DNA of 64,000 nt. Source: a bacterium. Lineage in GTDB: Bacteria > UBP18 > UBA7526. The notes beneath the pieces were generated by a model. That model was not told the origin of the DNA, searched no databases, and saw nothing but the letters and a program-made list of their open reading frames with translations. The DNA is taken from the NCBI GenBank assembly GCA_030615855.1, contig JAUWYL010000002.1, positions 1,526 through 65,525 of the forward strand. The letters are read 5' to 3'. The translations under genes and the position numbers were made by a program. This document shows, one piece after another, positions 1 to 64,000 of this stretch. Numbering within the stretch: position 1 is the first letter of the stretch; each line of letters begins with the position of its first letter.

Positions 1-812
1 AGGTTTATTCTCCTCGCCCTGACATCTGCCTCTTTCTCTATCCCATAGGTTAAGATGGAACAGGGGATTCTTTTCCTCAGGTAATTGCTCTTGGGATCAT
101 CGATGTTTATGACGGCGAAGGCTCTCTTCGCCAGCCTGGTAAAAAGCTTGGTCTTCGCCTCTAAGTAATTCTCTACTGTCTGGTGGAAGTCGAGATGATC
201 GATGGATAGATTGGTGAAGACCGCTATGGAGAAGTGCACATTTTCAATGCGGGAGAGCTGGAGGGAGTGGCTTGTGACCTCCATCACCGCATATTTGATT
301 TTCTTCTCTACTAGCTGACTGAGTAGGGACTGAAGATCGAGTGACTCCGGGGTAGTGATCTGGGCGGGGACGGTTTTACTGCCTATCTTGTGGGCAATGG
401 TACCCAAGAGGCCACAACCCCTCTTATCTGCGGTCAAAATGGCCTCGATAAGATAGGAGGTGGTGGTCTTCCCATTGGTACCCGTAATCCCGATGAGTCT
501 AATTTTCCCTGAGGGGTGATGATAGAATCTATCTGCCAAAAGGGCCAGGGTCTTCCTGGTATCTGGCACCCGAATCCCGGTTACCCCTTCTCCTAGAGAG
601 ACCCCCTTCTCCATGACTACTGCCCGTGCTCCCTTGAGAAGGGCTTCGTTTATGAAGCGGTGACCATCAGTCCGGAAGCCGGGAATAGCAACAAAGAGTG
701 AATTCCTTTTCACTTTTTTAGAATTATAAGAAATTCCTCTGATCTCTATATCCTGGGGACCGAAGACCTCCTTCTCCTTTAAGGCCTCCAGTAATTCACT
801 TAGTTGAACCAT
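1..812 (-). CDS. murE: UDP-N-acetylmuramoyl-tripeptide synthetase MurE (runs off the window start)
   Basis: Manual translation from ATG at 812: MVQLSELLEALKEKEVFGPQDIEIRGISYNS...GITGTNGKTTT (P-loop)...TTPESLDLQ...MEVTSH...FTNLSIDHLDFH; follows ftsI in the dcw cluster. Not in the ORF track because its stop lies outside the window. Confidence 0.93.
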   Translation of the reverse strand, partial: MVQLSELLEALKEKEVFGPQDIEIRGISYNSKKVKRNSLFVAIPGFRTDGHRFINEALLKGARAVVMEKGVSLGEGVTGIRVPDTRKTLALLADRFYHHPSGKIRLIGITGTNGKTTTSYLIEAILTADKRGCGLLGTIAHKIGSKTVPAQITTPESLDLQSLLSQLVEKKIKYAVMEVTSHSLQLSRIENVHFSIAVFTNLSIDHLDFHQTVENYLEAKTKLFTRLAKRAFAVINIDDPKSNYLRKRIPCSILTYGIEKEADVRARRIN

Positions 813-1040
813 TCCGCCCTCGCTTCGCTCGGAAGTAAACAGTTAACAGTAAAAAAGTATGAAAGTGTAGAAGCAGAAGAGTATCAGATCACCAGAATAT
901 CAGATGGAGAGGGTCAGTTATCAGAAGGTCAGATTGAAAAAAATGAATCTGGTATTCTGAATTCTCATTCTGATGTTTTGATACACTGATGTTCTATGGC
1001 TTCGCTGGTTACTACAAACGTTGCCGTTCAGTGTTTAACC
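813..1040. repeat. Intergenic short-period repeat cassette (ATCAGA arm / TCTGAT arm)
   Basis: atcagatcaccagaatatcagat...atcagaaggtcagatt opposed by tctggtattctgaattctcattctgatgttttgatacactgatg; outer GTAAAC/GTTAAC and GGTTAC units; CCTCGCTTCGCTCGG next to the murE start. Confidence 0.7.
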
Positions 1041-3002
1041 CTACCGGGATGCAAACCAGACGGTACATTCCTTCACCCCCTTTAAGGAAACTCCAGGGGA
1101 AGGTTTCTGCTTTATCACTCGACCGCTACCAATGAAGTTTGGCTTCAGATTATAATTACTCAAGATGCGAAATGTCTCTCTCATACTCTTGCTCTTTAGA
1201 TCGGGCATCTTTCCTCTTCCCTCAATCCCCATTTCTTTTACCTTTGGATCCATATCAGAGAGGCTCACTCTTATAATCTCCCCAGCAGAACCCTTCCCGG
1301 GAGGGACGTTCAGGTAGTGAAGGGTTCTCTGGGCGACCTCCCTAAATACCGGGGCAGCGATCAGGCCTCCATAATGGACCATTCTTCCTTCGTAGGGAAG
1401 ACCCTTCGGCTCATCAACTACTACCAGGATGAGAATCCTGGGATCATCTGCTGGGACCCAACCGAGGAAGGAGGCCACCGTCTTATCCTGGCTATACCTC
1501 CCGGTTCTAGGGTCTACCTTCTGGGCGGTGCCTGTCTTTCCCGCTACCTCATAGCCCGGAACCTGGGCCCTGGTGCCCGTACCCCTAAGTATCACCCCTT
1601 TGAGAATATCAGTGAGCCTATAGGCTGTCTCCTGGGAGATGACCCGACGCATAGGGATGGACTCAAACTCCTTTACTACCCTACCCTCTTTGGAAATAAT
1701 GGCCTTCACTACCCAGGGTCTCATCAAGACCCCCCCATTGGCTATGGCACTGGCGGCAGTAGCCAGCTGGATAGCGGTAACCGATATCTCCTGACCGATG
1801 GGTAAGGCAGCCATGGAGAGGCCTGACCACTGTCTTGGTTTCCTCAAAACCCCCCGCACCTCCCCCGGAAGGTCGATCCCGGTCAGGAAACCGAAGCCGA
1901 AGGAACGCAGGTATTCATAGAGCTTTAAAGGGCCCAGCCTCTGACCGAGCTTAATAGTTCCTATATTGGAGGACTTCTCTATTACCTCAGGAAAGGTGAG
2001 CCACTCATACTTTTTGATGTCGTGGACCACATGGTCTTTAGAGACGCGCAGGGCACCCTTCTCACAGTAGAACCTCTCTTCATATTCTACCACATCTTCT
2101 GCTAAGGCTGCTGCAGCAGTAACGAACTTCAATGCCGAACCGGGCTCGAAGAGGTCGGTTATTGCCCGGTTGCGCCGAATATAGGGGGGGTAATCTTTAA
2201 ATCTATTGAGGTTATAGGAGGGCTGATTGGCCAGGGCCAGTATCTCGCCCGTCTTGGGATCCATGACGATGATGGTGGCACTCCTTGCTCCTTGCTCCTC
2301 ATAGACCTTCTCCAGTTCCCTCTCCGCGATATACTGGATGGACTCGTCTATGGTGAGGATAGTATCATAGCCGCCAGAGGGAGGATAGAAGCGATATTCT
2401 CCGGATAAGACACTCCTTCCCCGAGCGTCCCGGGTGCTCAAGAGCCAACCCGGGGCCCCCTTAATATACTGATTATAGAGAAGCTCTATTCCTTCCAGAC
2501 CTTGGTCATCAAGTCCGGCAAAGCCCAATAGGTGACAGGCAAGAGTTCCCTTAGGGTAGAGGCGCTTGCTCTCTTCTGTTAACCCAATACCATTAGAGAT
2601 GCCGAACCCTTTGATCTCTTCTGCCAAATCCTTTGGTATCTTCCTCTCCAGCCAGACAAAGTTTTTCCCTTTATTGAGTTTCTCTAAAATCTGGGAAGGA
2701 GTCTTCTTCAAAACCGGGGAGAGTCTTCTTGCAATTTCTTCTTTATTCTCCATCTCTCTAGGAAGGGCATAGAGAGAATCCAGGGAAAGACTCACCGCTA
2801 ACTTGCGCATCCTTCTATCATAGATTATCCCTCGCTGGGGCTCAATTTTGATAGTTCTCTTCTGTTGGCTGTGGGCCTTTTCTTGTAGTTCAGGTGATTT
2901 AATTATTTGGAGGTAGGCCAGGCGGATAGTTAAGGTGAGGAGAAAAATGAAGAGGAAGAAGAAGATCAGGCTAGCCCGAATCCTCTGGCCCCTTTCAAAC
3001 AT
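1041..3002 (-). CDS. ftsI: Class B penicillin-binding protein (FtsI/SpoVD family) with C-terminal PASTA-like domain
   Basis: N-terminal TM helix, PBP dimerisation domain (RGIIYDR), transpeptidase motifs SxxK (EPGSALK), SxN (SSN), KTG (GKTGTAQK); dcw position. Confidence 0.9.
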   Translation of the reverse strand: MFERGQRIRASLIFFFLFIFLLTLTIRLAYLQIIKSPELQEKAHSQQKRTIKIEPQRGIIYDRRMRKLAVSLSLDSLYALPREMENKEEIARRLSPVLKKTPSQILEKLNKGKNFVWLERKIPKDLAEEIKGFGISNGIGLTEESKRLYPKGTLACHLLGFAGLDDQGLEGIELLYNQYIKGAPGWLLSTRDARGRSVLSGEYRFYPPSGGYDTILTIDESIQYIAERELEKVYEEQGARSATIIVMDPKTGEILALANQPSYNLNRFKDYPPYIRRNRAITDLFEPGSALKFVTAAAALAEDVVEYEERFYCEKGALRVSKDHVVHDIKKYEWLTFPEVIEKSSNIGTIKLGQRLGPLKLYEYLRSFGFGFLTGIDLPGEVRGVLRKPRQWSGLSMAALPIGQEISVTAIQLATAASAIANGGVLMRPWVVKAIISKEGRVVKEFESIPMRRVISQETAYRLTDILKGVILRGTGTRAQVPGYEVAGKTGTAQKVDPRTGRYSQDKTVASFLGWVPADDPRILILVVVDEPKGLPYEGRMVHYGGLIAAPVFREVAQRTLHYLNVPPGKGSAGEIIRVSLSDMDPKVKEMGIEGRGKMPDLKSKSMRETFRILSNYNLKPNFIGSGRVIKQKPSPGVSLKGVKECTVWFASR

Positions 3003-3371
3003 CTAATCTCCCCCAGAAGGATCTTGGATGGAGGTGATATCCAACAAGATGATCTCCCCCTCCTTTGAAGGCTCAAGACCGAGACGAGACCGGGCGATTT
3101 CCTCTATCCTTTTCAGGGATCTCAAGTGCGAGGTCTTAATCTCCAGCTCTCGATTCCTATCCATTAGGGTCTTTCTCTCTTTCTCTTTCTTCCCCAATTC
3201 ATAACCGAGCTCTCTAATCCGGAGGTGCTGCCAGAGATAGAGGAAGACGAGGGATACCAGGAGTAGTGCGTGGCCAAGATATAGGAGGAACCCGCGAATC
3301 CTAAATCTTGCCCTCTTCTTCTGGGGAAGGCCGGGAATCTCGTAATAGCCCCTCTGTAGTATTCTTCCCAT
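3003..3371 (-). CDS. ftsL: Cell division protein FtsL-like
   Basis: Single TM helix followed by a coiled coil and RIEEIARSRLGL motif; lies between rsmH and ftsI. Confidence 0.75.
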   Translation of the reverse strand: MGRILQRGYYEIPGLPQKKRARFRIRGFLLYLGHALLLVSLVFLYLWQHLRIRELGYELGKKEKERKTLMDRNRELEIKTSHLRSLKRIEEIARSRLGLEPSKEGEIILLDITSIQDPSGGD

Positions 3372-4256
3372 TTAGATCCTTTCTCCAGCCCTGAGTTTTG
3401 CACTTCGCGAACGGGGATTCGTTCTTATTTCCTCTTCCCGGGGAGTAATGGGCTTCTTGGTGAGGATTTTTAGCCTTCCCTGGCAGGCAAATTCCTTGAA
3501 AGAGTTCTTTACTATGCGGTCCTCTAAGGAATGGTAAGAGATAATAGAGATTCTTCCCTTTTTCTTTAAGGAGTCCACTGCCTGGGGCAGGGCCTCCTTT
3601 AGATTCTCCAGCTCCCTATTTACTTTAATGCGTAGGGCCTGAAAGGTCCTGGTGGCGGGATGGATCCTTCCCCGGTAAGGAACGGCCCTTTCAATGATCT
3701 CTGCCAATTGACTAGTAGTAGTAACTGGCCCCTTCTCCCTTTCCCTTACAATTGCTCTTGCGATCCTCTTCGCCCACCTCTTTTCCCCAAACTCATAGAT
3801 TATATTCTGTAAGTCTTCATAAGAGGTTCTATTAACTAAGTCTGAGGCATTAATCTTCTGGGCCTTATCCATGCGCATATCCAATGGGCCCTCTTTCAAA
3901 AAACTGAAACCCCTCTCCTTTCTTGAAAGTTGTGCGCTGGAGACCCCAAGGTCAAATAGAATCCCATCCACCTTCCCTATTCCTTTCTCTCTTAGTATCT
4001 TCTCTAAATTTGTGAAGTTGCCCCAGACCAGGATCACCCTCTTCCCAAAGGAGGCTAGGCGCTTCCTCGCCGCCACAAGAGCATCTTGATCCTGATCGAT
4101 TCCCAAAAGGATACCAGCTGGCCCCAGATTCTCAAGAATTTTTTCTGCATGTCCTCCCTCCCCTATGGTGCAGTCAACAATTATCTTATTCTCTTCTTTG
4201 AGGTTTAAATATTCTATTACCTCATTTAATAGGACCGGTACATGTTCTATATTCAT
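3372..4256 (-). CDS. rsmH: 16S rRNA m4C1402 methyltransferase RsmH (MraW)
   Basis: HVPVLLNE, DCTIGEGGH, DLGVSS, GPLDMRMD, HPATRTFQALRI, SYHSLEDR, NPRSRSAKLR motifs. Confidence 0.97.
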   Translation of the reverse strand: MNIEHVPVLLNEVIEYLNLKEENKIIVDCTIGEGGHAEKILENLGPAGILLGIDQDQDALVAARKRLASFGKRVILVWGNFTNLEKILREKGIGKVDGILFDLGVSSAQLSRKERGFSFLKEGPLDMRMDKAQKINASDLVNRTSYEDLQNIIYEFGEKRWAKRIARAIVREREKGPVTTTSQLAEIIERAVPYRGRIHPATRTFQALRIKVNRELENLKEALPQAVDSLKKKGRISIISYHSLEDRIVKNSFKEFACQGRLKILTKKPITPREEEIRTNPRSRSAKLRAGERI

Positions 4257-4269
4257 TACATAAAATAGG

Positions 4270-4400
4270 CCTCACTCCGTTCGGCAGGACGTAGATTCAA
4301 ACAGATGTGAGCGGATTCATACGGACTCTTTACTGACTATTTTATCCGTTTACATCTGCCATAATCCGTTTGCATCCCTTCTTTATAATCTGTGATTAGA
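4270..4400. repeat. Intergenic repeat cassette (CGGAT/CAGAT arm, ATCCG/ATCTG arm)
   Basis: acagat..gcggatt..acggact opposed by atccgtt..atctgcc..atccgtt..atctgtg; CCTCACTCCGTTCGG near the rsmH start. Confidence 0.6.
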
Positions 4401-4454
4401 CGAGTCAAGCGGGGCGCGTCGTCATAATTTATTCAAATTCTGGAGCTGTAAAAT

Positions 4455-4477
4455 AAAAAAGCCCCCTTATCGGGGGC
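4455..4477 (-). terminator. Intrinsic terminator-like hairpin after mraZ
   Basis: Minus strand GCCCCC-GATAA-GGGGGC followed by TTTTTT, 5 nt after the mraZ stop. Confidence 0.6.
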
Positions 4478-4482
4478 AGAGA

Positions 4483-4914
4483 TCATATTCCCAGATCTAC
4501 TAACTTCTGAGCGATCTCCTCAAAGGATCTCTCGCTTCTCTCTAAGTATTCCTCCCAGCTCCTCTTTGCCCAGATCTCGATCCTATTCAGGGCACCGATA
4601 ATGACTACTTCTTTCTCGATTCGGGCGTATTGGGCGAGGGGTTTGGGAATGAGGAGGCGACCCTGTCTATCCAATCTGGACTCTACTGCTCCTGAAACCA
4701 GAAGACGTAAGAAGCTGCGCGCCTCCCTCTGGGCCATGGGGAGTTCTCTAATCTTCTTCTCTAATCCCTTCCATTCATCCAGAGGATAGAGGAAGAGACA
4801 CCTGTCCAGACCGCGGGTAAGAACAAAGGGGGTAATCTTCTTTCCCCTTAGTTTTGCTGGTAGGACGAGGCGGCCTTTCTGGTCTAGAGAGTATCTATAC
4901 TCCCCTAAATACAT
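4483..4914 (-). CDS. mraZ: Transcriptional regulator MraZ
   Basis: Two SpoVT/AbrB-like repeats (LDQKGRLVLP, LDRQGRLLIP), TRGLDRCLFLYP, NRIEIW; heads the dcw cluster. Confidence 0.97.
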   Translation of the reverse strand: MYLGEYRYSLDQKGRLVLPAKLRGKKITPFVLTRGLDRCLFLYPLDEWKGLEKKIRELPMAQREARSFLRLLVSGAVESRLDRQGRLLIPKPLAQYARIEKEVVIIGALNRIEIWAKRSWEEYLERSERSFEEIAQKLVDLGI

Positions 4915-5084
4915 CTTGCACCCCGAAAAATCCGCCGAAGGCGGACTACGGGGTAGACCCGTGGTCGCAAAGCGACTTTACGGGTCACCCCAAAGGATGG
5001 CCCCTCTCGTAGGGCCCCTCTCAATATATCTTAACCCCCGGAGCCCAATGGGCTCCGGGGGTGCCCAGGACTAATTAATTAAGA

Positions 5085-5110
5085 CCCACTTTCTCCCACT
5101 TTTTCCCACT
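5085..5110 (-). promoter_or_regulatory. MraZ-binding direct repeats
   Basis: Three GTGGG boxes with 10-bp period on the minus strand (AGTGGGAAAAAGTGGGAGAAAGTGGG) just downstream of the promoter, the known MraZ operator layout. Confidence 0.8.
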
Positions 5111-5118
5111 CGCTGAGT

Positions 5119-5147
5119 ATGATATACCACAAAAACCCATTTGTCAA
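5119..5147 (-). promoter_or_regulatory. Sigma70-type promoter of mraZ/dcw
   Basis: TTGACA (5147-5142), 17-bp spacer, TATCAT (5124-5119). Confidence 0.75.
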
Positions 5148-5168
5148 GTCTTTTTTTAAAAAATTTTT

Positions 5169-5200
5169 AAAAAAGAAGGCCCCGAGCAATCGGGGCCTTC
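5169..5200 (-). terminator. Intrinsic terminator of rnpB
   Basis: GAAGGCCCCGA-TTGC-TCGGGGCCTTC then TTTTTT directly after the RNase P RNA 3' end. Confidence 0.88.
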
Positions 5201-5201
5201 T

Positions 5202-5606
5202 GAAGTAGATCTATAAGCCGGGTCCTGTAAACGCTGATTACCGCAGATTTTTAGCGCTGATTACCGCAGATTAAATCCGCGGCCTTCTGCGTATCGATCC
5301 GCGTAAATCCGCGTCTCGATGATCATTTGTCTAGTCCGACCATTACTGGACGGATCAAGCAGCCAACCCGGGAATAATAACGAGACGGGCCGTCTCTCTC
5401 CCTCTATTTGGCCTTGCTCCGCGTAGAGATTGCCTCGTTTCACCCCTCCCCGGCAAAAATCGGGGAGGACTCGTCTCTGTGGCTCTTATCCGTCCGTCCC
5501 TTTTGGGGACGGAGACGGGTGTTACCCGCTACGCTGCCCTGTGGAGCCCGGACTTTCCTTCCGTCCGTCATACTTATGACGGACGGACGATCATCCGATC
5601 TACTTC
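5202..5606 (-). ncRNA. rnpB: RNase P RNA, type A, with an enlarged P19 region
   Basis: P1 pairing GAAGTAGATC/GATCTACTTC, conserved GGAAAGTCCGGGC, GGGTGAAACG, AATCTCTACGCGGAGCAA and 3' ACAGGACCCGGCTTATA; own promoter and terminator. Confidence 0.95.
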
Positions 5607-5612
5607 ATAAAT

Positions 5613-5641
5613 ACTATATCATAAAAAGGAGGATTTGTCAA
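5613..5641 (-). promoter_or_regulatory. Sigma70-type promoter of rnpB
   Basis: TTGACA (5641-5636), 17-bp spacer, TATAGT (5618-5613), 6 nt before the RNA 5' end. Confidence 0.82.
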
Positions 5642-5691
5642 CCCCGCCCCTTTTACTTTGAAGTATTTCTCCGTAGCAGAAAGGGGCGGGG
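5642..5691. repeat. 50-bp inverted-repeat element resembling the ends of the GIY-YIG element
   Basis: CCCCGCCCCTTT...AAAGGGGCGGGG, flanked on both sides by TCAA (5638-5641, 5692-5695). Confidence 0.65.
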
Positions 5692-6315
5692 TCAAATTCC
5701 GAGGTTTATTCCCTTGTTTGCCAATCTATCTGCTCTCTTATTCTTCTCCCGGGCAATATACCTTATATCTACTTTTCTGAAGTTCTTTAAATTCTCTCTC
5801 GCCTTTTGGTAAAAATCTTTTAAAGTCTTATCCTTCACCCGATACTCACCAGCCATTTGCCTTACCAGTAGCTCACAATCGGAATATATGGCCAAGGTTT
5901 CTGCCCCCAGACTCCTTGCTCTCTCCAAGGCGATGAGTAATGCCTGATACTCGGCCACGTTATTCGTCGTCTTCCCGATATACTCACATAGCTCGTCAAC
6001 CAACTTCTTCTTTTCATCATAGATGATGACTCCCACCCCGGCTGGACCAGGGTTTCCCCGCGAGGCCCCGTCGATATAGATGAATAGTCTTCTCTTCAGA
6101 ACAGGCAGAGGAGCAACCTCTCTCTTCATTAAGCCCAGAGCATAGGAGAGGGTGGCCCGAATATCCTCTTCAGTAACTTTGGGGAATTCTTCACATATCT
6201 CCTTGAAAGAAGTGCCACTGGCGAGCAACTCTAAGATGAGTTCACAGGAAATCTTCGTTCCCCTAATATGTGGCTTTTCTCCCAGAACCTTGGGGTCCTT
6301 TATAATTCTACTCAT
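5692..6315 (-). CDS. rnhA: DUF433 domain fused to ribonuclease HI
   Basis: N-terminal MSRIIKDPKVLGEKPHIRGTKISCELILELLASG...EDIRATLSYA (DUF433 pattern); C-terminal IDGASRGNPGPAG, TNNVAEY, YSDCELLV, NKRADRLAN (RNase HI acidic residues). Start moved to ATG 6315, which overlaps the upstream stop (ATGA). Confidence 0.85.
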   Translation of the reverse strand: MSRIIKDPKVLGEKPHIRGTKISCELILELLASGTSFKEICEEFPKVTEEDIRATLSYALGLMKREVAPLPVLKRRLFIYIDGASRGNPGPAGVGVIIYDEKKKLVDELCEYIGKTTNNVAEYQALLIALERARSLGAETLAIYSDCELLVRQMAGEYRVKDKTLKDFYQKARENLKNFRKVDIRYIAREKNKRADRLANKGINLGI

Positions 6316-7019
6316 CCTTTCTTCCAATATAAGATTCTATTGCAGACCTCGCAGGTAACGAACCTGTTGCCTTTCTTTACTTCACTCACTATCTGGGGAG
6401 GAAGGTTCATGTGGCATCCTCCGCAAGAGGAGCCTTCTAAAGGGACGATGGCCAATCCTCCTTTTCCCTGGCGTAGTTTCTCATATCGGGAAAGAGAGCC
6501 AGGACTAACCCCTTTTGCTATCTCTTGGCGGGTAATATTTATCTTGGCAATCTCCTGGTCCAGAACTTTGGTCTCCTGTTTTGCTTTCTCTTCTTCTCTG
6601 GAGAGCTCTTTCTTCTCTTCCTTCAACTCCTCTTCAATCTCTTTAATCTCTTTTATTCTTTCTTCCTCTAACTCCAGGGACTTCAAGATCTCTTCTTCTG
6701 AGGCCTCATTCTTCTCCCTAGTTAGGGCGATCTCCTCTTCCAGAGCAGCATAGGCCTTATTATCCTTAACCTGGTATAACTGTCTCTGATACTTCTTTAG
6801 CTCCATCTCTCGGGCCTCAAGCTCCCTTTCCTCATGCCTTCTTTTCTTTTGTAAATCCCCCAGTTCCCCTTTCGCTTCATGAAGCTTTTGGTTTATCCTT
6901 TCCACCCCTTCTTTAAAGGGAATGAGTCTCTTGGGTAATCCAGCCTTCTTCTCTTCCCTTTCATCGATCTGGCTATCGAGAGTCTGAAGCTGGGCCAAGA
7001 GTTTTAGATCCTCTAACAT
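6312..7019 (-). CDS. Coiled-coil protein with C4 zinc ribbon (DUF164 family)
   Basis: Long coiled coil ending in CGGCHMNLPPQ...CEVCNRILY; usual neighbour of RNase HI and Nif3. Confidence 0.9.
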   Translation of the reverse strand: MLEDLKLLAQLQTLDSQIDEREEKKAGLPKRLIPFKEGVERINQKLHEAKGELGDLQKKRRHEERELEAREMELKKYQRQLYQVKDNKAYAALEEEIALTREKNEASEEEILKSLELEEERIKEIKEIEEELKEEKKELSREEEKAKQETKVLDQEIAKINITRQEIAKGVSPGSLSRYEKLRQGKGGLAIVPLEGSSCGGCHMNLPPQIVSEVKKGNRFVTCEVCNRILYWKKG

Positions 7020-7105
7020 ACCATAACCTCACCTTTTATATCACGGAAAATCGTTTTGCGATCTCGGGACACTTCACCCCGCAAATGAAATTCTGCGGGG
7101 TTTCG

Positions 7106-7182
7106 TGGTGGGCGCAGAAGGATTCGAACCTTCGACCTCTGCCATGTGAGGGCAGCACTCTAACCTACTGAGCTATGCGCCC
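7106..7182 (-). tRNA. tRNA-Val(CAC)
   Basis: GGGCGCA...TGCGCCC-A-CCA acceptor stem, anticodon arm CTGCC-CTCACAT-GGCAG, TTCGAATC T-loop; 77 nt. Confidence 0.95.
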
Positions 7183-7185
7183 GAA

Positions 7186-7344
7186 ACACTGATTACCGCT
7201 GACTTTAACATGGGGGGGTAAGGAGGTAAACCACGCCCCTCGTAGAGGAGCGTGGGTAAACCCTCTCTACCTTTTCTAACCCCTTTCACCCTTCTAGCAT
7301 ATATCTGCGATCATCTGCGTTTTGATCTGTGTCAATCTGCGTCT
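7186..7344. repeat. Repeat cassette in the tRNA spacer
   Basis: ctgattaccgctgac arm opposed by atctgcgatcatctgcgttttgatctgtgtcaatctgcg; internal GGTAAAC units around hairpin CACGCCCCTCGTAGAGGAGCGTG. Confidence 0.6.
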
Positions 7345-7420
7345 TGGTGGGCCCTGAAGGATTTGAACCTTCGACCGACGGATTATGAGTCCGTTGCTCT
7401 AACCACTGAGCTAAGGGCCC
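7345..7420 (-). tRNA. tRNA with CAT anticodon, probably tRNA-Ile2 (lysidine-modified)
   Basis: 76 nt, G1-C72 pair (not initiator), anticodon loop CTCATAA; overall sequence resembles E. coli-type tRNA-Ile2 (GG.CCCTTAGCTCAGTGGTTAGAGCA..GACTCATAAT); elongator Met cannot be excluded. Confidence 0.88.
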
Positions 7421-7423
7421 GTG

Positions 7424-7670
7424 CCTCCTCATCCGTCCCCTTCGGGGTCGGATGAGGAGGAAATCCCAAATCCCAATATCCAAATTTCAAACAATACCCG
7501 ATCACCAATAATCAAACTGTCTGAATATTAGAATTTTGAATTCGGGATTTGTTTAGTGATTGTTTCTTGTATCTTGTATCTTGTCAATTTCGCATTTTGC
7601 ACTGCTAATTTTTCATTGATAATTTTGTCTGCCCGCCACAGTAAACTATCATAGGCAGGCGGGCATTGTT
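7424..7670. repeat. Composite repeat cassette downstream of rpoD
   Basis: Hairpin CCTCCTCATCCG..TTCG..CGGATGAGGAGG; AAATCCC/AATATCC units opposed by GGGATTT/TCTTGTA units; TGCCCGCC..GGCGGGCA hairpin. Confidence 0.6.
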
Positions 7671-7674
7671 ACTT

Positions 7675-9375
7675 TTATTCTATGCCCCAGTCGATGTAGC
7701 TTCTGAGTCTCTTACTCCTTAAGGGATGGCGAAGCTTTCTTAGGGCCTTGGCCTCGATCTGACGTACCCTCTCCCGGGTAACGTTGAAGATGGTCCCCAC
7801 CTCTTCTAAGGTCCGGGGGGAGCCATCGTCTAGGCCAAAGCGAAGCCTCAGCACCCTTGCCTCCCTCTCAGATAGTGTGGATAGAACCTTTCTTATTTCT
7901 TCCTGGAAGAGTGAGAAGGCGGTAACCTTGGCTGGGGAGGCAGCCTTCTCATCCTCGATGAAATCCCCGAATAGACTATTCCCCTCCTCTCCGATAGGGG
8001 TCTCCAGGGAGATGGGGTTCTGGGAGATTCTCAGTATCTTCTGCACTTTGACTAGGGGGAACTTCATGACTTTTGCGATCTCTTCTGGGGTGGGCCCCCT
8101 TCCCATCTCCTGAACCAGATGGCGTGAGGTGCGGATCAGTTTATTGATAGTTTCGATCATGTGGACCGGGATCCTTATGGTCCTCGCTTGATCAGCAATT
8201 GCTCTAGTAATGGCCTGCCTTATCCACCAGGTAGCATAAGTAGAGAACTTATATCCTCGTTTATATTCAAACTTGTCCACCGCCCTCATGAGACCTATAT
8301 TCCCTTCCTGAATGAGGTCTAAGAAGGAGAGTCCGCGATTCACATATCTCTTGGCAATGGAGACCACCAGTCTCAGGTTGGCCTGAACCATGGCCGTCTT
8401 TGCTCTATGTCTCTTCTCCTCCTCAACCTCAATCTTTCTAGCCAGCTCTTTTAGGGTAGCGGCCTTGTGGCCGGTCTTCCTTTCTACCTCCCGGATCTTG
8501 GCCAGAAGTTTTTTGATCTCACCACTTGTCTTCTTAAGTTTTTCATAATCTATTCTCTTTCTTGGTTTTTTCCTTAACTTTTTCAGGCGCTTCTCCATCT
8601 TCTCATAAGAAAGGCCACATCTTCTCTCAATCTTCTTAATCTCTTTTTCCATCTCTTCTATTCTTTGGACATACTTCAGCACCTTCTGAGCGATTCTTTC
8701 TACTTCCCGGGGTTGAAGGTTGAGCTCCTTTAGGCTCTGAGCAATTCTCTTCTTCTCTACTTTTATTCTCTCTTTTAATTCTTCCCCTTTCCTCTTCCCC
8801 ATTCTTTCTTGGAGGAGGCGCTTATTGGCTCGAGCAATAGAGTTCTTTGCCCTTTTAATTCTTCTCGTCAATTGCAAGACCTTCTGGATCATTTTCTCTT
8901 CCTCTTCCTCAATGGTAATAGCCCTCACCAGAAGGTGAGAGAAGTTTTCTATTCTCATTCTTCTCTTTTCCAGGCGAGTCGCAGTGGAGAGGACCTCATT
9001 CGGGGTAAGAGAGATCTTTAGTACAATCTCCTTCAATCTATCCTGGGTCTCTTCTATTCGCGTTGCCAGGGCAAGCTCCTGGGGACGAGTAAGAAGGGGG
9101 GTTCTGCCCATCTGGGTGAGATACATTCTTACCGGGTCCTCAATCCTTCCCTCTGCCGGGGGCAGTTTCTCTAAAGGAATAGGCCTCTCTTTTAGATCCC
9201 TGACCGCTATCCCTTTCTTCTCTAAAGCAATTAGAATATCATCGATTTCGCGGGAGGCGATGACCTTTGGGGGGAGGGCCTCATTCAGTTCATCCCAGGT
9301 GAGATACCCTTTCTTCTTACCTAAGCTAACCAGTTTCTTTAGAATACGGGAAGATATCTTTTTCTTCTTAACCAT
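7675..9375 (-). CDS. rpoD: RNA polymerase primary sigma factor
   Basis: Region 1.1, [63 protein letters not shown]; start set at ATG 9375 after GGAGGG. Confidence 0.97.
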
Positions 9376-9389
9376 TCTCCCTCCTTGTA

Positions 9390-9550
9390 AACGCTGATAC
9401 TTAATGCACTTCGTTTGCCTTAAGATGTTGCCGCTGATATAGTGCGCAGATTGCCGCTGATAATCTGCGGTCATTGCTTAATATTTATGCTCTCTCGGAT
9501 GCCAACGAAGCGCATCCGGCATCTGCGTTTTGATCTGCGGTCATCTGCGT
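9390..9550. repeat. Intergenic repeat cassette (CGCTGAT/CGCAGAT arm, ATCTGCG arm)
   Basis: cgctgata..cgctgata..cgcagat..cgctgata opposed by atctgcgg..atctgcgt..atctgcgg..atctgcgt; internal hairpin CGGATGC..GCATCCG. Confidence 0.7.
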
Positions 9551-9551
9551 A

Positions 9552-11324
9552 TTAGCCGCGAAAGTGCTTTAAAAGTTCCAGATAGCGCATCCTCTTTTCT
9601 TGGCTAATAGCCCCCTTCTTCTCCAGAACCTCTCTAATCTCTTTCTCTAATCTCCGATACTCCAACTTCAGCTTACTATCCTTAATGGCCTTTATTAGAT
9701 CATTGAGTACTCTCTCCTTTCTGGGATACTCTTTCTTCTCCATGAGAAGGGAGGTGACCATCTGGCTCAAATCGGGATCCTTTAACTGGTCCATTATCCT
9801 AGCTGGGGAAAGAGGTTCTTCTCTGGTGCTCAAATCGAAGATTGCCTGGGCAATCCTTTTATACTCCGGATGAACAAAATCATCTGGTCCGAGCTTCTCC
9901 TGGACTAAAGGGATAAGGCTTTCATCCTTCAGAAGAAGTTGTATGAGAGCGGCCTCTGCTTTAAGGAGGAGATTGGAGGGTCTAGAGCCTACCCGCAGGG
10001 CTTCTTTTGAGAAAGGACGGCCGCTTCTTATCTTCTTCAATTCTATCCAGAGGATTTCCTCCTCTAAAGAGAGCTTTTGGGAAAGCCACTTTATCTCCTC
10101 CCTCTGGCGGATGAGGTTCCTCTCTTTGGCTATGGTGGGAAGAAGATCCTCTGCTATAGCAATCTTTCCCTCTACCTTCTTCGGATCAAACCTGTCCTTG
10201 GCCAGCTGAAATCTCCACTCAATTAAAGGGACGGCCTGGAAGAGGAGGGCTTGGGAGAGAAGCTTAGAGAAGGCCTCTTTGCCCTTATCTTGGACGAAGG
10301 TATCTGGATCATAGCCTCTGGGAAGGGAGGTTACCTTTACCCTTACTCCCTGCTCCAGAAAGAGATCCAAGCCCCTTAAGGTTGTTTGAATTCCAGCCAC
10401 ATCGGCATCATAGAGCATGGTGACCTGAGTGGAGAATCTTTTTAAACGATAGACCTGGCCAGGGGTCAAAGAAGTCCCCATAGAGGCAATAAAATTCTGA
10501 AATCCTTCCTGATGGGGCAGGATGACGTCCATATAACCCTCAACGATTACCGCTTCTCCCTTAGAGCGGATAGCCTCTTTCGCCCAGTTTAATCCATAGA
10601 GCGTCCTACCTTTATCATAGATCGGGGTCTGAGGAGAGTTGAGATATTTTGGCTCACCATCACCCAATACCCTCCCTCCAAATCCCACCACCCTATTCTG
10701 AAGATCAAAGATGGGGAAGATGATTCGATTCCAGAAGTAGGGCTTCCCTTGAGATGTTAGGAGTCCCCCTTTTACTAATAATTCCTGGTCAAAGCCTTTC
10801 TCCTTAAGCCAGGATAGGAGCCCATTCCAAAAGGAAGGGGCATAGCCCAAATTGAATTTTTCAACCGATTCCTTCTTTATCCCCCGGCCTCTGAGATATT
10901 CATAAGCCTTTTTCCCTAAAGGATGTTTTAAGAAAAGATTATGAAAGTAATTAGCAACCAATCCGTTCAACTGATAGAGTCTCTCTTTTTCCTTGGCCAG
11001 GATCTCTTCTTTCCCTGTCTTAGTGATCTCTGGGAGGGAAATCCCAGCCTTCTTGGCCAGCCTCCTCACCGCTTCCGGGAATGAGATATTCTCATACTTC
11101 ATCAGGAAGTTGAAGACATTCCCCCCGATTCCACAGCCAAAACAATGAAAGATTTGCTTCTCCGGACTGACTATAAAGGAGGGAGTTTTTTCTGTATGAA
11201 AGGGGCAGAGAGCCTTGAAGTTCCTTCCTGTCTTCTTTAAGACAACATAATCCCCAATAACAGAGACGATGTCGTTTGCTTCCCGGATTCTATCTAAGAG
11301 GGCATCAGAAATACGATCACTCAT
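9552..11324 (-). CDS. dnaG: DNA primase
   Basis: Zinc finger CPFH..EKTPSF..CFGC, TOPRIM VEGYMD and YDADVAG. Confidence 0.97.
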   Translation of the reverse strand: MSDRISDALLDRIREANDIVSVIGDYVVLKKTGRNFKALCPFHTEKTPSFIVSPEKQIFHCFGCGIGGNVFNFLMKYENISFPEAVRRLAKKAGISLPEITKTGKEEILAKEKERLYQLNGLVANYFHNLFLKHPLGKKAYEYLRGRGIKKESVEKFNLGYAPSFWNGLLSWLKEKGFDQELLVKGGLLTSQGKPYFWNRIIFPIFDLQNRVVGFGGRVLGDGEPKYLNSPQTPIYDKGRTLYGLNWAKEAIRSKGEAVIVEGYMDVILPHQEGFQNFIASMGTSLTPGQVYRLKRFSTQVTMLYDADVAGIQTTLRGLDLFLEQGVRVKVTSLPRGYDPDTFVQDKGKEAFSKLLSQALLFQAVPLIEWRFQLAKDRFDPKKVEGKIAIAEDLLPTIAKERNLIRQREEIKWLSQKLSLEEEILWIELKKIRSGRPFSKEALRVGSRPSNLLLKAEAALIQLLLKDESLIPLVQEKLGPDDFVHPEYKRIAQAIFDLSTREEPLSPARIMDQLKDPDLSQMVTSLLMEKKEYPRKERVLNDLIKAIKDSKLKLEYRRLEKEIREVLEKKGAISQEKRMRYLELLKHFRG

Positions 11325-11345
11325 TTGACCTCACTATATATTCTG

Positions 11346-11437
11346 GGTTAACGGTTTACCCGTCCTTCACTTACGTTCAGGACTGTTTACCGTCTACCGT
11401 TTTTTCACCGTAAACCGTACACCGTTAACCGTAAACG
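11346..11437. repeat. GTTTAC/GTAAAC heptamer cassette
   Basis: ggtttacc-[gtcct..aggac hairpin]-gtttaccgtctaccgt...accgtaaaccgtacaccgttaaccgtaaac. Confidence 0.8.
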
Positions 11438-12397
11438 TTACTTTTTGTGTTTATATCTTCCGAATCCCGAGCAGGGAATGATGGTGAGTCTTCCCTTCTT
11501 CTCTATCTCATCTAAAAGAAGATTTATTCCTAGGGTGTCGCTTGCCATATGGCCGGCAACGATGATATTGATGTGATGCTTCTCCGCCTCTTTATAATGT
11601 TTCTCAGAGATATGCATGCCCACAATGGTTCCCACCCCGGCAGTAGATAACTTCTCAAATATCTTCTCCGATCCTTCCGTTCCTCCGGTCATATCGACAA
11701 ATACCTTTCCTGCGCTCCTTTCCTTCCTTCCAATGATCACCTTGGGGCCGGCATTGCTCTTGAAGGATTCTTTATATTCTGGGATTCTCTTTAGGATCTC
11801 CATCACTTCTTCCACAGTATCCGGTTTCTCCCTATCCATGACCTTCTTCAAATAGGTGGCTACCATGTTATCTGCCGGGGTATGGATGCACAGGAAGGGG
11901 ATATCCAAAAGCCTTGCCATATCCACAGCCCTCATATAATTGACAGGAAGGACCTTCCTCTCCACTTCCTTTATCCTGGATTCCAATAAATCCTCTGCCA
12001 CATTTATTGGGATGCCATACTGGGATAGGATCTGGGCCTGCATGCCCATTACCTCATAGAAGGAGGCATAGGCCCGGCCAGCAGGATGGTGGGAGAGAGC
12101 CAGGTCTATTTTCTTTCCTTGAGCACGTAATCTATCTGCCAAAAGGAGCTCTCCTTCCCCGATATCTATCCCCACTAAGAGGGTCTTGATCTCTTTATCT
12201 GAATCCCCATAAAGTATCCTGGTATCACTATAGGGATGAGCGAGTTTCTCTAAATCGAAGTCCCTCTTCTCTTCCTTTGCTAACTTATCATATTCTTTCC
12301 TTCGCCTCTTTAGGACTTTCTCTACCTCTCTCTTTCCCCTGGGGTCATTTGCCATTCCCTTTTCCACTGCCAATCTATGGATTCTCTCCAGTTTCAT
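11438..12397 (-). CDS. Nif3/GTP cyclohydrolase 1 type 2-like dinuclear metal protein
   Basis: GID, SHHP, HTPADN, GHMASD motifs; conserved position upstream of dnaG. Confidence 0.8.
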   Translation of the reverse strand: MKLERIHRLAVEKGMANDPRGKREVEKVLKRRRKEYDKLAKEEKRDFDLEKLAHPYSDTRILYGDSDKEIKTLLVGIDIGEGELLLADRLRAQGKKIDLALSHHPAGRAYASFYEVMGMQAQILSQYGIPINVAEDLLESRIKEVERKVLPVNYMRAVDMARLLDIPFLCIHTPADNMVATYLKKVMDREKPDTVEEVMEILKRIPEYKESFKSNAGPKVIIGRKERSAGKVFVDMTGGTEGSEKIFEKLSTAGVGTIVGMHISEKHYKEAEKHHINIIVAGHMASDTLGINLLLDEIEKKGRLTIIPCSGFGRYKHKK

Positions 12398-12505
12398 CCT
12401 GTTAGACCTCCTTTCTCAATTTTTATCCTGCAAATATCCTATTTTTTATAAAAATTACTTTTCCTCCTGTTACACCTGTGATTTATTTAGGTCTAACGGG
12501 ATTCA

Positions 12506-13309
12506 TTAAGATTTACCTCCTTCTTTGACCAATTCCTTTAAGATTTGATCTATCTCAATCTTTTCTATCTCCGCCTTCAATCTCTTTTTAAGTTCTCCCA
12601 TCTCAATCTCATCAATCGATTTTTTTAAGGCTTCTTTGATCTCCCCCACTTTTTCCTTACTAATTCCTTTTTTTACCAGGGTCTCCATCGTCTCTCTATC
12701 CAGTTTTTCTCTCAACATCTCCTTGATTTTATTGCGCACCATGGCTTCCTGGTTTTTCTTGGGAAGGACCGGGACTTTGGGAAAGAACTTTTGATATTCG
12801 AATTTCTTCCCAGAAGGAATTGCCTTGACTACTAAATTGTAAAAGGCTGGGGCAAGGCCCCTTACGGGTTCTACCAGGAGGGTCTTATTGAATTCGTCTT
12901 TCAATCTTTCTTCCATGCTCGGGAGGGGTGAAGAAAGGAGGAGGGAGGCATTTAGGAGGAGACTTAGGATGAGAGCCAGTTTCAAGACTCCGAATCCTCC
13001 TCCTCCAATCATGTCCAGCCACCTTATGGCCAGGAACCTGGTTGCTCGACGCAAGAAGAGGCCCAAGAGATAGCAGGCTCCGGCAACAATAAAGGAGATT
13101 AAAAGGAACCCAACGCCGTTAGCCACCATGACCGGCCAATTGAAGAGGCTTACCAGGTAATTTCCCAAGGTCTGGAAGTGATGGAAGGCAATGATAACTG
13201 CTAAAACAATTCCCAATAACTGAAAGACCTCTCTAAAGAATCCCTTGAATAATCCTCTGATCAGGCCATAGGCTAAAGCGATAACGATTACTCCATCTAA
13301 CCAGTTCAT
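12506..13309 (-). CDS. CvpA (colicin V production) family membrane protein with charged C-terminal extension
   Basis: MNWLD..GLIRGLFKGFFRE, four TM segments, WLDMIGGGGFG. Confidence 0.85.
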   Translation of the reverse strand: MNWLDGVIVIALAYGLIRGLFKGFFREVFQLLGIVLAVIIAFHHFQTLGNYLVSLFNWPVMVANGVGFLLISFIVAGACYLLGLFLRRATRFLAIRWLDMIGGGGFGVLKLALILSLLLNASLLLSSPLPSMEERLKDEFNKTLLVEPVRGLAPAFYNLVVKAIPSGKKFEYQKFFPKVPVLPKKNQEAMVRNKIKEMLREKLDRETMETLVKKGISKEKVGEIKEALKKSIDEIEMGELKKRLKAEIEKIEIDQILKELVKEGGKS

Positions 13310-13435
13310 CTCCCCTCCTTCGCTTTGCTCAGTCGGGAGTGAACAGTGAACAGTGAACAGTTTACAATTCGCGTTGATTCGCGTTGGTTATTTAGGTTCA
13401 TCTGCTTCTGTTATTCGCGTAGATTCGCGTTTTGT
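13310..13435. repeat. Composite repeat cassette overlapping the yqeY 3' end
   Basis: GTGAACA x3, ATTCGCG x4 (two copies inside the yqeY reading frame), CTTCGCTTTGCTCAG next to the cvpA start. Confidence 0.7.
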
Positions 13436-13879
13436 GAGCCTCTCCCTGACTAGCTGATTAACTACCTTACCATCTGCTCTTCCCTTAGTCTTTCCCATGA
13501 CAGCGCCCATTACCTTCCCCATATCCTTCACGTCTTTCGCGCCTATTTCCTCAATCGTCTCCTCTATTATTCTTCCTAGTTCCTCTGGAGAAAACTCTTT
13601 GGGCAGATATTCTTTGATAATCTCGAGTTCTTTGGTTTCTTTCTCCACCAGGTCTTCTCGCTTACCTTTCTTATATTCCTCAATTGACTCTTTTCTCTTC
13701 TTGGCTTCAGTGCTTAAGGCACCAATGAGATCAGACTCTTTCAGTTCCTTATTCTTCCCCTTAGCGATTTCTAGGTTTTTAATTGCTGCTAAGAGAAGGC
13801 GGATGGTGGAGAGCCTCAAGGTATCCTTCTCCCTCAGGGCCTTTCTCATATCCTCATTCAACTTTTCCTTTAGATTCAT
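13388..13879 (-). CDS. yqeY: GatB/YqeY domain protein
   Basis: [39 protein letters not shown]; last ~15 aa derive from repeat DNA. Confidence 0.92.
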
Positions 13880-14133
13880 CTTCTCCCTCTCCCCCTCTCT
13901 CTTCCTTTTCCTCCTCCTCTTCCTCTTTCTATTCTGCCTCTCCTTGCTCGGGCGAGTCTCTTCCTGCGGCGCTTTTCGGCCTCAATCTTCTTTCTCCTTC
14001 TCTTCTCAGAGGGCTTCTCATAATGCCTTCTCTTCTTTGCTTCTGAAAGGATGCCCGATCTCTGAAGTGCTCTCTTGAATCTTCTCAGGGCCTCTTCGAT
14101 AGACTCATGTTCTCTTACTTCTATCTTTGCCAT
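13876..14133 (-). CDS. rpsU: 30S ribosomal protein bS21 with Arg/Gly-rich tail
   Basis: [21 protein letters not shown]; typical HIT-rpsU-yqeY order. Confidence 0.93.
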
Positions 14134-14152
14134 TCAATAAACACCTCCTTCT

Positions 14153-14263
14153 AAACGCGATTTTCTTGTATTGCTTACTGCTTGGGTCCATAGACCGCGA
14201 ATAGTCGCGAATTCTTTTATTCGCGTAGATTCGCGTGTTTTTAGATTCGCGATGATTTGCGTC
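14153..14263. repeat. CGCGAAT/ATTCGCG cassette with GCTTACTGCTTGGGT core
   Basis: acgcgatt..gcttactgcttgggtc..ccgcgaat..tcgcgaat opposed by attcgcg x3 and atttgcg. Confidence 0.75.
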
Positions 14264-14611
14264 TTAGCCGGGAGGCCAACCGAGTTTCCTTCCCCCCAAT
14301 AGATGGAAGTGGATGTGAAAGACCTCCTGGCCAGAATCCGGACCACAGTTGGTTACAATTCTAAAACCACACTGGGCAGTGGATTTTTCCTTAGCTAATT
14401 TATTGGCCACTAAATAGGTATGACCTATTAGCTCCCTATCCTCCTCGCTCAAATCTAAGAGAGTGGAGATATGCTTCTTGGGAATAATGAGAAGATGAAC
14501 TGGCGCTTGAGGGTTGATATCCTTTATGGCGATCAGTCTGTCGTCCTCATATGCTATTTCGCTTGGAATCTCCTTCTTTATAATCTTACAGAAAAGACAT
14601 TCTTTCATCAT
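14264..14611 (-). CDS. hinT: Histidine triad nucleotide-binding protein
   Basis: CLFCKI, DINPQAPVHLLIIPK, GQEVFHIHFHLLGG (HxHxH); start set at ATG 14611. Confidence 0.93.
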   Translation of the reverse strand: MMKECLFCKIIKKEIPSEIAYEDDRLIAIKDINPQAPVHLLIIPKKHISTLLDLSEEDRELIGHTYLVANKLAKEKSTAQCGFRIVTNCGPDSGQEVFHIHFHLLGGRKLGWPPG

Positions 14612-14612
14612 A

Positions 14613-14684
14613 GCCTCGCTATCGCTCGGAAGTAACAAGTAACAGTGAGCAAGTAGTAATTGTTCATTGTTCAATGTTCATTGT
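14613..14684. repeat. GTAACA / TTGTTCA heptamer cassette
   Basis: agtaaca agtaaca gtgagca opposed by ttgttca ttgttca atgttca ttgttca; CCTCGCTATCGCTCGG next to the HIT start. Confidence 0.7.
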
Positions 14685-15977
14685 TCAATGTAATTTTCCT
14701 ATAACATATCCTTTCTTTATCTCACCAATCTTCACTTTAACTATCTCATTTACCAAGTCTTCTGGGCCATTAAAAATTACTCTGATATAGTTATCAGTGA
14801 AACCTGTCAAATAATTATTCCTTTTTCTTTCCACAAGAACCTCTAAGGTTTCACCCAAAAATGACCGGCTAAATTCTTCTTGCATTTTAAAAGATAACTT
14901 TAATAATCTTTCACTCTTTTTCTTAATCTCTTTCTCTCCAGATTTTTTCATAAGTTTTGCGGCAGGTGTTCCGGGACGAGGAGAAAATCTGAAGATGTGC
15001 ATTTTAGAAAACTTCATCTTCTTGATAAAGTTATAGGTATTCCCAAACTCCTCTTCTCCTTCCCCAGGAAAGCCGACCATAATATCGGTAGTAATCGCCA
15101 CCCCTTTAATCTTCTTCCTGATTTTCTCGATTAAATCCTGGTAATAGGAAGAATGGTAAGGGCGATTCATCCTTCTTAAAACTTCATTATCGCCACTCTG
15201 CAAGGGAATATGGAGATGAGAGCAGACCTTGGGAAGCTGGGCAATTCTATCTATTAAGTCCTCATCCAGGTCCTCTGGTTCTATAGAACTCAATCTAATG
15301 CGCCTAAGACCTTCTATCTCATGGGCCTTCTTTAAGAGCAGCGCAAGAGTGAAGCCATTGTTTAGATCCTCTCTCCAGGAGCCTAAACGAATACCGGTTA
15401 AGACGATCTCCTTGAAGCCGTTTCTTACCAGCCCCTCTATTTCTTCTAACGTATCTTTTAGTGGTCGGCTTTTCTGCTTTCCCCGAACATAGGGGATGAT
15501 ACAGTAGGAACAGTAGTTTTCACAGCCATCCTGTATTTTGACGAAGGCTCTGGAATGAGATCGGTGTTTACTTACTGAAAGTGTATCATATCTTGAGCAA
15601 GAGTCGACATCTTCCACAAAGATTTCTGGTTCTGGGTTCTTTTCTCCTCCATTAAGAAAGGAGGCTATGCCATTCTTCTCCCGATTTCCTAAGATTAAGT
15701 CCACCCCTTGAATCTCAGCGATCCTTTGGGGAAACCTCTGAGCATAGCAGCCAGTAACAGCGATGAAGGCCTTCGGGTTTTTTCTTATTACGTTTCTTAT
15801 CTGTTGGCGAGACTTCTGATCGGCCCTATTGGTCACCGTGCAGGTATTGATGATGTAGATATCTGCTCTCTCTTTATTAGAGACTATTCTGCAATCTTTC
15901 GCCAGGGCTTCTCGCATGGCCTGGGTATCGTATTGATTCACCTTACAGCCCAGGGTATGAAAGGCAACGCTTCTCAT
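14685..15977 (-). CDS. mtaB: tRNA t6A methylthiotransferase MtaB
   Basis: TLGCKVNQYD, INTCTVT, KIQDGCENYCSYC (radical SAM), HLHIPLQSG, C-terminal TRAM-like domain; follows rsmE. Confidence 0.92.
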   Translation of the reverse strand: MRSVAFHTLGCKVNQYDTQAMREALAKDCRIVSNKERADIYIINTCTVTNRADQKSRQQIRNVIRKNPKAFIAVTGCYAQRFPQRIAEIQGVDLILGNREKNGIASFLNGGEKNPEPEIFVEDVDSCSRYDTLSVSKHRSHSRAFVKIQDGCENYCSYCIIPYVRGKQKSRPLKDTLEEIEGLVRNGFKEIVLTGIRLGSWREDLNNGFTLALLLKKAHEIEGLRRIRLSSIEPEDLDEDLIDRIAQLPKVCSHLHIPLQSGDNEVLRRMNRPYHSSYYQDLIEKIRKKIKGVAITTDIMVGFPGEGEEEFGNTYNFIKKMKFSKMHIFRFSPRPGTPAAKLMKKSGEKEIKKKSERLLKLSFKMQEEFSRSFLGETLEVLVERKRNNYLTGFTDNYIRVIFNGPEDLVNEIVKVKIGEIKKGYVIGKLH

Positions 15978-16753
15978 CCCATATCACCCAGTTCATACAG
16001 AATCATGGCTAAGGTTATCAATCCCGCAGTTTCGGTGCGCAAGAGTCTTGGTCCTAGGCTTACCGGAACCGCCCCCTTCTCCTTTGCTGCCTCTACTTCT
16101 TCGGAAGTAAATCCTCCCTCTGGGCCGATAAAGACCGTGATCGGTAATCGCCCGCCAGAGGCGAGGTCTCGCCCCTCTGGGGCGGAGTGATCGGTGATTG
16201 ATTTTAAAACTTCTTTCAGAGAAGTAGTTTCCTCTTCTTCCCAAGGGATGAGGTTCAGATTTTCTTCACTTATATTACTGAGTGATTGGACAAAAGTGGT
16301 TATTGCATCGACTTCTGGAATGATTGCTCTACCAGATTGCTTTGCGGCCTCAAGGGCAATCCTCTGCCAGCGATTTCTTCGCGCTCTTACCTTTTCTTCA
16401 TTCAACTTGACAACCGTTCTCTGGGTGATGACTGGAATTATTCTTTTCACTCCCAGTTCCGTGGCCTTCTGGACGATGAGGTCCATCTTATCAGACTTGG
16501 GTAATCCCTGAACCAAGGTTATTTCAATTGGTGGCTCAGTATCTAATTTGCTCTCCTTCAGAATTTTCCCTATTACTTCTTTTTTGCTGGCTTGAATTAT
16601 CTCCGTTAAGTATTCTTTTCCTTTCCCAGTGAAGACTTTTATTTTATCTCTCTCTTTTAGTCTCAAAACCTGGGCGATATGCCTTGCTTCATCCCCCTTT
16701 ATAGTAACCTGGTTTTCCTTAATATCTTTCTCTTCAACAAAGAAACGCCTCAT
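15974..16753 (-). CDS. rsmE: 16S rRNA m3U1498 methyltransferase RsmE
   Basis: [42 protein letters not shown]; carries a short in-frame insert. Confidence 0.96.
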
Positions 16754-17925
16754 TTAAAGGTATCTCTTAACTTATCAAAAACACTTTTCTCCGGCTTTCC
16801 CAGTTTTTCGCCACCTGCTTTGGCAAATTCTCTCAGGATTTCTTTTTGCTTTTCATTGAGTCTGGCAGGTACCTGAACAATAACCTTTACATACTCATCG
16901 CCCTTACCATGGCCATGGAGGGAAGGAACCCCTTTTCCTCTTAATCGGAAAACCCTATCTGTCTGGGTTCCAGGAGGAATCTTCATGGTTGCCTTTCCCT
17001 CTAAGGTGGGAACTTTGATCTCTCCTCCTAAGGTCGCGGTAACGAAATTAAGGGGTACTTCACAGTAGAGGTCGCTTCCCTCTCGTTCAAATATCTTATG
17101 GGGGGTTAGACGAATGGTGACATAGAGGTCACCCGATGGACCACCAAGCTCTCCGGCTTCTCCTTTACCCCTTACCCTGATCGAAGTTCCGGTATCCACA
17201 CCGGAAGGAACCTTCAGAGATATCTTGGAGGCTTTCTTGATCTTTCCTCTACCATGGCACTGGCCGCAGGTCTCTTTAATCACCTCTCCGGCTCCCCGGC
17301 ATTGGGGACAGGTAGTAACAGTAGCGATCTGACCAAATATAGAGCTGGAAACCTGCCTGACCTGCCCCTGGCCCTGGCATTGAAAGCAAGTCTTCTTTCC
17401 CGTTCTTGGCTTTGCTCCGCTTCCCTTGCAGGTAGAACAGGTAACGGTATGATAGATACTTATCTTCTTTTCACTTCCCCTGACGGCTTCTTCCAGGGTA
17501 ATATCCAAGAGATACTCTAAGTCCGCACCCCGTTGGGGACCCCTTGTTGCCCGGGTACCAAAGAATTCTCCAAAAATATCAGAAAAGGTTCCTCCACCAC
17601 TAAAACCTCTCAGGATATCTTCAAAACCCCGACCGCCAAAGATACTCCCAAAGTCGGCCCCCCGAAAGATATCCTGATAAGTGTACTGGCCATCGATACC
17701 CGCATGGCCAAACTGGTCGTAGGTAGTCTTCTTCTCTGAATCAGAGAGAACAGCATAGGCCTCAGATATCTCCTTAAACTTCTCCTCTGCTTTCTTCTTC
17801 TTATCTGGGGGCACCTTATCTGGATGATTCTGAAGAGCCAGGGTTCTATAGGCTTTCTTTATCTCATCTGAGGAGGCATTCCGATCTATGCCCAGTATCT
17901 CATAATAATCACGCTTTATGGTCAC
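16750..17925 (-). CDS. dnaJ: Chaperone DnaJ
   Basis: J domain with HPD, G/F-rich region, four CxxCxGxG repeats. Confidence 0.98.
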
Positions 17926-17941
17926 TTTGTAAATACCCTAT

Positions 17942-18023
17942 CGTTATACCTGTTATTCCCGTTAGACCCGTTATTTCCGTTCAACGGGCAAAACGGGCTC
18001 AACGGACGGAACGGACTAAACGC
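17942..18023. repeat. CCGTT / AACGG cassette
   Basis: cctgtta..cccgtta..cccgtta..tccgttc opposed by aacggg..aacggg..aacgga..aacgga. Confidence 0.7.
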
Positions 18024-20000
18024 CTATTCTTTCTTCTCTTCTTTCTTTTCCTCTTCCTCTTTGTACTCCGCCTCTACCACATCTTCCCTCTTCTTCTCCT
18101 TGGGTTTCTCTTCTTTGGGTTTTTCTTCTCCCGCTTTAGCGGGGGGCCGCTCTGGCGGTGGCTTCGTCTTCTTTGCTTGTTCAGCGGCTTTCTTCTGTGC
18201 TTCTTTGTAGACCTCCTCTGCCAATTTATGGGAGGCCTTTCCCAGCTCTTCAGAGGCTTTCTTAATTTTTTCTGTATCCTTTCCTTTCAGGGCCTCTTTA
18301 AGGCTATTCAAAGCATCCTCAATCTTCTTTTTTTCAGAAGCGCTTACTTTGTCCCCATAGTCCTTTAAGGACTTCTCTACTGAATAGACTAAGGTGTCTG
18401 CCTGATTCCTTACCTCTGCCTCTTCCTTCCTCTTCTTATCCTCAGCCTCTTTTGACTCGGCTTCCTTGACCGCCTTCTCAATCTCTTCCTCCGTCATCTT
18501 CTGAGAGGTGATCTTTATGGACTGCTCCTTTCCCGTTCCTAAGTCCTTGGCAGAGACATGGACGATGCCATTAGCATCAATGTCAAAGGTAACCTCAATC
18601 TGGGGAATGCCTCTGGGTGCTGGAGGAATGCCCACCAGATCAAACTTCCCTAAGGATTTATTATCTATGGCCATCTGCCTCTCTCCCTGGAGGACATTGA
18701 TAGTTACCGCTGGCTGATTATCTGCTGCGGTAGAGAAGATCTGGGACTTCTTGGTGGGAATGGTGGTATTCCTGGAGATGAGGGGAGTTCTGATTTCTCC
18801 TAAAGTCTCAATGCCCAAGGTAAGAGGGGTGACATCCAAGAGTAATACATCCTTCACTTCTCCAGTCAATACCCCGGCCTGAATGGCGGCTCCCTCTGCT
18901 ACAACCTCATCCGGATTGACTCCCTTATGGGGCTCTCTACTAAACACCTTCTTGACCGTCTCTATTACCAGAGGCATCCTGGTCTGACCACCAACTAAGA
19001 TTACCTCATCAATATCAGAGGGAGATAGTTTGGCATCTGCCAGGGCCTGTTCACAGGGTCCGATAGTCTTCTCAACGATATCTGAGGTCAGTTGCTCCAG
19101 CTTGGCCCGGGAGAGTTTTTTAACCAAATGTTTAGGCCCGGTCTGATCTGCAGTGATGAAGGGAAGGTTAATCTCTGTCTCCAAGGTAGTAGATAACTCG
19201 CATTTCGCCTTCTCCGCGGCCTCCTTCAATCTCTGTAAGGCCATTCTATCCTGTTTTAAATCAATCCCCTGCTCTTTTTTGAACTCCTCACAGAGCCAGT
19301 CAATTACTTCCTGATCAAGATCATCTCCTCCTAAGTGAGTATTCCCATTGGTAGATTTTACCTGTAAGACACCCTCGCCCATATTCTCTAAAATAGAGAT
19401 ATCAAAGGTTCCCCCTCCCAGATCGAAGACCGCAATCTTCTGCTCTTTCTTCTTATCCAATCCATAGGCTAAAGAAGCGGCGGTGGGTTCATTGACAATC
19501 CTCAAGACCTCTAAGCCAGCGATCTTACCAGCATCCTTTGTTGCCTGCCTTTGATCATCTCGGAAATAGGCAGGAACCGTGACCACTGCTTGGGTAACTT
19601 TCTCTCCTAAATATCTCTCTGCCTCAGCCTTCATCTTGGCCAGAATCATACCCGATATCTCGGGAGGAGAATAGACTTTGTCCCTGACTTTTATCCTTAC
19701 ATCGTTATGAGGACCTTCTACCAATTCAAAGGGTAGTATCTTCTTATCTCTATCTACTTCCCCCTCATGGAAGCGACGACCCATCAATCTCTTAATAGAG
19801 AAGACCGTATTCTCTGGATTGGTGACGGCCTGCCTCTTGGCAGGAAGACCCACTAGCTTCTCTCCTGTCTTAGTAAAGGCGACCACAGAAGGAACAGTCC
19901 GCGGGCCTTCAGAAGAAGCGATGACTGTGGGCTTTCCTCCTTCCATAATAGAGACTACAGAGTTTGTGGTTCCTAAATCAATCCCAATTACTTTAGCCAT
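18024..20000 (-). CDS. dnaK: Chaperone DnaK
   Basis: [37 protein letters not shown] motifs. Confidence 0.99.
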
Positions 20001-20105
20001 TCTTTACCTCCTTCGCTTCGCTTACTCGGTAGTTAACCGTTTACCCGCTCGGCTTTTAGCCTCGCTGTTTACCGTACACCGTAAACCGTTAACCGTAAAC
20101 TATGC
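20001..20105. repeat. GTTTAC/GTAAAC heptamer cassette
   Basis: gttaaccgtttacc-[hairpin]-gtttaccgtacaccgtaaaccgttaaccgtaaac; CTTCGCTTCGC motif merged with the dnaK RBS. Confidence 0.8.
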
Positions 20106-20645
20106 CTATTTTTTAGTGAACTTCTTGGCTACCTTCACTTGGGCGGGTCTAATTACTTTGCCGCCCAGGATATATCCTTTGCGCAGCTCCTCAATGATAA
20201 GTCCTTCAGGATGTTTATCGGTCTCCTCATGCATTATTGCCTCATGGATATGGGGATCAAACTTCTTTCCTTTGGTCTCAATAACTTGTAAACCTTCCTT
20301 CTTCAGAATATTGTGGAACTGCCTCTCCACCAGTTCTATTCCTTCTATTATCTTCTTGGGCTCTGCGGTATTCTTCACATGATGGAGGGCCATCCCGAAA
20401 TTATCCAGGATAGGCAGAAGTTCGTAGATCAAATCCTCTTTTGAAAATTTGACAAAGTCTTCCCTTTCTTTCTCCCCTCTCTTCCTATAGTTCTCAAAGT
20501 CTGCCGCTAGCCTCTGGAGATGCCTTTTATATTCAGCGGCCAATCTGCGTTCTCTCTCCAATTCGTGCTGAATCTGATCCAATTCGCTCTTGAGCTTTAG
20601 CCACTTTCTTCTTGGCTTCTTCTTCCCTTTTCGCTTATCTGACAT
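20106..20645 (-). CDS. grpE: Nucleotide exchange factor GrpE
   Basis: [43 protein letters not shown]. Confidence 0.96.
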
Positions 20646-20691
20646 CTCTTCCTACCTTGCTTCGCTCCTTCTCTTCTACTCTCCTATTCTA

Positions 20692-21720
20692 CTAAACCTT
20701 CGTGGTATGACTTAAATTTGTTAGAACCTTGCTTACCATCTTGGCCATGAAATCGACGAGAGAAACGACCTTGGAATATTCCATCCTTCTGGGGCCAATT
20801 ATTCCCAGGACCCCTACCGGTCTACCATTTATTCTGTAGGTAGAGGTTACTAGGCTTAAGTCTCTAATCTTTCTACATCTGGTCTCTTTTCCGATTAAGA
20901 CCCTTACTCCCTCGCTGGAGGCAGTTTTACTCAAGACCTCGGCCAATAATCTCTTCTCCTCTAAGGCCTGGAAAATGGACTTTGACCGGGCTAAGTCTTT
21001 AAACTCTGGATGCTCAAGGATATTAATTCTTCCCCCAAGATAGAGTTCCTCTACCCCATCCCAGGTGAAGATCTGATTCATCAATTCCCAAATCTTTCTC
21101 GCTGAGGTCTCAATTTTCAATTGGTCAGAGATGAATTCTTTAATTCTTTTTAAAGGCAGGTTAGAGAGTCGATCATTAATGAGATTCAGAATCTCTCCCA
21201 GTCTTTCCTTGGGAAGAATTTTTTCTGTTTCTATTATCTTATTTTTTACCAATCCCGAGCCAGTGATCAGGATACTCAAGATTCTTCCATTTTCCAGGGA
21301 GACGAGTTCTAGATGATGGAAGATAGACTTCTCTAAGTTGGGGGCCAGGACGAGGCCGGTATAATGGGAAAGGAGGGAGAGAACCTGGGAGGTCTCCTCC
21401 ATTATCTGATCGATCCTATTTATTCTATGGGAGTATTCTTTCTTAATCCTTATCTTTTCTTCTAAGGAGAGGTCCGCTCTCTCCATTAAACTATTCACAT
21501 AGAAGCGGTATCCCTTATCTGTAGGGATTCTTCCTGCCGAGGTATGGGGATGGGTAAGATAGCCTGACTCTTCCAAATCCGCCATACAATTCCTTATGGT
21601 AGCTGGAGAGAGGTGGAGTCTGTATTTCTTGGCAACGGTTCTCGAGCCCACAGGTATAGCAGTGGTGATGTAGTTGTAAACTACGGCTCTCAATATCTTC
21701 TTTTTCCTCTCGTTAAGCAT
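20692..21720 (-). CDS. hrcA: Heat-inducible transcription repressor HrcA
   Basis: PVGSRTV, SPATIRNCMADLE, PHTSAGRIPTDKGYR, IIGPRRMEY; start set at ATG 21720 (the ORF-track GTG lies inside CIRCE). Confidence 0.96.
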   Translation of the reverse strand: MLNERKKKILRAVVYNYITTAIPVGSRTVAKKYRLHLSPATIRNCMADLEESGYLTHPHTSAGRIPTDKGYRFYVNSLMERADLSLEEKIRIKKEYSHRINRIDQIMEETSQVLSLLSHYTGLVLAPNLEKSIFHHLELVSLENGRILSILITGSGLVKNKIIETEKILPKERLGEILNLINDRLSNLPLKRIKEFISDQLKIETSARKIWELMNQIFTWDGVEELYLGGRINILEHPEFKDLARSKSIFQALEEKRLLAEVLSKTASSEGVRVLIGKETRCRKIRDLSLVTSTYRINGRPVGVLGIIGPRRMEYSKVVSLVDFMAKMVSKVLTNLSHTTKV

Positions 21721-21731
21721 TCCTAGCTCCC

Positions 21732-21758
21732 TTAGCACTCATTGAATGAAAGTGCTAA
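21732..21758 (-). promoter_or_regulatory. CIRCE operator
   Basis: TTAGCACTC-N9-AAGTGCTAA, one mismatch to TTAGCACTC-N9-GAGTGCTAA, between the promoter and hrcA. Confidence 0.95.
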
Positions 21759-21762
21759 CAAT

Positions 21763-21791
21763 AATTTAGCACAAAAAAAATTGCTTGTCAA
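21763..21791 (-). promoter_or_regulatory. Sigma70-type promoter of the hrcA-grpE-dnaK-dnaJ operon
   Basis: TTGACA (21791-21786), 17 bp, TG-n-TAAATT (21768-21763). Confidence 0.8.
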
Positions 21792-21796
21792 GTTTT

Positions 21797-21875
21797 GACA
21801 CGGATTTTTTTATTCTGCCTACTGCTTGGGTCTATGGAACGCGGATTATCACGGATAAATCCGTGCCTATCCGTG
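21797..21875. repeat. CACGGAT/ATCCGTG cassette with GCCTACTGCTTGGGT core
   Basis: acacggatt..gcctactgcttgggtc..cgcggatt..cacggat opposed by atccgtg x2. Confidence 0.75.
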
Positions 21876-23651
21876 TCACTCTACTTTTAGGATGCTTAAG
21901 AAGGCTTCCTGGGGAAGAGAGACCTTTCCAATTCTCTTCATTCTCTTCTTACCCCTCTTCTGCTTCTCCAAAAGCTTCTTCTTCCGGGTGATATCTCCTC
22001 CGTATAAGGGAGCGGTGACATCCTTTCTCAAAGCTTTTACTGTCTCCCGGGCGATGGTTTTCTTCCCTATCGCCCCCTGTATGGCAACCGGAAAGAGGTG
22101 CTGAGGAATGACCTCCTTTAATCTTGCTACCAACTCTCTTGCCCTATGATAGGCCTTTTCCTTATGGGTAATGAAGGATAATCCTTCCACCTTCTCATTA
22201 TTTAAGAGGACATCGACCTTTACCGAATCCGTCTTTCGATAACTGATATGCTCATAGTCAAAGGAGGCATAACCTCGGGAGACAGACTTTAACCTATCGT
22301 AGAAGTCGAGTATCACCTCAGATAGGGGGAGTTCATAGGTCAAAGAGGCGGTATTTTGGTCCAGATACTTAGTATCTTTATATACTCCTCTTCTTCCCTG
22401 AACTAACTGCATAATGGGTCCTAAGTATTCGGCGGGAGTAATGATGATCGCCTTAATATGGGGCTCCTGAATCTCTTTAATCTCATTGGGGGAGGGAAGT
22501 TTAGAAGGGTTCTCTACCCTTTTGGTCTCGCCTTCTCTGGTGATCACCCTATAGACTACGCTGGGTGCCGTAGTTATCAGATCCAGGTCATACTCCCTCT
22601 CCAATCTCTCCTGGACGATCTCCATATGTAAGAGGCCTAAGAATCCGCATCTGAAACCAGGGCCCAAGGCTGGGGAGCTTTCCTCTATATAACTAAAGGA
22701 AGCGTCATTCAGTTTCAGTTTCTCCAGAGCCTCCTTCAGTGATCCAAAATCCTCGCTTCTTACAGGATAGAGGCTGGCGAAGACAAAGGGCTTCACCTCC
22801 TTATATCCGGGAAAGGACTTCTGGGCAGGATTTAAAGTGCTGGTAATAGTATCCCCCACCTTGGCATCTTGAAGGTTCTTTATATTCGCCATTAGGTAGC
22901 CCACTCCACCTGTGGAAAGCCCGTCTACCTTTCTCATCTCTGGAGAAAAGATCCCCACTTCATTCACTTCAAAATCCCTTCCGGTTCCCATAAGCCTAAT
23001 CCTATCTCTTGGTTTAATGGAGCCCTGAATGACCCGGATATAGACCACTACCCCCTGATAGGGATTATAGATAGAGTCGAAGATCAAGGCCTGAAGGGGC
23101 TTATTGGTCTCCCCTTTTGGTGGAGGGATCCTCTCAACTATTGCTTCCAGGACATCCTCTGTTCCCATTCCCTTCTTTGCACTGGTAAAGATGGGGTCCT
23201 TTAATCCCAGGACATCTTTTATCTGTTTCTCTGTCTCCTCTGGCCGGGCATTGGGAAGGTCTATCTTATTTATAATGGGGATGATGGCGAGGTTGGCTTC
23301 CCTTGCTAAGTAGGCATTGGCTAAGGTCTGGGCCTGAACCCCCTGGCTGGCATCGATGATCAATAAAACTCCTTCACAGGCAGCAAGAGACCTTGAGACC
23401 TCATAGGAGAAGTCCACATGGCCCGGGGTATCTATGAGATTTAAGATATAGTCCTTGTACTTCAGTCTCACTGCTTTGGCCTTTATGGTAATCCCTCTCT
23501 CCCTTTCAAGTTCCATCTCATCCAATACCTGCTCCCTCATCTTTCTGGGAGGAAGGGTCTTGGTATATTCTAACAGTCTATCCGCCAAGGTGCTCTTCCC
23601 ATGGTCGATATGAGCAATAATGGAAAAATTCCTAATGCGTTCTGTGGACAT
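21876..23651 (-). CDS. lepA: Elongation factor 4 (LepA)
   Basis: [46 protein letters not shown]. Confidence 0.98.
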
Positions 23652-23663
23652 CTTTTACTCCAA

Positions 23664-23840
23664 TAGTTTACTGTTGAGCGGTGCGTTTCACTTGCCCCGC
23701 TGGTGAATAATTATTATTCAATTTGCCCGCCCTTCGGACTGTTTACCGTTTACAGTAAAAAAACCGCCTTTCGTTTTCACTCAAGACTGGGTGATCCTGA
23801 ATGAAATGAAGGACCGTAAACCGTACACCGTCAACCGTAA
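23664..23840. repeat. GTTTAC/GTAAAC heptamer cassette with inserted segments
   Basis: gtttac..cccttcggactgtttaccgtttacagt...accgtaaaccgtacaccgtcaaccgtaaacc. Confidence 0.75.
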
Positions 23841-23853
23841 ACCCCTTCTCTTA

Positions 23854-25074
23854 TTACTTGGTGAGAAGCGGTTCTATCCTCTGAGTGAAGATGGATTCCC
23901 AGGTATAGTTCCTCAATACCTTCTTGAACATAGGGATAGTGGGCTGTCTTTGATAATACTTAATTATCCCTGAGGCAAGTTCCTTAGGGCTCTTCTTTAA
24001 GTCAAGATAGTGAACATCTCTCTCCCCCACTTCTTTCAAGGGAGGAATATTAGCACAGGCCACAGGAAGGTTAACTAATCCAGATTCCAATAGGGGGATA
24101 CCAAAGCCTTCCTGAGCACTGGGGAATAATAACATATCACATGATAGATAGAGGCTTTTTAGCATAGAATATCCTACTTTTATTCCCTCCTCATAGAGAA
24201 AGATGACCTTCCTTTTCATCCGGGATCTATTTCTTAGGTCTTTTAGAGATCGATAATACCTCATAGAGTCGATGTTGTGGGGATCAGGAGGCCCGGTAAT
24301 AATTAAAGCGGTCTTGAGTTTTTTATTCAATTCCTTGGTAATCTTTATCGCCAGTTCCAGATTCTTTCTCTTCACCATCCTGGTGGGAAGAAGCATAACC
24401 AGATCTTGTTTAAAGAGATTAAACCTCTTGAAAATTTTCAGAACATCTTCATTTAAATCTAAGAAGCTTCTATGATCGACTCCATCAGGAACTACAGTTA
24501 TCTTTTTGGGATTAATCTTGAGGAGATGAGAGAGCTGCTTTTGGCGCTCTTTAGAGATAACAATATATCTTACTTCTGGAATGGGCTTGGAGATCATATT
24601 CCAGGGGTATTTATTCTTGGCCTTCTTCTTATAGACCGGGTCCTTGAAGGTGGCGTCGTGGCACCAAGCGATGAACCTCTTCTTCTTATGTTCCCTGATA
24701 TATTTCTCTAAGGCGGCGGTAAGGGGAAGGTTGAAGTGCATGGTCAGGACATTATGGATGATGACAAGATCGACATTTTTAAACTCACGAGTTAGTTTCC
24801 CGTAGATTCTCTCAGTTGCTCGATGGAATTTGGCACTCACTATATCCTTCTCAAGTTCCGCATTTATTCTCTTATTCATTTTTGAGAGCGAATCCGCCTC
24901 GGGAATAATGATTACCGGGATTTTCTTATGGAATCTCTCTCCCCTTCCGGCAACAACCTTCACCTTATAGCCATGCTTGAGCATCTCTCTGGCATGAGCC
25001 TCCAAGATGAACTCCACCCCTCCGATTACTGGAGGAGAGGAATAATGAACGATAGCAATTCTTGGTTTAGACAT
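23854..25074 (-). CDS. GT4-family glycosyltransferase, possibly mannosylglucosylglycerate-synthase-like
   Basis: IAIVHY..GGVE N-terminus, HNVLTM, HD, RKNLE, EGFGIPLLE; context of glucosylglycerate genes. Confidence 0.75.
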   Translation of the reverse strand: MSKPRIAIVHYSSPPVIGGVEFILEAHAREMLKHGYKVKVVAGRGERFHKKIPVIIIPEADSLSKMNKRINAELEKDIVSAKFHRATERIYGKLTREFKNVDLVIIHNVLTMHFNLPLTAALEKYIREHKKKRFIAWCHDATFKDPVYKKKAKNKYPWNMISKPIPEVRYIVISKERQKQLSHLLKINPKKITVVPDGVDHRSFLDLNEDVLKIFKRFNLFKQDLVMLLPTRMVKRKNLELAIKITKELNKKLKTALIITGPPDPHNIDSMRYYRSLKDLRNRSRMKRKVIFLYEEGIKVGYSMLKSLYLSCDMLLFPSAQEGFGIPLLESGLVNLPVACANIPPLKEVGERDVHYLDLKKSPKELASGIIKYYQRQPTIPMFKKVLRNYTWESIFTQRIEPLLTK

Positions 25075-25114
25075 GATAAACTCCTTTACCTATAGAGTAA
25101 AGCAAGAAGTATAA

Positions 25115-25185
25115 CGGTTACTACGCTTCGCTGTTACTAACGGTTACTACGTCCCGATAAGGTCGGGACTGTTACTAGCGGTTAC
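25115..25185. repeat. GGTTACTA array 3' of the four-helix-bundle gene
   Basis: ggttacta..gttactaacggttacta..gttactagcggttac with embedded CTACGCTTCGCTG and GTCCCGATAAGGTCGGGAC hairpin. Confidence 0.8.
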
Positions 25186-25574
25186 TTTTTGAAGCGGGTC
25201 TTCCATTTCCCTTCTTTGACTAGTTTGGATAATGAATCCAAATAATGATCAATTTGATACTTCGTTTTTCTAAATAAGTCCTTGAGAAGGTTATATTCCT
25301 CTTTGGTGATTAGTTAATCCTCAAAACAATCATCTACATCACCTTCGAGTTCATCTAAAGAGCCTCGACTAATCTTTATTGAATGAGCAAACTCTCCTAC
25401 AGTATCTTTCCTGTATCCTTCTCTGATGTTCTGTTTGGCACTTCTGGCTGCATCCCTCATCTGGCCCACTAACCTCATATGGCTCTTAGGAAATCTTTCT
25501 GTTATGCGGTAGATTAACCGGCGAATCTTACAGATATTCTGATAAAACCTCAGTTTCTCATAGGCTGCTACCAT
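25182..25574 (-). pseudogene. Four-helix-bundle protein (23S rRNA IVS-protein-like family) with an internal TAA
   Basis: YEKLRFYQ..IYRITERFPK..LVGQMRDAARSAKQNIREG..EFAHSIKISRGSLDE; the frame continues after TAA (25314-25316) as LITKEEYNLLKDLFRKTKYQIDHYLDSLSKLVKEGKWKTRFKK*. Confidence 0.82.
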
Positions 25575-25584
25575 TTATTTCCTC

Positions 25585-25650
25585 GTAACCGTTAGTAACC
25601 GTTTAGTAACCCTGCCTGCCGGCAGGCAGGCTTAGTAACCTCTAGTAACC
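25585..25650. repeat. TAGTAACC array 5' of the four-helix-bundle gene
   Basis: GTAACC x5 (four as TAGTAACC), the exact inverse of the downstream array, with perfect palindrome CCTGCCTGCCGGCAGGCAGG (25611-25630). Confidence 0.8.
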
Positions 25651-26213
25651 TATCTTAGGGGTATTTCCATTTCTTCCCAGCTTGCCTCCCTGGGCAGTAG
25701 TTTCCAGACGTTAGAGAGATTTATTCCTAACAGATAACATTTTATTACCGTATTTATTACCTTATGTCCCACGACGATTACCCTCCCTTTGGGATATTTC
25801 TTGGTAATTTCTCTTAAAACGTGAAGTGCTCTTTCGTAAAGGTCCAGGATGCTCTCCCCTCCAGGGGGCCTGACGCTTAAGGGTTCCTCTTCCCATCTTC
25901 GGTAAAGATTCTTATACTTCCTTCTGGCCTCTTTTACCAGAAGCCCTTGCCACTTTCCCTGGTTAAGCTCATTGAGATTAATATCCTTCTTTACTTTCAA
26001 TCTGTGCGCTCGGGCAATGATTCTCGCTGTCTCGTATGAACGGGAGAGTTCACTGGAGTAGATGGCGTCTATCTTCTTTCTTTTCAATTCTTTTGCTATT
26101 CTTTTTGCCTGTCTTAGCCCCTGCTCATTCAATTTTATATCCAGCCAGCCTTGAATCTTATTTATTGGAGTCCAGGCCGTCTGGCCATGGCGTACCAGAA
26201 TAACTTTAGTCAT
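25650..26213 (-). CDS. Histidine phosphatase (PGM superfamily), candidate glucosyl-3-phosphoglycerate phosphatase
   Basis: LVRHGQT, SSELSRSYETA, LNELNQGKWQG, PGGES, VVGH; adjacent to gpgS. Confidence 0.85.
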   Translation of the reverse strand: MTKVILVRHGQTAWTPINKIQGWLDIKLNEQGLRQAKRIAKELKRKKIDAIYSSELSRSYETARIIARAHRLKVKKDINLNELNQGKWQGLLVKEARRKYKNLYRRWEEEPLSVRPPGGESILDLYERALHVLREITKKYPKGRVIVVGHKVINTVIKCYLLGINLSNVWKLLPREASWEEMEIPLR

Positions 26214-26403
26214 CTTATTTTCCTTTCCCTCTTATTACGTCCTACCTAAAGATTAGCCTACAAAGTAACAAGGTTCCTCCGATGGAATCGGAGGGCTACC
26301 TTATTCTACCAACAAATTCAACAAAAATCAAAAGAGGTTTCTGAAAAAAGTTTCAGAGCCCTCTTGGAGATTTCTGACTTTTTCAGAAATCTCCAAAAAA
26401 GGC

Positions 26404-26433
26404 TTGACAAATGGAGATTTAGTGTGCTATTAT
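26404..26433 (+). promoter_or_regulatory. Sigma70-type promoter for the small basic protein gene
   Basis: TTGACA (26404-26409), 18 bp, extended -10 TG-C-TATTAT (26428-26433), then AGGAGAGGAGG RBS. Confidence 0.7.
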
Positions 26434-26463
26434 TAAACTAAATTTAAGGAGAGGAGGGAAAAA

Positions 26464-26574
26464 GTGGCGAAAAGAAAGAAGAGGGCGAAGAGGAAAAAGA
26501 AGGTTGTGAAAAGAAAGAAGGTTGTGAGGAGAAAGAAGAAAAAGGCAAGGAAGAGAAAGAAGAAAAAAAGATAA
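26464..26574 (+). CDS. 36-aa Lys/Arg-rich histone/protamine-like protein
   Basis: GTG start after a strong RBS: MAKRKKRAKRKKKVVKRKKVVRRKKKKARKRKKKR*; has its own promoter and a downstream hairpin; below the ORF-track cutoff. Confidence 0.75.
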   Translation: MAKRKKRAKRKKKVVKRKKVVRRKKKKARKRKKKKR

Positions 26575-26590
26575 TCAAGACTTAGATAGA

Positions 26591-26665
26591 GAAAGCCCCG
26601 CACTTTTTTAATATTCATTTCTTTAGGTTGCTACTTTGAATAGATAAAAGGTGCGGGGTTCTTTT
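26591..26665. terminator. Hairpin between convergent genes; arms match the GIY-YIG element ends
   Basis: CCCCGCACTTTTT (26596-26608) ... AAAAGGTGCGGGG (26646-26658), A-rich on the left and T-rich on the right; could act as a bidirectional terminator. Confidence 0.6.
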
Positions 26666-26668
26666 TTA

Positions 26669-27658
26669 TTAGGATCTCTTTTGCTTCTTCCTTTTCTCCC
26701 GATAGGCTTTCACAGTAATCATAGGGGGGCGCTCCACGATCTTTTTCTCAAAGGTCTCAAAAGAATACCTTTTCCCCTTCCTTTTAATAAGCCTCATGCT
26801 GGGATTTAATTCTTCTAACATCTTTAGTTTCCACAGATCCCCAGCACGGTTCAGAGCCACCTGCAGGATGGAGAAGGCCATCTTAGACAGGGTAGGGAGG
26901 GTATGATTCCTGTGGATGCGCTGATCCAGATCTACCTGGGCAATGGAGTTTAAGCCAAACTTCTTATAGATGTCAATTAATAGTCCCGTCTCTACTCCGT
27001 AACCGATGAAGAAGGGAACTTTTTCTAATATTTCTCTCCTCCCGGCATACTCCCCGCTCAAGGGTTGGATGAATCCCGAGAGATCAGGAAAGAAAAGATT
27101 AAAGACAGGACGAAGCATGAGCGCTGTTACTCTCCCTCCTCCAGAAGGCCTTAGTGTCTTCTCTGTCTCTAACTTTATTGGCCTCTCATAGAAAGCCTTT
27201 ACATAGCCTATCCTGCTATTGGTTAGAAGTGGACCGAGTAATCCATAGACGAACTTGGGATGGATGTTCTTGATATCGGCATCGAGCCACAAGATGATAT
27301 CTCCTTTTAGGAGATAGAGGCTCTTCCAAAGATTCTCTCCTTTGCCAGAATAGATTCCTTCCTCTTTTAAATAATCGTCTGTCAAATAGACATCTGCTCC
27401 ATACTTTGCTGCAATCTCTCTGGTCTTATCCGTTGAGCCAGAATCCACGATGGCTAATTCATCTATTAAGTGGTGCTTATCCATGAGTTCACTCTTGATC
27501 ACGATGAGCTCGGTGGCAATGGTCTCTGCCTCATTCAGGGTGGGAAGGCCTACGCTTATGGTTAGGTTCTTCTTCTTCTTTAACCTCACCAGTTCCTTAA
27601 TATCCGAGAACTGGGAGTGATGGAAGGTTCTATTTTTAAACCATTTTTCTACTTTCAT
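26669..27658 (-). CDS. gpgS: Glucosyl-3-phosphoglycerate synthase
   Basis: LPTLNEAETI, DSGSTD, GKGENLWKSL, DADI, GGGRVT, QPLSGEYAGRR, YGVETGLLID motifs of GT81 GpgS. Confidence 0.88.
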   Translation of the reverse strand: MKVEKWFKNRTFHHSQFSDIKELVRLKKKKNLTISVGLPTLNEAETIATELIVIKSELMDKHHLIDELAIVDSGSTDKTREIAAKYGADVYLTDDYLKEEGIYSGKGENLWKSLYLLKGDIILWLDADIKNIHPKFVYGLLGPLLTNSRIGYVKAFYERPIKLETEKTLRPSGGGRVTALMLRPVFNLFFPDLSGFIQPLSGEYAGRREILEKVPFFIGYGVETGLLIDIYKKFGLNSIAQVDLDQRIHRNHTLPTLSKMAFSILQVALNRAGDLWKLKMLEELNPSMRLIKRKGKRYSFETFEKKIVERPPMITVKAYREKRKKQKRS

Positions 27659-27689
27659 AAATACACCTTACTATATTCAACCAAATAGA

Positions 27690-28000
27690 AATTTGAAACA
27701 AACGCATTAAATTTCTAATGTCTAATATCCAATTTCCAACAAGTTAAAAAGCATACCAGGATAGACGCCAGACAAGCTGGCTAAATTCTTCGCGATGCTC
27801 TGAATGCAGCAAATCAGTAGGCAGAATATCAGGATATCAGAACATCAGAAAATTTTTCTTTAGAGCCTAATACTCTGGTCTTCTGATACCCTTTCTACTG
27901 ATACCCTGATTCTCTGATCCGCTTATTTCCTTTTGGGGTATTAGGCATTGAGAATTTTATTGGAAATTAGGAATTGGAAATTAAGTCCAGTAGGATTTAG
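27690..28000. repeat. Nested repeat cassette (outer AATTTCCAA/TTGGAAATT, inner ATCAG/CTGAT)
   Basis: aatttctaatgtctaatatccaatttccaa ... atcaggatatcagaacatcaga ... tctgatac..ctgatac..ctgat..ctgat ... ttggaaattaggaattggaaatt. Confidence 0.75.
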
Positions 28001-28003
28001 TAA

Positions 28004-29245
28004 TTAAACCTCTTCCCACCTTTCGATTAAGTAGGACTTCTCCTTCTCAAAGGCCTTGGCTTGGGCCTCAACCACCCTCTCCGCCTCCTTACTGCTCATC
28101 CTCAAGGTCTCCTGAGCAAAGGAGCCGGTCTTGGCAAAGTAGAGAGGAGCAAAAAGGCCCAAAACATCCTCTGGGGAGATCTCTTTCTGATGATAAGCAA
28201 CGGCAAAGTCATAGACAATCCTCGCCCAGAGATCGAGAGGGAACTTAAAGTTTATTATCTCTTTGGTATGGGCCAGCTCCCGTACCGCCCGGAAGTTATC
28301 CTCAGGCATGATCTCTCTCCAGATGTCATGACAGTCGGAGTAGTGATGAGCAAGCTGGCCGATCATCCCCTCCACATCTACTAAAAGCGCCTCGGGTTCC
28401 ACAATCTGGCGATGATCGTAGATCCTCACTGGTTTAGAGCCCTTTACTTGCATCCAGTTATATTCATACTTCTCCATCAGTTTGAATAATGTTCCTACCA
28501 CTTCCCGAAACATAGGACCCAACTTTAGAGAAGGCTCTTTGGGATTGTGAATCTTTGTTCCTAATGCTACCTGGCATATCCTATATCCCTTATTTATGGC
28601 CTCAGTGGTCATCCAGCTATCGATGCCGAAGCGAGCCACATCCCCCATCCAGACATCCTCTATCAGGTAGGCCTTGGCTAAGTCGCCAGAGAGGGCGAAG
28701 TCCCCACCCATGGGCTGTCTGATCCTCAGGCCATATAAGGCCCTGGTTAAGGGATAGGTGATGTTATTGGATATCGTTCCGTCGTATTTATGGCGAAGAT
28801 AGTAAGGAGTAACATAGTCATACTTCCCGCTTAAAACGGGATGGACCATGAGCTTTATCCAGAGGGGGGTGATGCTTCTTAAATCAGAATCCAAGGTTAG
28901 AACGACCTTTGCTCCTAATATCTTGCTTGCTTCGAAGACAGATCTGAAGGCGGTCCCCTTTCCTGGAAGGCCCCTATAGATGAAGACCATCTTATCCACT
29001 CCCTTGGGAACTGGGGCAGCGATGATGATCTCCCGGGTATCGTCTAAGGAGCCACCGTCAGAGACCAGGATGACCTTCTTATACTTAGGGAAATACTTGG
29101 CCAATCCTTCTGCTGCCTGCTGGATGACATAGCCGATGGTATCCTCATCATAGTAACAGGGAATACCGACCACGATGTCTGCTCTCTTTATCTTGGTGCG
29201 CAGCCTATGCCTGGTCTCATTGCGTAGAGCCACTTTATATCGCAC
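28004..29245 (-). CDS. Single-step glucosylglycerate/mannosylglycerate synthase-like glycosyltransferase
   Basis: ADIVVGIP, SDGGSLDDT, PGKGTAFR, DSDLRSITP, RHKYDGTI, RQPMGGDFALS, RFGIDSW, GTKIH. Confidence 0.78.
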   Translation of the reverse strand: MRYKVALRNETRHRLRTKIKRADIVVGIPCYYDEDTIGYVIQQAAEGLAKYFPKYKKVILVSDGGSLDDTREIIIAAPVPKGVDKMVFIYRGLPGKGTAFRSVFEASKILGAKVVLTLDSDLRSITPLWIKLMVHPVLSGKYDYVTPYYLRHKYDGTISNNITYPLTRALYGLRIRQPMGGDFALSGDLAKAYLIEDVWMGDVARFGIDSWMTTEAINKGYRICQVALGTKIHNPKEPSLKLGPMFREVVGTLFKLMEKYEYNWMQVKGSKPVRIYDHRQIVEPEALLVDVEGMIGQLAHHYSDCHDIWREIMPEDNFRAVRELAHTKEIINFKFPLDLWARIVYDFAVAYHQKEISPEDVLGLFAPLYFAKTGSFAQETLRMSSKEAERVVEAQAKAFEKEKSYLIERWEEV

Positions 29246-29265
29246 GCTTCCCTCCTTTACAGAAA

Positions 29266-29387
29266 TGTTTACCGTTTACCAGTCCCGACAGCTGTCGGGA
29301 CTGTTTACCGTTTACGGTAAAAGATCGTACACCGTAAACCGTTTCAGCCAAAGGCTGATCCGCCTATGGCGGAAACCGTAAACCTTT
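29266..29387. repeat. GTTTAC/GTAAAC heptamer cassette with hairpins
   Basis: gtttaccgtttacc-GTCCCGACAGCTGTCGGGAC-gtttaccgtttacggt...accgtaaaccg-TCAGCCAAAGGCTGA-TCCGCCTATGGCGGA-accgtaaacc. Confidence 0.8.
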
Positions 29388-30800
29388 TTAGATGCTGAAA
29401 GCCAACTCCTTTCCCGCTTCCATAATCTTTTCTAACTTTCCTTCTTCGTCTGATTCAGCATAGATTCTAATGATGGGTTCTGTCCCCGAGGTGCGAAACA
29501 AGAGCCAGCTGTTATCCTTTAAAATAAACTTTATTCCGTCTAAAGCGTCTATCTGCCTTACTTCAATATCTGCCAATTCTTTTGGTGGATTTTTCTTTAA
29601 GGTAGAAATCAAGATGTCTCTTTTATCCAGAGGATACTCGCTATCGATCCTTTTATAGAGATAGGTGCCGAACTCTTTTGCCATCTCCTCTTGAATCTGA
29701 GCCAATGGTTTCTTCTTTAAGGCTAACATCTCGAGAAGTAACAGGCCAGATAAGAGGCCATCTCTATCCGGGACATGATTCTTAACCCCGATTCCTCCCG
29801 ACTCCTCTCCTCCGATCAGGATATCCTCTTCCAGCATTAATTCACAGATATATTTAAATCCTACCGGGGTCTTATAGATTTCTCTCTTATGTTTTTCGGC
29901 TATCTTATTTAGCAGAGAGGTAGTGGATATGGTCTTCACTATCCCTCCCGACCATCCCCTGCTCTCAATCAAATGAAGAGTAAGTAGAGAAAGAACCTGA
30001 TGGGGATTGACAAAGTTGCCTTCACTATCCATGACTCCTAACCGATCCCCATCCCCATCTGTGGCCAGTCCTAAATCTGCCTTCTCTTCCTTTATCTTAT
30101 CTATTAAGGCGCCTAAGTTCTGAGCAATGGGCTCGGGGTTCACTCCCCTGAAAGAGGGGTTCTCCTCGCCCCGAATAGTGATGACCTGACACTTCCCTTC
30201 TTTTAAGACCTGGGCAGTATAATCCTTTCCTGCACCATACATGGAATCAACAATCACTTTAAGCGACGCTTCTTTTATTAATTCCAAATTGACGAAGGAT
30301 TTCAGAAACTGGAGATAGGGCGGAGTAAAATCTATGGTCTGGATAAGTCCTTTCTTCTCTCCTTCCTCAAAATCCATCTCTTGCGGTTTATTCTTATACA
30401 AGAAACTCTCGATCTTCTTAGTTGTTGTATCATCTGCGCTTCCCGCATACTCTCCTTTGAACTTTATTCCATTATATTGAAAGGGGTTATGGCTGGCAGT
30501 AATCATTATCCCCCCAGCAGCCTTCCTTTCCTTTATGGCGAAGCAGACACAGGGAACGGGCTGAATCCTATCGCTTAAGATAACCCTTATTCCATTCCCG
30601 GCTAGGACAGAGGCTACAAGATGGGCATACTCCTTAGAGAGAAAACGAGCATCATATCCTATGACGATCTCCCTTTCTCCGATCTTCTCTCCTTTAAGAT
30701 AATCTGCCATGGCCTGAGAAACGATCTTAACATTCTCAAAGGTGAAATCCTCTGAGATCACCCCCCTCCAGCCATCAGTACCAAACTTTATTTTTCCCAT
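29388..30800 (-). CDS. Phosphoglucomutase/phosphomannomutase
   Basis: FGTDGWRG, TASHNP (active Ser), DGDGDR, GEESGG, RTSGTEP. Confidence 0.95.
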   Translation of the reverse strand: MGKIKFGTDGWRGVISEDFTFENVKIVSQAMADYLKGEKIGEREIVIGYDARFLSKEYAHLVASVLAGNGIRVILSDRIQPVPCVCFAIKERKAAGGIMITASHNPFQYNGIKFKGEYAGSADDTTTKKIESFLYKNKPQEMDFEEGEKKGLIQTIDFTPPYLQFLKSFVNLELIKEASLKVIVDSMYGAGKDYTAQVLKEGKCQVITIRGEENPSFRGVNPEPIAQNLGALIDKIKEEKADLGLATDGDGDRLGVMDSEGNFVNPHQVLSLLTLHLIESRGWSGGIVKTISTTSLLNKIAEKHKREIYKTPVGFKYICELMLEEDILIGGEESGGIGVKNHVPDRDGLLSGLLLLEMLALKKKPLAQIQEEMAKEFGTYLYKRIDSEYPLDKRDILISTLKKNPPKELADIEVRQIDALDGIKFILKDNSWLLFRTSGTEPIIRIYAESDEEGKLEKIMEAGKELAFSI

Positions 30801-30894
30801 CGTTTACCGTTTACCTGCTCCCCTGATTCATCGGGGTCGCTGTTTACCGTTTACGGTAAAAATACCGTACACCGTAAACCGTTAACCGTAAATC
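30801..30894. repeat. GTTTAC/GTAAAC heptamer cassette
   Basis: gtttaccgtttacc-[cccctgattcatcgggg]-gtttaccgtttacggt...accgtacaccgtaaaccgttaaccgtaaa. Confidence 0.8.
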
Positions 30895-31974
30895 TTATTC
30901 TGTGTATTTCTTTAGTTTTGGATTCTTGCCGAGTTTATGGACCAGTTCCTTTACTTCCTGGGCCCTATCTTTAGGGCAGATTAAGGTAGCATCTTCTGTT
31001 GAGATGATGATTAAATCTTTTATACCGATTGTTCCCACCATTCCTTTGCCACAGAGAATAATGGAATCTCTGGTATCTAAAGAAGAAACTTCTCCCTTGG
31101 TAATATTCCCTTCCTTATCTTTAGGCAGGATCCTTTCCAGGGCCTGCCAGTTCCCCACATCGTCCCAGAGATAATCTGCCTTCACCACCAGAGTATTCTT
31201 CGCCTTTTCCATTATACCATAATCTATGGATACTTTGTCCAATTTCTTATAGACTCTCTCAATTACTTTCTTCTCTTTTGAGGTGCCCAAGGCTTTTTGA
31301 ATTTCTAAAAGGCCTCTGTATAGTTTGGGCATATATTTCCTCATCGCTTCCAAAATGACAGAGGTTCTCCAGATAAACATCCCGCTATTCCAGAGGTACT
31401 TGCCACTCTTCATAAACTTCAATGCTTTTTTCCTATCTGGCTTTTCCGTAAACCTCCTCACTCTATGTACTAACCGTAAACCGTAAACCGTGAACCGTAA
31501 ACCCATCTCTATATACCCATATCCCGTCTCTGGCCTAGTGGGCATGATTCCCATGGTTACTAAACTATCTGTATCCTGGGCAGTCTTAATAGCCACTTTT
31601 AAGATCTTCAAAAACTTCCTCGGTTCACCAATGACATGATCTGCGGGTAAGACAACCATAACGCTATCTGGGTTTTCATTCTCTACTAATATCGCCCCCA
31701 GGCCAACCGCTGCTGCCGTATCTCGACCAAAGGGTTCAAAAACAATGTTCTTAGTTGGAATTTTGGGAATTTCGTTCTCGATTCTTGGCCCTAATCCCTT
31801 TCGAGCAATAATCAGAATATTCCTTGATTTAACCAAAGGACTTATTCTTTTTACCGTTTCATAGATCATGCTCCTCTTAGAAGCGATGGGCAAAAGCTGC
31901 TTCGGTGTTTTAATCCTTGACTTGGGCCAGAACCTTTCTCCCCTCCCCCCAGCAATAATGACTGCTTTAACCAT
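30895..31974 (-). CDS. manC: Mannose-1-phosphate guanylyltransferase
   Basis: AGGRGERFWPKSR, PKQLL, EPFGRDTA, PADH, ETGYGYIE, FTEKP, WNSGMF, SIDYGIME, WDDVG; in-frame repeat insert. Confidence 0.94.
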   Translation of the reverse strand: MVKAVIIAGGRGERFWPKSRIKTPKQLLPIASKRSMIYETVKRISPLVKSRNILIIARKGLGPRIENEIPKIPTKNIVFEPFGRDTAAAVGLGAILVENENPDSVMVVLPADHVIGEPRKFLKILKVAIKTAQDTDSLVTMGIMPTRPETGYGYIEMGLRFTVYGLRLVHRVRRFTEKPDRKKALKFMKSGKYLWNSGMFIWRTSVILEAMRKYMPKLYRGLLEIQKALGTSKEKKVIERVYKKLDKVSIDYGIMEKAKNTLVVKADYLWDDVGNWQALERILPKDKEGNITKGEVSSLDTRDSIILCGKGMVGTIGIKDLIIISTEDATLICPKDRAQEVKELVHKLGKNPKLKKYTE

Positions 31975-31976
31975 GC

Positions 31977-32090
31977 CACCCTCACTTCGTTCGGAAGTTT
32001 ACAGTTTACCCGCCCTTCGGGCTGTTTACCGTTAACCGTAAACCTTCTTTTACCACCGTAAACCGTACACCGTTAACCGTAAACCCCCTG
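31977..32090. repeat. GTTTAC/GTAAAC heptamer cassette
   Basis: CTCACTTCGTTCGG-gtttacagtttacc-[gcccttcgggc]-gtttaccgttaaccgtaaacc...accgtaaaccgtacaccgttaaccgtaaacc. Confidence 0.8.
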
Positions 32091-32095
32091 TTACA

Positions 32096-32470
32096 TTAGC
32101 TGCGCGAAATCAGGTATACCCCAAAACAAATCACCAAAGCCCCTATCCATCTGATGGGACTAACTAGCTCTCGGGTAACGATTATTCCCCAGCGGGAAGC
32201 TAAAAGGACCAGGATATAGCCTGCGGCCACCATGGGATAGACCTTGCTTATGTCCAATCTTGATAAGACCGCCAACCATAGAAAGGCACTTAAAACGAAG
32301 GAGGCAAATCCAAAGATAACATACCAGTTACCGAAGACCTTAAGGAAGGTAGACCAGAGATGGGAGAAATGAAAATAGACAATCCCTACCGTCCACATCC
32401 CCTTCTTCAGTAATAACTGCCCCACCACCGCTAAGAATATTGAAATGAAAAGTAAAAGAAAAGCACTCAT
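32096..32470 (-). CDS. Small EamA/SMR-type membrane protein (ArnE/F-like flippase subunit)
   Basis: 124 aa, four TM helices, VGQLLLKKG, WLAVLSRLDISKVYP, RWIGALVICFGV. Confidence 0.78.
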   Translation of the reverse strand: MSAFLLLFISIFLAVVGQLLLKKGMWTVGIVYFHFSHLWSTFLKVFGNWYVIFGFASFVLSAFLWLAVLSRLDISKVYPMVAAGYILVLLASRWGIIVTRELVSPIRWIGALVICFGVYLISRS

Positions 32471-32483
32471 GATATTCTCCTTT

Positions 32484-33296
32484 CTAAGGTTTAATTTCGG
32501 ATAAGTAGGCTTTTACTGGGCCAATGGACGTTCTGGCCTTTATCAGAAGCGGAATCTTTCTTTTATCAGCAGTAAACCAAACAATTGCTCCTTCTTTCTT
32601 AGGACTTCCATTCTGTATAATAGTCGGCTGAACTTTCCAGGCAAGGAATTTCCCGGCCTGGGTTTTAATCTTTTCTTTTCCTGAAATTTTCACTTTTATC
32701 TGATAGTTGTCTTTATGGTTATTAACATCGATGTCAATAACCTCTCCTTCCTTAAACTCTTGTGCTCTAAGATAGTAAAGGGCAGAGAGGGCATCCTGAA
32801 CATCGGCAGGAATCTTCACCTTGTAGGTTCTATTCTTTGTTTTGACGGTATACTCTGCAATATGTTTCTTCTGATCGTAAATAGTTTCTTTCTCCATAAG
32901 ATGTCGCCCTTCCCTTAAATGCTCCACAAAACGAAGGCTGTGGAGTCTACGGGCATCAAAATAGGATTCTATACAATCCTCCACTTTATAGAAGAAGGAA
33001 AGGAAGGGTAAAGATTTTATTTCCACCGTAACGTAGTAAGCCTCTCGCCCTAGATAGGACCACTCCCTCACTTGCGAAGTAGCAGTTGCTAAGGGAATGA
33101 TCCCTAAATACTTAAGAGTAAAGGTGAGTTCCTCTTCGTCTTGAAATGCCTTAGTAATCGGTTGCCGGATTTTTACCTGAGTCCCAATGGGCTTTACCTC
33201 AATGGGAGGAAGGGGTTCCTTTTTAGCACATCCTCCCATCATCAATCCCATCACCAATCCCAGAAAAACCACCGTTACTTTTTTGTTCATAATCAT
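32484..33296 (-). CDS. Lipoprotein, DUF3108-like
   Basis: Lipobox MGGC; EELTFTLKYLG, QDALSALYYLR, VWFTADKRKIPL pattern. Confidence 0.7.
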   Translation of the reverse strand: MIMNKKVTVVFLGLVMGLMMGGCAKKEPLPPIEVKPIGTQVKIRQPITKAFQDEEELTFTLKYLGIIPLATATSQVREWSYLGREAYYVTVEIKSLPFLSFFYKVEDCIESYFDARRLHSLRFVEHLREGRHLMEKETIYDQKKHIAEYTVKTKNRTYKVKIPADVQDALSALYYLRAQEFKEGEVIDIDVNNHKDNYQIKVKISGKEKIKTQAGKFLAWKVQPTIIQNGSPKKEGAIVWFTADKRKIPLLIKARTSIGPVKAYLSEIKP

Positions 33297-33304
33297 ACCT
33301 CCTC

Positions 33305-33600
33305 AACACGGATTTTTTTGCTTTGCTTACTGCTTGAGTTTAAAAATACGGATTATTACTGATTAATTTGAATTTAAAAATCAAATATCAAAAATCAAGA
33401 TTACATACCATAGTCATATCAAAGATTAAATATAAAATATAAAAAGGACATACCAAAATTCAAAAATTTTAATTTTTGCATTGTCATTTTGATTTTTGAA
33501 CTTTCATTCATTTTACTATGTCATTTTGCATTTTGATTTTTGCATTTTGCATTCAGTCATTCGTGCCCATCCGTGTTGTTATCCGTGTCTATCCGTGTAG
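33305..33600. repeat. Nested repeat cassette (outer CACGGAT/ATCCGTG, inner TCAAAA/TTTTGA)
   Basis: acacggatt..gcttactgcttgagtt..acggatt, aaaatcaaatatcaaaaatcaa opposed by gtcattttgatttttga..gtcattttgcattttgatttttgcattttgca, then atccgtg x3. Confidence 0.78.
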
Positions 33601-34437
33601 TCAAAGTTTAACATCTATTAGATAAAGTGTGGCGGAGCCTACGTTAGTCCTGACCATCATCTTAACCGGTAACTTTTTTTCATCCGCGGTGAAGTAAATA
33701 ATGCCTTCTCCCTTTCTTTGCAGCTCATCTCTTTTATAGATACTAATCGGTTCTACTCTCCAGGCAAGGAAAGAGCCGGCCGGGGTTTTTATTCTCTCTT
33801 TTTCTAAGACCTTAAGTTTTACCTGGTAATTATTTCTTCGCTCATTGACATTTAAACTTAAGATTTTTCCCTCCCTAAACTCCAGGGTGCGAATGTAATA
33901 GAGACTGGATAATATATCCTGGGTATTGGGGAGGGTTCGCACCTTCTTTATTTCAGTCTTAACTAATCGGCCTTCTTTGTCATAGTTAGGTAGGGTAAAC
34001 TGAGCTAATCTATTCTTCTGATTATAATTTGTATGGCGGTCATAGATATGGCGGCCCATTACAGAATGTTCCTCAAAGCGATGGGTATATAGCCTTGGGG
34101 CGTCAAGATAGGATTTAACCACTCCTTCTGCCGGACAGAAGAAGGAGAAGAGCTTATTTGCTTTAAACTTAACCAACGGGGCGTACACCTCATAACCTTG
34201 ATAAACCATCTCTCTTAGCTCGATACTTATAGTGCCTATTGGGATAATCCGTAAGGCCTTAACGGCGAAAGTAAGTTTCTCCCCCCCTTTGAAAGCAGTA
34301 ATCTTCGGTTTGCTAATTGCCCTCTCTATTCCCACCTCAGGCGCTTTGGGAATAGGGATGGGCTCTCTTTTAGCGCACCCCCCGATTAGAACACCCACCA
34401 TCAATATTAAGGTAGAAAATAGTCTTTTTTTATTCAT
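33601..34437 (-). CDS. Lipoprotein, DUF3108-like (paralog of 32484..33296)
   Basis: Lipobox IGGC; GEKLTFAVK, QDILSSLYYIR, IYFTADEKKLPV. Confidence 0.7.
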   Translation of the reverse strand: MNKKRLFSTLILMVGVLIGGCAKREPIPIPKAPEVGIERAISKPKITAFKGGEKLTFAVKALRIIPIGTISIELREMVYQGYEVYAPLVKFKANKLFSFFCPAEGVVKSYLDAPRLYTHRFEEHSVMGRHIYDRHTNYNQKNRLAQFTLPNYDKEGRLVKTEIKKVRTLPNTQDILSSLYYIRTLEFREGKILSLNVNERRNNYQVKLKVLEKERIKTPAGSFLAWRVEPISIYKRDELQRKGEGIIYFTADEKKLPVKMMVRTNVGSATLYLIDVKL

Positions 34438-34479
34438 GCTTTCTCTCTTTAGTTAGTTTAACATAATCCAAACAGAAGG

Positions 34480-36444
34480 TCAATCTTCAATGGTAGGCTT
34501 AGTAGGCTCTGCTACTATTTTATAAACCCGGGTTTCCCTGCCCGCCATCGCCTGCGGCTCAGGCCGTTGGCGGGCAGGTTCAAAGGTCTTAATAAGTCTT
34601 AACCCCTTTTGCTTGCTAACATCTGGTACTTCACCAATCACTGGGACATCCTCACTCTTCAGATACTTATCAGGATGAAGAATGACATACTTTGCCCCTA
34701 AATACTTCAGGATGCCTGGGGTCTCTGGCTTTAAGATATCAACGATCTCCTTTCCCACTTTATCCGCATAAGTACCAGAAAGGGTACCGTTGACTAATCT
34801 CTTCTGATGGATCCTCTGCCAGAATAGATACTCATAATCGGTCTCTATGGGATATTCAACAATAGTAAAATCGCCTTTCTCTTTAGAGAGCCATTCATAA
34901 ACGGGAGGAGGATGGACTGCATTAACCATTGGTGCGGGTAGAGTAGGAGCGAATTCAATAAAAACGAGTACGAAAACTATAGAAAGAAAAATTCTTCTTT
35001 TCTTCATACTCCTTATCTTCTCTAAAATTGAAGCAAGGCCTATCCCTGCTAAAACACTTACACATAACATAACCACGATACCAAAGCGGGCATAGACCCG
35101 AAACATGGGTAGAACCTTATACATAAAATAAGAAGGAAAGAGAATGCGAAAAGGACCGATATCAGTCCAGGGAGAATGGGAAAATATCAAAGCCACAATC
35201 GCCGCAAAGAGAAAGAAGCTCACCCCCCGCTGGCACCGTGTAACGAGTAACGGGTCTACTTGTTTCCTTGTTAACTTATTAACTTGTTTACTTGTCAACT
35301 TGTTAACTTGTTTACTTGTCAACTTGTTAGCTAACTTTGACTTTCTTCGCCATTCTCGAACAGCAACAATAGAAAGCACAATTCCCACCCACCCAAGATA
35401 AAGAGTATGCTCTGTGGGATGACCACCATACAAAGGATTCTTAATAAATTTTTTAGTGAATTCTCCAAAGAAAGGATTATCCTGAGAAGGCAAGAGATAG
35501 CCTAATAGTCGGGCAGAGTTGCTGAAGAGATCCCGCATAGGACGGACATATCTTTCAGGAGTAGCAAATATATTTCGGAAAGAGTAATAAGCCGGAGGTA
35601 GAATAATGGCTGCTGCCACAACTACTGCCACTAAAATTACTTTAAAAGAATGAAAGCGTGTCCCCTTGTTAACTTGCTTGCCCTGTGATCCCGAAGGGAT
35701 TTTTCGAGGTCTACTTGTCAACTTATTAACTGGATAACTTGTCAACCCCCGTCCCCTGAAACCCTGCCATATCTGCCACGCTATAAATGCAGCAGTCAAT
35801 ACCAGTATAAAATATCCATATTGGTAGTCAGAGAAAGTATTTAAAGCAAAGAGTCCCCCGCAAAGAATAGCCCATTCATAACGCCTCTCTTCATCTAATT
35901 TAGAGAGGGCAAAAATATAGAGGGGCATCCATTGGATATTGGCCAAGGCTATATGCTGAGAGGCATGAACAAGGTGATAGGGACAAAAGGCGTAAACAAT
36001 ACCCGAAAAGAGACTGGCTAATTTATTCTTAGTAAAATAGTGGACTAAAAGATACATAGTTACTGAGGAAAGTAAAAAAGTAAGGAGGATAATAAAATTA
36101 TAGGCAAATATTTCGTTCACTAATATTGATAGCCACTTGCCCATAAAGTTTATTACTACCAACTGTAAAATATGACTATAATCTGCTCCAAAGGGAGAAG
36201 CTATGATAGGAATGAAACGAGGTGAAACATGATGTAAATAGGCATACTTGAGCCACCAAAAACCATGCACAGTACCTAAGGGGTCTCCCCCCGGGCCATA
36301 GAGATAGCTTCGCATTTTAAAAATAAGGGGATAAGTAACTATGAGACTTAAGAAGGTAAAGAAAGCAAAAATAAAGATTTCGGTTCGATGAAATCTAAGT
36401 TTGAGTAGTGGTTTTTTCATACCATTTTTCTCCATCGGAGACAA
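34480..36444 (-). CDS. Multi-pass membrane protein, GT-C/YfhO-like, with three in-frame repeat inserts
   Basis: GDP..W, FAYN, AFCPYH, FRVYARF, YLFWQRIHQKRLVNG, LKYLGAKYVILH pattern; start codon uncertain. Confidence 0.62.
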   Translation of the reverse strand: MSPMEKNGMKKPLLKLRFHRTEIFIFAFFTFLSLIVTYPLIFKMRSYLYGPGGDPLGTVHGFWWLKYAYLHHVSPRFIPIIASPFGADYSHILQLVVINFMGKWLSILVNEIFAYNFIILLTFLLSSVTMYLLVHYFTKNKLASLFSGIVYAFCPYHLVHASQHIALANIQWMPLYIFALSKLDEERRYEWAILCGGLFALNTFSDYQYGYFILVLTAAFIAWQIWQGFRGRGLTSYPVNKLTSRPRKIPSGSQGKQVNKGTRFHSFKVILVAVVVAAAIILPPAYYSFRNIFATPERYVRPMRDLFSNSARLLGYLLPSQDNPFFGEFTKKFIKNPLYGGHPTEHTLYLGWVGIVLSIVAVREWRRKSKLANKLTSKQVNKLTSKQVNKLTRKQVDPLLVTRCQRGVSFFLFAAIVALIFSHSPWTDIGPFRILFPSYFMYKVLPMFRVYARFGIVVMLCVSVLAGIGLASILEKIRSMKKRRIFLSIVFVLVFIEFAPTLPAPMVNAVHPPPVYEWLSKEKGDFTIVEYPIETDYEYLFWQRIHQKRLVNGTLSGTYADKVGKEIVDILKPETPGILKYLGAKYVILHPDKYLKSEDVPVIGEVPDVSKQKGLRLIKTFEPARQRPEPQAMAGRETRVYKIVAEPTKPTIED

Positions 36445-36466
36445 TCTTAGATTAAGGGGATACTAT

Positions 36467-37639
36467 TCACCTGGTCTTATGCTTTTTTATAAAGCCAGGT
36501 AAAATTAGCAGCAATAATGTTACAATTGCCATGGATATAACGATGAGTCTGGGCAGATACGAGGTTTTTTCCCTCTTCTCCGGAGCCACTTCAGGAAGTG
36601 CCTTCTCTCTTTTCGGTGCTTTTCCTGCTTGCGGTGCTTCCTTTGGTTGCAGTGCTTCTTCTTTCCCGAACACTTTCGCCCAAACCGGCTTCAAACCAGC
36701 AATAGTGAAATCTAAGGTAACATAATTACCTTTTGTAGTAGTCTTGCTGGTATAATCAATCTTCTCAGCAATAAACTTTCTCTTTATGGCCTCTCCTAAA
36801 AACCGGGCATCGTCATGGATAGCGGGCAGAGCCTCCTCTTTAGTTGCCCGGAATACTATCTTTCCCTTAGCCCGAGCCTCATCTATCAGGTCGAAGGAGA
36901 GTCCAATGGAAACCATGGATTCCGCAGATAGGAAGAGGGTCATGTGCCAATCCTCTTCCCATTCCCGCAAAGTCTTAACGAAGCGGGCTTCTTTATTATT
37001 AACATAGACAAAGCCGTCCCGGGCTTCAATAGCTTTTGTCCTCATTCTAATGAATTCTTTATCTTCTACTATTGAACCGCTCTTGCCTTCTGCCACATCT
37101 ATTGCTTTCTTCACGACCTCGACTCCCGTACCCAAGATGAGCCTATTGCCCAGCCGGGTATAGGCGCTAATCTCTTCCGGATCTCTTGTCTGGCGATAGT
37201 GACTATAGATGATGTTATGTTTCAGATGGGTTGTCTTCACCATCCTCTCCCCGGGCTTCTTGAGGAGGGTATCCAGAGATTTGAGGAAAGCCTCAATCTT
37301 TTGCGGTTGGTCAGGAGGAAATTCGACAACTACAATGTAGTGGGAAATTCCTTCCGCGCTTAAGGGGAACAGGGCAGCTGCTACTTCAATAATGTCCAGT
37401 TGATACATCTCCCCTACTGCTCTCTTATTGACTTCACTTTCTTCACGCATTAATTTTTCTCTTTCCAATTCCATAAGAAAGGATAGCCCAGGATTGGTCT
37501 TAATCTTACCCAATGAAGAGACGACCATTGCCTCCCGGGGAATAAGGTCCTGGGCCCCTTTGCTCTCCACATCTGCTTTCTGTGATAAGCCAAAGATAGT
37601 AGTCCAGATAATCAAAGTAATGATTAGAATCTTCTTCAC
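36467..37639 (-). CDS. Exported protein with C-terminal TM anchor, unknown function
   Basis: Start placed at GTG 37639 (MKKILIITLIIWTTIFGLSQKA, signal-peptide-like); C-terminal LIVISMAIVTLLLLILPGF; partly similar to 38013..38969. Confidence 0.6.
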   Translation of the reverse strand: MKKILIITLIIWTTIFGLSQKADVESKGAQDLIPREAMVVSSLGKIKTNPGLSFLMELEREKLMREESEVNKRAVGEMYQLDIIEVAAALFPLSAEGISHYIVVVEFPPDQPQKIEAFLKSLDTLLKKPGERMVKTTHLKHNIIYSHYRQTRDPEEISAYTRLGNRLILGTGVEVVKKAIDVAEGKSGSIVEDKEFIRMRTKAIEARDGFVYVNNKEARFVKTLREWEEDWHMTLFLSAESMVSIGLSFDLIDEARAKGKIVFRATKEEALPAIHDDARFLGEAIKRKFIAEKIDYTSKTTTKGNYVTLDFTIAGLKPVWAKVFGKEEALQPKEAPQAGKAPKREKALPEVAPEKREKTSYLPRLIVISMAIVTLLLLILPGFIKKHKTR

Positions 37640-38012
37640 CCCGCACCTTTTAACATATTCACCCCGCACTTTTTATATTCCTCTTTTCCCGTGTTCTTGT
37701 CAAAAGTGCGGAGTTCAAACTGTTGTTTATTCTATGTTTTAGCTGTCCGTAGGCTTTACCAAAGTATTTAAGACTTTTTTCTCTTGCTTTAGCATCCTTT
37801 AACAAAAGGAAACTTTCGTAGTAAACTAAAGCCCAAGGTGCATATTTCTTAGTATACCCAACCAATCCTTCGTTATGTTCTTCCAATCTACGCTTAATAT
37901 CATTCGTGTAACCAACGTAAAGTGAAGAATTTTTCTTACTCTTCAAAAGATAGACATGATACATATGTCCCTCTAAGTAAAAGAACCGGACGAATACCAA
38001 AAAGGTGCGGGG
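37639..38012 (-). mobile_element. Putative mini mobile element carrying a GIY-YIG nuclease
   Basis: 13-bp terminal inverted repeats CCCCGCACCTTTT (37639-37651) / AAAAGGTGCGGGG (38000-38012), a second end copy at 37662-37674, and TCA on both sides (37636-37638, 38013-38015). Confidence 0.65.
37659..37964 (-). CDS. Small GIY-YIG nuclease family protein
   Basis: MYHVYLL, LYVG, KRRLEEHN, YTKKYAPWALVYYE, AKAREKSLK; ATG 37964 after GAGGGA. Confidence 0.9.
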   Translation of the reverse strand: MYHVYLLKSKKNSSLYVGYTNDIKRRLEEHNEGLVGYTKKYAPWALVYYESFLLLKDAKAREKSLKYFGKAYGQLKHRINNSLNSALLTRTREKRNIKSAG

Positions 38013-38969
38013 TCATCGTTTCTTTTCCTTTACTAAGAGGTTATGGATCACTGATTTCAGCCCAGAAAGCTTGAAGTTTAGTTTAAGATGATAATTGTCC
38101 ATTATTATTTCTTCCTCAAAGTTAAGTCCGTTTGCCCGACAGAGGCGTTTCAGGAGTCCGGCTAAGAAGTAAATATCCTCTCTCTCTTTTTTGCTATCTA
38201 CTTTCTCTCTATATTTAAAGAGAAGGCTTCCTCTTAGGCTATCAGCATCAAGGATATCGAAGTAGCCTCCCAGATAGTCCAAGAAGTTTACTGTAGGGAA
38301 TATGGCATAGGCACTCTTTTTTTCTAATCTCTTCACAATTCGGGATAATTCAGAATGGCTATTGTCAATGAAGAACATGGCTTCTCCGGTTCTCTGGAGC
38401 CCCTGAAAATCACTCAAGGCTTCTCCAGAGATAAAGAAAGTCTCTTTCCCGTATTGATCCAGGGAGGCCTTGAGCAGAGAAAGATTATTTGAAATAAGGG
38501 CAATGTCTCTAAAGAGGGTGTAGGAAGAGACTTCATCATCGTTCCCCGAACCCTTCAGGTAAAGGATGGAGCAACCCCTATAATTGATTCTCTCAAAGGG
38601 TTCTCCGTCAATCATTGCATTATCTATTGACTTTCTGAAGAGTCGGGAAATTTTGATGAGCCTACTATTCTTAACCAAGAAGAGATAGTCCGGTTCTTCT
38701 CTGCTAACCGCCAAGGTAGCAAGGGTAGCGATTTCCACCGGGCCCAGAAGACGTGCCCCCCACCTAATCTTCCAGTCGAAGTTATTAATCAATTCAGATG
38801 TCCCGAGATCCTTCAGACCTATCTTTAAAGTGACGAAAGCGAATGTCTCCTGGGGAATGAGCTGGGTTATTTTAATCTCCTTGCCTGGAAAGAAAAGCCA
38901 AAGGAAGAAAGAGGCTGATAATACAATCAAGACAAGTAGGAGACTTAAGAAAATTTTCTTAGACTTCAT
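38013..38969 (-). CDS. Hypothetical protein with N-terminal TM anchor
   Basis: 318-aa ORF in the operon; ATGA overlap with the upstream gene; shares LIP.E and SSYT/SAYT segments with 36467..37639. Confidence 0.65.
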   Translation of the reverse strand: MKSKKIFLSLLLVLIVLSASFFLWLFFPGKEIKITQLIPQETFAFVTLKIGLKDLGTSELINNFDWKIRWGARLLGPVEIATLATLAVSREEPDYLFLVKNSRLIKISRLFRKSIDNAMIDGEPFERINYRGCSILYLKGSGNDDEVSSYTLFRDIALISNNLSLLKASLDQYGKETFFISGEALSDFQGLQRTGEAMFFIDNSHSELSRIVKRLEKKSAYAIFPTVNFLDYLGGYFDILDADSLRGSLLFKYREKVDSKKEREDIYFLAGLLKRLCRANGLNFEEEIIMDNYHLKLNFKLSGLKSVIHNLLVKEKKR

Positions 38970-40429
38970 CTATCTTTTTCCTTCCGATTTTCCCTAAAGA
39001 AAGCCACTGCCTTCATCACCACTCCAATAACTAACAAGAAATAAGCAAGATTAGCTATCTGCTCTGCAAGCCACTCGGCTCTAATCATCAAGAGAAAAGC
39101 ACACAAAACTAAAAGAAGCATAAAATCTAAAATAAAGGCAGAAGAAAGATTTGTTTTGTGATACCGGATGAAAAATTTTCTAAAAGTAATGATTTGCTTT
39201 TTAAGGAAATAGAAGAAAGACAGGCAGGTAGAATAAGCTCTCTTAATCTCTGAACAAGTTTTTTCTATATCGCAAAGAATAAATCTAAAAGTAGTCTTAA
39301 TAATAAAACGGAGGGCTAAATCTTTGTAGGGGAAAAGTTTTAAGACTGCAGTTGGAGCCAGGACTAAAACAAAGAAAGCCTTAAAGGAACAGACGAAATG
39401 ATGAGAGGAGAAGAAGGAAATTAAAGCGAGAAGAGATAAAAGAATAATACTGGGAAGATAACTCCAGAGATCAATTCTAATTGCTCGGGAAAATTTCATC
39501 TTGATGGCAAAGGAGAGAAAGCAGGAATAGAATAGCCAGAAGAAGCAAAGAAGAAAAGCAAAACCAAGAGAATAACCTAAGGTGCGAAAAGTCAAATAGT
39601 TAGTCCGTCCCTGTTCGGGAGAATCGAATAAAAGATAGAGCCCTTTAAAGCGGAAGGTATAGTTTCGAAATTCAAGATAATCAAAAGCAATAGGAGATAG
39701 ATGAGTATCCTGAGTATAGACAAACTTTATGGCATTGGTCTCTTTGACAAAACAATAAGGAATATCTACCGAAAACTTCTGCCATTTAGGACTCTTTCTA
39801 AATTTCAGCCTATCCAATGCAATATCATCAAAGTATACCTCTATCCTTTGATCTCGAACATCAGGTGGACTACAGGAGAAGGCCTTTATTACTATCCGGT
39901 AGATTTTTTCTTCAGGAAGAGAGATTCTAAGAATGGCTTCTCTTTTGAAAATGGCCTCTTTCTCTTTTGGGGATTTCCTCTCTCCTTTTCTTTCCGCCCC
40001 AATCTTAAATTGAATCTTCCCAAGGTATCTTTTTACTCTCTTATATTCTGGATTGAGTGCTGATACTTTCTGAAACTCTTCTCTAGCTTTAAGATACTGA
40101 CGATTTCTATAGTATTCCTTCCCCAACTGATAATAATCTTCTATTCGCTCCAGTTCTAATAGAGGTTTCCTTTCTATTGCTCCCTTGGGAGGCTTTTGAA
40201 TAATGGTTTTACCGACCAGCCAGACCAGACCCTTCTCTTCTTTCCATCCAGATATTAAATGTTCTCTTCCTTCCTTTGTTTTCAAGGCTATCTTTATCCT
40301 AATCGGCTTTTCTAAAATTTGGGCTCTATTTGCCTGAAAACTAAAAGCAAATATCAACCCAAATATAACAACCCCCAGCGAATATTTGAAATTTCGCCTC
40401 TGCTTTAGAAATCCAATGATATCTTTCAT
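38966..40429 (-). CDS. Membrane protein with a TPR-like segment, unknown function
   Basis: YYQLGKEYYRNRQYLKAREEFQKVSALNPEY TPR-like repeat; several TM helices. Confidence 0.65.
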   Translation of the reverse strand: MKDIIGFLKQRRNFKYSLGVVIFGLIFAFSFQANRAQILEKPIRIKIALKTKEGREHLISGWKEEKGLVWLVGKTIIQKPPKGAIERKPLLELERIEDYYQLGKEYYRNRQYLKAREEFQKVSALNPEYKRVKRYLGKIQFKIGAERKGERKSPKEKEAIFKREAILRISLPEEKIYRIVIKAFSCSPPDVRDQRIEVYFDDIALDRLKFRKSPKWQKFSVDIPYCFVKETNAIKFVYTQDTHLSPIAFDYLEFRNYTFRFKGLYLLFDSPEQGRTNYLTFRTLGYSLGFAFLLCFFWLFYSCFLSFAIKMKFSRAIRIDLWSYLPSIILLSLLALISFFSSHHFVCSFKAFFVLVLAPTAVLKLFPYKDLALRFIIKTTFRFILCDIEKTCSEIKRAYSTCLSFFYFLKKQIITFRKFFIRYHKTNLSSAFILDFMLLLVLCAFLLMIRAEWLAEQIANLAYFLLVIGVVMKAVAFFRENRKEKDR

Positions 40430-40449
40430 TTCCTTCTCTTGCAGCTACT

Positions 40450-40570
40450 TGATAGCTTGCCTGTCCCGTTGTCCGATTTATCGGACTTTACGGGGATTGC
40501 TCGATAGTTCTCTTTTGCTCTTTTCTCTCCGTTTCCTGCTCTTTGCTCATCTGCTCACTTTCCCACCTGC
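40450..40570. repeat. GCTCAC/TGCTC tandem repeats with hairpin
   Basis: GTCCGATTTATCGGAC hairpin; tgctc units x6 including ctgctcacctgctc. Confidence 0.55.
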
Positions 40571-43500
40571 TCACCTGCTCTTTGTTTTCCGCTTCCTTCT
40601 CCTCACCCCCGTCCCCACCAAATATCCTATGCACCCCACAAAAGTCGCCCCTGAAATAAACAATCCCAGATAGAATAAACTTTGCGGCCAGAAGTATAGA
40701 ATAATCTCAAATTCCTCAGGTTTGTTTTCTATATCTTTAATTTTTAATTTTTCATTTTTAATTTTAAATTGTTCTATTGGAACCCACCACCCATTCGCAT
40801 ATCCATTCACCAAGTAATGTTCCTTTATATCTGCTTTCCGGAACAAATACCTTATATCACCCGGAGTAAACTTCTGAAGATGCTTTGCCTCTTTCACCCC
40901 TAATCCCGGATACTCAGCAATTATTTCATCAAAATTTTCTTCTTTGATTTTTGATTTTTGATTTTTGATTTTTGATTTTTTAACGTACGCTCTCCACCCC
41001 TCATGATAACTTTCACTAAACACCAACCAAAATGGCTCTGTTGCATTCTTAACCTTCACTCTATACTTAGTAGGATTTATCTTCTGAAAAGATATTTCCG
41101 GCCCGTCTTTGGACTCTGTACCTTTTATTTGCGTTGATTCGCGTCCTCTTTCTATTCGCGACCATTCGCGTCCCCCTATAGCCATAAAATCCAACTTACT
41201 CTCCAACCCCGGAAACAAGGCTTCTAGATTATGATAGCCCTCTTCTAAATAAATAGGAGAAGCAATATACCAATAGCCAGATTTAATCAGTAATACCTTT
41301 TTCTGGTCAACTTTCAGAATAGGAGGGAGAGGACGGGCTTTTTTATACGGGAGGATCTCTTCATTATATATCTGGAGATGCTGGAGAAAAACAGATTCAC
41401 GTCCTTGTTTTTCTTGGCGTCTTTCAGTTTCCTTTTGCGTCTTTGCGGTTGCAATTCGCGTTAATTCGCGTTCCTCAATATCAAGTTCCGAATTCTTGGA
41501 TAATCCAATATCCAGTTTGACGAGATAGTAGTGGTCTCTATTGGGAAACTCGATTTTGGCTAATTGAAGAGCCTCGAGAGGAATATTCTCAGTGGGAATT
41601 CCCTCCTGAGTCACTTTTCCGTCAGATTTCCCATCAGCGTCAAAATCGAGATGGAGAGTCATGCTAACTAAGAGATTGCGGGGATCCTCATTCTGATGAA
41701 TGAGATTGATATAAGGATACTTTTCTAAATCCAAGTTTTCAAAGGAACGAGAAAGGATTATCCTGCTCTTCCTTCTTTTTAGTTTTTTTATTAAACATAT
41801 CCTTTCATTAAAAGCATAATTCCGACTCTTAACACATTTGTCTTCGCTAAAACCATATAATCTAAAATTCTTAAAGCTTGTTTTATACCAGCCTTTATCA
41901 GAAAAAGTGGAACAATCGAGCCCCTCTCTTTTAGAAATTTTCAAATAAATTTTTACCAAATGAAAAGAAGTATTAGCAGAAAGGCTCTGACTCAAAGAAT
42001 TTCTTACCTTCTCATAGAGATTAAAACTATGCCTGCTAAATTGTTTTTTTAAAGTAGCAGGTAATTCCTCAGAGATTCTGGTATCTGTCTTTCCATCATT
42101 GTCAAGGTCGATCCCTAAAATTATTTCAATCTTCTGAACCCCGGAATTTGTAAGACGATAATTTATCTCAAAAGAAGGATACTTTTCTAAATCAATTGGC
42201 TCTATGTTTCTCTTTAACCCTAGAAACTCTCTTTCCCTTGCATCACCATCAAAGTAGGTGCTCACAGTTAGAATATCCTTTCCGGTAGAGGCAAAATATT
42301 TCACGTTCCTAGGGACAAAAGACCACCCCTTTCCTATCCTTTCTTTTAAGCCATAGTCCGGTGCTTTAACATACTGAGGACTGACCTTTGCTCTTAAGGA
42401 GTATTTTCCAGAGGAAGGAAGATAAAAAGATCCTTTAAGTGATCTTTCCTCCCAAGAGTCAATATCACTACTAAGTTCCTTAGAGAAAAGGTGAGTTGGC
42501 GAATCCTCAGCCTTCTTTAAATAATCCCGGATTTCATCTTCACCCTGAATAACTTTTTCCTCTGGGACAATCACCAACTCCTGCGGTGCTTCCTCTACCC
42601 TAATCTTATATTTTCCCCTTTTTAACTCAATTTCTCCAATCTTTCTCCACTGGTTTCCTGAAGCTTGGAACTTGGAGTTTGGAGCTTGGAGTATCCTCTC
42701 TCTGCTCTCGGCTCCCTGCTCTAAGCTTTTTATCTCTATCTTGACTTTTTCGTTCTTAGTATATACTTGATAAACCCCTTCCTCCTTAGCCTCAAAAACA
42801 ACCGGCTTCTTACTATCTTCAATCTTAATTCCATAATCGGGTTCTAAAATTTGGAGAGTCAAATCCAAAGGATTACTGTTAGAAAATGTAAATGCCTTAG
42901 ACTGGAAAAGGAGCTTCTCCAATACTTTCTCTTCTTGCTGTTCACTGAAGAAGAGTACTGGTTTATTATCCAAATATCTGGTGTAGGTAAGTGGTACTAA
43001 GGTTTTTACATCTCCTTTAATAAAGACGGGGGAAGTGGCGGAATAGATACGAGGCAAAAAGTATTCATCATCAAGTTTATAAAGGTTGAGTTTGCCAAAA
43101 TTCCTATCCCGTTTAATTCCCTCCTGAGAATTAAGGAAAGCAGTAAGATTGCCCAGGTTATGTCTAAACCACCAAGGATGATGCTTAATAAGTGCCCAAT
43201 TTATATCTCGATGTAAAAGTATATATTTAACATTCAATAATCCGAAAAGTCGCTTAGCACGGACTTGAGTGGGCTTTTCTTCTATTTGTTTGCTAAGTAA
43301 CAGTGGAATTTCATATCCTCTTCCCGTATTAGTATAGATGACTGGCTTGGCAGAAAAGAACCTTATGATATCGCCTCCGGAATAACCAGTATCTTCCCAG
43401 AGATAAATAGTATTGTAACTTTTTGACAGGGGTAGAGAAAAAATCCTCTCACTATCTTTACCCTGGCCAGTCCATTCTTTAAATCGATAATAATACTCAG

Positions 43501-44863
43501 GAATCTTTATTCTGGCAGAAGGGATTATTCCTCCTCCGGCAAAAATAACATCGCCGGTCCAAAAAGGAAAAACAAGAACCAGAAAAAGTAGCATGAAAAT
43601 ACAGGCGGCAGATAAAAAAGAAAGGCTTCTGCTAAATCTCTTAGATAAAAAGTCAACAGTGGAACTTATTCCTAGTCCTAAAAGTGGCGTCAGGGCCAAG
43701 GTAAGCATTAACCCCCATTTTTGAATATTGGCCTTAAAGGCTGTCCCCAATAAAGGAATATGTTGATAGAACCAGATATTTACATTGGCTAAAGGGGGCT
43801 TGGCTCCTTTAACTAAAAATAATCCTACGATAGCTAAGATACTAAAATAGATACATCCCGTTCTTTTATATTCCGATCTCTTCAATAGGGGTAAGAAACT
43901 GAAAAAGGGAATCAAGAAACTTATCAGAATAAAGGGCCGGGTAAGATAAAATTTAGCCCAACGATAGTAAGGAACACCCTCCCATTCGCCATGTAGAGAC
44001 CAGAGGCCCCCTAATCTTAAGGCACCTAACAATTTTCCACTATTAAGTTTGAAAGTTTCTAAATTCGAAATGAACCCTAAGGAGGGGTCAGAAACCGCTC
44101 TTTGTTCTTCAAAAATGATGCTCCCATAGGGAATAATCCAGAATAGATTCAGAGATAGCCAGAGGATAATTAAAATAGATGTCAAGTAAACGGCCTGTTT
44201 TATAAGCCTGCGCTCTTTATTATTTATCAAGCAATAATAAAGTAAGTAAGAGAAGATAATAAACCAATGGACAATAGCAAGCGCCGGATTAGCATATCCA
44301 TAGGTTCCCATAACAAACCAGACAATTGCTAAAATGAAGATATATTTTAATCCCTTAGCAGAATTTAGGGATTTTATAAATAATCCTAAGATAAGGGGAC
44401 TTATGACATACGCTGGCATTAACATGCCAGAGGCCAAATGCCAGGGGATTTGAAGAACATAGGGATTCATCATATAGAAAAAAGAAGCAGCAAGTTTCGC
44501 TATCCTCTTAAACCCCAGAATAGAACAGAGATAATACATCGCTAAACCAGAAAGGGCAAACCAGAGATAAAACAACGATTTTTCAAAGAAGAGTAACGAT
44601 AATCCAATATGTTCTGTAAGGGCGGCATAGAGGGTATAGGGCATGAGAAAAGCTAATTGGCCTGGAGCAGGATAACCCAGAGAAATAGTATGGTCCCAAA
44701 AATATAAGGTATTATGAAAAAATTGTATTCTTGATAAAGGAAACCCAAAATCCCCTGTAGCAATAATAAAATTACCCCGGAACCAGGTTAGGGATAGAAG
44801 GCCTAAGAATAGTATTAATCCCATATCAAGAGATAGGATTTTGGTCCTGGCATTCACTTTCAT
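40571..44863 (-). CDS. 1430-aa membrane protein, N-terminal GT-C (DUF3367/AftD-like) region and large extracellular region with in-frame repeat inserts
   Basis: GDFGFP, FFYMMNPY, NLFWIIP, KGAKPP, GLLNVKYILLHRD, C-terminal VFSESYHEGW and HYLVNGYANGWW..FWPQ patterns. Confidence 0.65.
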   Translation of the reverse strand: MKVNARTKILSLDMGLILFLGLLSLTWFRGNFIIATGDFGFPLSRIQFFHNTLYFWDHTISLGYPAPGQLAFLMPYTLYAALTEHIGLSLLFFEKSLFYLWFALSGLAMYYLCSILGFKRIAKLAASFFYMMNPYVLQIPWHLASGMLMPAYVISPLILGLFIKSLNSAKGLKYIFILAIVWFVMGTYGYANPALAIVHWFIIFSYLLYYCLINNKERRLIKQAVYLTSILIILWLSLNLFWIIPYGSIIFEEQRAVSDPSLGFISNLETFKLNSGKLLGALRLGGLWSLHGEWEGVPYYRWAKFYLTRPFILISFLIPFFSFLPLLKRSEYKRTGCIYFSILAIVGLFLVKGAKPPLANVNIWFYQHIPLLGTAFKANIQKWGLMLTLALTPLLGLGISSTVDFLSKRFSRSLSFLSAACIFMLLFLVLVFPFWTGDVIFAGGGIIPSARIKIPEYYYRFKEWTGQGKDSERIFSLPLSKSYNTIYLWEDTGYSGGDIIRFFSAKPVIYTNTGRGYEIPLLLSKQIEEKPTQVRAKRLFGLLNVKYILLHRDINWALIKHHPWWFRHNLGNLTAFLNSQEGIKRDRNFGKLNLYKLDDEYFLPRIYSATSPVFIKGDVKTLVPLTYTRYLDNKPVLFFSEQQEEKVLEKLLFQSKAFTFSNSNPLDLTLQILEPDYGIKIEDSKKPVVFEAKEEGVYQVYTKNEKVKIEIKSLEQGAESRERILQAPNSKFQASGNQWRKIGEIELKRGKYKIRVEEAPQELVIVPEEKVIQGEDEIRDYLKKAEDSPTHLFSKELSSDIDSWEERSLKGSFYLPSSGKYSLRAKVSPQYVKAPDYGLKERIGKGWSFVPRNVKYFASTGKDILTVSTYFDGDAREREFLGLKRNIEPIDLEKYPSFEINYRLTNSGVQKIEIILGIDLDNDGKTDTRISEELPATLKKQFSRHSFNLYEKVRNSLSQSLSANTSFHLVKIYLKISKREGLDCSTFSDKGWYKTSFKNFRLYGFSEDKCVKSRNYAFNERICLIKKLKRRKSRIILSRSFENLDLEKYPYINLIHQNEDPRNLLVSMTLHLDFDADGKSDGKVTQEGIPTENIPLEALQLAKIEFPNRDHYYLVKLDIGLSKNSELDIEERELTRIATAKTQKETERRQEKQGRESVFLQHLQIYNEEILPYKKARPLPPILKVDQKKVLLIKSGYWYIASPIYLEEGYHNLEALFPGLESKLDFMAIGGREWSRIERGRESTQIKGTESKDGPEISFQKINPTKYRVKVKNATEPFWLVFSESYHEGWRAYVKKSKIKNQKSKIKEENFDEIIAEYPGLGVKEAKHLQKFTPGDIRYLFRKADIKEHYLVNGYANGWWVPIEQFKIKNEKLKIKDIENKPEEFEIILYFWPQSLFYLGLFISGATFVGCIGYLVGTGVRRRKRKTKSR

Positions 44864-46368
44864 TTTCTCTTATTGCCGCCCTCCCATAATGCAGCGATTC
44901 CTTTCTTCTCTATTGAAGTCGGATTTAAGATAAACCGGGAAAAATTTCTTCCCAGTTTTAAGATATAAGTGAAGTCTTCGAGAGATCTTATTTTATTCAG
45001 ATATCGCCAAGGTCTCTTGAGTCGGCTTCTCAAAAAACGAGAGAAGGCCTCTCCCTGGAGCTTTTTGAGTTCCTTATGGGTGAAATACTTAGTCTTGCAG
45101 CCCCGAACGACATTAAGAGCCCCAGTTTTGGGAAGTAAGCCCTCCTTAAGGTAAATATCATACATTGGAGTTCCGGGAAGAGGGTTAGCAATATAGAAAA
45201 TAGCAAAATCCAAGTAAGAATTAATAGCAAAGTTGATGGTATCCTCGATAGAATCAAGCTTTTCATAGGGAAAACCAATGATAAACGTTCCGATAGTCCA
45301 GAGACCAATATGATGGGCATATTTTATAATTGCCTGCGCATAGTTATAATTGTAATTCTTGCCCAGAAACTTCAGGGTTTTTTTATTACCAGATTCAAGA
45401 CCAAAGGTCAGACGATAGCACCCAGCTTGCTTCATTTTTCTCAGCAGTTCTTTATGGAGTAACCAAACCGCTATACCATTAGGTGTAGTCCATTTGATAT
45501 TAAGCTTTCGCTTAATAATTTCTTCGCATATTCCCATAAGTCGTTCCCTATCTACTGAAATACTATCGTCTAAGAAAGAAATCTCTTCTATATGATAATT
45601 CTTCACTAGTTCTTCGATTTCATCAACTACATTTTGAGGTGAACGGGCCCGCCATCTTCGGCCCCAAACCGTCTTGACGGCGCAAAAGATACAGTTTCCC
45701 GGACAGCCTCGGGAAGTAATTACGGTAGCCTCTCGCTTCCTCATTATATAATTGGTTCGGGTAGCAATTTCATGGAAATAAATATCCATTGGTAAAAGGT
45801 GACGTGCCGGAAAAGGCAGACTATTAAGCTCCTTAATAAAGGGGCGAGGTGGATTCTCAATTATCTTTCCCCTTTTGCGAATAAAGGTTCCCAGAATGTT
45901 ATCTAAGTTTTTTGTTTTTTTAAAGTTCTTAACAATTTCTAAAAAAGTGATTTCACCCTCTCCTTTAACAACAATATCAACATTTTTATCTTTTAAAACC
46001 TCGCAGGGATCTGAAGAAGGGTGGGCACCTCCCATTACCACCAAAATTTTGGGGTCAACCTCTTTGACTATTTTTGCCGTCCCATAGGCATCTCGGGCAT
46101 GAAGAGTAGATTGGCAGGTGATACCCACGATCTGAGGGGAATATTCTTTCAAGCGTTTCTTTATCTCTCTTATTCCCAAACCATAGCGCAATTTTTTTCC
46201 TACTATCCTTACTTCATGCGCCCCTTCAGCAGCAATATCTAAGACAAAAACATTAACTCCATGCTGCTCGAGATAGGCAGCTAAGTAGCCCAATCCCAAA
46301 ACGGGGCTCACTCCCCCCGGATCATCAGGATAAACGGTTAAAAATGGATTAAGAAGTAAAACCTTCAT
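44860..46368 (-). CDS. B12-binding-domain radical SAM protein
   Basis: LGLGYLAAYL, GGAHPS, GEGE, TSRGCPGNCIFC, GLESG; start set at ATG 46368. Confidence 0.9.
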   Translation of the reverse strand: MKVLLLNPFLTVYPDDPGGVSPVLGLGYLAAYLEQHGVNVFVLDIAAEGAHEVRIVGKKLRYGLGIREIKKRLKEYSPQIVGITCQSTLHARDAYGTAKIVKEVDPKILVVMGGAHPSSDPCEVLKDKNVDIVVKGEGEITFLEIVKNFKKTKNLDNILGTFIRKRGKIIENPPRPFIKELNSLPFPARHLLPMDIYFHEIATRTNYIMRKREATVITSRGCPGNCIFCAVKTVWGRRWRARSPQNVVDEIEELVKNYHIEEISFLDDSISVDRERLMGICEEIIKRKLNIKWTTPNGIAVWLLHKELLRKMKQAGCYRLTFGLESGNKKTLKFLGKNYNYNYAQAIIKYAHHIGLWTIGTFIIGFPYEKLDSIEDTINFAINSYLDFAIFYIANPLPGTPMYDIYLKEGLLPKTGALNVVRGCKTKYFTHKELKKLQGEAFSRFLRSRLKRPWRYLNKIRSLEDFTYILKLGRNFSRFILNPTSIEKKGIAALWEGGNKRK

Positions 46369-46369
46369 T

Positions 46370-47314
46370 CTATCTCCAGATATTCTCAACCTTACCGCCC
46401 ACGACGTATCGCAAGCCGTCAAAGCTTCCTTGCAGATGTGGCTTAAGGAATTGCCAACCACCATGGAAACGAATGATTTTATAGATAAAATAAAAGGTGA
46501 AGAGAGGAAAAAAGAAAAGCATAAAGATAATAAAATTTAATTTAGGTGCATGGTGCTTCATAAAAATTACCCTGTTTCTAGCAAAATAATAGGCTCTCAT
46601 GGGAAAATTAAACCCCATACCCCTGATTCCTTTAATACTCTCCTTTGAGCCCATTCGGTGCCAAAGTTTAGCCGTGGGACAAAAGATAACTTTAAAGCCG
46701 GCTTTTCGTGCCCGAAAACCATAATCAGTATCCCCATAGGTCATAAATAAAGCCTCATTATGCCCCTTAAGTTTATTAACTACTTTTCTAGTAGCTAAAT
46801 AGGCGGTAGGGGCAAATTGCGTTTCCCGAACTTGATCCCACTGTCCTTTATCCTCCTCATTAGCTCCGATATTTTTTGTTTGACTGGTTAAAAGATTCAC
46901 ATATGAACCAGCGTACCAAATCACATCTTTACAGTCATAGTAATACATTTTGGGGCAAACGACCCCTACCCGAGAATCATTTTCGGCTATTTTTGTAAGT
47001 TCAGTCAAAAGTTTTTTATCAACAATTGTATCGGAGTCCAGGAACAAGATATATTCCCCTTTAGCATACTTTTGCCCTAAATTTTTGCCACCATTGAGCC
47101 CCAGGTTCTCTTTTGCTACTACTACCTTAACCCTCGGAAATTTTTCTCTTACTGCCTGGGCTGTTCCATCACTTGAGGCATTATCTACCAAAATCACCTC
47201 AAAATTGGGATAATCCATCCTCAGAACCGAATTGAGGCAATCTAAGACAATACTTTTGCGATTTCTGGTGGTAATAATTATTGAAGCTAACTTTACATCC
47301 ATCTTTCTAACCAT
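46370..47314 (-). CDS. GT2-family glycosyltransferase
   Basis: IIITTRN, VDNASSDGT, FLDSD, YGDTDYGFR; start may be ATG 47302. Confidence 0.9.
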   Translation of the reverse strand: MVRKMDVKLASIIITTRNRKSIVLDCLNSVLRMDYPNFEVILVDNASSDGTAQAVREKFPRVKVVVAKENLGLNGGKNLGQKYAKGEYILFLDSDTIVDKKLLTELTKIAENDSRVGVVCPKMYYYDCKDVIWYAGSYVNLLTSQTKNIGANEEDKGQWDQVRETQFAPTAYLATRKVVNKLKGHNEALFMTYGDTDYGFRARKAGFKVIFCPTAKLWHRMGSKESIKGIRGMGFNFPMRAYYFARNRVIFMKHHAPKLNFIIFMLFFFPLFTFYFIYKIIRFHGGWQFLKPHLQGSFDGLRYVVGGKVENIWR

Positions 47315-49104
47315 TGCTCAAAAACTAAAAGGGTCCAAATCTGATGGGGGTTATTTCTATTTAAAGTCCTTTCCACTTTTTCAGGATTTAAAATTCCCTC
47401 TTTCTTGATTTTTTGAAGAGAAAGACTTTCAGATACCAGGGGCTTCAGCTCCTTTTGAAGCCATCTTGCTAAAGGGATACCAAGGCCCATCTTCGGCCTG
47501 AAAACAACCTCTCTTGGCAGAAACTCCCCAGCAATCTCTTTTAAAAGAGACTTGGTCTTAAACCCCTTTAATTTTAACCGAGCAGGAATTTGGGCACAAA
47601 ACTCAACCAATTTTCTATCTAAAAAAGGGCAACGCACCTCTAAGGATGTTGCCATGCTGGCCCGATCGGTTTTAACCAGATATAAATCGGATAAAGTTAA
47701 CTTAATGTCCAGAAAAAATGCCTCATCAAGAGCATCTTTACCATTAAAGGCTTTATGGTATCTTCTGATATCTTCAAACAGTTCCATTTTCTTTCCCGTT
47801 AAATTCTCTACTTCTTGGAGAGAAAATGGACTAATCCAGAGTTGGTTGCGGAGATGCAAAGGATAAGAAGAATAACGCAAGAAAGTCTTTATTTTCCCTG
47901 AGAAAAGATTAGCCAAAAGATATAGGGGGAGTCGATGGATAGAGGTTTTTTTCAAAAACCAGTGAGCCAAATATTTTGGGTAGCCAGCAAAATTTTCGTC
48001 CCCCCCATCACCGGAAAGAGCCACCTTAACGCCCTTTTGGGTAAAAGAAGAAAGCAAAAGAGTGGGCAGAAGTGAGGGGTCAGCCATGGGCTCATCTAAA
48101 AATTGGACTATCTTTAAAACCTGTTCTGAAATTTCTTCTTGGGAAAATATTTTAAGGTGGTGGTCAATCCCAAGGTGTTTAGCCACTAACTTAGCATAAG
48201 GAGATTCGTCAAAACCTTTTTCTTTAAAACCAATGCTGAAAGCTTGAATTTGGGAAGGTGAAATAATCTTGGTCATTAAAGCTACTACTATGCTAGAATC
48301 AACTCCCCCGCTTAAAAAAACACCCAAAGGAACATCAGAGATTAGTCTTTTCTTAATGGCTTCTTGCAAGAGCACAACTACCTTCTTCTTTATTTCCTCT
48401 CTACTCAAATCTTCGATTTTCGAAGAATAGTCAAGCTCCCAGTACTTTTCCTCCTTTATCTTGCTGTTTTTCCCTACTACCATAAAATGACCTGGTAGAA
48501 GTTTTCTTATTCCCTTAAAAATTGTTGCCGGAGCCGGGATAAAGCCATATAAAAGATACTTCGCCAGTGATTTGGAATCCAGCTCCTTTTTAAATCCGGG
48601 ATAGGCCAAAATCCCTTTTATTTCTGAGGCAAAGATGAATTTATTACCAAAGATTGCCCAGCAAAGCGGCTTTTTCCCTAAAGGATCGCGCGCCAAAAAT
48701 AAATATTTCTTTTTCTCATCCCAAATCGCCAAGGCAAACATTCCATCCAATTTTTTAAGGCATTCTTCTTCCTCTTCTTCATATAAATGCAAAACTGTTT
48801 CTGTATCGCTCCGGGTATAAAATTGATGCCCCCTCTTCTCCAATTCCTCCCTTAGCTTCTGAAAGTTGTAGATTTCACCATTCGAGACGATCCATAAACT
48901 TCTGTCTTCATTATGAATCGGTTGATGGCCAGTGGCCAGATCGATGATACTTAAGCGTCGATTTCCCAGGCCTACATTCTCCTTAAGGTAAATACCCCAA
49001 TCATCAGGTCCACGATGAACCAGGGTTTGATTCATTGCTCTTAAGGCGTTTTCCTCAACCGCCTTCTTTGAATTAAACTCTAAAATCCCACAAATACCAC
49101 ACAT
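47293..49104 (-). CDS. asnB: Asparagine synthase (glutamine-hydrolysing) family amidotransferase
   Basis: MCGICG, HRGPD, RRLSIID, NGEIYN, FLSGGVDSS, SGDGGDE, SLEVRCPFLD. Confidence 0.95.
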   Translation of the reverse strand: MCGICGILEFNSKKAVEENALRAMNQTLVHRGPDDWGIYLKENVGLGNRRLSIIDLATGHQPIHNEDRSLWIVSNGEIYNFQKLREELEKRGHQFYTRSDTETVLHLYEEEEEECLKKLDGMFALAIWDEKKKYLFLARDPLGKKPLCWAIFGNKFIFASEIKGILAYPGFKKELDSKSLAKYLLYGFIPAPATIFKGIRKLLPGHFMVVGKNSKIKEEKYWELDYSSKIEDLSREEIKKKVVVLLQEAIKKRLISDVPLGVFLSGGVDSSIVVALMTKIISPSQIQAFSIGFKEKGFDESPYAKLVAKHLGIDHHLKIFSQEEISEQVLKIVQFLDEPMADPSLLPTLLLSSFTQKGVKVALSGDGGDENFAGYPKYLAHWFLKKTSIHRLPLYLLANLFSGKIKTFLRYSSYPLHLRNQLWISPFSLQEVENLTGKKMELFEDIRRYHKAFNGKDALDEAFFLDIKLTLSDLYLVKTDRASMATSLEVRCPFLDRKLVEFCAQIPARLKLKGFKTKSLLKEIAGEFLPREVVFRPKMGLGIPLARWLQKELKPLVSESLSLQKIKKEGILNPEKVERTLNRNNPHQIWTLLVFEQWLERWM

Positions 49105-49224
49105 TACCTTTTCTTTCTAATAAAACGATGGACAGTCTGAAAAAGCCAACCGAATCTTTTGCCCAAAAAACGACTCATCATCAGAGTAACTAATGATCGA
49201 TAATTAAGGTTAATAACCTAAGTC

Positions 49225-50157
49225 TTATTTTATGTTTGTTTCACTATTACTTCCTAACAAGAGATAACTAAAGATAGGTCCTAAAATGAACACAAAAAAT
49301 AAGGTAACTACTCTGATCAATCCAGCAACTAATAAACTTTGAGCGGGAGTTATACTAAATATCTTGGCACCTAATATGATAACTCCTTCTGTGATACCTA
49401 AAGCACCTGGAGTTAGGTTTATTAAAGTTGAGAAGGATAAAAGGGTAGAAATTAGTAAACTTTTTAGCATTGAAATATCAATAGAGAAAGCCTGGAAAGC
49501 GAAATAAATACTATACAATTTTACCATAGAAATTAATAGAATTATCACCAGCAACTTAAAAGCAAGTTTCTGGTTACTTTTAATGCGGTACCAACTATTT
49601 ACAAAGTTACTAATGGTATTTAAACATCGATTGCCAAAATTCGGAATCTGGGGTGAAAAGATAATAATCAATGAAAGTACAAAGAATGCTACGCTAAAAA
49701 AAGAAAACAGGGGCAGATTAAAAATACCATAATGGAGATAGATTAACCCCATACATATTAGACCTATCAGGGAGTTAACAAAAAAAGTTATTAAATATAG
49801 GGCAGCCATGGTGCTTAAAAATGTAGCATAAGTGAAGTTGTGTCTTTTCTTTAAGTAAACGGCCCTTATCCCGGCACCACCACGGAAGGGCATAAGATAG
49901 TTTCCCATAGTAGAAACAACTGATAGGCCAAACCATTCTCTAAAAGTTAGTTTAACTTCAAAAGAATCCAGCAAAACCTTTGTGAAACATCCTAACAGAA
50001 CTAAATTTAAAAAAATCATAAAAACAAGAACCATTAATGGAAAAGGAGAAAGTTGAAAAATTTTTGTAAATTCTGGTAAATGTTGCTTAACATAAATAGC
50101 AATCAAGCCGATAATTATCAGCGAAATTACCCATGATAAACATATTTTTAGCTTCAT
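49225..50157 (-). CDS. Lysylphosphatidylglycerol-synthase TM / flippase-like membrane protein
   Basis: GNYLMPFRGGAGIRAVYLK, TPGALGITEG, 8-9 TM helices. Confidence 0.8.
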   Translation of the reverse strand: MKLKICLSWVISLIIIGLIAIYVKQHLPEFTKIFQLSPFPLMVLVFMIFLNLVLLGCFTKVLLDSFEVKLTFREWFGLSVVSTMGNYLMPFRGGAGIRAVYLKKRHNFTYATFLSTMAALYLITFFVNSLIGLICMGLIYLHYGIFNLPLFSFFSVAFFVLSLIIIFSPQIPNFGNRCLNTISNFVNSWYRIKSNQKLAFKLLVIILLISMVKLYSIYFAFQAFSIDISMLKSLLISTLLSFSTLINLTPGALGITEGVIILGAKIFSITPAQSLLVAGLIRVVTLFFVFILGPIFSYLLLGSNSETNIK

Positions 50158-50182
50158 TGCTAAATCTTTTCTCCTATCAAAA

Positions 50183-50899
50183 CTATCCTTTTATTATTGG
50201 ATTCTGTTGGTCAAACTGCGTGCTTCTAATTTTTTTATTCAAATATAAAAATGAAAATAGATAAAACAAATAACTGTAAAGCGCAATCACTAAAAGGTAA
50301 AGTTTCATAGCATTAACAATGACAAATATTGTTGTTAGAAAATGAATATTTGTTCTACCATAAAGAAATAACCTCACAAACCGGCCTTTCGTTTTTAACT
50401 CCCTTTCCAGCTCAGAACTTCCATCAGGTAATTCCAATTTGGTTATAAAAAAAATAGTATCAACCAGCAGCCTTCCACTAACAGCAAACGCACAAAATAC
50501 CCATATTAAAGGTTCTGGTTTCATCCGATACAATCCAATAGATATTGCAATAAACAACAATGGATCGACAAATCTGTCAACAACAGAATCAAGCCATGCA
50601 CCATACACTGACGTTAAGGATTTCTCCTTGGCTATAAGACCATCGAGAAAATCAAATAATATTGACATATGAATACATACCAATCCGGCAAATAAATATC
50701 TCCACTCTCCTATCCCGAAAAACAACATCGCCAACATAGCAAGGATAAATCCGGCAAGTGTAATCTGATTAGGAGTTACCCTAAATTTTACAATTATACC
50801 TGAGAGCTTCTTCGTCAGCCACCAATAGGGAAGATTTGAATACTGAACTATATATGGATGAGTGTCTATAAATTTCTTGCCTTTACTTGTTACCATCAA
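50183..50899 (-). CDS. CDP-alcohol phosphotransferase family protein
   Basis: VTPNQIT and D-x2-DG-x2-A...G-x3-D-x3-D (FDFLDGLIAK..YGAWLDSVVD). Confidence 0.9.
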   Translation of the reverse strand: MMVTSKGKKFIDTHPYIVQYSNLPYWWLTKKLSGIIVKFRVTPNQITLAGFILAMLAMLFFGIGEWRYLFAGLVCIHMSILFDFLDGLIAKEKSLTSVYGAWLDSVVDRFVDPLLFIAISIGLYRMKPEPLIWVFCAFAVSGRLLVDTIFFITKLELPDGSSELERELKTKGRFVRLFLYGRTNIHFLTTIFVIVNAMKLYLLVIALYSYLFYLFSFLYLNKKIRSTQFDQQNPIIKG

Positions 50900-52062
50900 A
50901 TTTTTCCTTTCAATGACATATCCACAATAGTGGGGATTAAATTATCCCAATCGTATCTACGCACTGTCCTCATTCCATTCTTCTTCAACTTCTTTAACCT
51001 ATCACTGTCTTCGAACATTTTTATAATTGCTTTTGCTAACTCTTTATAATTACCAGAGTTATAAAAGATAATATTCGCTCCCTCATTGGAAACTTCTTCG
51101 ATCCCTTTTAATCTGGACGAGCATACTGCTGTTGCGCTTGCCCAGTATTCAAGGAGTTTTAAAGTCAGTACAAGATGATTCGGTAGAATGGGAATGCGTG
51201 TTATTACCCCTATATCAGCATCGGAAAGATATTTTTTAACATCTTGGTAAGGTAGCCATCCGGTAAAAACAAAATTTCCAGAGATTCCGAGTTCTTCCAC
51301 TCTTTTCCTAATATCATTCAGACAAGAACCCCCTCCTAAAATATAAATCTTTACACCAGTGCATTTCTTTAATATATAAGGCGTCGCTTCCACAAGGTCT
51401 ATCAGCCCGTCCCTTTCATCAATCCCTCCATGATGAATAATCCTTCTTTGCCTTCCCATTCTTACATCCGACATTAAACCTTTTACTTCTGCCCCATCAT
51501 AAACCACATACATCTTATCTTCTTTTATTCCTTTTTTTACCAGATGTTCCTTCATAGCTTGGGTTACTACTATTACGGTATCGCTTAACTTCCCTGTTGT
51601 ATATTCGAGAAACATCAATAACTTAACTGTACACCTTTTTAATCTTCCCTTAGCGTTAGCCAATAAATATTCGGTGCTTAAATCGGTAATATCCAAAATT
51701 ACCTTTTTTCTAAAAATCTTTGCCCAAAAAAGAACAGGTAAGGCAGCGACACTATTATGAACGAAAAATAGGTTAACTTTTGTCAAGCGTGGTATCAGAA
51801 GAAAAAATAATTGAAACACAAATAGAGCAGAATCAATAATAGGGCTTCTTTTGCCAGATAAGCCAAAAAGCCGGATTACTTTTATGCCTGAAAGATAGTT
51901 TTTATCAGAAGGAGCCATAATAATCACATTTTCTCCCCTCTTGGCAAACTCAATAGCAACTTTTCTTGTTCTTAAACCTCCTCCACGAGGTGGAGAAATT
52001 CTATCTTGTGTAGCTACTATGATTCTATTATAAACACCTTTCACGACTCTTCTTCTACCCAT
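50896..52062 (-). CDS. GT4-family glycosyltransferase
   Basis: RGGGLR, HHGGIDERDG, KLLEYWAS; GT-B pattern. Confidence 0.85.
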   Translation of the reverse strand: MGRRRVVKGVYNRIIVATQDRISPPRGGGLRTRKVAIEFAKRGENVIIMAPSDKNYLSGIKVIRLFGLSGKRSPIIDSALFVFQLFFLLIPRLTKVNLFFVHNSVAALPVLFWAKIFRKKVILDITDLSTEYLLANAKGRLKRCTVKLLMFLEYTTGKLSDTVIVVTQAMKEHLVKKGIKEDKMYVVYDGAEVKGLMSDVRMGRQRRIIHHGGIDERDGLIDLVEATPYILKKCTGVKIYILGGGSCLNDIRKRVEELGISGNFVFTGWLPYQDVKKYLSDADIGVITRIPILPNHLVLTLKLLEYWASATAVCSSRLKGIEEVSNEGANIIFYNSGNYKELAKAIIKMFEDSDRLKKLKKNGMRTVRRYDWDNLIPTIVDMSLKGKI

Positions 52063-52142
52063 TCATTTATAACACCTTATGAACATTTTATCTGCTTTTT
52101 GATTAATGCTGTCCCTCTTTGGCAAAGTAGTCTCGGTGCCTT

Positions 52143-52862
52143 TCAGATTCTCTGGCAACTTATCAGCATTTTTTCAGCAGCAGGATTATTGAAAAAATCA
52201 TCCACTATCTCTAATTTTGAATATAAACAAAGTGCAATCTTCACAATAGGATTTATTTTTTGGGGTAAATTCTTTCTGGATGTTTTTGTGTATACTTTCA
52301 TAAATAAATTTATAAGTGGCCATCCAATATACCTTACCTTAATATTTTTGTAACCACATTTAATTAATTTATCTACAATTTCTGTTTTATTATACCGCCG
52401 GATATGTCCTGCCAGTTCGTCGTCAATACTCCAAGCATCAGGATTGTTGGGCACCGTGATAATAATCCAACCGTTGAGTTTCAAAGCTTTTCTCAAATTG
52501 AGCAACGCTTGCGTGTCTTCCCGGATGTGTTCAAGAATTTCTCCGCAGATTATCAAGTCATACTTCTGTGTAAAGGGGAAAGAAACCAAATCTCCCAAGT
52601 AAGTTGGACCATTGGCATATTGCTTCGCGCTCTCGATGCGGTTGGGATCTACGTCAATTCCTTCAACCTCATAGCCCATTTTTTCGACAACATGCATAAA
52701 GTTGCCAGCCCCGCAACCTGCATCAAGAATTCTGATGTTTTTTCTATCTTCAAATATTTTCTTGATGGTTCTGATGATGTTTCTTTTTCTATTCTGAAAC
52801 CTAGGAGAATGAAGCTGAATTCTTTCGCTACTTATTTTTGTTTCGGATTTCATCCAGATCAA
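52143..52862 (-). CDS. Class I SAM-dependent methyltransferase
   Basis: ILDAGCGAG, EILEHI, ITVPN, GHIRRY. Confidence 0.9.
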   Translation of the reverse strand: MIWMKSETKISSERIQLHSPRFQNRKRNIIRTIKKIFEDRKNIRILDAGCGAGNFMHVVEKMGYEVEGIDVDPNRIESAKQYANGPTYLGDLVSFPFTQKYDLIICGEILEHIREDTQALLNLRKALKLNGWIIITVPNNPDAWSIDDELAGHIRRYNKTEIVDKLIKCGYKNIKVRYIGWPLINLFMKVYTKTSRKNLPQKINPIVKIALCLYSKLEIVDDFFNNPAAEKMLISCQRI

Positions 52863-52868
52863 TACCTT

Positions 52869-53666
52869 TTATTTCTTGCGTGCCTTAATGACTATTGTAT
52901 GGCCTTTTGCGAACGGACAGAATATTGAATCTATTTTAGCAATGGCAGTTACTAAAGGGAAAAGATTTTTATATACAGCAAAAAGTCGGGACTTTTCAAT
53001 ATTTTCGATTTCTGCCCCACCCCAACCTTCTCGCTCGATGATTTTTCTACTCAATATTCTTCTGCTAAGATAAGTTATCGATCTAACCAATGTCGGAAAC
53101 AAAAAGTTAACTGTGTACATTTTCTGAACCACAAATTTTGATCCTATTAGCATACGATTGATCTGTTGTTCACTATACCCTTCCCTATCATGTCCAATAT
53201 CCCACTCGGTGATACCTGCAAGTTTTTTAAAGAATTTATAAAACCCAAATGTAGGTTTTAGATTAGGCGTTGTTATCACCAAGATTCCATTTGTTTTTAA
53301 AACTCTGTATGCTTCTTCAATCAGGGCTAAATCATCCTCAATATGTTCAATAACTTCAGAGCAAATAATTTTATTGAAGGATTTTTCCTTAAATGGTAAA
53401 TTAATTGCGCCACCAGTGACGAATGCAGTCGATCTCCAGTGTGCACTCGCTCTTAGATTATTCTGACGATTATAGTCTATTCCTACAGTAAAATCTACAT
53501 CTTTCGCTATACGCCCTATAAAATATCCACTCCCAGAACCTATTTCTAAGACTCTATCCTCTTTTTGGAGATTTGCAAGAGTCAAAATATGAGGCAATCT
53601 CAATCTATGGGTGAGACTATACTCAGATATAGAAGGAACATGAGACTTTTCTCTTTTTGATGCCAT
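52869..53666 (-). CDS. Class I SAM-dependent methyltransferase
   Basis: VLEIGSGSG, SEVIEHI, VLKTNG, ITTPN. Confidence 0.9.
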   Translation of the reverse strand: MASKREKSHVPSISEYSLTHRLRLPHILTLANLQKEDRVLEIGSGSGYFIGRIAKDVDFTVGIDYNRQNNLRASAHWRSTAFVTGGAINLPFKEKSFNKIICSEVIEHIEDDLALIEEAYRVLKTNGILVITTPNLKPTFGFYKFFKKLAGITEWDIGHDREGYSEQQINRMLIGSKFVVQKMYTVNFLFPTLVRSITYLSRRILSRKIIEREGWGGAEIENIEKSRLFAVYKNLFPLVTAIAKIDSIFCPFAKGHTIVIKARKK

Positions 53667-53669
53667 ATA

Positions 53670-55127
53670 TTACTCCGTTTGCTGCAACATACCTCGATAA
53701 TACAAATATCTCCTGAAAAAAGAACCAGTACCTCTAATTAATCTCTTCAAATCCTGGAATGAGCTAGAGTATCTAATCAATGTCTTAAGAATATAGCTGG
53801 GGCGGAGATAGAATTTCTTCCATGCTAAAGCGAAAGCTCTTTCCAAATCCTCTTTGCTCATTTCTGCCGTCACAATTACTGCTTTTGCTGCGCCATCAAA
53901 ATCTCGCCAGTTTTTTGCTTTTAATAAACCTTTTGATTTTAGTTGGCTATAATATTCAGTCCCAGGAAGTGGCGTCACAATTGAAAACTGAACAGCATAG
54001 GGGTCTAATTCTATAGCAAATTCAATTGTTTCATTAACTGTATCCCAATTTTCACCAGACAAACCAAACATAAATGTCCCATAATCTTTTATGCCAACCT
54101 CTTTTGTTATTCTAAAAGCTTCTCTTACTTGATTTAAGGTTATCTGTTTTTTACATCTATCAAGAATTTTTTGAGAACCAGACTCCACACCGTACTTGAT
54201 AAATTCGCACCCGGCTTCCTTCATTGCGCTTAACATCTCTCTGTCTACATCTACTCTTCCAAAACAACTCCAGGAAATCTTGATGCCTCTTTTTATTATC
54301 TCATTGCATATAGATACTACCCTCCTTTTCCCAATGGTAAAAGTATCATCATCAAATTCAATTGCCTTCACTCTGTACTTATCTTTTAAAATTTCTATCT
54401 CATCCACCACATTCTCGGCACTTCTTGTTCTTAATTTATGTCCATACATCACCTGCGGCCAAAGACAGTAAGTGCAACGATAAGGACAACCTCTGCTGGA
54501 TATCATAAGGACAGATGGCGATTTATATAAATGTGGGTCATAATATTTCATGTTAAACAAATGCCATGCTGGGAAAGGTAACTTGTCAAGGTCAGAAATC
54601 AACGGACGATCAGGATTCTCAACTACTTCTCCCTCTTTTCTAAAAGATAACCCCTTAATATTCTCTACTTTTTCACCATCTCTGAGGCACTTACACAAAT
54701 CAAGTATAGTATATTCAAATTCTCCTCTCAAAATATAATCAATATAGCCATAAGAGTCTAACAAGTCTTTTGAAAAATAAGTTGAATGTGCGCCAATCAG
54801 AGCAACTTTGGCTGACGAGTTTTCCTTTATCTTCTGTACCATTGATAAATCATTTTCGATAGAAGGAGTTGACGTTTCGACTATAACTAAACCATAAGAA
54901 TTCTTCTGGACGATTTCTGCCACCTTCTGTTCATCAAAATCCTCGGCTACCGCATCAACGAAGTCAACAGTAAACCCCTCTTTCTCCAACACCACCGCCG
55001 TATAGGCCATATAAATCGGGAATGGCAAAACTTTATCTTTCCGAGTATGGGGCCATCTACTATTACTTCTGACTCCATACCCTGATTCGCTATACCACGG
55101 AGGGTTTAAAAGCAAAATTTTAAACAT
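53670..55127 (-). CDS. B12-binding-domain radical SAM protein
   Basis: NPPW..SRWP N-terminus (HpnJ-like), GAHST, GEFE, SSRGCPYRCTYC, GVESG. Confidence 0.9.
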   Translation of the reverse strand: MFKILLLNPPWYSESGYGVRSNSRWPHTRKDKVLPFPIYMAYTAVVLEKEGFTVDFVDAVAEDFDEQKVAEIVQKNSYGLVIVETSTPSIENDLSMVQKIKENSSAKVALIGAHSTYFSKDLLDSYGYIDYILRGEFEYTILDLCKCLRDGEKVENIKGLSFRKEGEVVENPDRPLISDLDKLPFPAWHLFNMKYYDPHLYKSPSVLMISSRGCPYRCTYCLWPQVMYGHKLRTRSAENVVDEIEILKDKYRVKAIEFDDDTFTIGKRRVVSICNEIIKRGIKISWSCFGRVDVDREMLSAMKEAGCEFIKYGVESGSQKILDRCKKQITLNQVREAFRITKEVGIKDYGTFMFGLSGENWDTVNETIEFAIELDPYAVQFSIVTPLPGTEYYSQLKSKGLLKAKNWRDFDGAAKAVIVTAEMSKEDLERAFALAWKKFYLRPSYILKTLIRYSSSFQDLKRLIRGTGSFFRRYLYYRGMLQQTE

Positions 55128-55151
55128 AACGAAAACCCCACTTATTCTATC

Positions 55152-56015
55152 TTACTCTTCACTCCTCTCCAATCTTAAGTTGGCTATCTGTTCGGCAATA
55201 AGGCCCATCATAAAAATTATCACTGCCGTTGTCATTAAAAATAGTGAAAGTCCGGTATATCTTCCTCCAGGAGTAGAGAAGATTTTGTAAATAGCGTGGG
55301 TCAAGCCCATAACAAAGAACATAAAACTCATAGGTAAAAACACGCGCAAAGGGGTAAACAAGGTGGCAATTCTTAATATTATTAGAATAAATTTTAGACC
55401 ATCGGATACTATATTTATCTTACTTTTTCCACTTCTTCTTTTCCTTGTTTTTATGGGAATATAGCCCACGCTGTATCCCGCCCGGAATAAAGCCAAGGTG
55501 ATGGTTGAAGGGTAGGAAAAATGATTGGGCAAAAGATATATGAACTTCTTTGCTACTTCCGCTTTTATTGCTCTGAAACCGCTGGTTAAATCCTGAACCT
55601 TTTCATTGCTAAGATAAGAAGCAAAACTGTTATATACTTTATTTGCCAATTTCCTATGCCCGGGAGCGGGTGAATCTTTCTGCCTTGCACCAACTACCAT
55701 ATCGTAGCGGGTTATCTGCTCTAAAATCCTGGGGATATCATCAGGGTTATGTTGTCCATCGCCATCCATGGTTATCCATACATCTCCCCTGGCCTTCCTC
55801 ATTCCGGTCTTAACAGACGCGCCATTGCCTTTATTATAAGGATGGCTAATCAGTAAGGCACCAGCCTTTTTCGCCTCCTCCCCGGTATTGTCACAGGAAC
55901 AATCATCTACCACAACAACCTGGTCATTTTCACCTATGACTGACTTCACCTCTCTCACTAAATTACCGATAACCAACTCCTCATTATATGCCGGAATTAT
56001 AACCGTTACCTTCAT
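55152..56015 (-). CDS. GT2 polyprenol-phosphate glycosyltransferase-like protein
   Basis: IIPAYNEE, VDDCSCD, NKGNGA, MDGDGQH, DLTSGFRA, two C-terminal TM helices. Confidence 0.88.
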   Translation of the reverse strand: MKVTVIIPAYNEELVIGNLVREVKSVIGENDQVVVVDDCSCDNTGEEAKKAGALLISHPYNKGNGASVKTGMRKARGDVWITMDGDGQHNPDDIPRILEQITRYDMVVGARQKDSPAPGHRKLANKVYNSFASYLSNEKVQDLTSGFRAIKAEVAKKFIYLLPNHFSYPSTITLALFRAGYSVGYIPIKTRKRRSGKSKINIVSDGLKFILIILRIATLFTPLRVFLPMSFMFFVMGLTHAIYKIFSTPGGRYTGLSLFLMTTAVIIFMMGLIAEQIANLRLERSEE

Positions 56016-58027
56016 TTTGGACTCCCTTCACTAATTTCTATTACTTTGTATAACCTATTAGAATAGAGTATATTTAGAAACTCTTTTTGTTTCACATGAT
56101 CCATTAATATTTCGAAATACTTATTATCAACCAGTAATAGCCAATGGGTAAAATATTTTTTAGTCGAATCTGTAACCTTTCCTCCGGGAAATTTCTCTTC
56201 CAACCATTTTCCCTTATTATCCATTACACACTTGGCTTCTAAATAACGATCTCTATCTGAAATCAGAAAGGTAGCTATGCAAGACTCATGCTTTCCGCTA
56301 GCAAATTTATCACCCAACAGTACCAGACGTTTTTTGATATTGTTTCTTTGAATAAACCGAATAGCTCTAACATAGTATTCGTTCCACATAATACGTACCT
56401 TATATTCTTCATCATAGAAGTATAAATTGTTCACATCATAACACACTTCCTCAAACCAGTGGTCAAGTTCGGTCTTGGTAGAGGTAGTAATTTGATGAAA
56501 ATTGTATAAGTAATATTCAAAACCTATGAGGATCATGATTAAAACTAACCAAATATATCTAAATCGTAAATAAATAAAATGGCATACGAAATAAATCATC
56601 AAGGCTAAAAATAAGGATAAAAAAAGAAATTCAAGAAGATATGTTCGCCCTATACCACCAATAACACTAAGACTAAGCCAATTAATTATATACTTCGTGC
56701 CATAAAAATGTATGCAATAATATAAAATAGCAATAAAACTTATTCCAATGATATACCACGAAAGATGCTTACGAATAAAATTGATAAGAGAAGAATAAAA
56801 TTTCTGAATCAAGAGACACATTGCATATAAAAACAAAAGAACAAAACCAATCAGACAGATAATTTTCATAGGTTCGTAACGGCCACCCGTCGAATTAAGC
56901 TGCATTCCCCAATGATTGATAAATAAAAAAATCATGATAAAAGCTGTATTCAATTTAAATTCTCTACGAGAATCATAACCTGAGAACATAATAGGCAGAC
57001 TTAGCGCAGCGATAAAATAATATAGTGGATTGAAATGATAATAATGGGTTATTAACATAAAATTTACCGAAAGTAAGATTAGCATATAAACCAATTTCTC
57101 TTCCAATGAAAAACTTGTTTGCCCGGAAACATAAATTAAAGAAAAAATTAAAAGAGTAAATAAATAAGTGGCAATCCAGGCTCCCAAAAAATTATAAAAA
57201 TATATAGCCTGTATTACATCAAAACCAAATATACCGGGCAGTCGAAATATTTTGAAGACAACGATAATAACGGTGAGAATGGTTAAAAAGGAGGAGAGGA
57301 AAAAATTCAGATTCGCTTTCGGACGTCGGGTCAACAATAAAAATATCATAACGATATTCAAGATGGAAAGATAGATGAACATTGCTATGACAAAATTTAA
57401 TATCGGGACAAATTGTATTTTACCAAATATTGACAATAAATAAAAAACAGGGGCAAATAGCAAATAATATTTATACAATCCGCCAACATTGCTAAAATCA
57501 AAGCCATAGCCACCTTCACCAAATTTGTCAAAATAGGACCATCTAAACAACATCATTTGAGCATAATTATTTTCGTCCACATTCCCGAAAAAAGTATCTG
57601 GCTTCTCAAGTGGAATCAAAAAACCTGGAGTAAAATATAGAATGGCAAACAACAAGAGCATTATTAGCGCTAAAAAACCAATGGATGAATAAGAAAATGA
57701 TTTAATCCATTTCCAGAATATGTTCTTAACGCTTGAGGTCAATTTTTTAAACGTTGGAAATGCGAGATAGACCAAAAATGCGCTTCCCAAAAAATATAAT
57801 ATGTCACCAGAAATCATACCGATTGGAGAATCCCAGTAATATATATGATGTTCCCAGGGAATAAAAAGAGAGAAAAGAAAGGATAGGCCATACTTCCCTT
57901 GCCGATGAAGAATGGGACCGATAGCGAATATCCTAATCATAATATAGGCAAATAATAACATGAAGTTAATAATAAATGAAGCATAAAAATATGTTGAAAA
58001 AAAACTATTCTCAATCTCTTTTTTCAT
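56012..58027 (-). CDS. Multi-pass membrane protein, unknown function (GT-C-like topology)
   Basis: 671 aa, more than 10 hydrophobic helices, extracytoplasmic VDENNY motif; ATGA-type overlap with the downstream gene. Confidence 0.6.
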   Translation of the reverse strand: MKKEIENSFFSTYFYASFIINFMLLFAYIMIRIFAIGPILHRQGKYGLSFLFSLFIPWEHHIYYWDSPIGMISGDILYFLGSAFLVYLAFPTFKKLTSSVKNIFWKWIKSFSYSSIGFLALIMLLLFAILYFTPGFLIPLEKPDTFFGNVDENNYAQMMLFRWSYFDKFGEGGYGFDFSNVGGLYKYYLLFAPVFYLLSIFGKIQFVPILNFVIAMFIYLSILNIVMIFLLLTRRPKANLNFFLSSFLTILTVIIVVFKIFRLPGIFGFDVIQAIYFYNFLGAWIATYLFTLLIFSLIYVSGQTSFSLEEKLVYMLILLSVNFMLITHYYHFNPLYYFIAALSLPIMFSGYDSRREFKLNTAFIMIFLFINHWGMQLNSTGGRYEPMKIICLIGFVLLFLYAMCLLIQKFYSSLINFIRKHLSWYIIGISFIAILYYCIHFYGTKYIINWLSLSVIGGIGRTYLLEFLFLSLFLALMIYFVCHFIYLRFRYIWLVLIMILIGFEYYLYNFHQITTSTKTELDHWFEEVCYDVNNLYFYDEEYKVRIMWNEYYVRAIRFIQRNNIKKRLVLLGDKFASGKHESCIATFLISDRDRYLEAKCVMDNKGKWLEEKFPGGKVTDSTKKYFTHWLLLVDNKYFEILMDHVKQKEFLNILYSNRLYKVIEISEGSPK

Positions 58028-58151
58028 GGTTTATCTCTAAACATCTTTCTGCCTTTCTTTGGCCTGTAGTTCCACAAGAAGGCCACCAAAACACCAGCAA
58101 TAAGTGCTCCAGATACCCATAGATAGAAAGGCTTTCAATTTATGATATTTA

Positions 58152-59024
58152 CTACTTTCCAATGTTTTCTAAAATTCTCACCATACTTTTTTTGTCTATT
58201 CTTCTAGGGCCATCGTTAATCTTATTGTATCCCATAATCTTGTCTGCAATCATTTCAACGTTAAAATTCTTTATCTTTGGTGGAATAAAGGATCTCTTCA
58301 ATAATGTAACTAATTCTTCCGTTGAACCAAGATTAAACAATTCTGGTAATCCTTCAAAATCCATATATTCGACAAAATGAGGAAGTAACATTCCACAGGC
58401 AGTTCCATGGCTGACACCATATTTGATTGTGATAGGATAGGATGCAGCATGCACAACATTTGTTTTAGCTATTGCTATCGCTTGCCCAGCCAGATTTCCA
58501 GTAGTTATTAACTTGTTAATATCATTTTTGCTTAAGTGGTGACTGAGCTTATTTAAATATTTGTTAATCAAATAGATGGCTTTTTTTGAGTAGTTTTTGC
58601 TTTGCAAAGTAGCATTTTTGGACCAAAGAGATTCTATAGCATGAGACAAAGCGTCAAAAGTAGTTGACTGCCTAACACTAAAGGAGAGAGCTTTAGGCAT
58701 CCTGTAATCCATTTTTAGTACTGGCTTTTTTGTAGGGATGGATATTTTTTCTCTTCCCCAGACAGTAGCATAAGGGGTCATAGATGCTCCGGCAGCAGTT
58801 GTGGGAATTGCTATACATCTTTTATCTTTAGAAATAATTTTCGCCGCATCTATAACACTTCCTCCACCAACGCCTATAACTACATCTTTACTATTTTTTA
58901 TCTCTAATACTTCTTCAGTTGGTGGTTTTGTAATCTTTAAAAAACTTACATCTCTATATTTTTTTGAAATCAGTTTTGCATAATCCTTCGTATGCTTGCT
59001 ATGAATTATCAGAGCAGATTGCAT
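58152..59024 (-). CDS. Iron-containing alcohol dehydrogenase, candidate phosphonoacetaldehyde reductase
   Basis: GGGSVIDAAK, PTTAAGAS, DALSHAIES, HAASYP..HG; start set at ATG 59024; adjacent to ppd/pepM. Confidence 0.85.
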   Translation of the reverse strand: MQSALIIHSKHTKDYAKLISKKYRDVSFLKITKPPTEEVLEIKNSKDVVIGVGGGSVIDAAKIISKDKRCIAIPTTAAGASMTPYATVWGREKISIPTKKPVLKMDYRMPKALSFSVRQSTTFDALSHAIESLWSKNATLQSKNYSKKAIYLINKYLNKLSHHLSKNDINKLITTGNLAGQAIAIAKTNVVHAASYPITIKYGVSHGTACGMLLPHFVEYMDFEGLPELFNLGSTEELVTLLKRSFIPPKIKNFNVEMIADKIMGYNKINDGPRRIDKKSMVRILENIGK

Positions 59025-59475
59025 TTCTAAATCGCCTCTTGATTTGTTTTGGTGACAAAGGTATTCTTGGTGCATCGCCTTTTTCTTTGCTAACCTTCAG
59101 GACCACTGTATTTGGTGCAATTTTTGCAAAATTAATAACATCAGAGCAAGTTGGCTGTGCGCCAGTCGAACTATGGCAACCGTTATCTAAAATGTAATGC
59201 TTTAGATTTTTTGGATTTAACTTTTTATGCAACGCTAATGTTCCCAGAGACATAAGTGTCTCTGCATCTCCCGATATGACAATAACCTTATGCTTTGAAT
59301 TAATAGCAATTCCCAGTCCGATTCCTAAAGTGCATCCCATGCTACCTTGCACATAGAAATTTCTCGGCCTGTCTTTTACAGCATAAAGCTCCCTAGAAAT
59401 CATTCCTGTAGAAGATATGATTATCTCATCTTTTACATTCTTTACTATTTTTCTAATGGCATCAATTCGTTTCAT
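58999..59475 (-). CDS. Phosphonopyruvate decarboxylase, TPP-binding (beta/ComE-like) subunit
   Basis: TGMISRELY, FYVQGSMG, GDA..MSLG, LDNG.HSSTG.QPT. Confidence 0.88.
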   Translation of the reverse strand: MKRIDAIRKIVKNVKDEIIISSTGMISRELYAVKDRPRNFYVQGSMGCTLGIGLGIAINSKHKVIVISGDAETLMSLGTLALHKKLNPKNLKHYILDNGCHSSTGAQPTCSDVINFAKIAPNTVVLKVSKEKGDAPRIPLSPKQIKRRFRNAICSDNS

Positions 59476-59810
59476 TGTATCAGGAGTTTACAATTTTTGT
59501 ATTCTAATAGTTTTAACAACCTCTTGGTGATTTTCCCCATAAAAGCGTGATGTTTAGGTTTATTTCTAACACTGATCAATAAATCTATTTTTATATCATA
59601 CGGTTTTAATAATGAGGTTATTATATCAACCATATTTCCTAGTCCACTGTTCTGGAGAAATACAAGGGGCTTCTTCCCTACCAAATAGGCACCCACAGCT
59701 AAAGCCATAGCCTCGTCTTCCCTTGTGCAGGGAATATAGTTCTCTATTTTGTCTGTGAAATCCTTTAATCTTGAACCGGGCACTCCCACGATAAAATTAT
59801 ATTTTTTCAT
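59472..59810 (-). CDS. Phosphonopyruvate decarboxylase, alpha (ComD-like) subunit
   Basis: GVPGS.LK, REDEAMALAVGAYL, LQNSGLGN. Confidence 0.88.
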   Translation of the reverse strand: MKKYNFIVGVPGSRLKDFTDKIENYIPCTREDEAMALAVGAYLVGKKPLVFLQNSGLGNMVDIITSLLKPYDIKIDLLISVRNKPKHHAFMGKITKRLLKLLEYKNCKLLIQ

Positions 59811-61087
59811 CTTGTTCCATACCTCCGGTCAATCTCTTCCACTTCTCTAATTGGCGTTAAGTCTCTCATATCATCCAAAGTAGCAGATAATTCTTTCTCT
59901 ACAGGGTAGACAGAATCGTGTTTTTTTATAATTTTCAAGCTTTCTCTTATTGCTTTGATTTTAACCCTTTCTGTCTGGTTAGCCAGAACTATCACCGAGA
60001 ATCCCGCATTAAATAATTGTTTATTTGTAAGTTGGGGAAATTTAGTGGGAACTATAACTAATGGAATCTTTGATTTCCAATACTTGGGTATTTCCAAAGC
60101 CTCTTTACCAGTCGATTCCCTACTATGGGTTAACACCATATCTGCCCCGGACTTAACATAATGCTCTGCTCTTTTAATAGCCTCAGCCATTCCATAACCT
60201 CTTATCAACGCTTCTGTTCTTGCTACTATTACAAAGTCCTTCGTTTTTTGGGCATCTTTTCCAACTCTAATTTTTGCCCCATGTTCTTCCATAGACAACA
60301 ATGGTATTTTCCCGCCCCACAGTGAATTTATTTTGGGAAAAATATTATCTTCCACACAAATCCCCGAGCATCCTATTTTTTCAAATTCTTTTACGGTTCT
60401 TATGAAATTATGAAGCCCTCCATATCCATTGTCCACGTCTACCAAAACCGGAAGGCTGGTAGCGTCAACAATTGTCTTGGCTGCGTTTAACATTTCAGTC
60501 ATAGTGATACATCCATTATCCGCCAAGCCCAATCTTGCCGATGCTTCAAATCCGGAAACCCAGATTCCATCAAATTCTGCTTCTTCTATCAACTTAGCAG
60601 TTATCGCATCACCGGCCGAAACTATCACCAGCTTTTTCTTCTTTTCTAATAAGTAGTTAAGTCTTTTTGTTCTTCTTATTTCCTGTAGCAGTTTTGTAGT
60701 TGTAATATATGGATAACATTCAACCTGTACAACTCTACATAATTTCTGTTCTTCTGCTTTTTTATATAAAGGTGGAAGCCAGTCATCTCCATGAACAGCT
60801 ATTGATACTTTATATTTCTTCAGATTATCAAACATTGTTGGCTCTCTTAAATCCATGCAGTCTTCCACGACTTTATCAACTTCCCTTATAGACTCTATTA
60901 TCTTTTTTCTGTCTTCAAAAGGTATGAGTGGTTCTCTTTTGTATCTTTTGATGACATCATCTGGATGTAAACCAATAATCAAGAAATCCCCTAATTTCTT
61001 CGCCTTTTTTATAAGTTCTAAGTGGCCGCGATGAAATAAATCACCGCCCATAGTTGCATATACCACTTTTTTATTTTTCATTTTCAT
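59807..61087 (-). CDS. pepM: Cytidylyltransferase-phosphoenolpyruvate mutase fusion
   Basis: N-terminal DLFHRGH (HxGH) cytidylyltransferase; C-terminal DGIWVSG, DVDNGYG, EDNIFPKINSL, ARTEAL, HSR, VPTK. Confidence 0.9.
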   Translation of the reverse strand: MKMKNKKVVYATMGGDLFHRGHLELIKKAKKLGDFLIIGLHPDDVIKRYKREPLIPFEDRKKIIESIREVDKVVEDCMDLREPTMFDNLKKYKVSIAVHGDDWLPPLYKKAEEQKLCRVVQVECYPYITTTKLLQEIRRTKRLNYLLEKKKKLVIVSAGDAITAKLIEEAEFDGIWVSGFEASARLGLADNGCITMTEMLNAAKTIVDATSLPVLVDVDNGYGGLHNFIRTVKEFEKIGCSGICVEDNIFPKINSLWGGKIPLLSMEEHGAKIRVGKDAQKTKDFVIVARTEALIRGYGMAEAIKRAEHYVKSGADMVLTHSRESTGKEALEIPKYWKSKIPLVIVPTKFPQLTNKQLFNAGFSVIVLANQTERVKIKAIRESLKIIKKHDSVYPVEKELSATLDDMRDLTPIREVEEIDRRYGTR

Positions 61088-61095
61088 TTCCTCCT

Positions 61096-62220
61096 TTAGT
61101 TGACTTCTTCATTAGTTCTACCTCCAAAATCCTGAATTAGCAAAGCAGCAATATCTTTATTCTCACTTATTTGCGAAGCATTAAATCTACTCCCATAAGC
61201 AATGAGGGGAATCTTTTGTTCGTGGATTGAACCGTGGGATCTAATATTTACCTCTTCAAAATCCTTCCTTAATCTTCCAAAGACTGTATTCTTATCAGCT
61301 AAAACAAAAATATCTCCTATTCTTTGAGGAAACAAATTATATCTTTGGCTGGCCTCCTGTCGGGAAATCACTTCCTCTACGCCCTCAAGATGCAATAGGA
61401 TGGCTATGGCTTGATCAAAATCGGACTTCTTCTCAAGATAGATATAAGCAGCACCCCCCATATTCTGATGATGGATAATATAGCGGTCCTTAATAATAGG
61501 AATTACTTCACATTGAATTTCCTGATCTGCCAAAATTCTACCAAGATCCAATGCTTTCGTCTTATTAGACATTCCGTGATCTGCGGTAATAATAGTTTCT
61601 ATATTAGAATCAATATTTACTATTTTGCCTATTAACCTATCGATTTCTTGTAGATAATACTCAGATTGTGCATCCCCGGGTTTAAACTTATGCATAACAT
61701 AATCCGTAGTACTAAGATACATCAAATCAATGAATTTTTTAGATAGAAGCTCACAGGCGGCCTTCAAGAGCCATAGATCTGCTTCTATTGAATAGATCGA
61801 AGGAGGAGGTCCAATTTTATCAATAATCCACTTTAAAGGTCTTTCTACTGACATAGAGATACTTGTTCCTCTATTTAAAAGTATTCTTAATTTATCTTTT
61901 GAGGTCAGGAGAGCAGAACTTCTCCCCACCGCTTTCCCTTTTTCAAAAATAGTCTCAGTCAGAATATAGTCCGCTGATTCCATATAAGTCCCTTTACCAG
62001 TTTTGGGATTCAAAAAATAATTTGCCGTAATACCGTGGATTTTGGGATAGGTACCGGTCACCAATGAGACATTATTTATATTGGTCACCGTAGGCACCAT
62101 AGCCCGAATTTCTTTATAAAATCCTTCTTTTGCCAGGCGGTCCAGATTAGGAGTAGGGCTCTTCTCAATATACTCTGGACTACATCCATCCAGGCAGATA
62201 AAAAGTAACTTCTTATTCAC
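61096..62220 (-). CDS. Phosphonoacetate hydrolase-like alkaline-phosphatase-superfamily enzyme
   Basis: LDGC, PTVTNINNVSLVTG, YLSTTDYVMH, TADHGM, RSHG match the PhnA pattern. Confidence 0.78.
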   Translation of the reverse strand: MNKKLLFICLDGCSPEYIEKSPTPNLDRLAKEGFYKEIRAMVPTVTNINNVSLVTGTYPKIHGITANYFLNPKTGKGTYMESADYILTETIFEKGKAVGRSSALLTSKDKLRILLNRGTSISMSVERPLKWIIDKIGPPPSIYSIEADLWLLKAACELLSKKFIDLMYLSTTDYVMHKFKPGDAQSEYYLQEIDRLIGKIVNIDSNIETIITADHGMSNKTKALDLGRILADQEIQCEVIPIIKDRYIIHHQNMGGAAYIYLEKKSDFDQAIAILLHLEGVEEVISRQEASQRYNLFPQRIGDIFVLADKNTVFGRLRKDFEEVNIRSHGSIHEQKIPLIAYGSRFNASQISENKDIAALLIQDFGGRTNEEVN

Positions 62221-62309
62221 TCTCTCCAGTTTCTCCTAAAATTAGTTATGCCATCCGCTATGGGATGCATACGTAGCGCCCTTCCCGCAGCAACAATTAT
62301 TGCCTTCAT
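62217..62309 (-). pseudogene. N-terminal fragment of an NTP-transferase
   Basis: After GAGGAGG: MKAIIVAAGRALRMHPIADGITNFRRNWRE*; the first 16 aa match the MKAIILAAG.G.R..P nucleotidyltransferase start. Confidence 0.72.
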
Positions 62310-62417
62310 CTATCCTCCTCTTTGTGGTAATTTGGCAGACAAAGCATTATGGGCGCCAACAAGAATAATTGGTTCTCTTCTTTTAAGTAATCTGCGGAAT
62401 GCAGCTGCCTTAGTCAT
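62310..62417 (-). pseudogene. N-terminal fragment of a second PEP mutase/isocitrate-lyase-family gene
   Basis: After GGGAG: MTKAAAFRRLLKRREPIILVGAHNALSAKLPQRGG*; FRRLL..GAHNALSAKL is the PepM-family N-terminus. Confidence 0.75.
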
Positions 62418-62446
62418 TTCATTCTCCCTCATTCTTTAAGGTTTGC

Positions 62447-63382
62447 TTACTTCTGAGCGGCTACTAAAATCATGGGGTTAAAAAGCTCGTATCTAGCAAT
62501 TTCTCTTGCTAACTTTTTTAAAATTGGCAACCTGAGATGCACAAATGGTAGGTAACATCTAAAACTCTCCACCTCTGTCTTGTTAAAACCCGCCTCTTTG
62601 AATAAATTCCTGATCCGCCGTTTAGTAAAAGAAAGCTCGTAACCAAATTTCATGTGCCTACCTCTTAGTAGCTTAATGTGGACAAACTCGGCAATCTGCC
62701 TTAAAACTGGAAATTCCGGAATATTTCCCCAAATTTGTCTATAGGTCAAGGCACCCAAATTTAGTTGGGGGACGGTATTAAAACAAATTCCTTCTCTTAT
62801 TAACACTCGGTACATCTCATTTATTGACCTTTTAGTATTTCTAAAATGCTCTATAACTCCTCCCCCGTAGATTAAATCTATGCTATTTGCTTTAAGTGGT
62901 ATTTCGTTCATATCTCCCAAAATTAGGAGGTAATTCTTAATCCCTTCCTCTTCAAACATTTTTTTGGCAATCCTTAAAGCAGATAAAGAAAAATCTATTC
63001 CTATAACATTCAACCCTCTTTTTGCCAGCTCTTGACCTAAAAACATTGGGCCGCATCCGATCTCTAAATAGACATCTCCCTGCTGAAAGTGATAGTATCT
63101 AAATATTTGATCAAGAGTATCTCTTAGTTCTTTTCTATCGTGCTCCTTTTTCTCCTCCTCATAAGTTTTACTTCTCAGGCTCTCTCTATATAACTTTTTC
63201 CACTTCTCAAGAGATAACTTTATGTCTTCAGGCAGAACATCTGGTAACATACCTATTATGTTCTTCTCTATCACCGAATAGCTTCTACGACAACTTCTGC
63301 AATAAAAGTCATTCTCTCTAAGAAGTAAACTACCTTTGCATTCTGGGCAACGGATATGATCTAACAAATTTTTATCTTTCAT
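62447..63382 (-). CDS. Class I SAM-dependent methyltransferase with N-terminal Trm112-like zinc finger
   Basis: CPECKG..CRSC, YLEIGCG, GVIEHF. Confidence 0.88.
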   Translation of the reverse strand: MKDKNLLDHIRCPECKGSLLLRENDFYCRSCRRSYSVIEKNIIGMLPDVLPEDIKLSLEKWKKLYRESLRSKTYEEEKKEHDRKELRDTLDQIFRYYHFQQGDVYLEIGCGPMFLGQELAKRGLNVIGIDFSLSALRIAKKMFEEEGIKNYLLILGDMNEIPLKANSIDLIYGGGVIEHFRNTKRSINEMYRVLIREGICFNTVPQLNLGALTYRQIWGNIPEFPVLRQIAEFVHIKLLRGRHMKFGYELSFTKRRIRNLFKEAGFNKTEVESFRCYLPFVHLRLPILKKLAREIARYELFNPMILVAAQK

Positions 63383-63384
63383 TT

Positions 63385-64000
63385 TTAATCTTCACAAAGC
63401 TTAAACTCTTCTAATGTCTTTCTTAGGGCTTTAGTAAAGACCTTTTCCCAGGTATGATTTGAAGCCAGTTTAATGGCATTCGTTCTCATCTCCTGATGGA
63501 GTCGATCATTGGTCAATAATTTAACAATTGCTTCGCTGACCTCCCTCTTATTATAATTCACTAATAAACCTGCCCTTTCTTTCTTAATTTCATAAGCAAT
63601 CCGTGGCACGGGCGTAATTATTACCGGCAGACCACAGGCCATATAAGCTTTGGGTTTGTTGACATCAGAGTAAAAACTCCAGCTTTCAGGGTCTGGAACA
63701 TAGGGAGCTACAGCCACTGCACATCTGGCCATCATTTTCTCCAGCTTAGAGTAATCTTCTATATAACCGGTAAAAGAGACTTTATCAGAAATTTTCAATT
63801 CGACAACTCTTTGTTTCAAAAGATTTTCTAACGGCCCGCTGCCTATGATAACTAATCTGGCTTTCTGAACTTTTCGACAAACCTCAGGAAAAGCCTTAAT
63901 TAACATCATTACCCCTTGTTTTTTTCGTAAATGACCGACAAAAACTATATCATAACGGTTAATTTTCTCAATGGGAAGCCTTTCAATGCGGTCAAAGTTG
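63385..64000 (-). CDS. GT4-family glycosyltransferase (start lies beyond the window end)
   Basis: Frame stays open past the ORF-track start to the window end (..YDIVFVGHLRKKQGVMML..); IGSGP, KPKAYMACGLPV. Confidence 0.88.
   Translation of the reverse strand, partial: NFDRIERLPIEKINRYDIVFVGHLRKKQGVMMLIKAFPEVCRKVQKARLVIIGSGPLENLLKQRVVELKISDKVSFTGYIEDYSKLEKMMARCAVAVAPYVPDPESWSFYSDVNKPKAYMACGLPVIITPVPRIAYEIKKERAGLLVNYNKREVSEAIVKLLTNDRLHQEMRTNAIKLASNHTWEKVFTKALRKTLEEFKLCED

Follow-up and report, generated by a model that had tools for sequence, protein, structure and literature searches.

The 64-kb window, by which we mean the whole stretch of DNA analysed here, carries on the minus strand at 30895..31974 an intact gene of 359 aa which is predicted, from its domains, its sequence and its fold similarity, to encode ManC, a mannose-1-phosphate guanylyltransferase (GMP) of the non-PMI type. 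The open reading frame (ORF) matches PF00483 (NTP_transferase, 2.5e-43) and, at its C-terminus, PF22640 (ManC_GMP beta-helix, 1e-19), and it aligns end to end with the GDP-mannose pyrophosphorylase of T. maritima in the PDB (T. maritima GMP, 2x5s, residues 2-349, E 5.7e-77), which is also the top Foldseek match of the ManC model (TM 0.73/0.78). Downstream of it, at 29388..30800 on the same strand, lies a phosphomannomutase/phosphoglucomutase (PGM) gene, recognized by its ORF, its Pfam match and synteny. The order of these two genes is conserved among relatives, and glycosyltransferases are encoded in the same gene run.

Inside manC, at 31469..31503 on the minus strand, there is a direct tandem array of a 7-nt unit. 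A manual count on the coding strand gives five heptamers in 35 nt (GGTTTAC GGTTCAC GGTTTAC GGTTTAC GGTTAGT); TRF reports it at 31472-31503 with period 7, 4.6 copies and 92% matches, and its self-match at period 7 is 0.66. The original prediction that a heptamer array is read in frame within an intact ManC is therefore confirmed by the sequence, by TRF and by the ORF. The array is translated as G158-L168 (GLRFTVYGLRL) plus two bases of V169, within the peptide ...ETGYGYIE-M-GLRFTVYGLRL-VHRV-RRFTEKP, and it is bounded on both sides by native sequence as judged from alignments. On the 5' side, 31504..31524 (minus strand) encodes GYGYIE-M, and the GYGYI columns are invariant in a 29-sequence alignment. 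On the 3' side, 31460..31468 (minus strand) encodes (V)HRV; the pattern V[YH]xV is kept in all relatives, and VHRV of the window ManC aligns with VHKV of 2x5s. The peptide first ascribed to the repeat was thus correctly placed, but one V had been omitted from it and only G158-L168 is encoded by the repeat, VHRV being native.

The spacers on both sides of manC hold cassettes of the same unit family, as had been proposed. The two-unit pattern ACCGTAAACCGTAA, allowing at most 2 mismatches, occurs 24 times in the 64-kb window against 0.16 expected, and these occurrences include both flanking spacers (30844-30891 and 32028-32082). In the ManC-PGM spacer (30801..30894, minus strand), for which an orthologous cassette is present in G002 (genus of the window), the coding strand has four GGTTTAC-type units immediately behind the manC stop codon, and then come inverted GGTAAAC units, the GC hairpin CCCCGATGAATCAGGGG and, ahead of the PGM start, GGTAAACGGTAAAC. 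The upstream spacer (31975..32095, minus strand) has a like architecture, with the array GGTTTAC GGTTAAC GGTGTAC GGTTTAC, a second short array, the hairpin GCCCGAAGGGC and GGTAAACTGTAAAC. Spill-over from a neighbouring cassette was considered and rejected. The in-gene unit equals the flank unit in the window and in L002, but not in L106, whose flanks carry ATTGTTC and GCGAC-type units unlike its in-gene array, nor in L001, where the flank reads GGTTAAC/GGTTCAC and the in-gene unit is GTTCGCCA.

With regard to the protein, an AlphaFold2 (AF2) model of ManC built from an input of 29 homologues (mean pLDDT 84) places the array in a beta-hairpin spanning residues 154-176, made up of a strand at 154-163, a turn at 164-165 (Y164-G165) and a strand at 166-176, with pLDDT values of 86/77/87 over the hairpin block and Gly at 158 and 165. 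According to this model the array is predicted to encode the distal half or tip of an ordered beta-hairpin rather than a floppy loop. The expectation of a variable loop in this family holds in that the site is permissive and variable, the hairpin loop of 120 homologues measuring between 15 and 42 aa, while the modelled structure is that of an ordered hairpin. The segment from GYGYI to FxEKP is 19 aa long in the window ManC. This exceeds T. maritima GMP by 4 aa, with no excess over the ManC of many other phyla, a 19-aa segment being common also in non-repetitive ManC of Syntrophaceae, Spirochaetes, Chloroflexota, Bacillota and others. Because the segment has the length of this ordinary 19-aa class, the array is not a net insertion.

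The same site was followed in relatives. A protein search returned 15 homologues at 78-89% identity, after which identity drops to 67% and 55%. On either side of the hairpin the close homologues hardly differ, and the hairpin peptides themselves split into unrelated classes (GLRFTVYGLR/GSRFTVHGSR; GSPVRQFASSP; GSKVQSLKS; GSRVKGQGLR; NAKCKMQNVKFKIQNSK). When the loop DNA was read for ten relatives at 80-89% identity, a tandem array was present at the exact hairpin site in 10/10, with its start one codon past E156 and its end at GT-NTAT/CAT in every case. Six unit families are represented across the ten (GGTTTAC/GGTTCAC, the octamer GTTCGCC(A/G), GTCCAAA, GGTCAAG, AATGCAA/AATTCAA). The arrays of L107 and L002 consist of GGTTTAC/GGTTAAC and that of G003 of GGTTCAC/GGTTTAC; GTCCAAA units are found in L109, GGTCAAG/GGTTAAG units in L110, and AATGCAA/AATGTAA/AATTCAA units in seven copies in L108, where the array is 21 nt longer. 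Four distant ManC lineages (48-55% identity) likewise have arrays at the hairpin site, of up to 13.9 copies: CAAAATG x4.9 in L112 (55% identity), A-rich heptamers x7-8 in L113 (candidate division NPL-UPA2), AAATTCA/AAATGCA x5.7 in L114, and TCAGAAG x13.9, extending over 97 nt, in L115. A periodicity of 7 aa at the protein level suggests further cases in P0021/22, P0037, P0054 and P0102.

As a negative control we used ~95 ManC loci from other phyla, including listed relatives at 41-49% identity. None of them showed periodicity (best self-match <=0.52, at arbitrary periods) with the exception of L101, which reached 0.58 at period 6; the array-bearing loci reach 0.56-0.76, with a period of 7 or 8. 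The peptide of the window was not found in orthologues from repeat-poor loci, where its presence would have spoken against a repeat origin. In L111 (67% identity), the manC locus of which is repeat-poor, the corresponding 20-aa segment is non-periodic and reads DSPSSLPASRLP; its loop DNA is CT-rich and, when checked for a decayed array, gave a best period of 8 at a self-match of 0.47. Since arrays persist at this site in relatives with different units, the site is old and its content turns over. This lends no support to the view of the array as an element that entered the gene, the site being repetitive, with different units, in ten close relatives and in four distant lineages.

Changes within the array can be neutral in length and shared by its units. 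In G002 the octamer AGTTCGCC occupies all four units, and in G004 the octamer GGTTCGCC occupies three to four; L106 has GGTTCAC throughout (x4), at a place where the window combines GGTTTAC with a single GGTTCAC and L107 has GGTTTAC. All 16 close ManC alleles (16/16) are intact and in frame, with the reservation that they come from a protein search, in which split ORFs would be missed. Of these alleles, 12 have a segment of 19 aa, P0005/P0009 one of 18 aa and P0007/P0015 one of 26 aa; the partial P0118 also has 26 aa, and this longer form corresponds to a gain of 7 aa, that is, three heptamers (21 nt). Among distant homologues there are classes with 15- and 22-aa segments. Unit families (GGTTTAC, GTTCGCCA, GTCCAAA, GGTCAAG, AATGCAA) switch abruptly between alleles whose identity outside the loop is 85-92%, and the pairs P0009/P0013, P0009/P0015 and P0003/P0007, which are 90-92% identical there, have unrelated units. 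In a maximum-likelihood tree of the loop-masked ManC protein, the array types group together no more than shuffled labels do. This lack of clustering is no more than suggestive, as the tree is star-like and good support is confined to two of its 15 inner branches. GG[TG]T[CT] opens every array of types A-D, and the AATGCAA/AATTCAA pair recurs in ManC hairpins of lineages that are ~50% identical. Taken together, the repeat turns over at the DNA level inside an intact gene, and it is not a one-off insertion.

The ManC array belongs to a genome in which such arrays abound. In the assembly (1.375 Mb, 45 contigs, 44% GC) we counted 718 non-overlapping arrays of at least three copies, among them 292 with heptamer, 195 with octamer and 99 with decamer units, falling into dozens of unit families; a crude ORF call places 405 of them between genes, 153 at the edges of ORFs and 160 within ORFs. 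The copy number of the heptamer arrays is bimodal, with a mode at 4.3-4.7 copies (30-33 nt) and dips at 4.0 and 3.0-3.1. Both the preference for about four units and the dispersal into many, mostly intergenic and partly intragenic, copies are found here as they are in the elements of the STRR and Gmet_H4 kind considered below. The unit of ManC is that of the commonest family, of which 35 arrays have at least three units within 1 mismatch of GGTTTAC, six of them inside ORF calls (the TRF tally under the canonical unit AAACCGT is 20 arrays). AATGCAA is the second commonest with 21 arrays, some of which lie in frame in AsnB-, DapF- and PurH-domain genes. The units of the relatives' ManC all occur elsewhere in this genome, GGTCAAG in three arrays (all in ORFs), GTCCAAA in two and GTT[TA]GCCA in two.

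Ten host genes of in-ORF arrays were checked, and the seven that were scanned against Pfam contain the domains Lnt, PurH (three arrays), AsnB (two arrays), Ddl, ProRS, DapF and CobD, which places these arrays within conserved genes. Two further hosts resemble LeuRS and FolC, as judged by eye. Peptide modules such as LRFTVYG, NAKCKMQ, SRVKGQG and VQSPKSK recur between proteins. Only one strand of GGTTTAC is free of stop codons, the complement reading ...CCG TAA..., and in-ORF copies therefore have that orientation. Intergenic GGTTTAC arrays begin no more than a few bases from a stop codon, and inverted GGTAAAC units and a GC hairpin come after them. The order of variant units is shared by the intergenic arrays at 11407 and 32055, and likewise by those at 20071 and 30864, and such orders recur on other contigs.

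The feature is, in our view, probably a simple-sequence array, long-lived and frame-locked, which sits in a permissive hairpin of ManC and changes by concerted evolution. In this interpretation, the array would be one member of the large population of short arrays of this lineage, with units of 7-8 nt in ~4.5 copies, and would be passively translated at a solvent-tolerant hairpin tip, the peptide having no function of its own. The hairpin site would already have been repetitive before the genera of this family diverged, and the array is no recent insertion. A substitution in one unit would then spread to the others at constant length, by slippage or by conversion within the array, and now and then the unit family would be switched altogether. 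Changes in length would survive in three-unit steps only (21 nt, or 7 aa), as all others would frameshift ManC. Selection on ManC would act as a filter which keeps the frame, a coding-strand unit free of stop codons, and a peptide compatible with the hairpin. Inheritance in situ is argued for at least with regard to the octamer of G002 and G004, since the ManC array is its only exact array there, a second one not having been found in those genomes.

Several observations stand against change in situ, and they are the ones that favour the main rival, according to which whole arrays of 4-5 units (~30-35 nt) are copied from the genome pool over arrays or other permissive sites, so that the ManC hairpin is repeatedly rewritten with the current unit family of the genome. 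We regard such ectopic overwriting as possible, though rather unlikely. No series of single viable steps leads from a 7-mer array to an 8-mer array that is equally long, and the fact that both fill the same 35-36 nt fits replacement. The abruptness of the family switches and the lack of clustering of array type on the weakly resolved ManC tree point in the same direction, as does the recurrence of the AATGCAA/AATTCAA pair across such distant ManC lineages. Moreover, the copy-number distribution has a sharp, distinct mode instead of a geometric tail, the variant-unit orders shared by separate intergenic loci and other contigs are unpredicted by pure local slippage, and the ManC unit is that of the most abundant family of the genome, AATGCAA (in ManC of P0007, P0015 and P0118) being that of the second. 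Against overwriting, no donor is visible for the GTTCGCC(A/G) octamer in the G002 and G004 genomes, the common opening of array types A-D is as expected from descent in situ, the support of the ManC tree is too weak to speak against a single origin per array type, and no enzyme candidate was identified. It can be proposed, tentatively, that this lineage, together with others that have a repetitive ManC hairpin, possesses a length-preserving, template-directed rewriting, distinct from ordinary slippage, of ~30-35-nt cassettes (4-5 copies of a 7- or 8-nt unit) at fixed sites. If this were true, its targets would include essential genes, the ManC hairpin would be one long-lived target, and the pool of units would be shared across the genome and even across phyla, as with AATGCAA/AATTCAA.

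A parallel with Rickettsia palindromic elements (RPEs) had originally been drawn for this array. RPEs are roughly 100-150 bp long and palindromic, and they add a segment relative to orthologues. The parallel is sound in one respect, namely that in both cases conserved proteins put up with selfish or neutral repeat DNA that is read in frame within their permissive regions. It fails with regard to entry into the gene. An RPE-like selfish insertion, in which a small mobile repeat would have inserted once in a permissive loop and added a peptide segment, could be read from the unit family common to the flanking intergenic cassettes, from the in-frame position at a variable loop and from the 4 aa in excess of T. 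maritima GMP, a comparison with that protein alone. We find it improbable, however, since there is no gain in length over the common 19-aa class and repeat-poor L111 has 20 aa, and since the site is repetitive with other units in all ten close relatives read. Moreover, the ManC array is a direct tandem of 35 nt, unlike an RPE of >100 nt, and is neither palindromic nor structured; the RNA around it has a fold z-score of +1.5, 184 of 200 shuffles folding at least as well, and no target duplication is visible at the array.

A non-triplet simple-sequence repeat inside a glycan-pathway gene also calls to mind the contingency loci of Haemophilus and Neisseria, in which heptanucleotide phase-variable tracts are known. 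For Haemophilus they are documented in the literature (PMC2651432). In ManC, gain or loss of one 7-nt unit, which is not a multiple of 3 and lies within the ORF, would frameshift the protein and thereby switch GDP-mannose and hence a surface glycan or solute, and ManC does feed the glycosyltransferases of its gene run. Such phase variation is very improbable to our mind: the tract in the window is short and imperfect (4.6 copies), no out-of-frame alleles were seen, whether close (all 16) or distant, and like arrays are present in ProRS-, Ddl-, PurH- and DapF-domain genes and in the LeuRS-like ORF, essential genes in which on/off switching would be lethal. Hardly credible is selection at the protein level for a hairpin with a period of seven residues (Gly-x6-Gly), of which the DNA repeat would be a mere by-product, for although Gly stands at segment positions 1 and 8 in many non-repetitive homologues (e.g., GNAFDTIG, GEELTDIG) and a heptamer array automatically yields a 7-aa period, the units are identical at the nucleotide level, synonymous positions included, octamer arrays (8-aa period) and K/N-rich arrays are equally accepted, and the same units fill non-coding spacers.

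The long-lived, frame-locked array that we favour has relatives among known repeats. In Geobacter metallireducens, elements of four tandem heptanucleotides (Gmet_H4##, GGGACCG/GGACCGG) occupy 49 inter- and intragenic sites; they form a single GC-rich unit family and were read as regulatory RNA or binding sites, and their reading frame, position in proteins and turnover between relatives are unreported (Aklujkar et al., 2009, PMC2700814). Here, in contrast, there are dozens of families with units of 7, 8 or 10 nt, and one protein site holds different units in relatives. The cyanobacterial STRR and the GGGAATC-type heptamers of Xanthomonas and Nostoc prefer four units and occur near stop codons and as inverted pairs (Rehm et al., 2015, PMC4692102), an arrangement which the cassettes flanking manC resemble. 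GGTTTAC differs from those units in having no G-tracts, and many of the present arrays are in frame in housekeeping enzymes. The repeat units in ORFs of Borgs are reportedly multiples of 3 nt that create disordered regions, whereas in the present lineage units of 7-8 nt are read in all three phases, the whole array is frame-locked and the predicted structure is an ordered hairpin. Borg tandem repeats are described as fast-evolving perfect repeats inside ORFs which create new peptide segments (Schoelmerich et al., 2023, PMC9879509); they and the TAACTGA repeats of Beggiatoa are more remote kin. Among the reports on Gmet_H4, STRR/GGGAATC-type, Beggiatoa and Borg repeats, none describes one protein site that retains an array while its unit changes.

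Reports of four-unit heptamer arrays in cyanobacteria, Xanthomonas and Geobacter go back decades, and no account of their origin or function has found acceptance. ManC provides a clean natural experiment on them, in which a single hairpin of defined structure, in an enzyme that has been much studied, holds at least six unit families in relatives only 10-20% apart. Where lineages are 50% apart its arrays reach up to 14 units, and orthologues from other phyla are non-repetitive at equal length. It opens to test whether arrays are kept up in situ or overwritten, what sets their length at four to five units and how free the sequence of a hairpin tip is. It also cautions those who annotate genomes or model protein families that hypervariable loops in lineages of this kind are products of DNA repeats.

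Domains of mismatch repair (MMR) proteins were searched for in the same context. MutS_V and MutL were undetected in 6/6 genomes of the family, and both were detected in 11/14 control genomes. NucS was considered as an alternative mismatch repair system and set aside, as it gave only marginal partial matches of 24-25 bits to ORFs of 128-154 aa. The lack of MutS and MutL probably raises slippage and recombination between diverged repeats. MutS deals mainly with loops of 1-4 nt, and many bacteria without MMR have no such arrays; loss of MMR may thus be, at most, a permissive factor for arrays of the ManC type. Genes for four-helix-bundle proteins of PF05635 are also numerous, at ~10 per genome in the four best-covered genomes.

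The hairpin of mannose-1-phosphate guanylyltransferase (ManC) that carries the heptamer array in the window evidently tolerates large extensions, since the arrays at this site in two distant ManC genes are much longer. In one of these, L115, a TCAGAAG array of 13.9 units (97 nt; 692-788) yields a 42-aa GYGYI-to-FxEKP segment, and in the other, L113 of candidate division NPL-UPA2, seven to eight A-rich heptamers are found at the same hairpin (4465-4524). The sole control locus with some periodicity at the hairpin is L101, which belongs to a complete 1.5-Mb genome (G025) and reads GATAGTGTTAGTGTTGGTGATAGT there, with a period of 6 and a self-match of 0.58. It may represent another lineage with repeat activity at the ManC hairpin site.

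Elsewhere in the window's genome, three different in-frame arrays are present within a single housekeeping gene in each of three cases: a gene with PurH domains by Pfam (C7:18285-19868), a gene with Lnt domains by Pfam (C12:7409-8929), and a gene that is LeuRS-like by eye (C43:26227-28749). One of the Lnt arrays, CLRFTVYGLRFI, lies inside the Lnt N-terminal domain, within what looks like a membrane-spanning stretch. It seems that intergenic arrays of the ACCGTAA family are copied between loci in their entirety rather than as individual units; exact orders of variant units match across separate arrays of the window: TAA-TAC-TTA-TAA is common to those at 11407-11434 and 32055-32082, and TAC-TAA-TTA-TAA to those at 20071-20098 and 30864-30891.

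The ManC gene and the adjacent phosphomannomutase/phosphoglucomutase (PGM) gene (29387-31976) share only 86.8% DNA identity with their counterparts in the same-genus genome G002 (L001, 9999-12607), whereas identity in the adjoining blocks, which hold glycosyltransferase genes and LepA, is 92-94%. This difference suggests that the pair has either undergone allele exchange or evolved faster. At the start of the window's ManC array, the reverse-strand sequence AUG GGU UUA (31497-31506) creates G_GGU_UUA, correctly phased to serve as a slippery heptamer for −1 frameshifting. This match is restricted to the window allele and is probably a coincidence, given that relatives have C or T in place of the first G; the −1 frame reaches a stop after ~13 codons.

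Neither MutS (PF00488) nor MutL (PF01119) domains were found in any of the six family genomes (that of the window and five relatives), and NucS_C gave marginal matches only (24-25 bits). Genes of the PF05635 (23S_rRNA_IVP/bAvd-like) family number 8-10 in four of the six, all of just 0.8-1.4 Mb, and 2 and 4 in the remaining two. In two relatives a PF05635 gene is inserted immediately upstream of ManC (L107, 2452-2829; L002, 9470-9865); the corresponding place in the window (31975-32095) has no such gene and contains a 120-nt array/hairpin cassette alone. The L002 gene is bordered by CCGGATAA-type octamers rather than by the ManC unit.

Follow-up and report, generated by a model that had tools for sequence, protein, structure and literature searches.

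A probable tiny mobile element built from a GIY-YIG nuclease gene and terminal inverted repeats, inserted into a stop/start overlap in a UBP18 bacterium

The window analysed in this study (the whole 64-kb stretch of DNA) contains on its minus strand a 374-nt unit (37639–38012) with inverted repeats at its ends and one ORF inside. The left terminal inverted repeat, CCCCGCACCTTTTT (37999–38012), has a C at 38012 as its tip and reads CCCCGCACCTTTT from that base on, while the right one, AAAAGGTGCGGGG (37639–37651), ends with base 37639. The repeats are perfect over 13–14 nt; an inverted-repeat search returned 14-nt arms (37638–37651 and 38000–38013) that are 100% complementary and separated by 348 nt. 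With up to three mismatches, the window has six occurrences of the repeat motif where 0.37 would be expected, and none of 100 shuffled sequences reached six. The minimum free energy (MFE) and centroid RNA folds both show a 14-bp terminal stem (z = −4.65), and no Rfam covariance model matched positions 37300–38300 on either strand at E ≤ 1. The search for terminator-like sites within the unit was negative, and its T-run sits within the stem, not after it; a role of the repeats as a terminator was rejected on these grounds. Readings as an integron attC site, a Xer/dif site, a CRISPR repeat or a group I/II intron were rejected on sequence and size alone.

The unit is bordered by TGA on both sides. 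The left copy (38013–38015, minus strand) is also the stop codon of the upstream gene (38013–38969, minus strand), which codes for a DUF3352-like protein of 318 aa and overlaps the preceding gene by ATGA at 38966–38969, a coupling proposed by the first-pass annotation and borne out by the ORF coordinates (38969–38966, minus strand). The right copy (37636–37638, minus strand) forms, together with the terminal G of the unit (37639), a GTG start codon (37639–37637), which, as had been claimed, is in frame with KKILIITLIIW…, the N-terminus of the orthologous proteins (MKKIL in relative L055, M(M)KKKIL in relative L054). From this rebuilt start, the downstream gene (36467–37639, minus strand) codes for a DUF3352-like secreted protein of about 390 aa; gene callers place the start at an in-frame GTG within the unit (37669; 400 aa). 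Judged by its letters, AGGTG in the right repeat is probably a Shine-Dalgarno (SD)-like sequence, located 4 nt ahead of the rebuilt start codon. When the unit and one TGA are deleted in silico, the two genes join as AAGGAAAAGAAACGATGAAGAAGATT and the proposed ATGA stop/start overlap is restored.

The ORF of the unit (37659–37964, minus strand) codes for a protein of 101 aa, is preceded at 4 nt by an SD-like GAGGGA, and is labelled by annotators as “GIY-YIG nuclease family protein”. The protein matches the Pfam GIY-YIG domain (PF01541; E-value, 7.3 × 10−16; 58.7 bits, cut-off 22.6); the Pfam scan returned GIY-YIG and T5orf172 alone, and no Y1 HUH (IS200-like) transposase. The claimed absence of a DDE or HUH transposase holds, as nothing else of coding size fits into 374 nt; since there is no room for a second gene, no recognised transposase (DDE, HUH, serine, tyrosine, Cas1) is encoded. 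Homologues of the nuclease are 85–90 aa long and consist of the catalytic core and one long helix, with no further DNA-binding domain. Among 44 homologues, Y16, H30 and E50 are invariant, and Y5 and R26 are conserved in at least 90%. The residue spacing matches that of the catalytic Y6, Y17, R27 and H31 of I-TevI, and catalytic roles are assigned to Y5, Y16, R26, H30 and E50 (the metal-binding Glu) by analogy with I-TevI and UvrC. The AF2 model (pLDDT 91.7) has its best fold matches in UPF0213 (1zg2) and Slx1 (6seh, 6sei, 7cq2), with rmsd of about 2 Å and 30–37% identity; Foldseek ranks 1–10 are occupied by 1zg2, Slx1 and 1ywl, and I-TevI and UvrC rank 12 and below. In phmmer searches against PDB, the E-values were 1.3 × 10−5 for 1zg2, 4 × 10−4 for 1ywl and 0.03 for SLX1. 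Domain match, catalytic residues and closest relatives all place the protein in the Slx1/UPF0213 (YhbQ) clade of the GIY-YIG superfamily, as a predicted structure-specific nuclease with an intact active site. The nearest relatives of the nuclease come from Omnitrophota MAGs, while LepA of the host reaches no more than 67% identity to sequences from named phyla. A tblastn search of phage and plasmid collections revealed homologues of less than 45% identity alone, so a phage or plasmid vector is not supported.

In sequence and predicted fold, the closest known proteins are thus Slx1/UPF0213 (E. coli YhbQ, B. subtilis YazA; PDB 1zg2, 1ywl, 6seh). Branched DNA (flaps, junctions, stem-loops) is the substrate of Slx1, and the stem of the repeats would fit this preference. 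Proteins of this group are considered to serve in repair or housekeeping, and the eukaryotic Slx1 carries a RING/PHD domain and depends on Slx4. Neither a role in mobile elements nor flanking repeats are described for them in PMC1564403 and PMC7017083.

The first-pass annotation had the 13-bp repeats enclosing only the 101-aa gene. The repeats, the TGA on both sides and the ORF are all there, but so is a nested ORF-less hairpin copy, one of three ORF-less copies in the 64-kb window. This nested copy (52 nt, CTCCGCACTTTT…AAAAAGTGCGGGG; 37662–37713, minus strand) has entered the nuclease ORF at TGAA, close to the 3′ end, with TGAA direct repeats at 37714–37717 and 37658–37661; related elements that do not have it (L139, L144, L002) read AACAGTCTGAATATGGTAAAAGGTGCGGG. 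It supplies the 15-aa tail of the protein, and for this reason the ORF has 101 codons instead of about 85–90. A second copy, of a variant subfamily (CCCCGCCCCTTTT…AAAGGGGCGGGG; 5642–5691, minus strand), has TTGA on either side (minus strand), and its end adjoins a sigma70-like promoter, TTGACA-17-TATAGT. The third, CCCCGCACTTTTTTAATATTCA…TTTGAATAGATAAAAGGTGCGGGG (26596–26658, plus strand), has no flanking direct repeat, and its subterminal sequences match the ends of full-length elements.

In total, 21 ORF-less units of 27–137 nt with the family cores and TGAA or TTGA flanks were identified. Miniatures and full-length elements have the subterminal AATATTCA…TTTGAATA in common; the miniatures are often arranged in tandem, with neighbours using one common TGAA, and at one locus the copy number is polymorphic (one versus two tandem units, four samples). 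Being small and devoid of ORFs, and carrying the terminal repeats and target duplication of the parent, the ORF-less copies qualify as MITEs. At 40–140 nt, they resemble bacterial MITEs such as the Neisseria Correia elements, ERIC and RPE in their terminal inverted repeats, short duplication and intergenic position, and MITEs, too, can lend expression signals to neighbouring genes. Known MITEs, however, derive from DDE-type insertion sequences with TA as a target, whereas the parent here is a GIY-YIG element with TGAA as a target.

Relatives provide the unoccupied site that the first-pass annotation led one to expect. In L054, the orthologous gene pair is present without the element (…AAATGATGAAGAAG… / …GAGAAGAAATGATGAAGAAGAAGATT…), and in BLAST alignments its flanks abut where the window has the unit of about 374 nt; L056 is likewise unoccupied (…AAGTAGATGAAGAGT…). 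The site in L054 may be one that was never occupied or a product of excision. L052 and L053, which contain the closest homologues of the upstream gene, are missing the downstream gene altogether and are, hence, uninformative on the site. L055, on the other hand, has an element at the identical site with 98.1% identity to that of the window (367 of 374 bases, no gaps), while the flanking genes of the two are only 76–82% identical (76.5% for the upstream and 79.4% for the downstream gene). Over 60-nt intervals, identity rises from 80–90% to 95–100% exactly across the element columns, with a sharp break at the tips; 7 of the 30 bases directly to the left differ, and the right flank of L055 is closer to the empty L054 than to the window. 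Other same-site pairs show the same disparity between element and flanks (89.7% versus 73–75%, and 88.4% versus 80–81%), and in L066 and L071, elements of 96.5% identity lie beside different genes. The element is, then, a discrete insertion and much more recent than the split between the genomes in which it occupies the same site.

The empty allele of L054 reads TGATGA. It follows that a 3-nt duplication requires an indel in the AAG repeat, unless the site was TGATGA already, and that duplication at the window site is indistinguishable from insertion between two TGAs that were there before. With TGA(A) as the whole target, occupancy of the same site in two diverged genomes would not be accounted for, given its shortness; either the recognition sequence is longer, or few sites are tolerated by selection, or gene conversion by incoming copies replaces the resident ones.

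Homologous insertions were found in Omnitrophota, Planctomycetota, Patescibacteria, Nitrospirota and other phyla, and 38 dereplicated independent insertions from GTDB genomes and JGI metagenomes made up the family set. Elements range in size from about 290 to 375 bp and have the core ends YCCCGCACC…GGTGCGGGR, i.e., Y-CCCGCACC…GGTGCGGG-R, whose tips are complementary in 34 of the 38 insertions (C…G in 17 and T…A in 17). Direct repeats of 3–4 nt flank 21 of the 38 (TGAA in 14, TGA in four, TTGA in two and TGGA in one), so that other GIY-YIG copies do have the same ends and TGA-type flanks, a point on which the first-pass annotation had staked its reading. Its TGA target duplication stands with a correction: the family does duplicate its target, but the usual length is 4 nt (TGAA), not 3. 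Both flanks read TGGA in L057/58/70 and TTGA in L011/L033, so it is the target, rather than the element, that supplies the repeat. An exact direct repeat is absent in 17 of the 38 insertions, many of which are explained by a TGA>TAA change or by the different target of another subfamily. The targets of the family, thus, are tetranucleotides with TGA, in most cases TGAA, which are duplicated on insertion.

Rebuilding of the start codon is a property of the family: in 23 of the 38 insertions, an ORF of 50 codons or more begins with R+TG (the ATG or GTG start of the downstream gene), and in 19, the upstream ORF stops at the left repeat. The left TGA copy retains the upstream stop. Insertions are overwhelmingly co-oriented with the flanking genes and are found at ATGA(A) stop/start overlaps, start codons and TTGACA boxes. 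In many members, the nuclease ORF runs through the right repeat (…KGAG) and ends at the duplicated TGA, so that a stop/start overlap arises anew between it and the downstream gene. Of 57 distinct arm pairs, 38 show perfect complementarity, over up to 23 nt; the inner sequences of the arms vary by lineage yet always pair, and the outer 10 bp or so are conserved in sequence. The type of repeat follows the clade of the protein: nucleases of at least 58% identity are associated with CCCGCACC, and more distant clades with CCCGTTAGAAA, CCCGTGAGATAA or CCCACACC. In sister subfamilies, the targets are Shine-Dalgarno sites, −35 boxes and the 5′ ends of tRNA-Pro genes. In Sinorhizobium meliloti, RIME-like hairpins are located on both sides of a GIY-YIG gene, and the repeat family to which they belong counts at least 40 members per replicon.

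Taken together, the unit at 37639–38012 is probably a tiny transposon-like mobile element, which consists of two terminal inverted repeats and a GIY-YIG nuclease of about 85–90 aa that would drive its movement, and which has no promoter or terminator of its own. The empty site and the homologous copies with the same ends support the proposal of the first-pass annotation of a transposase-free mobile GIY-YIG element, and the association of gene and repeats suggests that the nuclease catalyses this movement. The enzyme might recognise the stem of the paired repeats, be it a panhandle of single-stranded DNA or a cruciform, and cut the base of the stem beside TGAA. A staggered cut at the TGAA target, followed by host ligation or fill-in, would produce the 3–4 nt duplication, and precise excision would be possible. 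GIY-YIG enzymes are hydrolytic and none is known to perform strand transfer; the joining step would, therefore, have to be left to host ligase or repair. Lacking a promoter, the element would express the nuclease solely from co-oriented insertions in transcribed operons, and such insertions would be nearly harmless because stop, SD-like sequence and start are rebuilt.

Among the alternatives, it is unlikely, though worth weighing, that the mobile unit is a MITE- or REP-like hairpin moved by an unlinked transposase, with the GIY-YIG gene as a passenger or captured between two repeats. ORF-less copies do move or multiply without the gene, strand-transfer activity is not known for GIY-YIG enzymes, and the S. 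meliloti repeat is so abundant (at least 40 per replicon) that its presence on both sides of a GIY-YIG gene could be due to chance. The association of gene and repeat, however, spans phyla, with the type of repeat tracking the protein clade; in every case the ORF takes up the interval between the arms, with a single orientation, and the right repeat and duplicated TGA often form its C-terminus and stop. Moreover, a non-exhaustive scan of gene tables for the 2–5 kb flanks of about 130 loci revealed no other recurring candidate gene.

A free-standing homing endonuclease gene, like the Seg genes of T4, would spread by double-strand-break repair, with the repeats being incidental or regulatory. 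GIY-YIG is a classical homing-endonuclease fold, and occupation of the same site in two diverged genomes by an element much younger than its flanks is what homing would give; even so, this explanation is decidedly improbable. A co-conversion tract is absent: the left-adjacent bases of the window and L055 differ at 7 of 30 positions, the right flank of L055 resembles the empty L054 more, and homologous-recombination homing was rejected because the repeat tips mark a sharp break, with 98% identity inside and about 80% outside. Apart from the catalytic core of about 85 aa, the protein contains no DNA-binding domain, and dozens of unrelated loci, 3–4 nt target duplications, defined inverted ends, nested and tandem insertions and miniature derivatives all speak against homing.

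That the main role of the terminal stem lies in the RNA, where a long-range helix would loop the insert out and keep translational coupling, with mobility secondary or past, is highly doubtful as the main explanation. In its favour, the 14-bp stem closes the whole insert in both predicted structures, stop and start are juxtaposed at the stem base, an SD-like AGGTG is located in the right arm, and changes in the arms are compensatory. This would leave unexplained the empty site, the duplicated targets, the much lower age of elements relative to their flanks, and ORF-less copies at non-coding places such as the −35 box of a promoter; in addition, a stem that sequesters the start codon is expected to hinder initiation, not to help it. 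An RNA-level role of the stem is compatible with a mobile element as an additional role. Finally, an ordinary small gene of the operon, inherited vertically and flanked by hairpins, as its co-orientation, tight packing and plain annotation as a “GIY-YIG nuclease family protein” might suggest, is barely tenable in view of the empty allele in a close relative, the identity of 98% for the element versus 77–82% for its flanks, and the dozens of unrelated insertion sites.

Of known systems, REP/RAYT (REPIN) of Gammaproteobacteria is similar in that one small nuclease-type gene lies between two inverted short palindromic repeats, many ORF-less hairpin-forming doublets are scattered in intergenic DNA, and the enzyme presumably recognises DNA secondary structure. 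RAYTs, however, are HUH/Y1 transposases of IS200/IS605 type that act through a covalent DNA intermediate, while the protein described here is an Slx1-type GIY-YIG hydrolase; the family has the repeat-flanked gene and the dispersed ORF-less doublets, but not the Y1 HUH enzyme. Furthermore, the 3–4 nt duplications, young same-site copies in diverged genomes and start-codon rebuilding are not described for REPINs. IS200/IS605 elements (e.g., IS608), the smallest classical insertion sequences, are also very small, have end hairpins and a short specific target (TTAC for IS608, TGAA for the GIY-YIG family), and can insert without disruption of genes. Nevertheless, their hairpins are subterminal, they have neither terminal inverted repeats nor a target duplication, their transposase is of the Y1 HUH type and their size is about 700 bp or more, as opposed to the true inverted termini, duplication and size of about 290–375 bp of the GIY-YIG elements, which contain no HUH protein and do not belong to this group. 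Compared with classical insertion sequences in general, terminal inverted repeats, 3–4 nt duplication, presence/absence variation and multi-site copies are there, but a recognised transposase is not.

The segA-G genes of T4 and I-TevI share the GIY-YIG core, the selfish position between host genes and recurrent same-site occupation. Homing enzymes, nonetheless, have a C-terminal DNA-binding domain and targets of 14–40 bp, depend on homologous repair with co-conversion of the flanks, and, unlike the GIY-YIG elements, come without inverted repeats, target duplication or miniature derivatives; neither fusion to a DNA-binding domain nor flank co-conversion was observed here. Penelope-like retroelements are the only well-established transposable elements with a GIY-YIG endonuclease (of the type related to Slx1/UvrC), but they are eukaryotic and have a reverse transcriptase, for which the nuclease only nicks the target to prime synthesis, whereas the element has none. 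In the literature searched, most of it outside subscription journals, no description was found of a GIY-YIG element bounded by inverted repeats, of a GIY-YIG transposase, or of GIY-YIG proteins linked to extragenic palindromic repeats.

The family may include the smallest self-contained transposable elements known. More tentatively, and as one joint proposal that could well fail, it might represent an unrecognised autonomous class of prokaryotic transposable elements, the smallest known (about 290 bp), in which a sole 85-aa Slx1-type GIY-YIG nuclease serves as a transposase acting on the hairpin or panhandle of the ends, and in which the ends have evolved to regenerate stop, SD and start, or a Shine-Dalgarno site, a −35 box or the 5′ end of tRNA-Pro. 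The proposal extends to abundant orphan palindromic repeats of cultured bacteria, e.g., S. meliloti, which GIY-YIG proteins may mobilise; if true, this would be a second REP/RAYT-like system based on a different enzyme.

The strategy of harmless insertion is unusually complete, as a translationally coupled pair is split and stop, ribosome-binding sequence and start are restored. Gene calling is affected, with the downstream gene in the window receiving a false N-terminal extension that begins in the element, and so are operon prediction and the reading of “conserved” small ORFs in metagenome-assembled genomes. For genetic tools, too, so short and defined a target and so tiny a protein could be of interest. 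Should the nuclease drive movement, a new enzyme class would join the few prokaryotic transposases, and the lower size limit for an autonomous mobile element would be reset. It would also give a function to the UPF0213/YhbQ/“GIY-YIG nuclease family protein” group, which is large, unexplained and annotated in thousands of genomes.

The element (37639–38012, minus strand, 374 nt) is preceded on its coding strand by a TGA (38015–38013) that serves as the stop codon of the upstream 318-aa gene. The left terminal repeat, CCCCGCACCTTTTT, follows directly from 38012, while the right one, AAAAGGTGCGGGG, has its last base at 37639 and is directly followed by a second TGA (37638–37636). An inverted-repeat search of the window revealed arms of 14 nt each, with 100% complementarity and a spacing of 348 nt. 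With up to three mismatches allowed, the window contains six occurrences of the terminal motif, as against 0.37 expected, a number not attained in any of 100 shuffles. The sole sizeable ORF inside the element encodes a 101-aa GIY-YIG nuclease (37964–37659, minus strand; Pfam GIY-YIG, E = 7 × 10−16), and no promoter- or terminator-like sites were found on the coding strand inside the element. The terminal G (37639) and the TG that follows it form a GTG, from which the reading frame continues as KKILIITLIIW…, the signal-peptide-like N-terminus of the downstream DUF3352-like protein. An ATGA overlap (38969–38966) is present between the two preceding genes. Thus, the repeats, flanking TGAs, enclosed gene, GTG start and overlap noted in the first-pass annotation are all present on the minus strand. 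In the predicted RNA fold of the whole insert, the 14-bp terminal stem closes both the MFE and the centroid structures (z = −4.65), and therefore an additional role of this stem at the mRNA level is possible. In the gene table of locus L001, gene callers begin the downstream gene at GTG 37669 (minus strand), within a nested miniature copy, so that 10 residues, MRGEYVKRCG (37637–37669, minus strand), are falsely added to the product, which becomes 400 aa long. Elements of this kind will systematically distort start-site calls.

Based on sequence, the nearest solved relatives of the nuclease are the UPF0213 proteins (1zg2, E = 1 × 10−5; 1ywl) and SLX1. An AlphaFold model built from 44 homologues (mean pLDDT, 91.7) best matches 1zg2 and Slx1 structures, including the branched-DNA-bound forms 6seh, 6sei and 7cq4 (rmsd about 2 Å; identity, 30–37%), with I-TevI and UvrC ranked below them. 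Residues Y16, G18, H30, E50, R61 and E62 are invariant, and Y5, R26 and N31 nearly so; the Y-Y-R-H spacing is that of the I-TevI catalytic residues. The enzyme appears to be active. Slx1 selects its substrates by structure and cuts flaps, junctions and stem-loops (PMC7017083); such selectivity would suit a substrate formed when the two arms pair.

In a collection of 5.8 billion proteins, seven homologues of the upstream protein were found, and the contigs of four were examined. At locus L054, where this protein is 76% identical, the gene pair is joined directly (…GAGAAGAAATGATGAAGAAGAAGATTTTAATC…), and BLAST demonstrated that the two flanks abut at the position of the ~374-nt unit of the window, so that the empty site foreseen in the first-pass annotation does exist. 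The site is likewise unoccupied at L056 (…AAGTAGATGAAGAGT…); this locus comes from a genome that shares 95% LepA identity with the window. In duplex form, the empty site is AAACGATGAAGAAGATT. At a third locus, L055 (upstream protein 73% identical), the same element is found in the same place. The empty allele reads TGATGA, and the window copy is of the 3-nt type. This fits a single TGA at the site combined with a 3-nt indel of an AAG repeat, in which case the window would have CGA, and L055 TGG, in place of the first TGA of L054. It also fits insertion of the element between two pre-existing TGAs. The single site agrees with both readings, and the evidence from the whole family favours duplication.

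The elements of the window and L055 are identical at 367 of 374 positions without gaps, as compared to 76.5% and 79.4% identity in the upstream and downstream genes. Per 60-nt window, identity steps from 80–90% to 100, 98, 95, 98, 100, 98 and 97%, then to 82%, and the step falls exactly on the repeat tips. Seven of the 30 bases immediately left of the element differ, and therefore no co-conversion tract is present. Four of the six differences in the nuclease ORF change an amino acid, which argues that the low divergence reflects recent common ancestry and not strong constraint. The element-less genome of L054 is about equally distant from the genomes of the window and L055 (80–83%). On these sequence comparisons, the element is much younger than the divergence of its host genomes. 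The element possibly entered the same site twice, was precisely lost from L054, or spread as a circulating copy that overwrote resident ones; all three histories presuppose a discrete mobile unit whose ends are the repeats.

At least 197 relatives of the nuclease were found, mostly of 85–90 aa and many from Omnitrophota MAGs; the closest relatives of the window nuclease are also in Omnitrophota. The host is an uncultured bacterium, whose genes in the window include rpoD (7675–9474), dnaG (9552–11324), dnaK (18024–20000) and lepA (21876–23651). The window LepA has relatives at 79–95% identity, and its identity to any named phylum is at most 67%. An unbiased inverted-repeat search around each nuclease gene covered 50 loci taken from GTDB species genomes and another 80 taken from JGI metagenomes. 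The terminal motif (C/T)CCCGCACCT…AGGTGCGGG(G/A) accompanies nearly every protein at least 58% identical to the window nuclease, in Omnitrophota, Planctomycetota/Sedimentisphaerales, Uhrbacteria, Saccharibacteria, Parcubacteria, Thermodesulfovibrionia and Nitrospirota. Dereplication left 38 independent insertions, of which 34 have complementary tip bases (C…G, 17; T…A, 17). Past the conserved tip of about 10 nt, the arms vary by lineage (TTTCAAGCAC, TTTTATGTCT, TATCCTGACA, TTTTGAGCAT and others), yet they keep their complementarity, which extends over as much as 23 nt and is perfect in 38 of the 57 distinct arm pairs. This points to selection for the ability of the two ends to pair, not solely for a protein-binding sequence. 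Two elements that are 96.5% identical (L066 and L071) lie beside different genes. Repeat type and protein clade change together: proteins at least 58% identical carry CCCGCACC ends, and more distant clades carry CCCGTTAGAAA, CCCGTGAGATAA or CCCACACC.

These other copies share the ends and TGA-type flanking repeats of the window element, as the first-pass annotation had anticipated. Among the 38 insertions, 21 have an exact direct repeat on both sides: TGAA in 14, TGA in four, TTGA in two and TGGA in one. The variant flanks TGGA (L057/58/70) and TTGA (L011, L033 and the window copy 5642–5691) are found on both sides, and the repeat is therefore copied from the target and is no part of the element. 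Several insertions without an exact repeat have a one-base change in the left copy, e.g., TAA for TGA, which is still a stop codon. The rebuilt start codon proved to be a family-wide trait: downstream ORFs of 50 codons or more begin at the tip purine plus TG in 23 of the 38 insertions. Among these ORFs are nrdR, leuD in three genomes, one for a response regulator and many for MK…/MN… proteins. The left repeat, or its TAA derivative, is the stop codon of the upstream ORF in 19 of 38. Many nuclease homologues end with …SLNxxKGAG, reading through the right repeat (AAA GGT GCG GGG) and stopping at the duplicated TGA; thus, the nuclease ORF and the gene after it overlap at RTGA and are themselves coupled. 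An AGGTG in the right arm, four bases ahead of the rebuilt start, may represent a Shine–Dalgarno-like sequence. Every element with a recognisable neighbour is co-oriented with it.

A scan for cores 20–130 nt apart revealed 21 units that lack an ORF but share the tips; their flanks are mostly TGAA/ATGA, and three of the units lie in the window. One (37662–37713), flanked by TGAA at 37714–37717 and 37658–37661, is nested inside the element; related elements at loci L139 and L144 read AACAGTCTGAATATGGTAAAAGGTGCGGG at this position, which shows that the nested copy was inserted later. This copy accounts for the 15-aa nuclease tail and the duplicated right end within the coordinates of the first-pass annotation. 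The second (26596–26658) has subterminal sequences matching the full-length ends and no direct repeat. The third (5642–5691), a CCCCGCCCC variant with TTGA flanks, has an end abutting a TTGACA-17-TATAGT promoter-like site (11/12 matches); at L011 and L033 the flanks are TTGAC(A) as well. A perfect GC-rich palindrome, TCCGTCCGTCATA…TATGACGGACGGA (5560–5590), lies about 50 nt from this copy and is unrelated in sequence to the element repeats. Tandem arrays sharing one TGAA are found at L066, L069, L071 and L072. At L139–L142, one locus in four related metagenomes, the full element is followed by 1, 1, 2 and at least 2 units of 46 nt, which could result from re-insertion into a regenerated target or from repeat slippage. 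The genes downstream encode a nucleotidyltransferase/HepT toxin–antitoxin pair.

A distant Patescibacteria subfamily with (G)GCCCGTTAGAAA… repeats is nearly always located at the 5′ end of a tRNA-Pro gene (L028, e.g., 2356–2427; L024, L018, L016, L112, L118, L120, L123, L127 and L129). There, the tRNA 5′ end is provided by the final ~6 nt of the right repeat (CGGGCC/CGGGG), and the displaced original fragment (e.g., CGGGCCATC) is left upstream of the left repeat. Another subfamily, with CCCCGCACCTTTTGACCTT… repeats (L085–L088, L091/L092 and L099) and (G)GAG|…|GAG flanks a few bases before ATG, sits within the Shine–Dalgarno sequence, where the G-rich tip rebuilds GGGGGAG; the 443-kb contig Ga0208789_1000014 carries two different copies. 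At L137 (S. meliloti pSymB, CP090106.1), palindromic units CTCATCCCTGTG…CACAGGGATGAG (1302–1422 and 1811–1925) lie on either side of a distant GIY-YIG gene (CDS 1492–1782), whose neighbours are hflX and mazG. The units are members of a repeat family that numbers at least 40 copies in each replicon and occurs in 202 Rhizobiaceae records. These are possibly RIME-type repeats, for which we know of no assigned mobilising enzyme. At L138 (Planktothrix agardhii plasmid p1), a GIY-YIG CDS (1492–1776) between an MmeI-type R-M gene and DISARM drmA has a ~60-nt hairpin copy on each side (1342–1400 and 1885–1942; AGTGAAACGAAGAATCTCT…AGAGATCCTTCATTTCGCT). Elsewhere in the window, a YfhO-like membrane protein (ORF 34480–36444, minus strand) contains a short tandem peptide repeat, …ANKLTSKQVNKLTSKQVNKLTRKQV… (35150–35400); at L052, a locus related to this region, the neighbouring DUF3352-like gene is apparently absent.

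The element forms a discrete unit that is bounded by repeats, spreads horizontally, spares genes at its junctions and has miniature derivatives, and it is very probably a mobile element that moves with TGA(A) duplication. The interpretation of the first-pass annotation, a transposase-free element with a stand-alone nuclease, holds, with movement driven by the nuclease as the part that we infer. As protein clade and repeat type change together, the nuclease is a reasonably likely candidate for the mobility enzyme. It would act on the paired ends and cut beside TGAA; if a TGAA target were cut with a stagger and the break then ligated or filled in by the host, the duplication would result and precise excision would be possible, with …GGTGCGGGG[TGA]CCCCGCACC… as a candidate circle or hairpin junction. 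The promoterless element would be expressed only when co-oriented in a transcribed operon, which would explain the orientation bias. To our knowledge, GIY-YIG enzymes do not join DNA, and a TGAA target alone fails to explain the re-use of the same site.

The architecture is similar to that of REP/RAYT and IS-plus-MITE systems; the enzyme is neither HUH nor DDE. A homing gene of the Seg/I-TevI type does not fit, since a DNA-binding domain and co-conversion are lacking, and inverted ends and duplications are present. According to a 2006 superfamily survey, prokaryotic stand-alone GIY-YIG proteins group in the Slx-1 cluster; it reports one recent GIY-YIG insertion into an HsdR gene, and elements bounded by repeats are not described in it (PMC1564403). 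In a 2025 study, the listed genes transferred from Patescibacteria include one for a GIY-YIG protein (PMC12455944). No description of repeat-bounded GIY-YIG elements was found in the literature searched, which is not proof of absence, and the family, which is widespread, appears to be so far undescribed. The element is thus a GIY-YIG-associated selfish element with the anatomy of a transposon, and, if the nuclease is its transposase, it would represent a new class.

Follow-up and report, generated by a model that had tools for sequence, protein, structure and literature searches.

Gene content of the locus

The window, that is, the whole 64-kb stretch of DNA analysed here, carries a block of four minus-strand genes that encode, in order, a fusion of a cytidylyltransferase (CyTase) with a PEP mutase (PepM), two subunits resembling those of phosphonopyruvate decarboxylase (Ppd), and a short alcohol dehydrogenase (Fe-ADH) (Table 1). 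A phosphonate module had been placed at 58152-61087 in a preliminary description of this DNA, and profile searches bore out all four open reading frames (ORFs) and their domains, with E-values of the Pfam and NCBIfam matches well outside chance. The longest ORF for the Fe-ADH spans 58152-59075; M18 is its probable start, because the gene then overlaps the one before it by 26 nt, just as at the related locus L001. No aminotransferase was found among ORFs of at least 150 aa in the window, and tblastn searches with three queries of the AEP-transaminase type also came up empty, in agreement with the earlier statement that no AEP transaminase is recognisable. With an ADH in place of the transaminase, 2-hydroxyethylphosphonate (HEP), and not AEP, is the expected product of the block. 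An ORF profile search and tblastn likewise revealed no cytidylyltransferase in the window other than the copy fused to PepM.

Table 1. Positions of the cassette, its domains and neighbouring features in the window.
Feature	Position	Strand	Basis and remarks
Four-gene phosphonate block	61087-58152	minus	CyTase-PepM, Ppd alpha, Ppd beta, Fe-ADH, in order
Bifunctional cytidylyltransferase-PEP mutase	59807..61087	-	PF01467 + PF13714; TIGR02320; database start M3, giving 424 aa
Cytidylyltransferase domain, residues 16-123	60719..61042	-	PF01467, E 2.5e-17; HxGH (HRGH) and ITTT motifs
PEP mutase domain, residues 146-386	59930..60652	-	PF13714, E 2.3e-53
Mutase signature EDNIFPKINS, variant (K116N) of diagnostic EDKx5NS	60323..60352	-	Translation
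Ppd alpha-like subunit, 112 aa, TPP pyrimidine-binding domain	59472..59810	-	TIGR03297; PF02776
Ppd beta-like subunit, 158 aa, TPP diphosphate-binding domain	58999..59475	-	TIGR03297; PF02775
Short Fe/Zn alcohol dehydrogenase, likely phosphonoacetaldehyde reductase	58152..59024	-	TIGR03405; GGGS; metal ligands; ~290 aa from M18
PhnA-like alkaline-phosphatase-superfamily protein	61096..62220	-	TIGR02335, 243.6 bits; 8 bp upstream of fusion gene
CDP-alcohol phosphotransferase, candidate CMP-HEP:acceptor phosphonyl transferase	50183..50899	-	PF01066, E 6.9e-12
LPG_synthase_TM/flippase-like membrane protein, likely transferase partner	49225..50157	-	PF03706, E 2.2e-29
GT4 glycosyltransferase, may build acceptor	50896..52062	-	PF13692, PF00534, PF13439; 4-nt overlap with transferase gene
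B12-binding radical SAM proteins	53670-55127; 44860-46464		Profile matches

The cassette is surrounded by genes for ManC, PMM, glycosyltransferases and flippase-like proteins. The CDP-alcohol phosphotransferase that had been proposed is real, and the glycosyltransferases around it are of the GT2 and GT4 types. On the other hand, the GT-C-like membrane proteins of the preliminary description found no support: a 671-aa membrane protein (56012-58027) has no Pfam match and no homologue of any kind, and the sole match of the protein at 34480-36444 is a sub-threshold one to YfhO. LicD and TagF are both absent from the window.

The PEP mutase domain and its EDN motif

The top NCBIfam match of the fusion protein is TIGR02320 (PEP mutase), at 252.5 bits and thus under the equivalog cutoff of 319.55 bits; phosphonopyruvate hydrolase (PPH) scores 182.2 bits. 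Mytilus PepM (1m1b) aligns to the fusion with 196 bits, and in this alignment D58, D85, D87, E114, K120, N122, S123, R159, and H190 (Mytilus numbering) are all identical in the window mutase. N122 is the Asn of the NS dipeptide that discriminates PepM from PPH (KINS in the window, KDTS in PPH 2dua), where PPH has a Thr. The retention of this Asn and of all catalytic residues supports assignment of the domain to the PepM type rather than the PPH type. The preliminary description had named a grouping of the mutase with PPH or other ICL-family enzymes as evidence against its reading; in a neighbour-joining (NJ) tree, the window mutase falls apart from PPH and from the outgroup ICL-family enzyme, its clade being only loosely placed relative to EDK-type PepMs. 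A candidate phosphonopyruvate-consuming partner is also at hand, as the Ppd subunits are encoded directly downstream of the mutase, both in the window and at 11 related loci.

The window mutase does not match the diagnostic PepM motif EDKx5NS and has the EDN variant in its place (the PPH equivalent reads EDKTFPKDTS), a substitution that the preliminary description passed over. EDNx5NS recurs in 119 of the 120 closest homologues of the fusion protein, the remaining one having EDSISPNKNS, and 92 of the 120 carry the N-terminal HxGH motif. The substituted residue, K116, is one that we take to lie outside the set of catalytic residues of Mytilus PepM. EDKx5NS has served as the filter by which PepM is told apart from other ICL-family enzymes (PMC6697681, PMC8942020, PMC12723261). 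Since the whole clade carries EDNx5NS instead, it has been left out of published inventories. EDN-type mutases occur in at least two clades. In the first, which is found in Omnitrophota, Elusimicrobia, MAGs of other uncultured lineages, and phages, the mutase is fused to a CyTase and accompanied by a miniature Ppd and an ADH. In the second, found in Actinomycetota, Chloroflexia, and KSB1, an unfused mutase is paired with a D-2-hydroxyacid dehydrogenase, which is another candidate phosphonopyruvate-consuming enzyme.

Cytidylyltransferase, decarboxylase and dehydrogenase

The fusion has the architecture of Fom1, an N-terminal PF01467 domain with an invariant HRGH linked to PepM; H17, G19, H20, and T129 of the CyTase domain are invariant across 15 homologues. 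The domain scores 62 bits against the Fom1 CyTase (5x3d) vs. 52 bits against the best ECT domain. The Fom1 CyTase yields CMP-HEP, and fusions of PF01467 to Ppm occur commonly (PMC6697681). The only grounds for predicting specificity for CTP and HEP in the window are that an ADH is encoded there and a transaminase is not. In the related locus L086, an Aminotran_5 gene takes the place of the ADH found in other relatives, which suggests that the CyTase substrate can vary among them.

The decarboxylase is split into two chains that total 270 aa. Its alpha subunit scores 86 bits against phosphonopyruvate decarboxylase (TIGR03297) vs. 76.5 bits against the sulfopyruvate decarboxylase alpha subunit (ComD), and its beta subunit 140.7 bits vs. 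146 bits for the sulfopyruvate counterpart (ComE), all under the respective cutoffs. These scores are about equal, and the assignment to Ppd rests on context. The alpha subunit is conserved beside PepM in relatives, and the beta subunit is 73-88% identical in them. Alignment with four annotated aepY proteins shows that the alpha subunit retains the catalytic Glu and QNSGLGN, and the beta subunit the GD(A/G)...LDNG TPP motif. The dehydrogenase is best matched by TIGR03405 (phosphonate-linked Fe-ADH; 111 bits against a cutoff of 423.7), with the next family at 62 bits. It retains the GGGS NAD(P) motif and the D/H/H/H metal ligands of the group III Fe-ADH fold, its N-terminal domain is ~60 residues shorter, and it is 29-31% identical to the RefSeq "phosphonoacetaldehyde reductase" of Segatella copri and Fulvitalea. 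Both the decarboxylase and the dehydrogenase of this clade are miniaturised.

The PhnA-like gene

The gene directly upstream of the fusion, also absent from the preliminary description, encodes a PhnA-like protein that is under the TIGR02335 equivalog cutoff (407.55 bits). It aligns over its full length to PhnA of P. fluorescens (1ei6; 185 bits) and, like that enzyme and PhnA of S. meliloti (3szy), has the Thr nucleophile, the metal-site DHG, and KDK. In contrast to PhnA, it lies in a biosynthetic block with no PhnY or PhnW; neither an Aldedh nor an AEP transaminase is encoded in the window. Its adjacency to PepM is kept solely in one very close relative (L093/L094), and 83 related loci lack the gene. 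Although it sits in a tight block with the cassette, this homologue of a C-P hydrolase has no part in the HEP scheme proposed below.

Distribution of the cassette and its transferases

The four-gene cassette is conserved at 46-88% identity, nearly always within glycan loci, and its order is unchanged in Elusimicrobia, Omnitrophota, a "Planctomycetia" MAG, a Woesearchaeota MAG, and phage contigs; it is a compact, horizontally mobile gene set. In about 10 of the 12 distinct loci, the cassette has a gene for a CMP-releasing phosphotransferase next to it or close by. These transferases belong to three unrelated families: TagF-like (L084/L004, L011, L014), CDP-OH_P_transf (L006/7, L001/8, L009), and LicD (L010, L085, L086). 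None was found within 10 kb of the cassette in L002/L012 and L015. In relatives, the transferase gene directly follows the ADH gene, a slot that is held in the window by the 671-aa membrane protein.

In the window, eight genes and a distance of 7 kb separate the candidate transferase from the cassette. The family motif DxxDGxxAR...GxxxDxxxD appears as D83FLD86G87LIA90K...G100AWLD104SVVD108, with Lys for Arg; D83, D86, G87, A90, and G100 are invariant, and D104 and D108 nearly so. Its closest metagenomic relative (L097) directly adjoins a PepM gene, in a locus that also encodes part of a Ppd and a flippase-like protein sharing 50% identity with that of the window, and three more relatives (L140, L143, L158) abut PepM-Ppd-ADH cassettes. 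The window transferase is only 22-39% identical to the PepM-linked examples. A nucleotidyltransferase is adjacent or fused in 40 of the 80 members of the subfamily, and PepM or Ppd is present in only about five of the 80 loci. The PepM-adjoining relatives, the nucleotidyltransferases in half of the subfamily, and the fact that the sole CyTase of the window is fused to PepM favour a link between transferase and cassette over coincidence. The same observations support the earlier proposal that CMP-activated HEP may be transferred to a surface glycan, glycoprotein or lipid.

Comparison with known systems

One close precedent is the early part of fosfomycin biosynthesis in Streptomyces wedmorensis (Fom1, Fom2 Ppd, FomC Fe-ADH), which shares the N-terminal PF01467 CyTase-PepM fusion (PMC6697681), the three activities, and CMP-HEP as expected intermediate. 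In contrast to the fosfomycin system, the window has a split Ppd, an ADH of 290 aa, and the EDN motif; its radical SAM protein is HpnJ/AprD4-like, neither Fom4 nor FomD occurs among ORFs of at least 150 aa, and the context is a glycan/lipid island and not an antibiotic cluster. The label "Fom1-like" of the preliminary description holds for the architecture alone and not for a fosfomycin-type pathway.

According to RefSeq annotation, a S. copri DSM 18205 plasmid (NZ_CP085933) and Fulvitalea axinellae pFA2 carry aepX (a nucleotidyltransferase-fused PepM), aepY, and a phosphonoacetaldehyde reductase gene, followed by TagF-like or LicD; the S. copri module adjoins polysaccharide genes. These Bacteroidota modules differ in having a canonical EDK motif (EDKTGLKKNS), a full-length Ppd of 375 aa in a single chain, a full-length ADH of ~370 aa, another transferase family, and 29-33% identity to the window proteins. 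The "CDP-OH family" AEP clusters of Burkholderiales (e.g., Mycetohabitans) combine PepM and Ppd with a CDP-alcohol phosphatidyltransferase and an LPG-synthase-domain protein, the same Pfam pair as at 49225-50899, and their presumed product is a phosphonolipid (Li and Horsman, 2022; PMC8942020). In these clusters, an AEP transaminase and a 2OG oxygenase replace the ADH, so that they lead to AEP or hydroxy-AEP and not HEP; their cytidylyltransferases are LicC-type (PF12804), and their transferase/flippase pair is ~22% identical to that of the window. In Roseomonas, an LPG-synthase-domain gene follows aepY.

HEP itself is carried by the exopolysaccharide of Stackebrandtia (PMC8942020). In the accounts of Yu et al. 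(2014) given in PMC8942020 and PMC13576164, the phosphonoglycans of Stackebrandtia nassauensis and Glycomyces are the sole HEP esters isolated from a surface polysaccharide or exopolysaccharide; they share the PhpC-type ADH branch point and differ in coming from Actinomycetota with an EDK-type PepM. Given these HEP-glycans (PMC8942020) and the same annotated gene logic in cultured Bacteroidota, the locus does not represent a novel type of system, and its kind of pathway is known. Distinct here are the EDNx5NS clade, the miniature decarboxylase and dehydrogenase, and the PhnA-like homologue directly upstream.

Proposed pathway and alternative readings

The block is probably a self-contained CMP-HEP cassette whose product is used by the CDP-alcohol phosphotransferase to place hydroxyethylphosphonyl groups on a membrane-associated acceptor, the product then being exported by the flippase-like protein. 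From the domain identities, catalytic residues, gene order, and association with CMP-releasing transferases described above, we infer the following steps. The mutase domain would convert PEP to phosphonopyruvate, and the two-subunit TPP decarboxylase would form phosphonoacetaldehyde and so draw the unfavourable mutase equilibrium forward. The metal-dependent ADH would reduce phosphonoacetaldehyde to HEP, which the CyTase domain could couple with CTP to yield CMP-HEP, the phosphonate counterpart of a CDP-alcohol. The transferase would then pass hydroxyethylphosphonyl to a hydroxyl of the acceptor with release of CMP, and the MprF-type flippase-like neighbour may translocate the product to the outer side. 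As acceptor, the most likely candidate is a lipid or else a glycolipid built by the GT4, whose gene is translationally coupled; the balance tips slightly toward a membrane lipid or glycolipid over other acceptors. Several observations stand against this scheme: the motif is EDN and not EDKx5NS, the mutase score is under the TIGR02320 cutoff, and the decarboxylase is equally sulfopyruvate-like; the transferase is distant from the cassette, only modestly similar to its PepM-linked relatives, and of a subfamily in which PepM or Ppd is rare; some related loci have no transferase within 10 kb; and the PhnA-like gene is without a role.

CMP-HEP could also be made here and used by another enzyme, such as the 671-aa membrane protein or a glycosyltransferase, to modify a polysaccharide or glycoprotein, with the transferase/flippase pair serving an inositol- or glycerol-type phospholipid. 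HEP conjugates described so far are glycans (PMC8942020), the 671-aa protein occupies the slot after the ADH, the transferase is 7 kb away, and its best NCBIfam matches are archaetidylinositol-phosphate and PIP synthases. Those matches (68 bits) are far under the cutoffs of 170-180 bits, the window offers no partner cytidylyltransferase for another CDP-alcohol, and the transferase and the flippase-like protein each have their nearest relatives in PepM loci; a transferase role for the 671-aa protein has neither a homologue nor a recognisable domain to support it. We regard this possibility as unlikely, if worth keeping in mind. It is improbable that the EDN domain has some other ICL-superfamily activity, for instance hydrolysis or lysis of phosphonates or oxo-acids, and forms no C-P bond. 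The departure from EDKx5NS (PMC6697681, PMC12723261), the sub-cutoff score, and the loose placement in the NJ tree would fit such an activity, but every catalytic residue of Mytilus PepM is kept, including N122, and the clade is tightly coupled to a phosphonopyruvate decarboxylase and a phosphonate-type ADH; the coupling of the second EDN clade to a D-2-hydroxyacid dehydrogenase is expected if both clades make phosphonopyruvate.

A small-molecule natural product, with a B12-dependent radical SAM enzyme acting like Fom3 to give 2-hydroxypropylphosphonate, would fit the co-directional array of Fom1, Fom2, and FomC homologues with two B12-binding radical SAM proteins and three SAM methyltransferases, and B12-radical SAM genes also lie near the cassette in L001, L002, L005, and L009. 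Yet the radical SAM protein at 53670-55127 is HpnJ-like (357 bits) and AprD4-like (105 bits) and scores only 23-42 bits against the structurally known B12 methylases TokK, TsrM, and CysS, which leaves a Fom3-like methylation step without support. The radical SAM proteins of the other loci are 26-32% identical and hence not conserved partners, the surroundings are those of a glycan island, and no cupin/HppE-, HEPD-, or FomD (DUF402)-type gene occurs among ORFs of at least 150 aa in the window, which makes this reading very improbable. Least credible, and close to negligible, is a catabolic use of the ADH and PhnA-like hydrolase to scavenge phosphorus (HEP to phosphonoacetaldehyde, phosphonoacetate, and then acetate and Pi). 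PhpC-type ADHs do accompany phnY-phnA in HEP-degradation clusters (PMC13576164), the PhnA nucleophile and KDK are retained, and PhnA-like relatives at ~50% identity lie in catabolic Aminotran_5-Aldedh-HAD-PhnA clusters. Against this, the window encodes no aldehyde dehydrogenase (PhnY), phosphonatase (PhnX), or transporter, and in relatives the ADH always occurs with PepM-Ppd and the PhnA-like gene is mostly missing. The Ppd reaction, moreover, is irreversible and runs in the biosynthetic direction.

Implications for phosphonate producers

We lean slightly toward the view that EDNx5NS mutases are fully active PEP mutases in at least two sizeable clades, the CyTase-fused and the D-2-hydroxyacid-dehydrogenase-paired. 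If they are active, EDN-type producers, including anaerobic candidate phyla and viruses, would be absent from estimates of environmental phosphonate makers, because the published inventories all filter on EDKx5NS. Anaerobic candidate phyla and their viruses would then decorate cell envelopes with hydroxyethylphosphonate, and EDN-type producers could be an overlooked source of HEP in natural organic matter.

Gene content of the predicted phosphonate cassette

A Fom1-like phosphonate module had been described from the sequence at 58152-61087, and four ORFs whose ends overlap or abut are indeed present there: a fusion of a cytidylyltransferase (CyTase) and a PEP mutase (PepM), a probable phosphonopyruvate decarboxylase (Ppd) split over two genes, and a group III Fe-ADH (alcohol dehydrogenase). 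In the NCBIfam ranking, the fusion scores highest as PEP mutase (252.5 bits, below the equivalog cutoff of 319.55), followed by phosphonopyruvate hydrolase (PPH; 182.2) and methylisocitrate lyase (152.6). The split Ppd comprises 270 residues over two chains, compared with ~375-389 in annotated AepY, and alignment with the latter shows that it lacks the linker domain in the middle and 29 residues at the C terminus. Among the retained elements are the catalytic Glu, the segments QNSGLGN and GSMG, and the TPP motif GD(G/A)...LDNG. Likewise, the ADH has ~290 residues rather than ~370, being shorter by ~37 residues at the N terminus and without two internal insertions, and retains GGGS and the Asp/His/His/His metal ligands. 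Its start is most likely M18 (59024), because it then overlaps the gene before it by 26 nt, as in an Elusimicrobia relative (L001). A promoter and terminator scan found no enrichment over shuffles, and Rfam detected in the window only RNase P and two tRNAs, which lie elsewhere than the cassette.

Coordinates of the features discussed (L-numbers, related loci)
Locus	Feature	Coordinates	Strand	Remarks
Window	PhnA-like protein	61096-62220	-	alkaline-phosphatase superfamily; 8 bp upstream of fusion gene, same tightly packed block
Window	CyTase-PepM fusion	59807-61087	-	426-aa ORF; PF01467, residues 16-123; PF13714, residues 146-386, E 2.3e-53
Window	Ppd N-terminal TPP domain	59472-59810	-	phosphonopyruvate or sulfopyruvate-type decarboxylase (NCBIfam)
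Window	Ppd C-terminal TPP domain	58999-59475	-	phosphonopyruvate or sulfopyruvate-type decarboxylase (NCBIfam)
Window	Group III Fe-ADH	58152-59075	-	top family TIGR03405 (phosphonate-associated), 111 bits; runner-up 62
Window	671-aa polytopic membrane protein	56012-58027	-	immediately downstream of ADH
Window	B12-binding radical SAM protein	53670-55127	-	HpnJ-like
Window	CDP-alcohol phosphotransferase	50183-50899	-	7 kb from cassette
Window	LPG_synthase_TM protein	49225-50157	-	
Window	B12-binding radical SAM protein	44860-46464	-	
Window	1430-aa ORF	40571-44863	-	no Pfam match
Window	YfhO-like membrane protein	34480-36444	-	sub-threshold match
Window	Tandem DUF3108 proteins	32484-33296, 33601-34437	-	adjoin YfhO-like protein
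Window	hrcA-grpE-dnaK-dnaJ operon	16750-21738		
L002 (Omnitrophota MAG)	hrcA-grpE-dnaK-dnaJ operon	1-4030		
L014 (Endomicrobiales MAG)	CyTase-PepM gene, then directly TagF-like transferase	10001-12477		
L177 (viral)	Cassette	3373-6164		
L024	Unfused-clade example	8973-10888		
L044	Unfused-clade example	8984-10876		
L069	Unfused-clade example	9010-10882		

Assignment of the mutase domain

Three surveys define PepM by a perfect match to EDKx5NS (PMC6697681, PMC8942020, PMC12723261). The signature of the window mutase is EDNIFPKINS, in which the third residue is Asn and not Lys; since the surveys require a perfect match, the clade with EDNx5NS (EDN) falls outside their inventories. The Asn is no error of the window sequence, because EDNx5NS is common to 119 of the 120 closest database homologues (the remaining one has EDSISPNKNS) and the residue does not vary in an alignment of 15 sequences that extends down to 50% identity.

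This departure and the sub-cutoff family score raise the alternative that the domain is not a PepM, which the sequence and gene-neighborhood comparisons make very improbable. In alignment with the Mytilus enzyme (1m1b), the residues implicated in catalysis or Mg binding (D58, D85, D87, E114, K120, N122, S123, R159, and H190) are all identical. PPH (2dua) carries EDKTFPKDTS, in which Thr takes the place of the Asn of PepM, and the window mutase is PepM-type at this discriminating position because EDNIFPKINS has Asn there. In a neighbor-joining tree built on the mutase core, which does not resolve the deep nodes, the fusion clade (63% bootstrap) falls within the PepM/PPH radiation; the clade groups neither with PPH nor with the carboxy-PEP mutase outgroup, from which it is far removed. 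An EDN-pattern scan of the genome collection retrieved 164 relatives, of which the fused members adjoin Ppd and ADH genes. A separate, unfused EDN clade (L016-L083) occurs in Actinomycetota, Chloroflexia, and KSB1, with almost no Ppd neighbors. In all four unfused loci examined (L024, L040, L044, L069), the mutase gene lies directly downstream of a conserved ~320-aa gene, which in three is a D-2-hydroxyacid dehydrogenase by Pfam. That family includes the published phosphonopyruvate reductase VlpB. The dehydrogenase is a candidate phosphonopyruvate reductase, and the unfused clade probably has a phosphonolactate-type pathway that EDK filters would also miss; VlpB-like dehydrogenases have been discussed as a phosphonolactate branch point (PMC8942020). 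Each EDN clade is tied to its own candidate enzyme for drawing phosphonopyruvate away, as would be expected if both clades were true PEP mutases.

Genomic surroundings

Bacterial housekeeping genes (PBP, MraW, RNase P RNA, rpoD, dnaG, MiaB-like, dnaJ-dnaK-grpE-hrcA, lepA) take up the initial 23.6 kb of the window, and every gene in the second half is on the minus strand. The hrcA-grpE-dnaK-dnaJ operon adjoins the glycan/phosphonate locus both here and in the Omnitrophota MAG L002. From ~23.8 kb to the window end extends a lower-GC island, with GC of 0.31-0.40 in the last 26 kb versus 0.45-0.50 in the first 12 kb. It encodes GT2 and GT4 glycosyltransferases, ManC, phosphomannomutase, three SAM methyltransferases, two B12-binding radical SAM proteins, an asparagine-synthase-type amidotransferase, a CDP-alcohol phosphotransferase (CDP-OH PT), an LPG_synthase_TM flippase-like protein, and several large membrane proteins. 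A 1430-aa ORF and the DUF3108/YfhO-like group also lie within this part of the window. The 671-aa membrane protein beside the ADH, in the lowest-GC stretch (0.31), has no Pfam match, and a search among 5.8 billion proteins returned only itself; its AF2 single-sequence model (mean pLDDT 47.6) is unusable.

Among ORFs of at least 150 aa in the window there is no aminotransferase, in agreement with the AEP transaminase having been reported absent, nor any aldehyde dehydrogenase, HAD phosphonatase, cupin, LicD, TagF-like protein, or second cytidylyltransferase; tblastn of the window with queries representing most of the families named (cupins excepted) also found none. At 357 bits, which is below the cutoff, the radical SAM protein closer to the cassette matches the hopanoid ring-contraction enzyme HpnJ over its full length; it also resembles the dehydratase AprD4. 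Together with the HpnL-like flippase-like protein, it gives the glycan island a partial hopanoid-type "Hpn" flavor. Fom3-like methylation of CMP-activated 2-hydroxyethylphosphonate (CMP-HEP) appears unsupported, the neighboring enzyme being HpnJ/AprD4-like and not conserved with the cassette.

Distribution and mobility of the cassette

The four genes recur, in unchanged order, in Elusimicrobia (L001/L008, L004/L084, L011), in Omnitrophota (L002/L012, L005, L006/7), in a MAG labeled Planctomycetia (L009), and in MAGs labeled archaeal (L010, L015). Between the window and L002, the fusion is 72% identical, whereas DnaK is only 60% identical; together with the drop in GC, this points to horizontal spread of the cassette. 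Viral contigs also carry it. In L177, a 13-kb SU10-like phage contig, it lies between the portal and major capsid genes, and in L085, a ~100-kb virus-like contig, it accompanies a family B polymerase (PolB), LicD, and glycosyltransferases. A class-V aminotransferase (Aminotran_5) replaces the ADH in L086 (IMG/VR L178), also virus-like and ~100 kb, with LicD and glycosyltransferases present. EDN-type mutases occur in 16 IMG/VR contigs (L178-L193). The homolog P0108, whose CyTase domain is most like that of Fom1, was rejected as a fosfomycin cluster, being phage-borne. In L014, neither Ppd nor ADH was detected over the available 10 kb upstream and 7 kb downstream, suggesting that phosphonopyruvate is used differently there.

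Candidate transferase and acceptor

Next to the cassette, relatives repeatedly carry a gene for a CMP-releasing phosphotransferase. Three unrelated families are represented: TagF-like CDP-glycerol glycerophosphotransferases (L084/L004, L011, L014), CDP-OH PTs (immediately after the ADH in L006/7, a few genes off in L001/8 and L009), and LicD (L010, L085, L086). The CDP-OH PT singled out in the preliminary description is the window's only enzyme of these families. Its relatives were used to ask whether, at a distance of 7 kb, the link to the cassette is accidental. Its subfamily is small, with only five 50%-cluster representatives reaching E 1e-30 among 1.84 billion. A single-sequence metagenome scan gave no match; 80 metagenomic relatives were fetched with a 5-sequence alignment, a 15-sequence alignment being too divergent as query. 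The closest relative, L097, has the order methyltransferase, CDP-OH PT, PepM, Ppd fragment, LPG_synthase_TM protein; its PepM is canonical EDK and fused to a LicC-type nucleotidyltransferase, and its LPG_synthase_TM protein is 50% identical to that of the window. PepM-Ppd-ADH abuts the CDP-OH PT in L140, L143, and L158, and L165 has Ppd. A nucleotidyltransferase is beside or fused to the CDP-OH PT in 40 of the 80 relatives; therefore, the subfamily typically uses a CDP-alcohol from a dedicated partner. In the window, that partner could only be the PepM-fused cytidylyltransferase.

Transfer of CMP-HEP to a surface glycan, glycoprotein, or lipid had been proposed. The link between CDP-OH PT and PepM is borne out by L097, L140, L143, and L158, and the range of acceptors may be narrowed. 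"CDP-OH" AEP clusters form a large family in Burkholderiales, with a CDP-OH PT and an LPG-synthase-domain protein as hallmark, and are thought to make phosphonolipids (PMC8942020). By analogy with this pairing, a membrane lipid or glycolipid is the favored acceptor; a GT4 gene overlaps the CDP-OH PT gene by 4 nt. The likeness is at family level (~22% identity between the two pairs), and orthology was rejected. A glycan is the less favored acceptor.

The PhnA-like neighbor

The block holding the cassette and the PhnA-like gene is flanked by gaps of 226 and 124 bp. The PhnA-like protein matches phosphonoacetate hydrolase (1ei6) over its full length (185 bits), with the Thr nucleophile and KDK segment kept, and scores under the equivalog cutoff. 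Relatives at ~50% identity sit in apparently catabolic Aminotran_5-Aldedh-HAD-PhnA clusters, and HEP catabolism via PhpC-type ADHs and PhnY-PhnA is documented (PMC13576164); PhnY is absent from the window, as judged from ORFs of at least 150 aa, none of which is an aldehyde dehydrogenase. A conserved partnership with the cassette was rejected: none of 83 further cassette or EDN loci has the gene, and it adjoins PepM only in one very close relative, in which the PhnA-like protein is 87% and the fusion 93-95% identical. In a biosynthetic block, conceivable roles would be proofreading, salvage, or the hydrolysis of either CMP-HEP or an HEP ester.

Comparison with known systems and significance

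In function, the cassette corresponds to the early Fom1/Fom2/FomC steps, but not to a fosfomycin-type pathway. It fits the logic of "phosphonyl tailoring" set out by Rice et al. (PMC6697681), and its HEP branch point is one that Li and Horsman have catalogued (PMC8942020). The gene logic of the related loci recurs in cultured Bacteroidota (RefSeq annotation), which have aepX, aepY, and phosphonoacetaldehyde reductase, then a transferase: Segatella copri has a TagF-like gene and an O-antigen polymerase after the phosphonate genes, Fulvitalea LicD instead. By the literature definition, the cassette is not a straightforward family member, because it fails the EDKx5NS test. Judged from sequence, its distinguishing traits would be the EDN signature and the miniaturized split Ppd and short ADH, to which are added HEP rather than AEP with a CDP-OH PT/flippase pair and the lineage-specific PhnA-like neighbor. 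Otherwise, it is an ordinary case of phosphonate tailoring by "nucleotidyl activation then transfer", a logic proposed before.

Phosphonates are a significant, poorly sourced share of environmental organic phosphorus, and HEP in particular is considered to be mostly a substituent of polysaccharides (discussed in PMC13576164). The mechanism would not surprise a specialist; what is noteworthy is that candidate phyla and phages carry the cassette, and that genome surveys have a blind spot in their PepM-defining motif, which would reject the whole EDN clade. If the cassette works as inferred, its four proteins (~980 residues in total) would be a compact, transferable route to HEP-decorated envelopes, with PEP in and CMP-HEP out, carried by abundant uncultured anaerobes and their phages.
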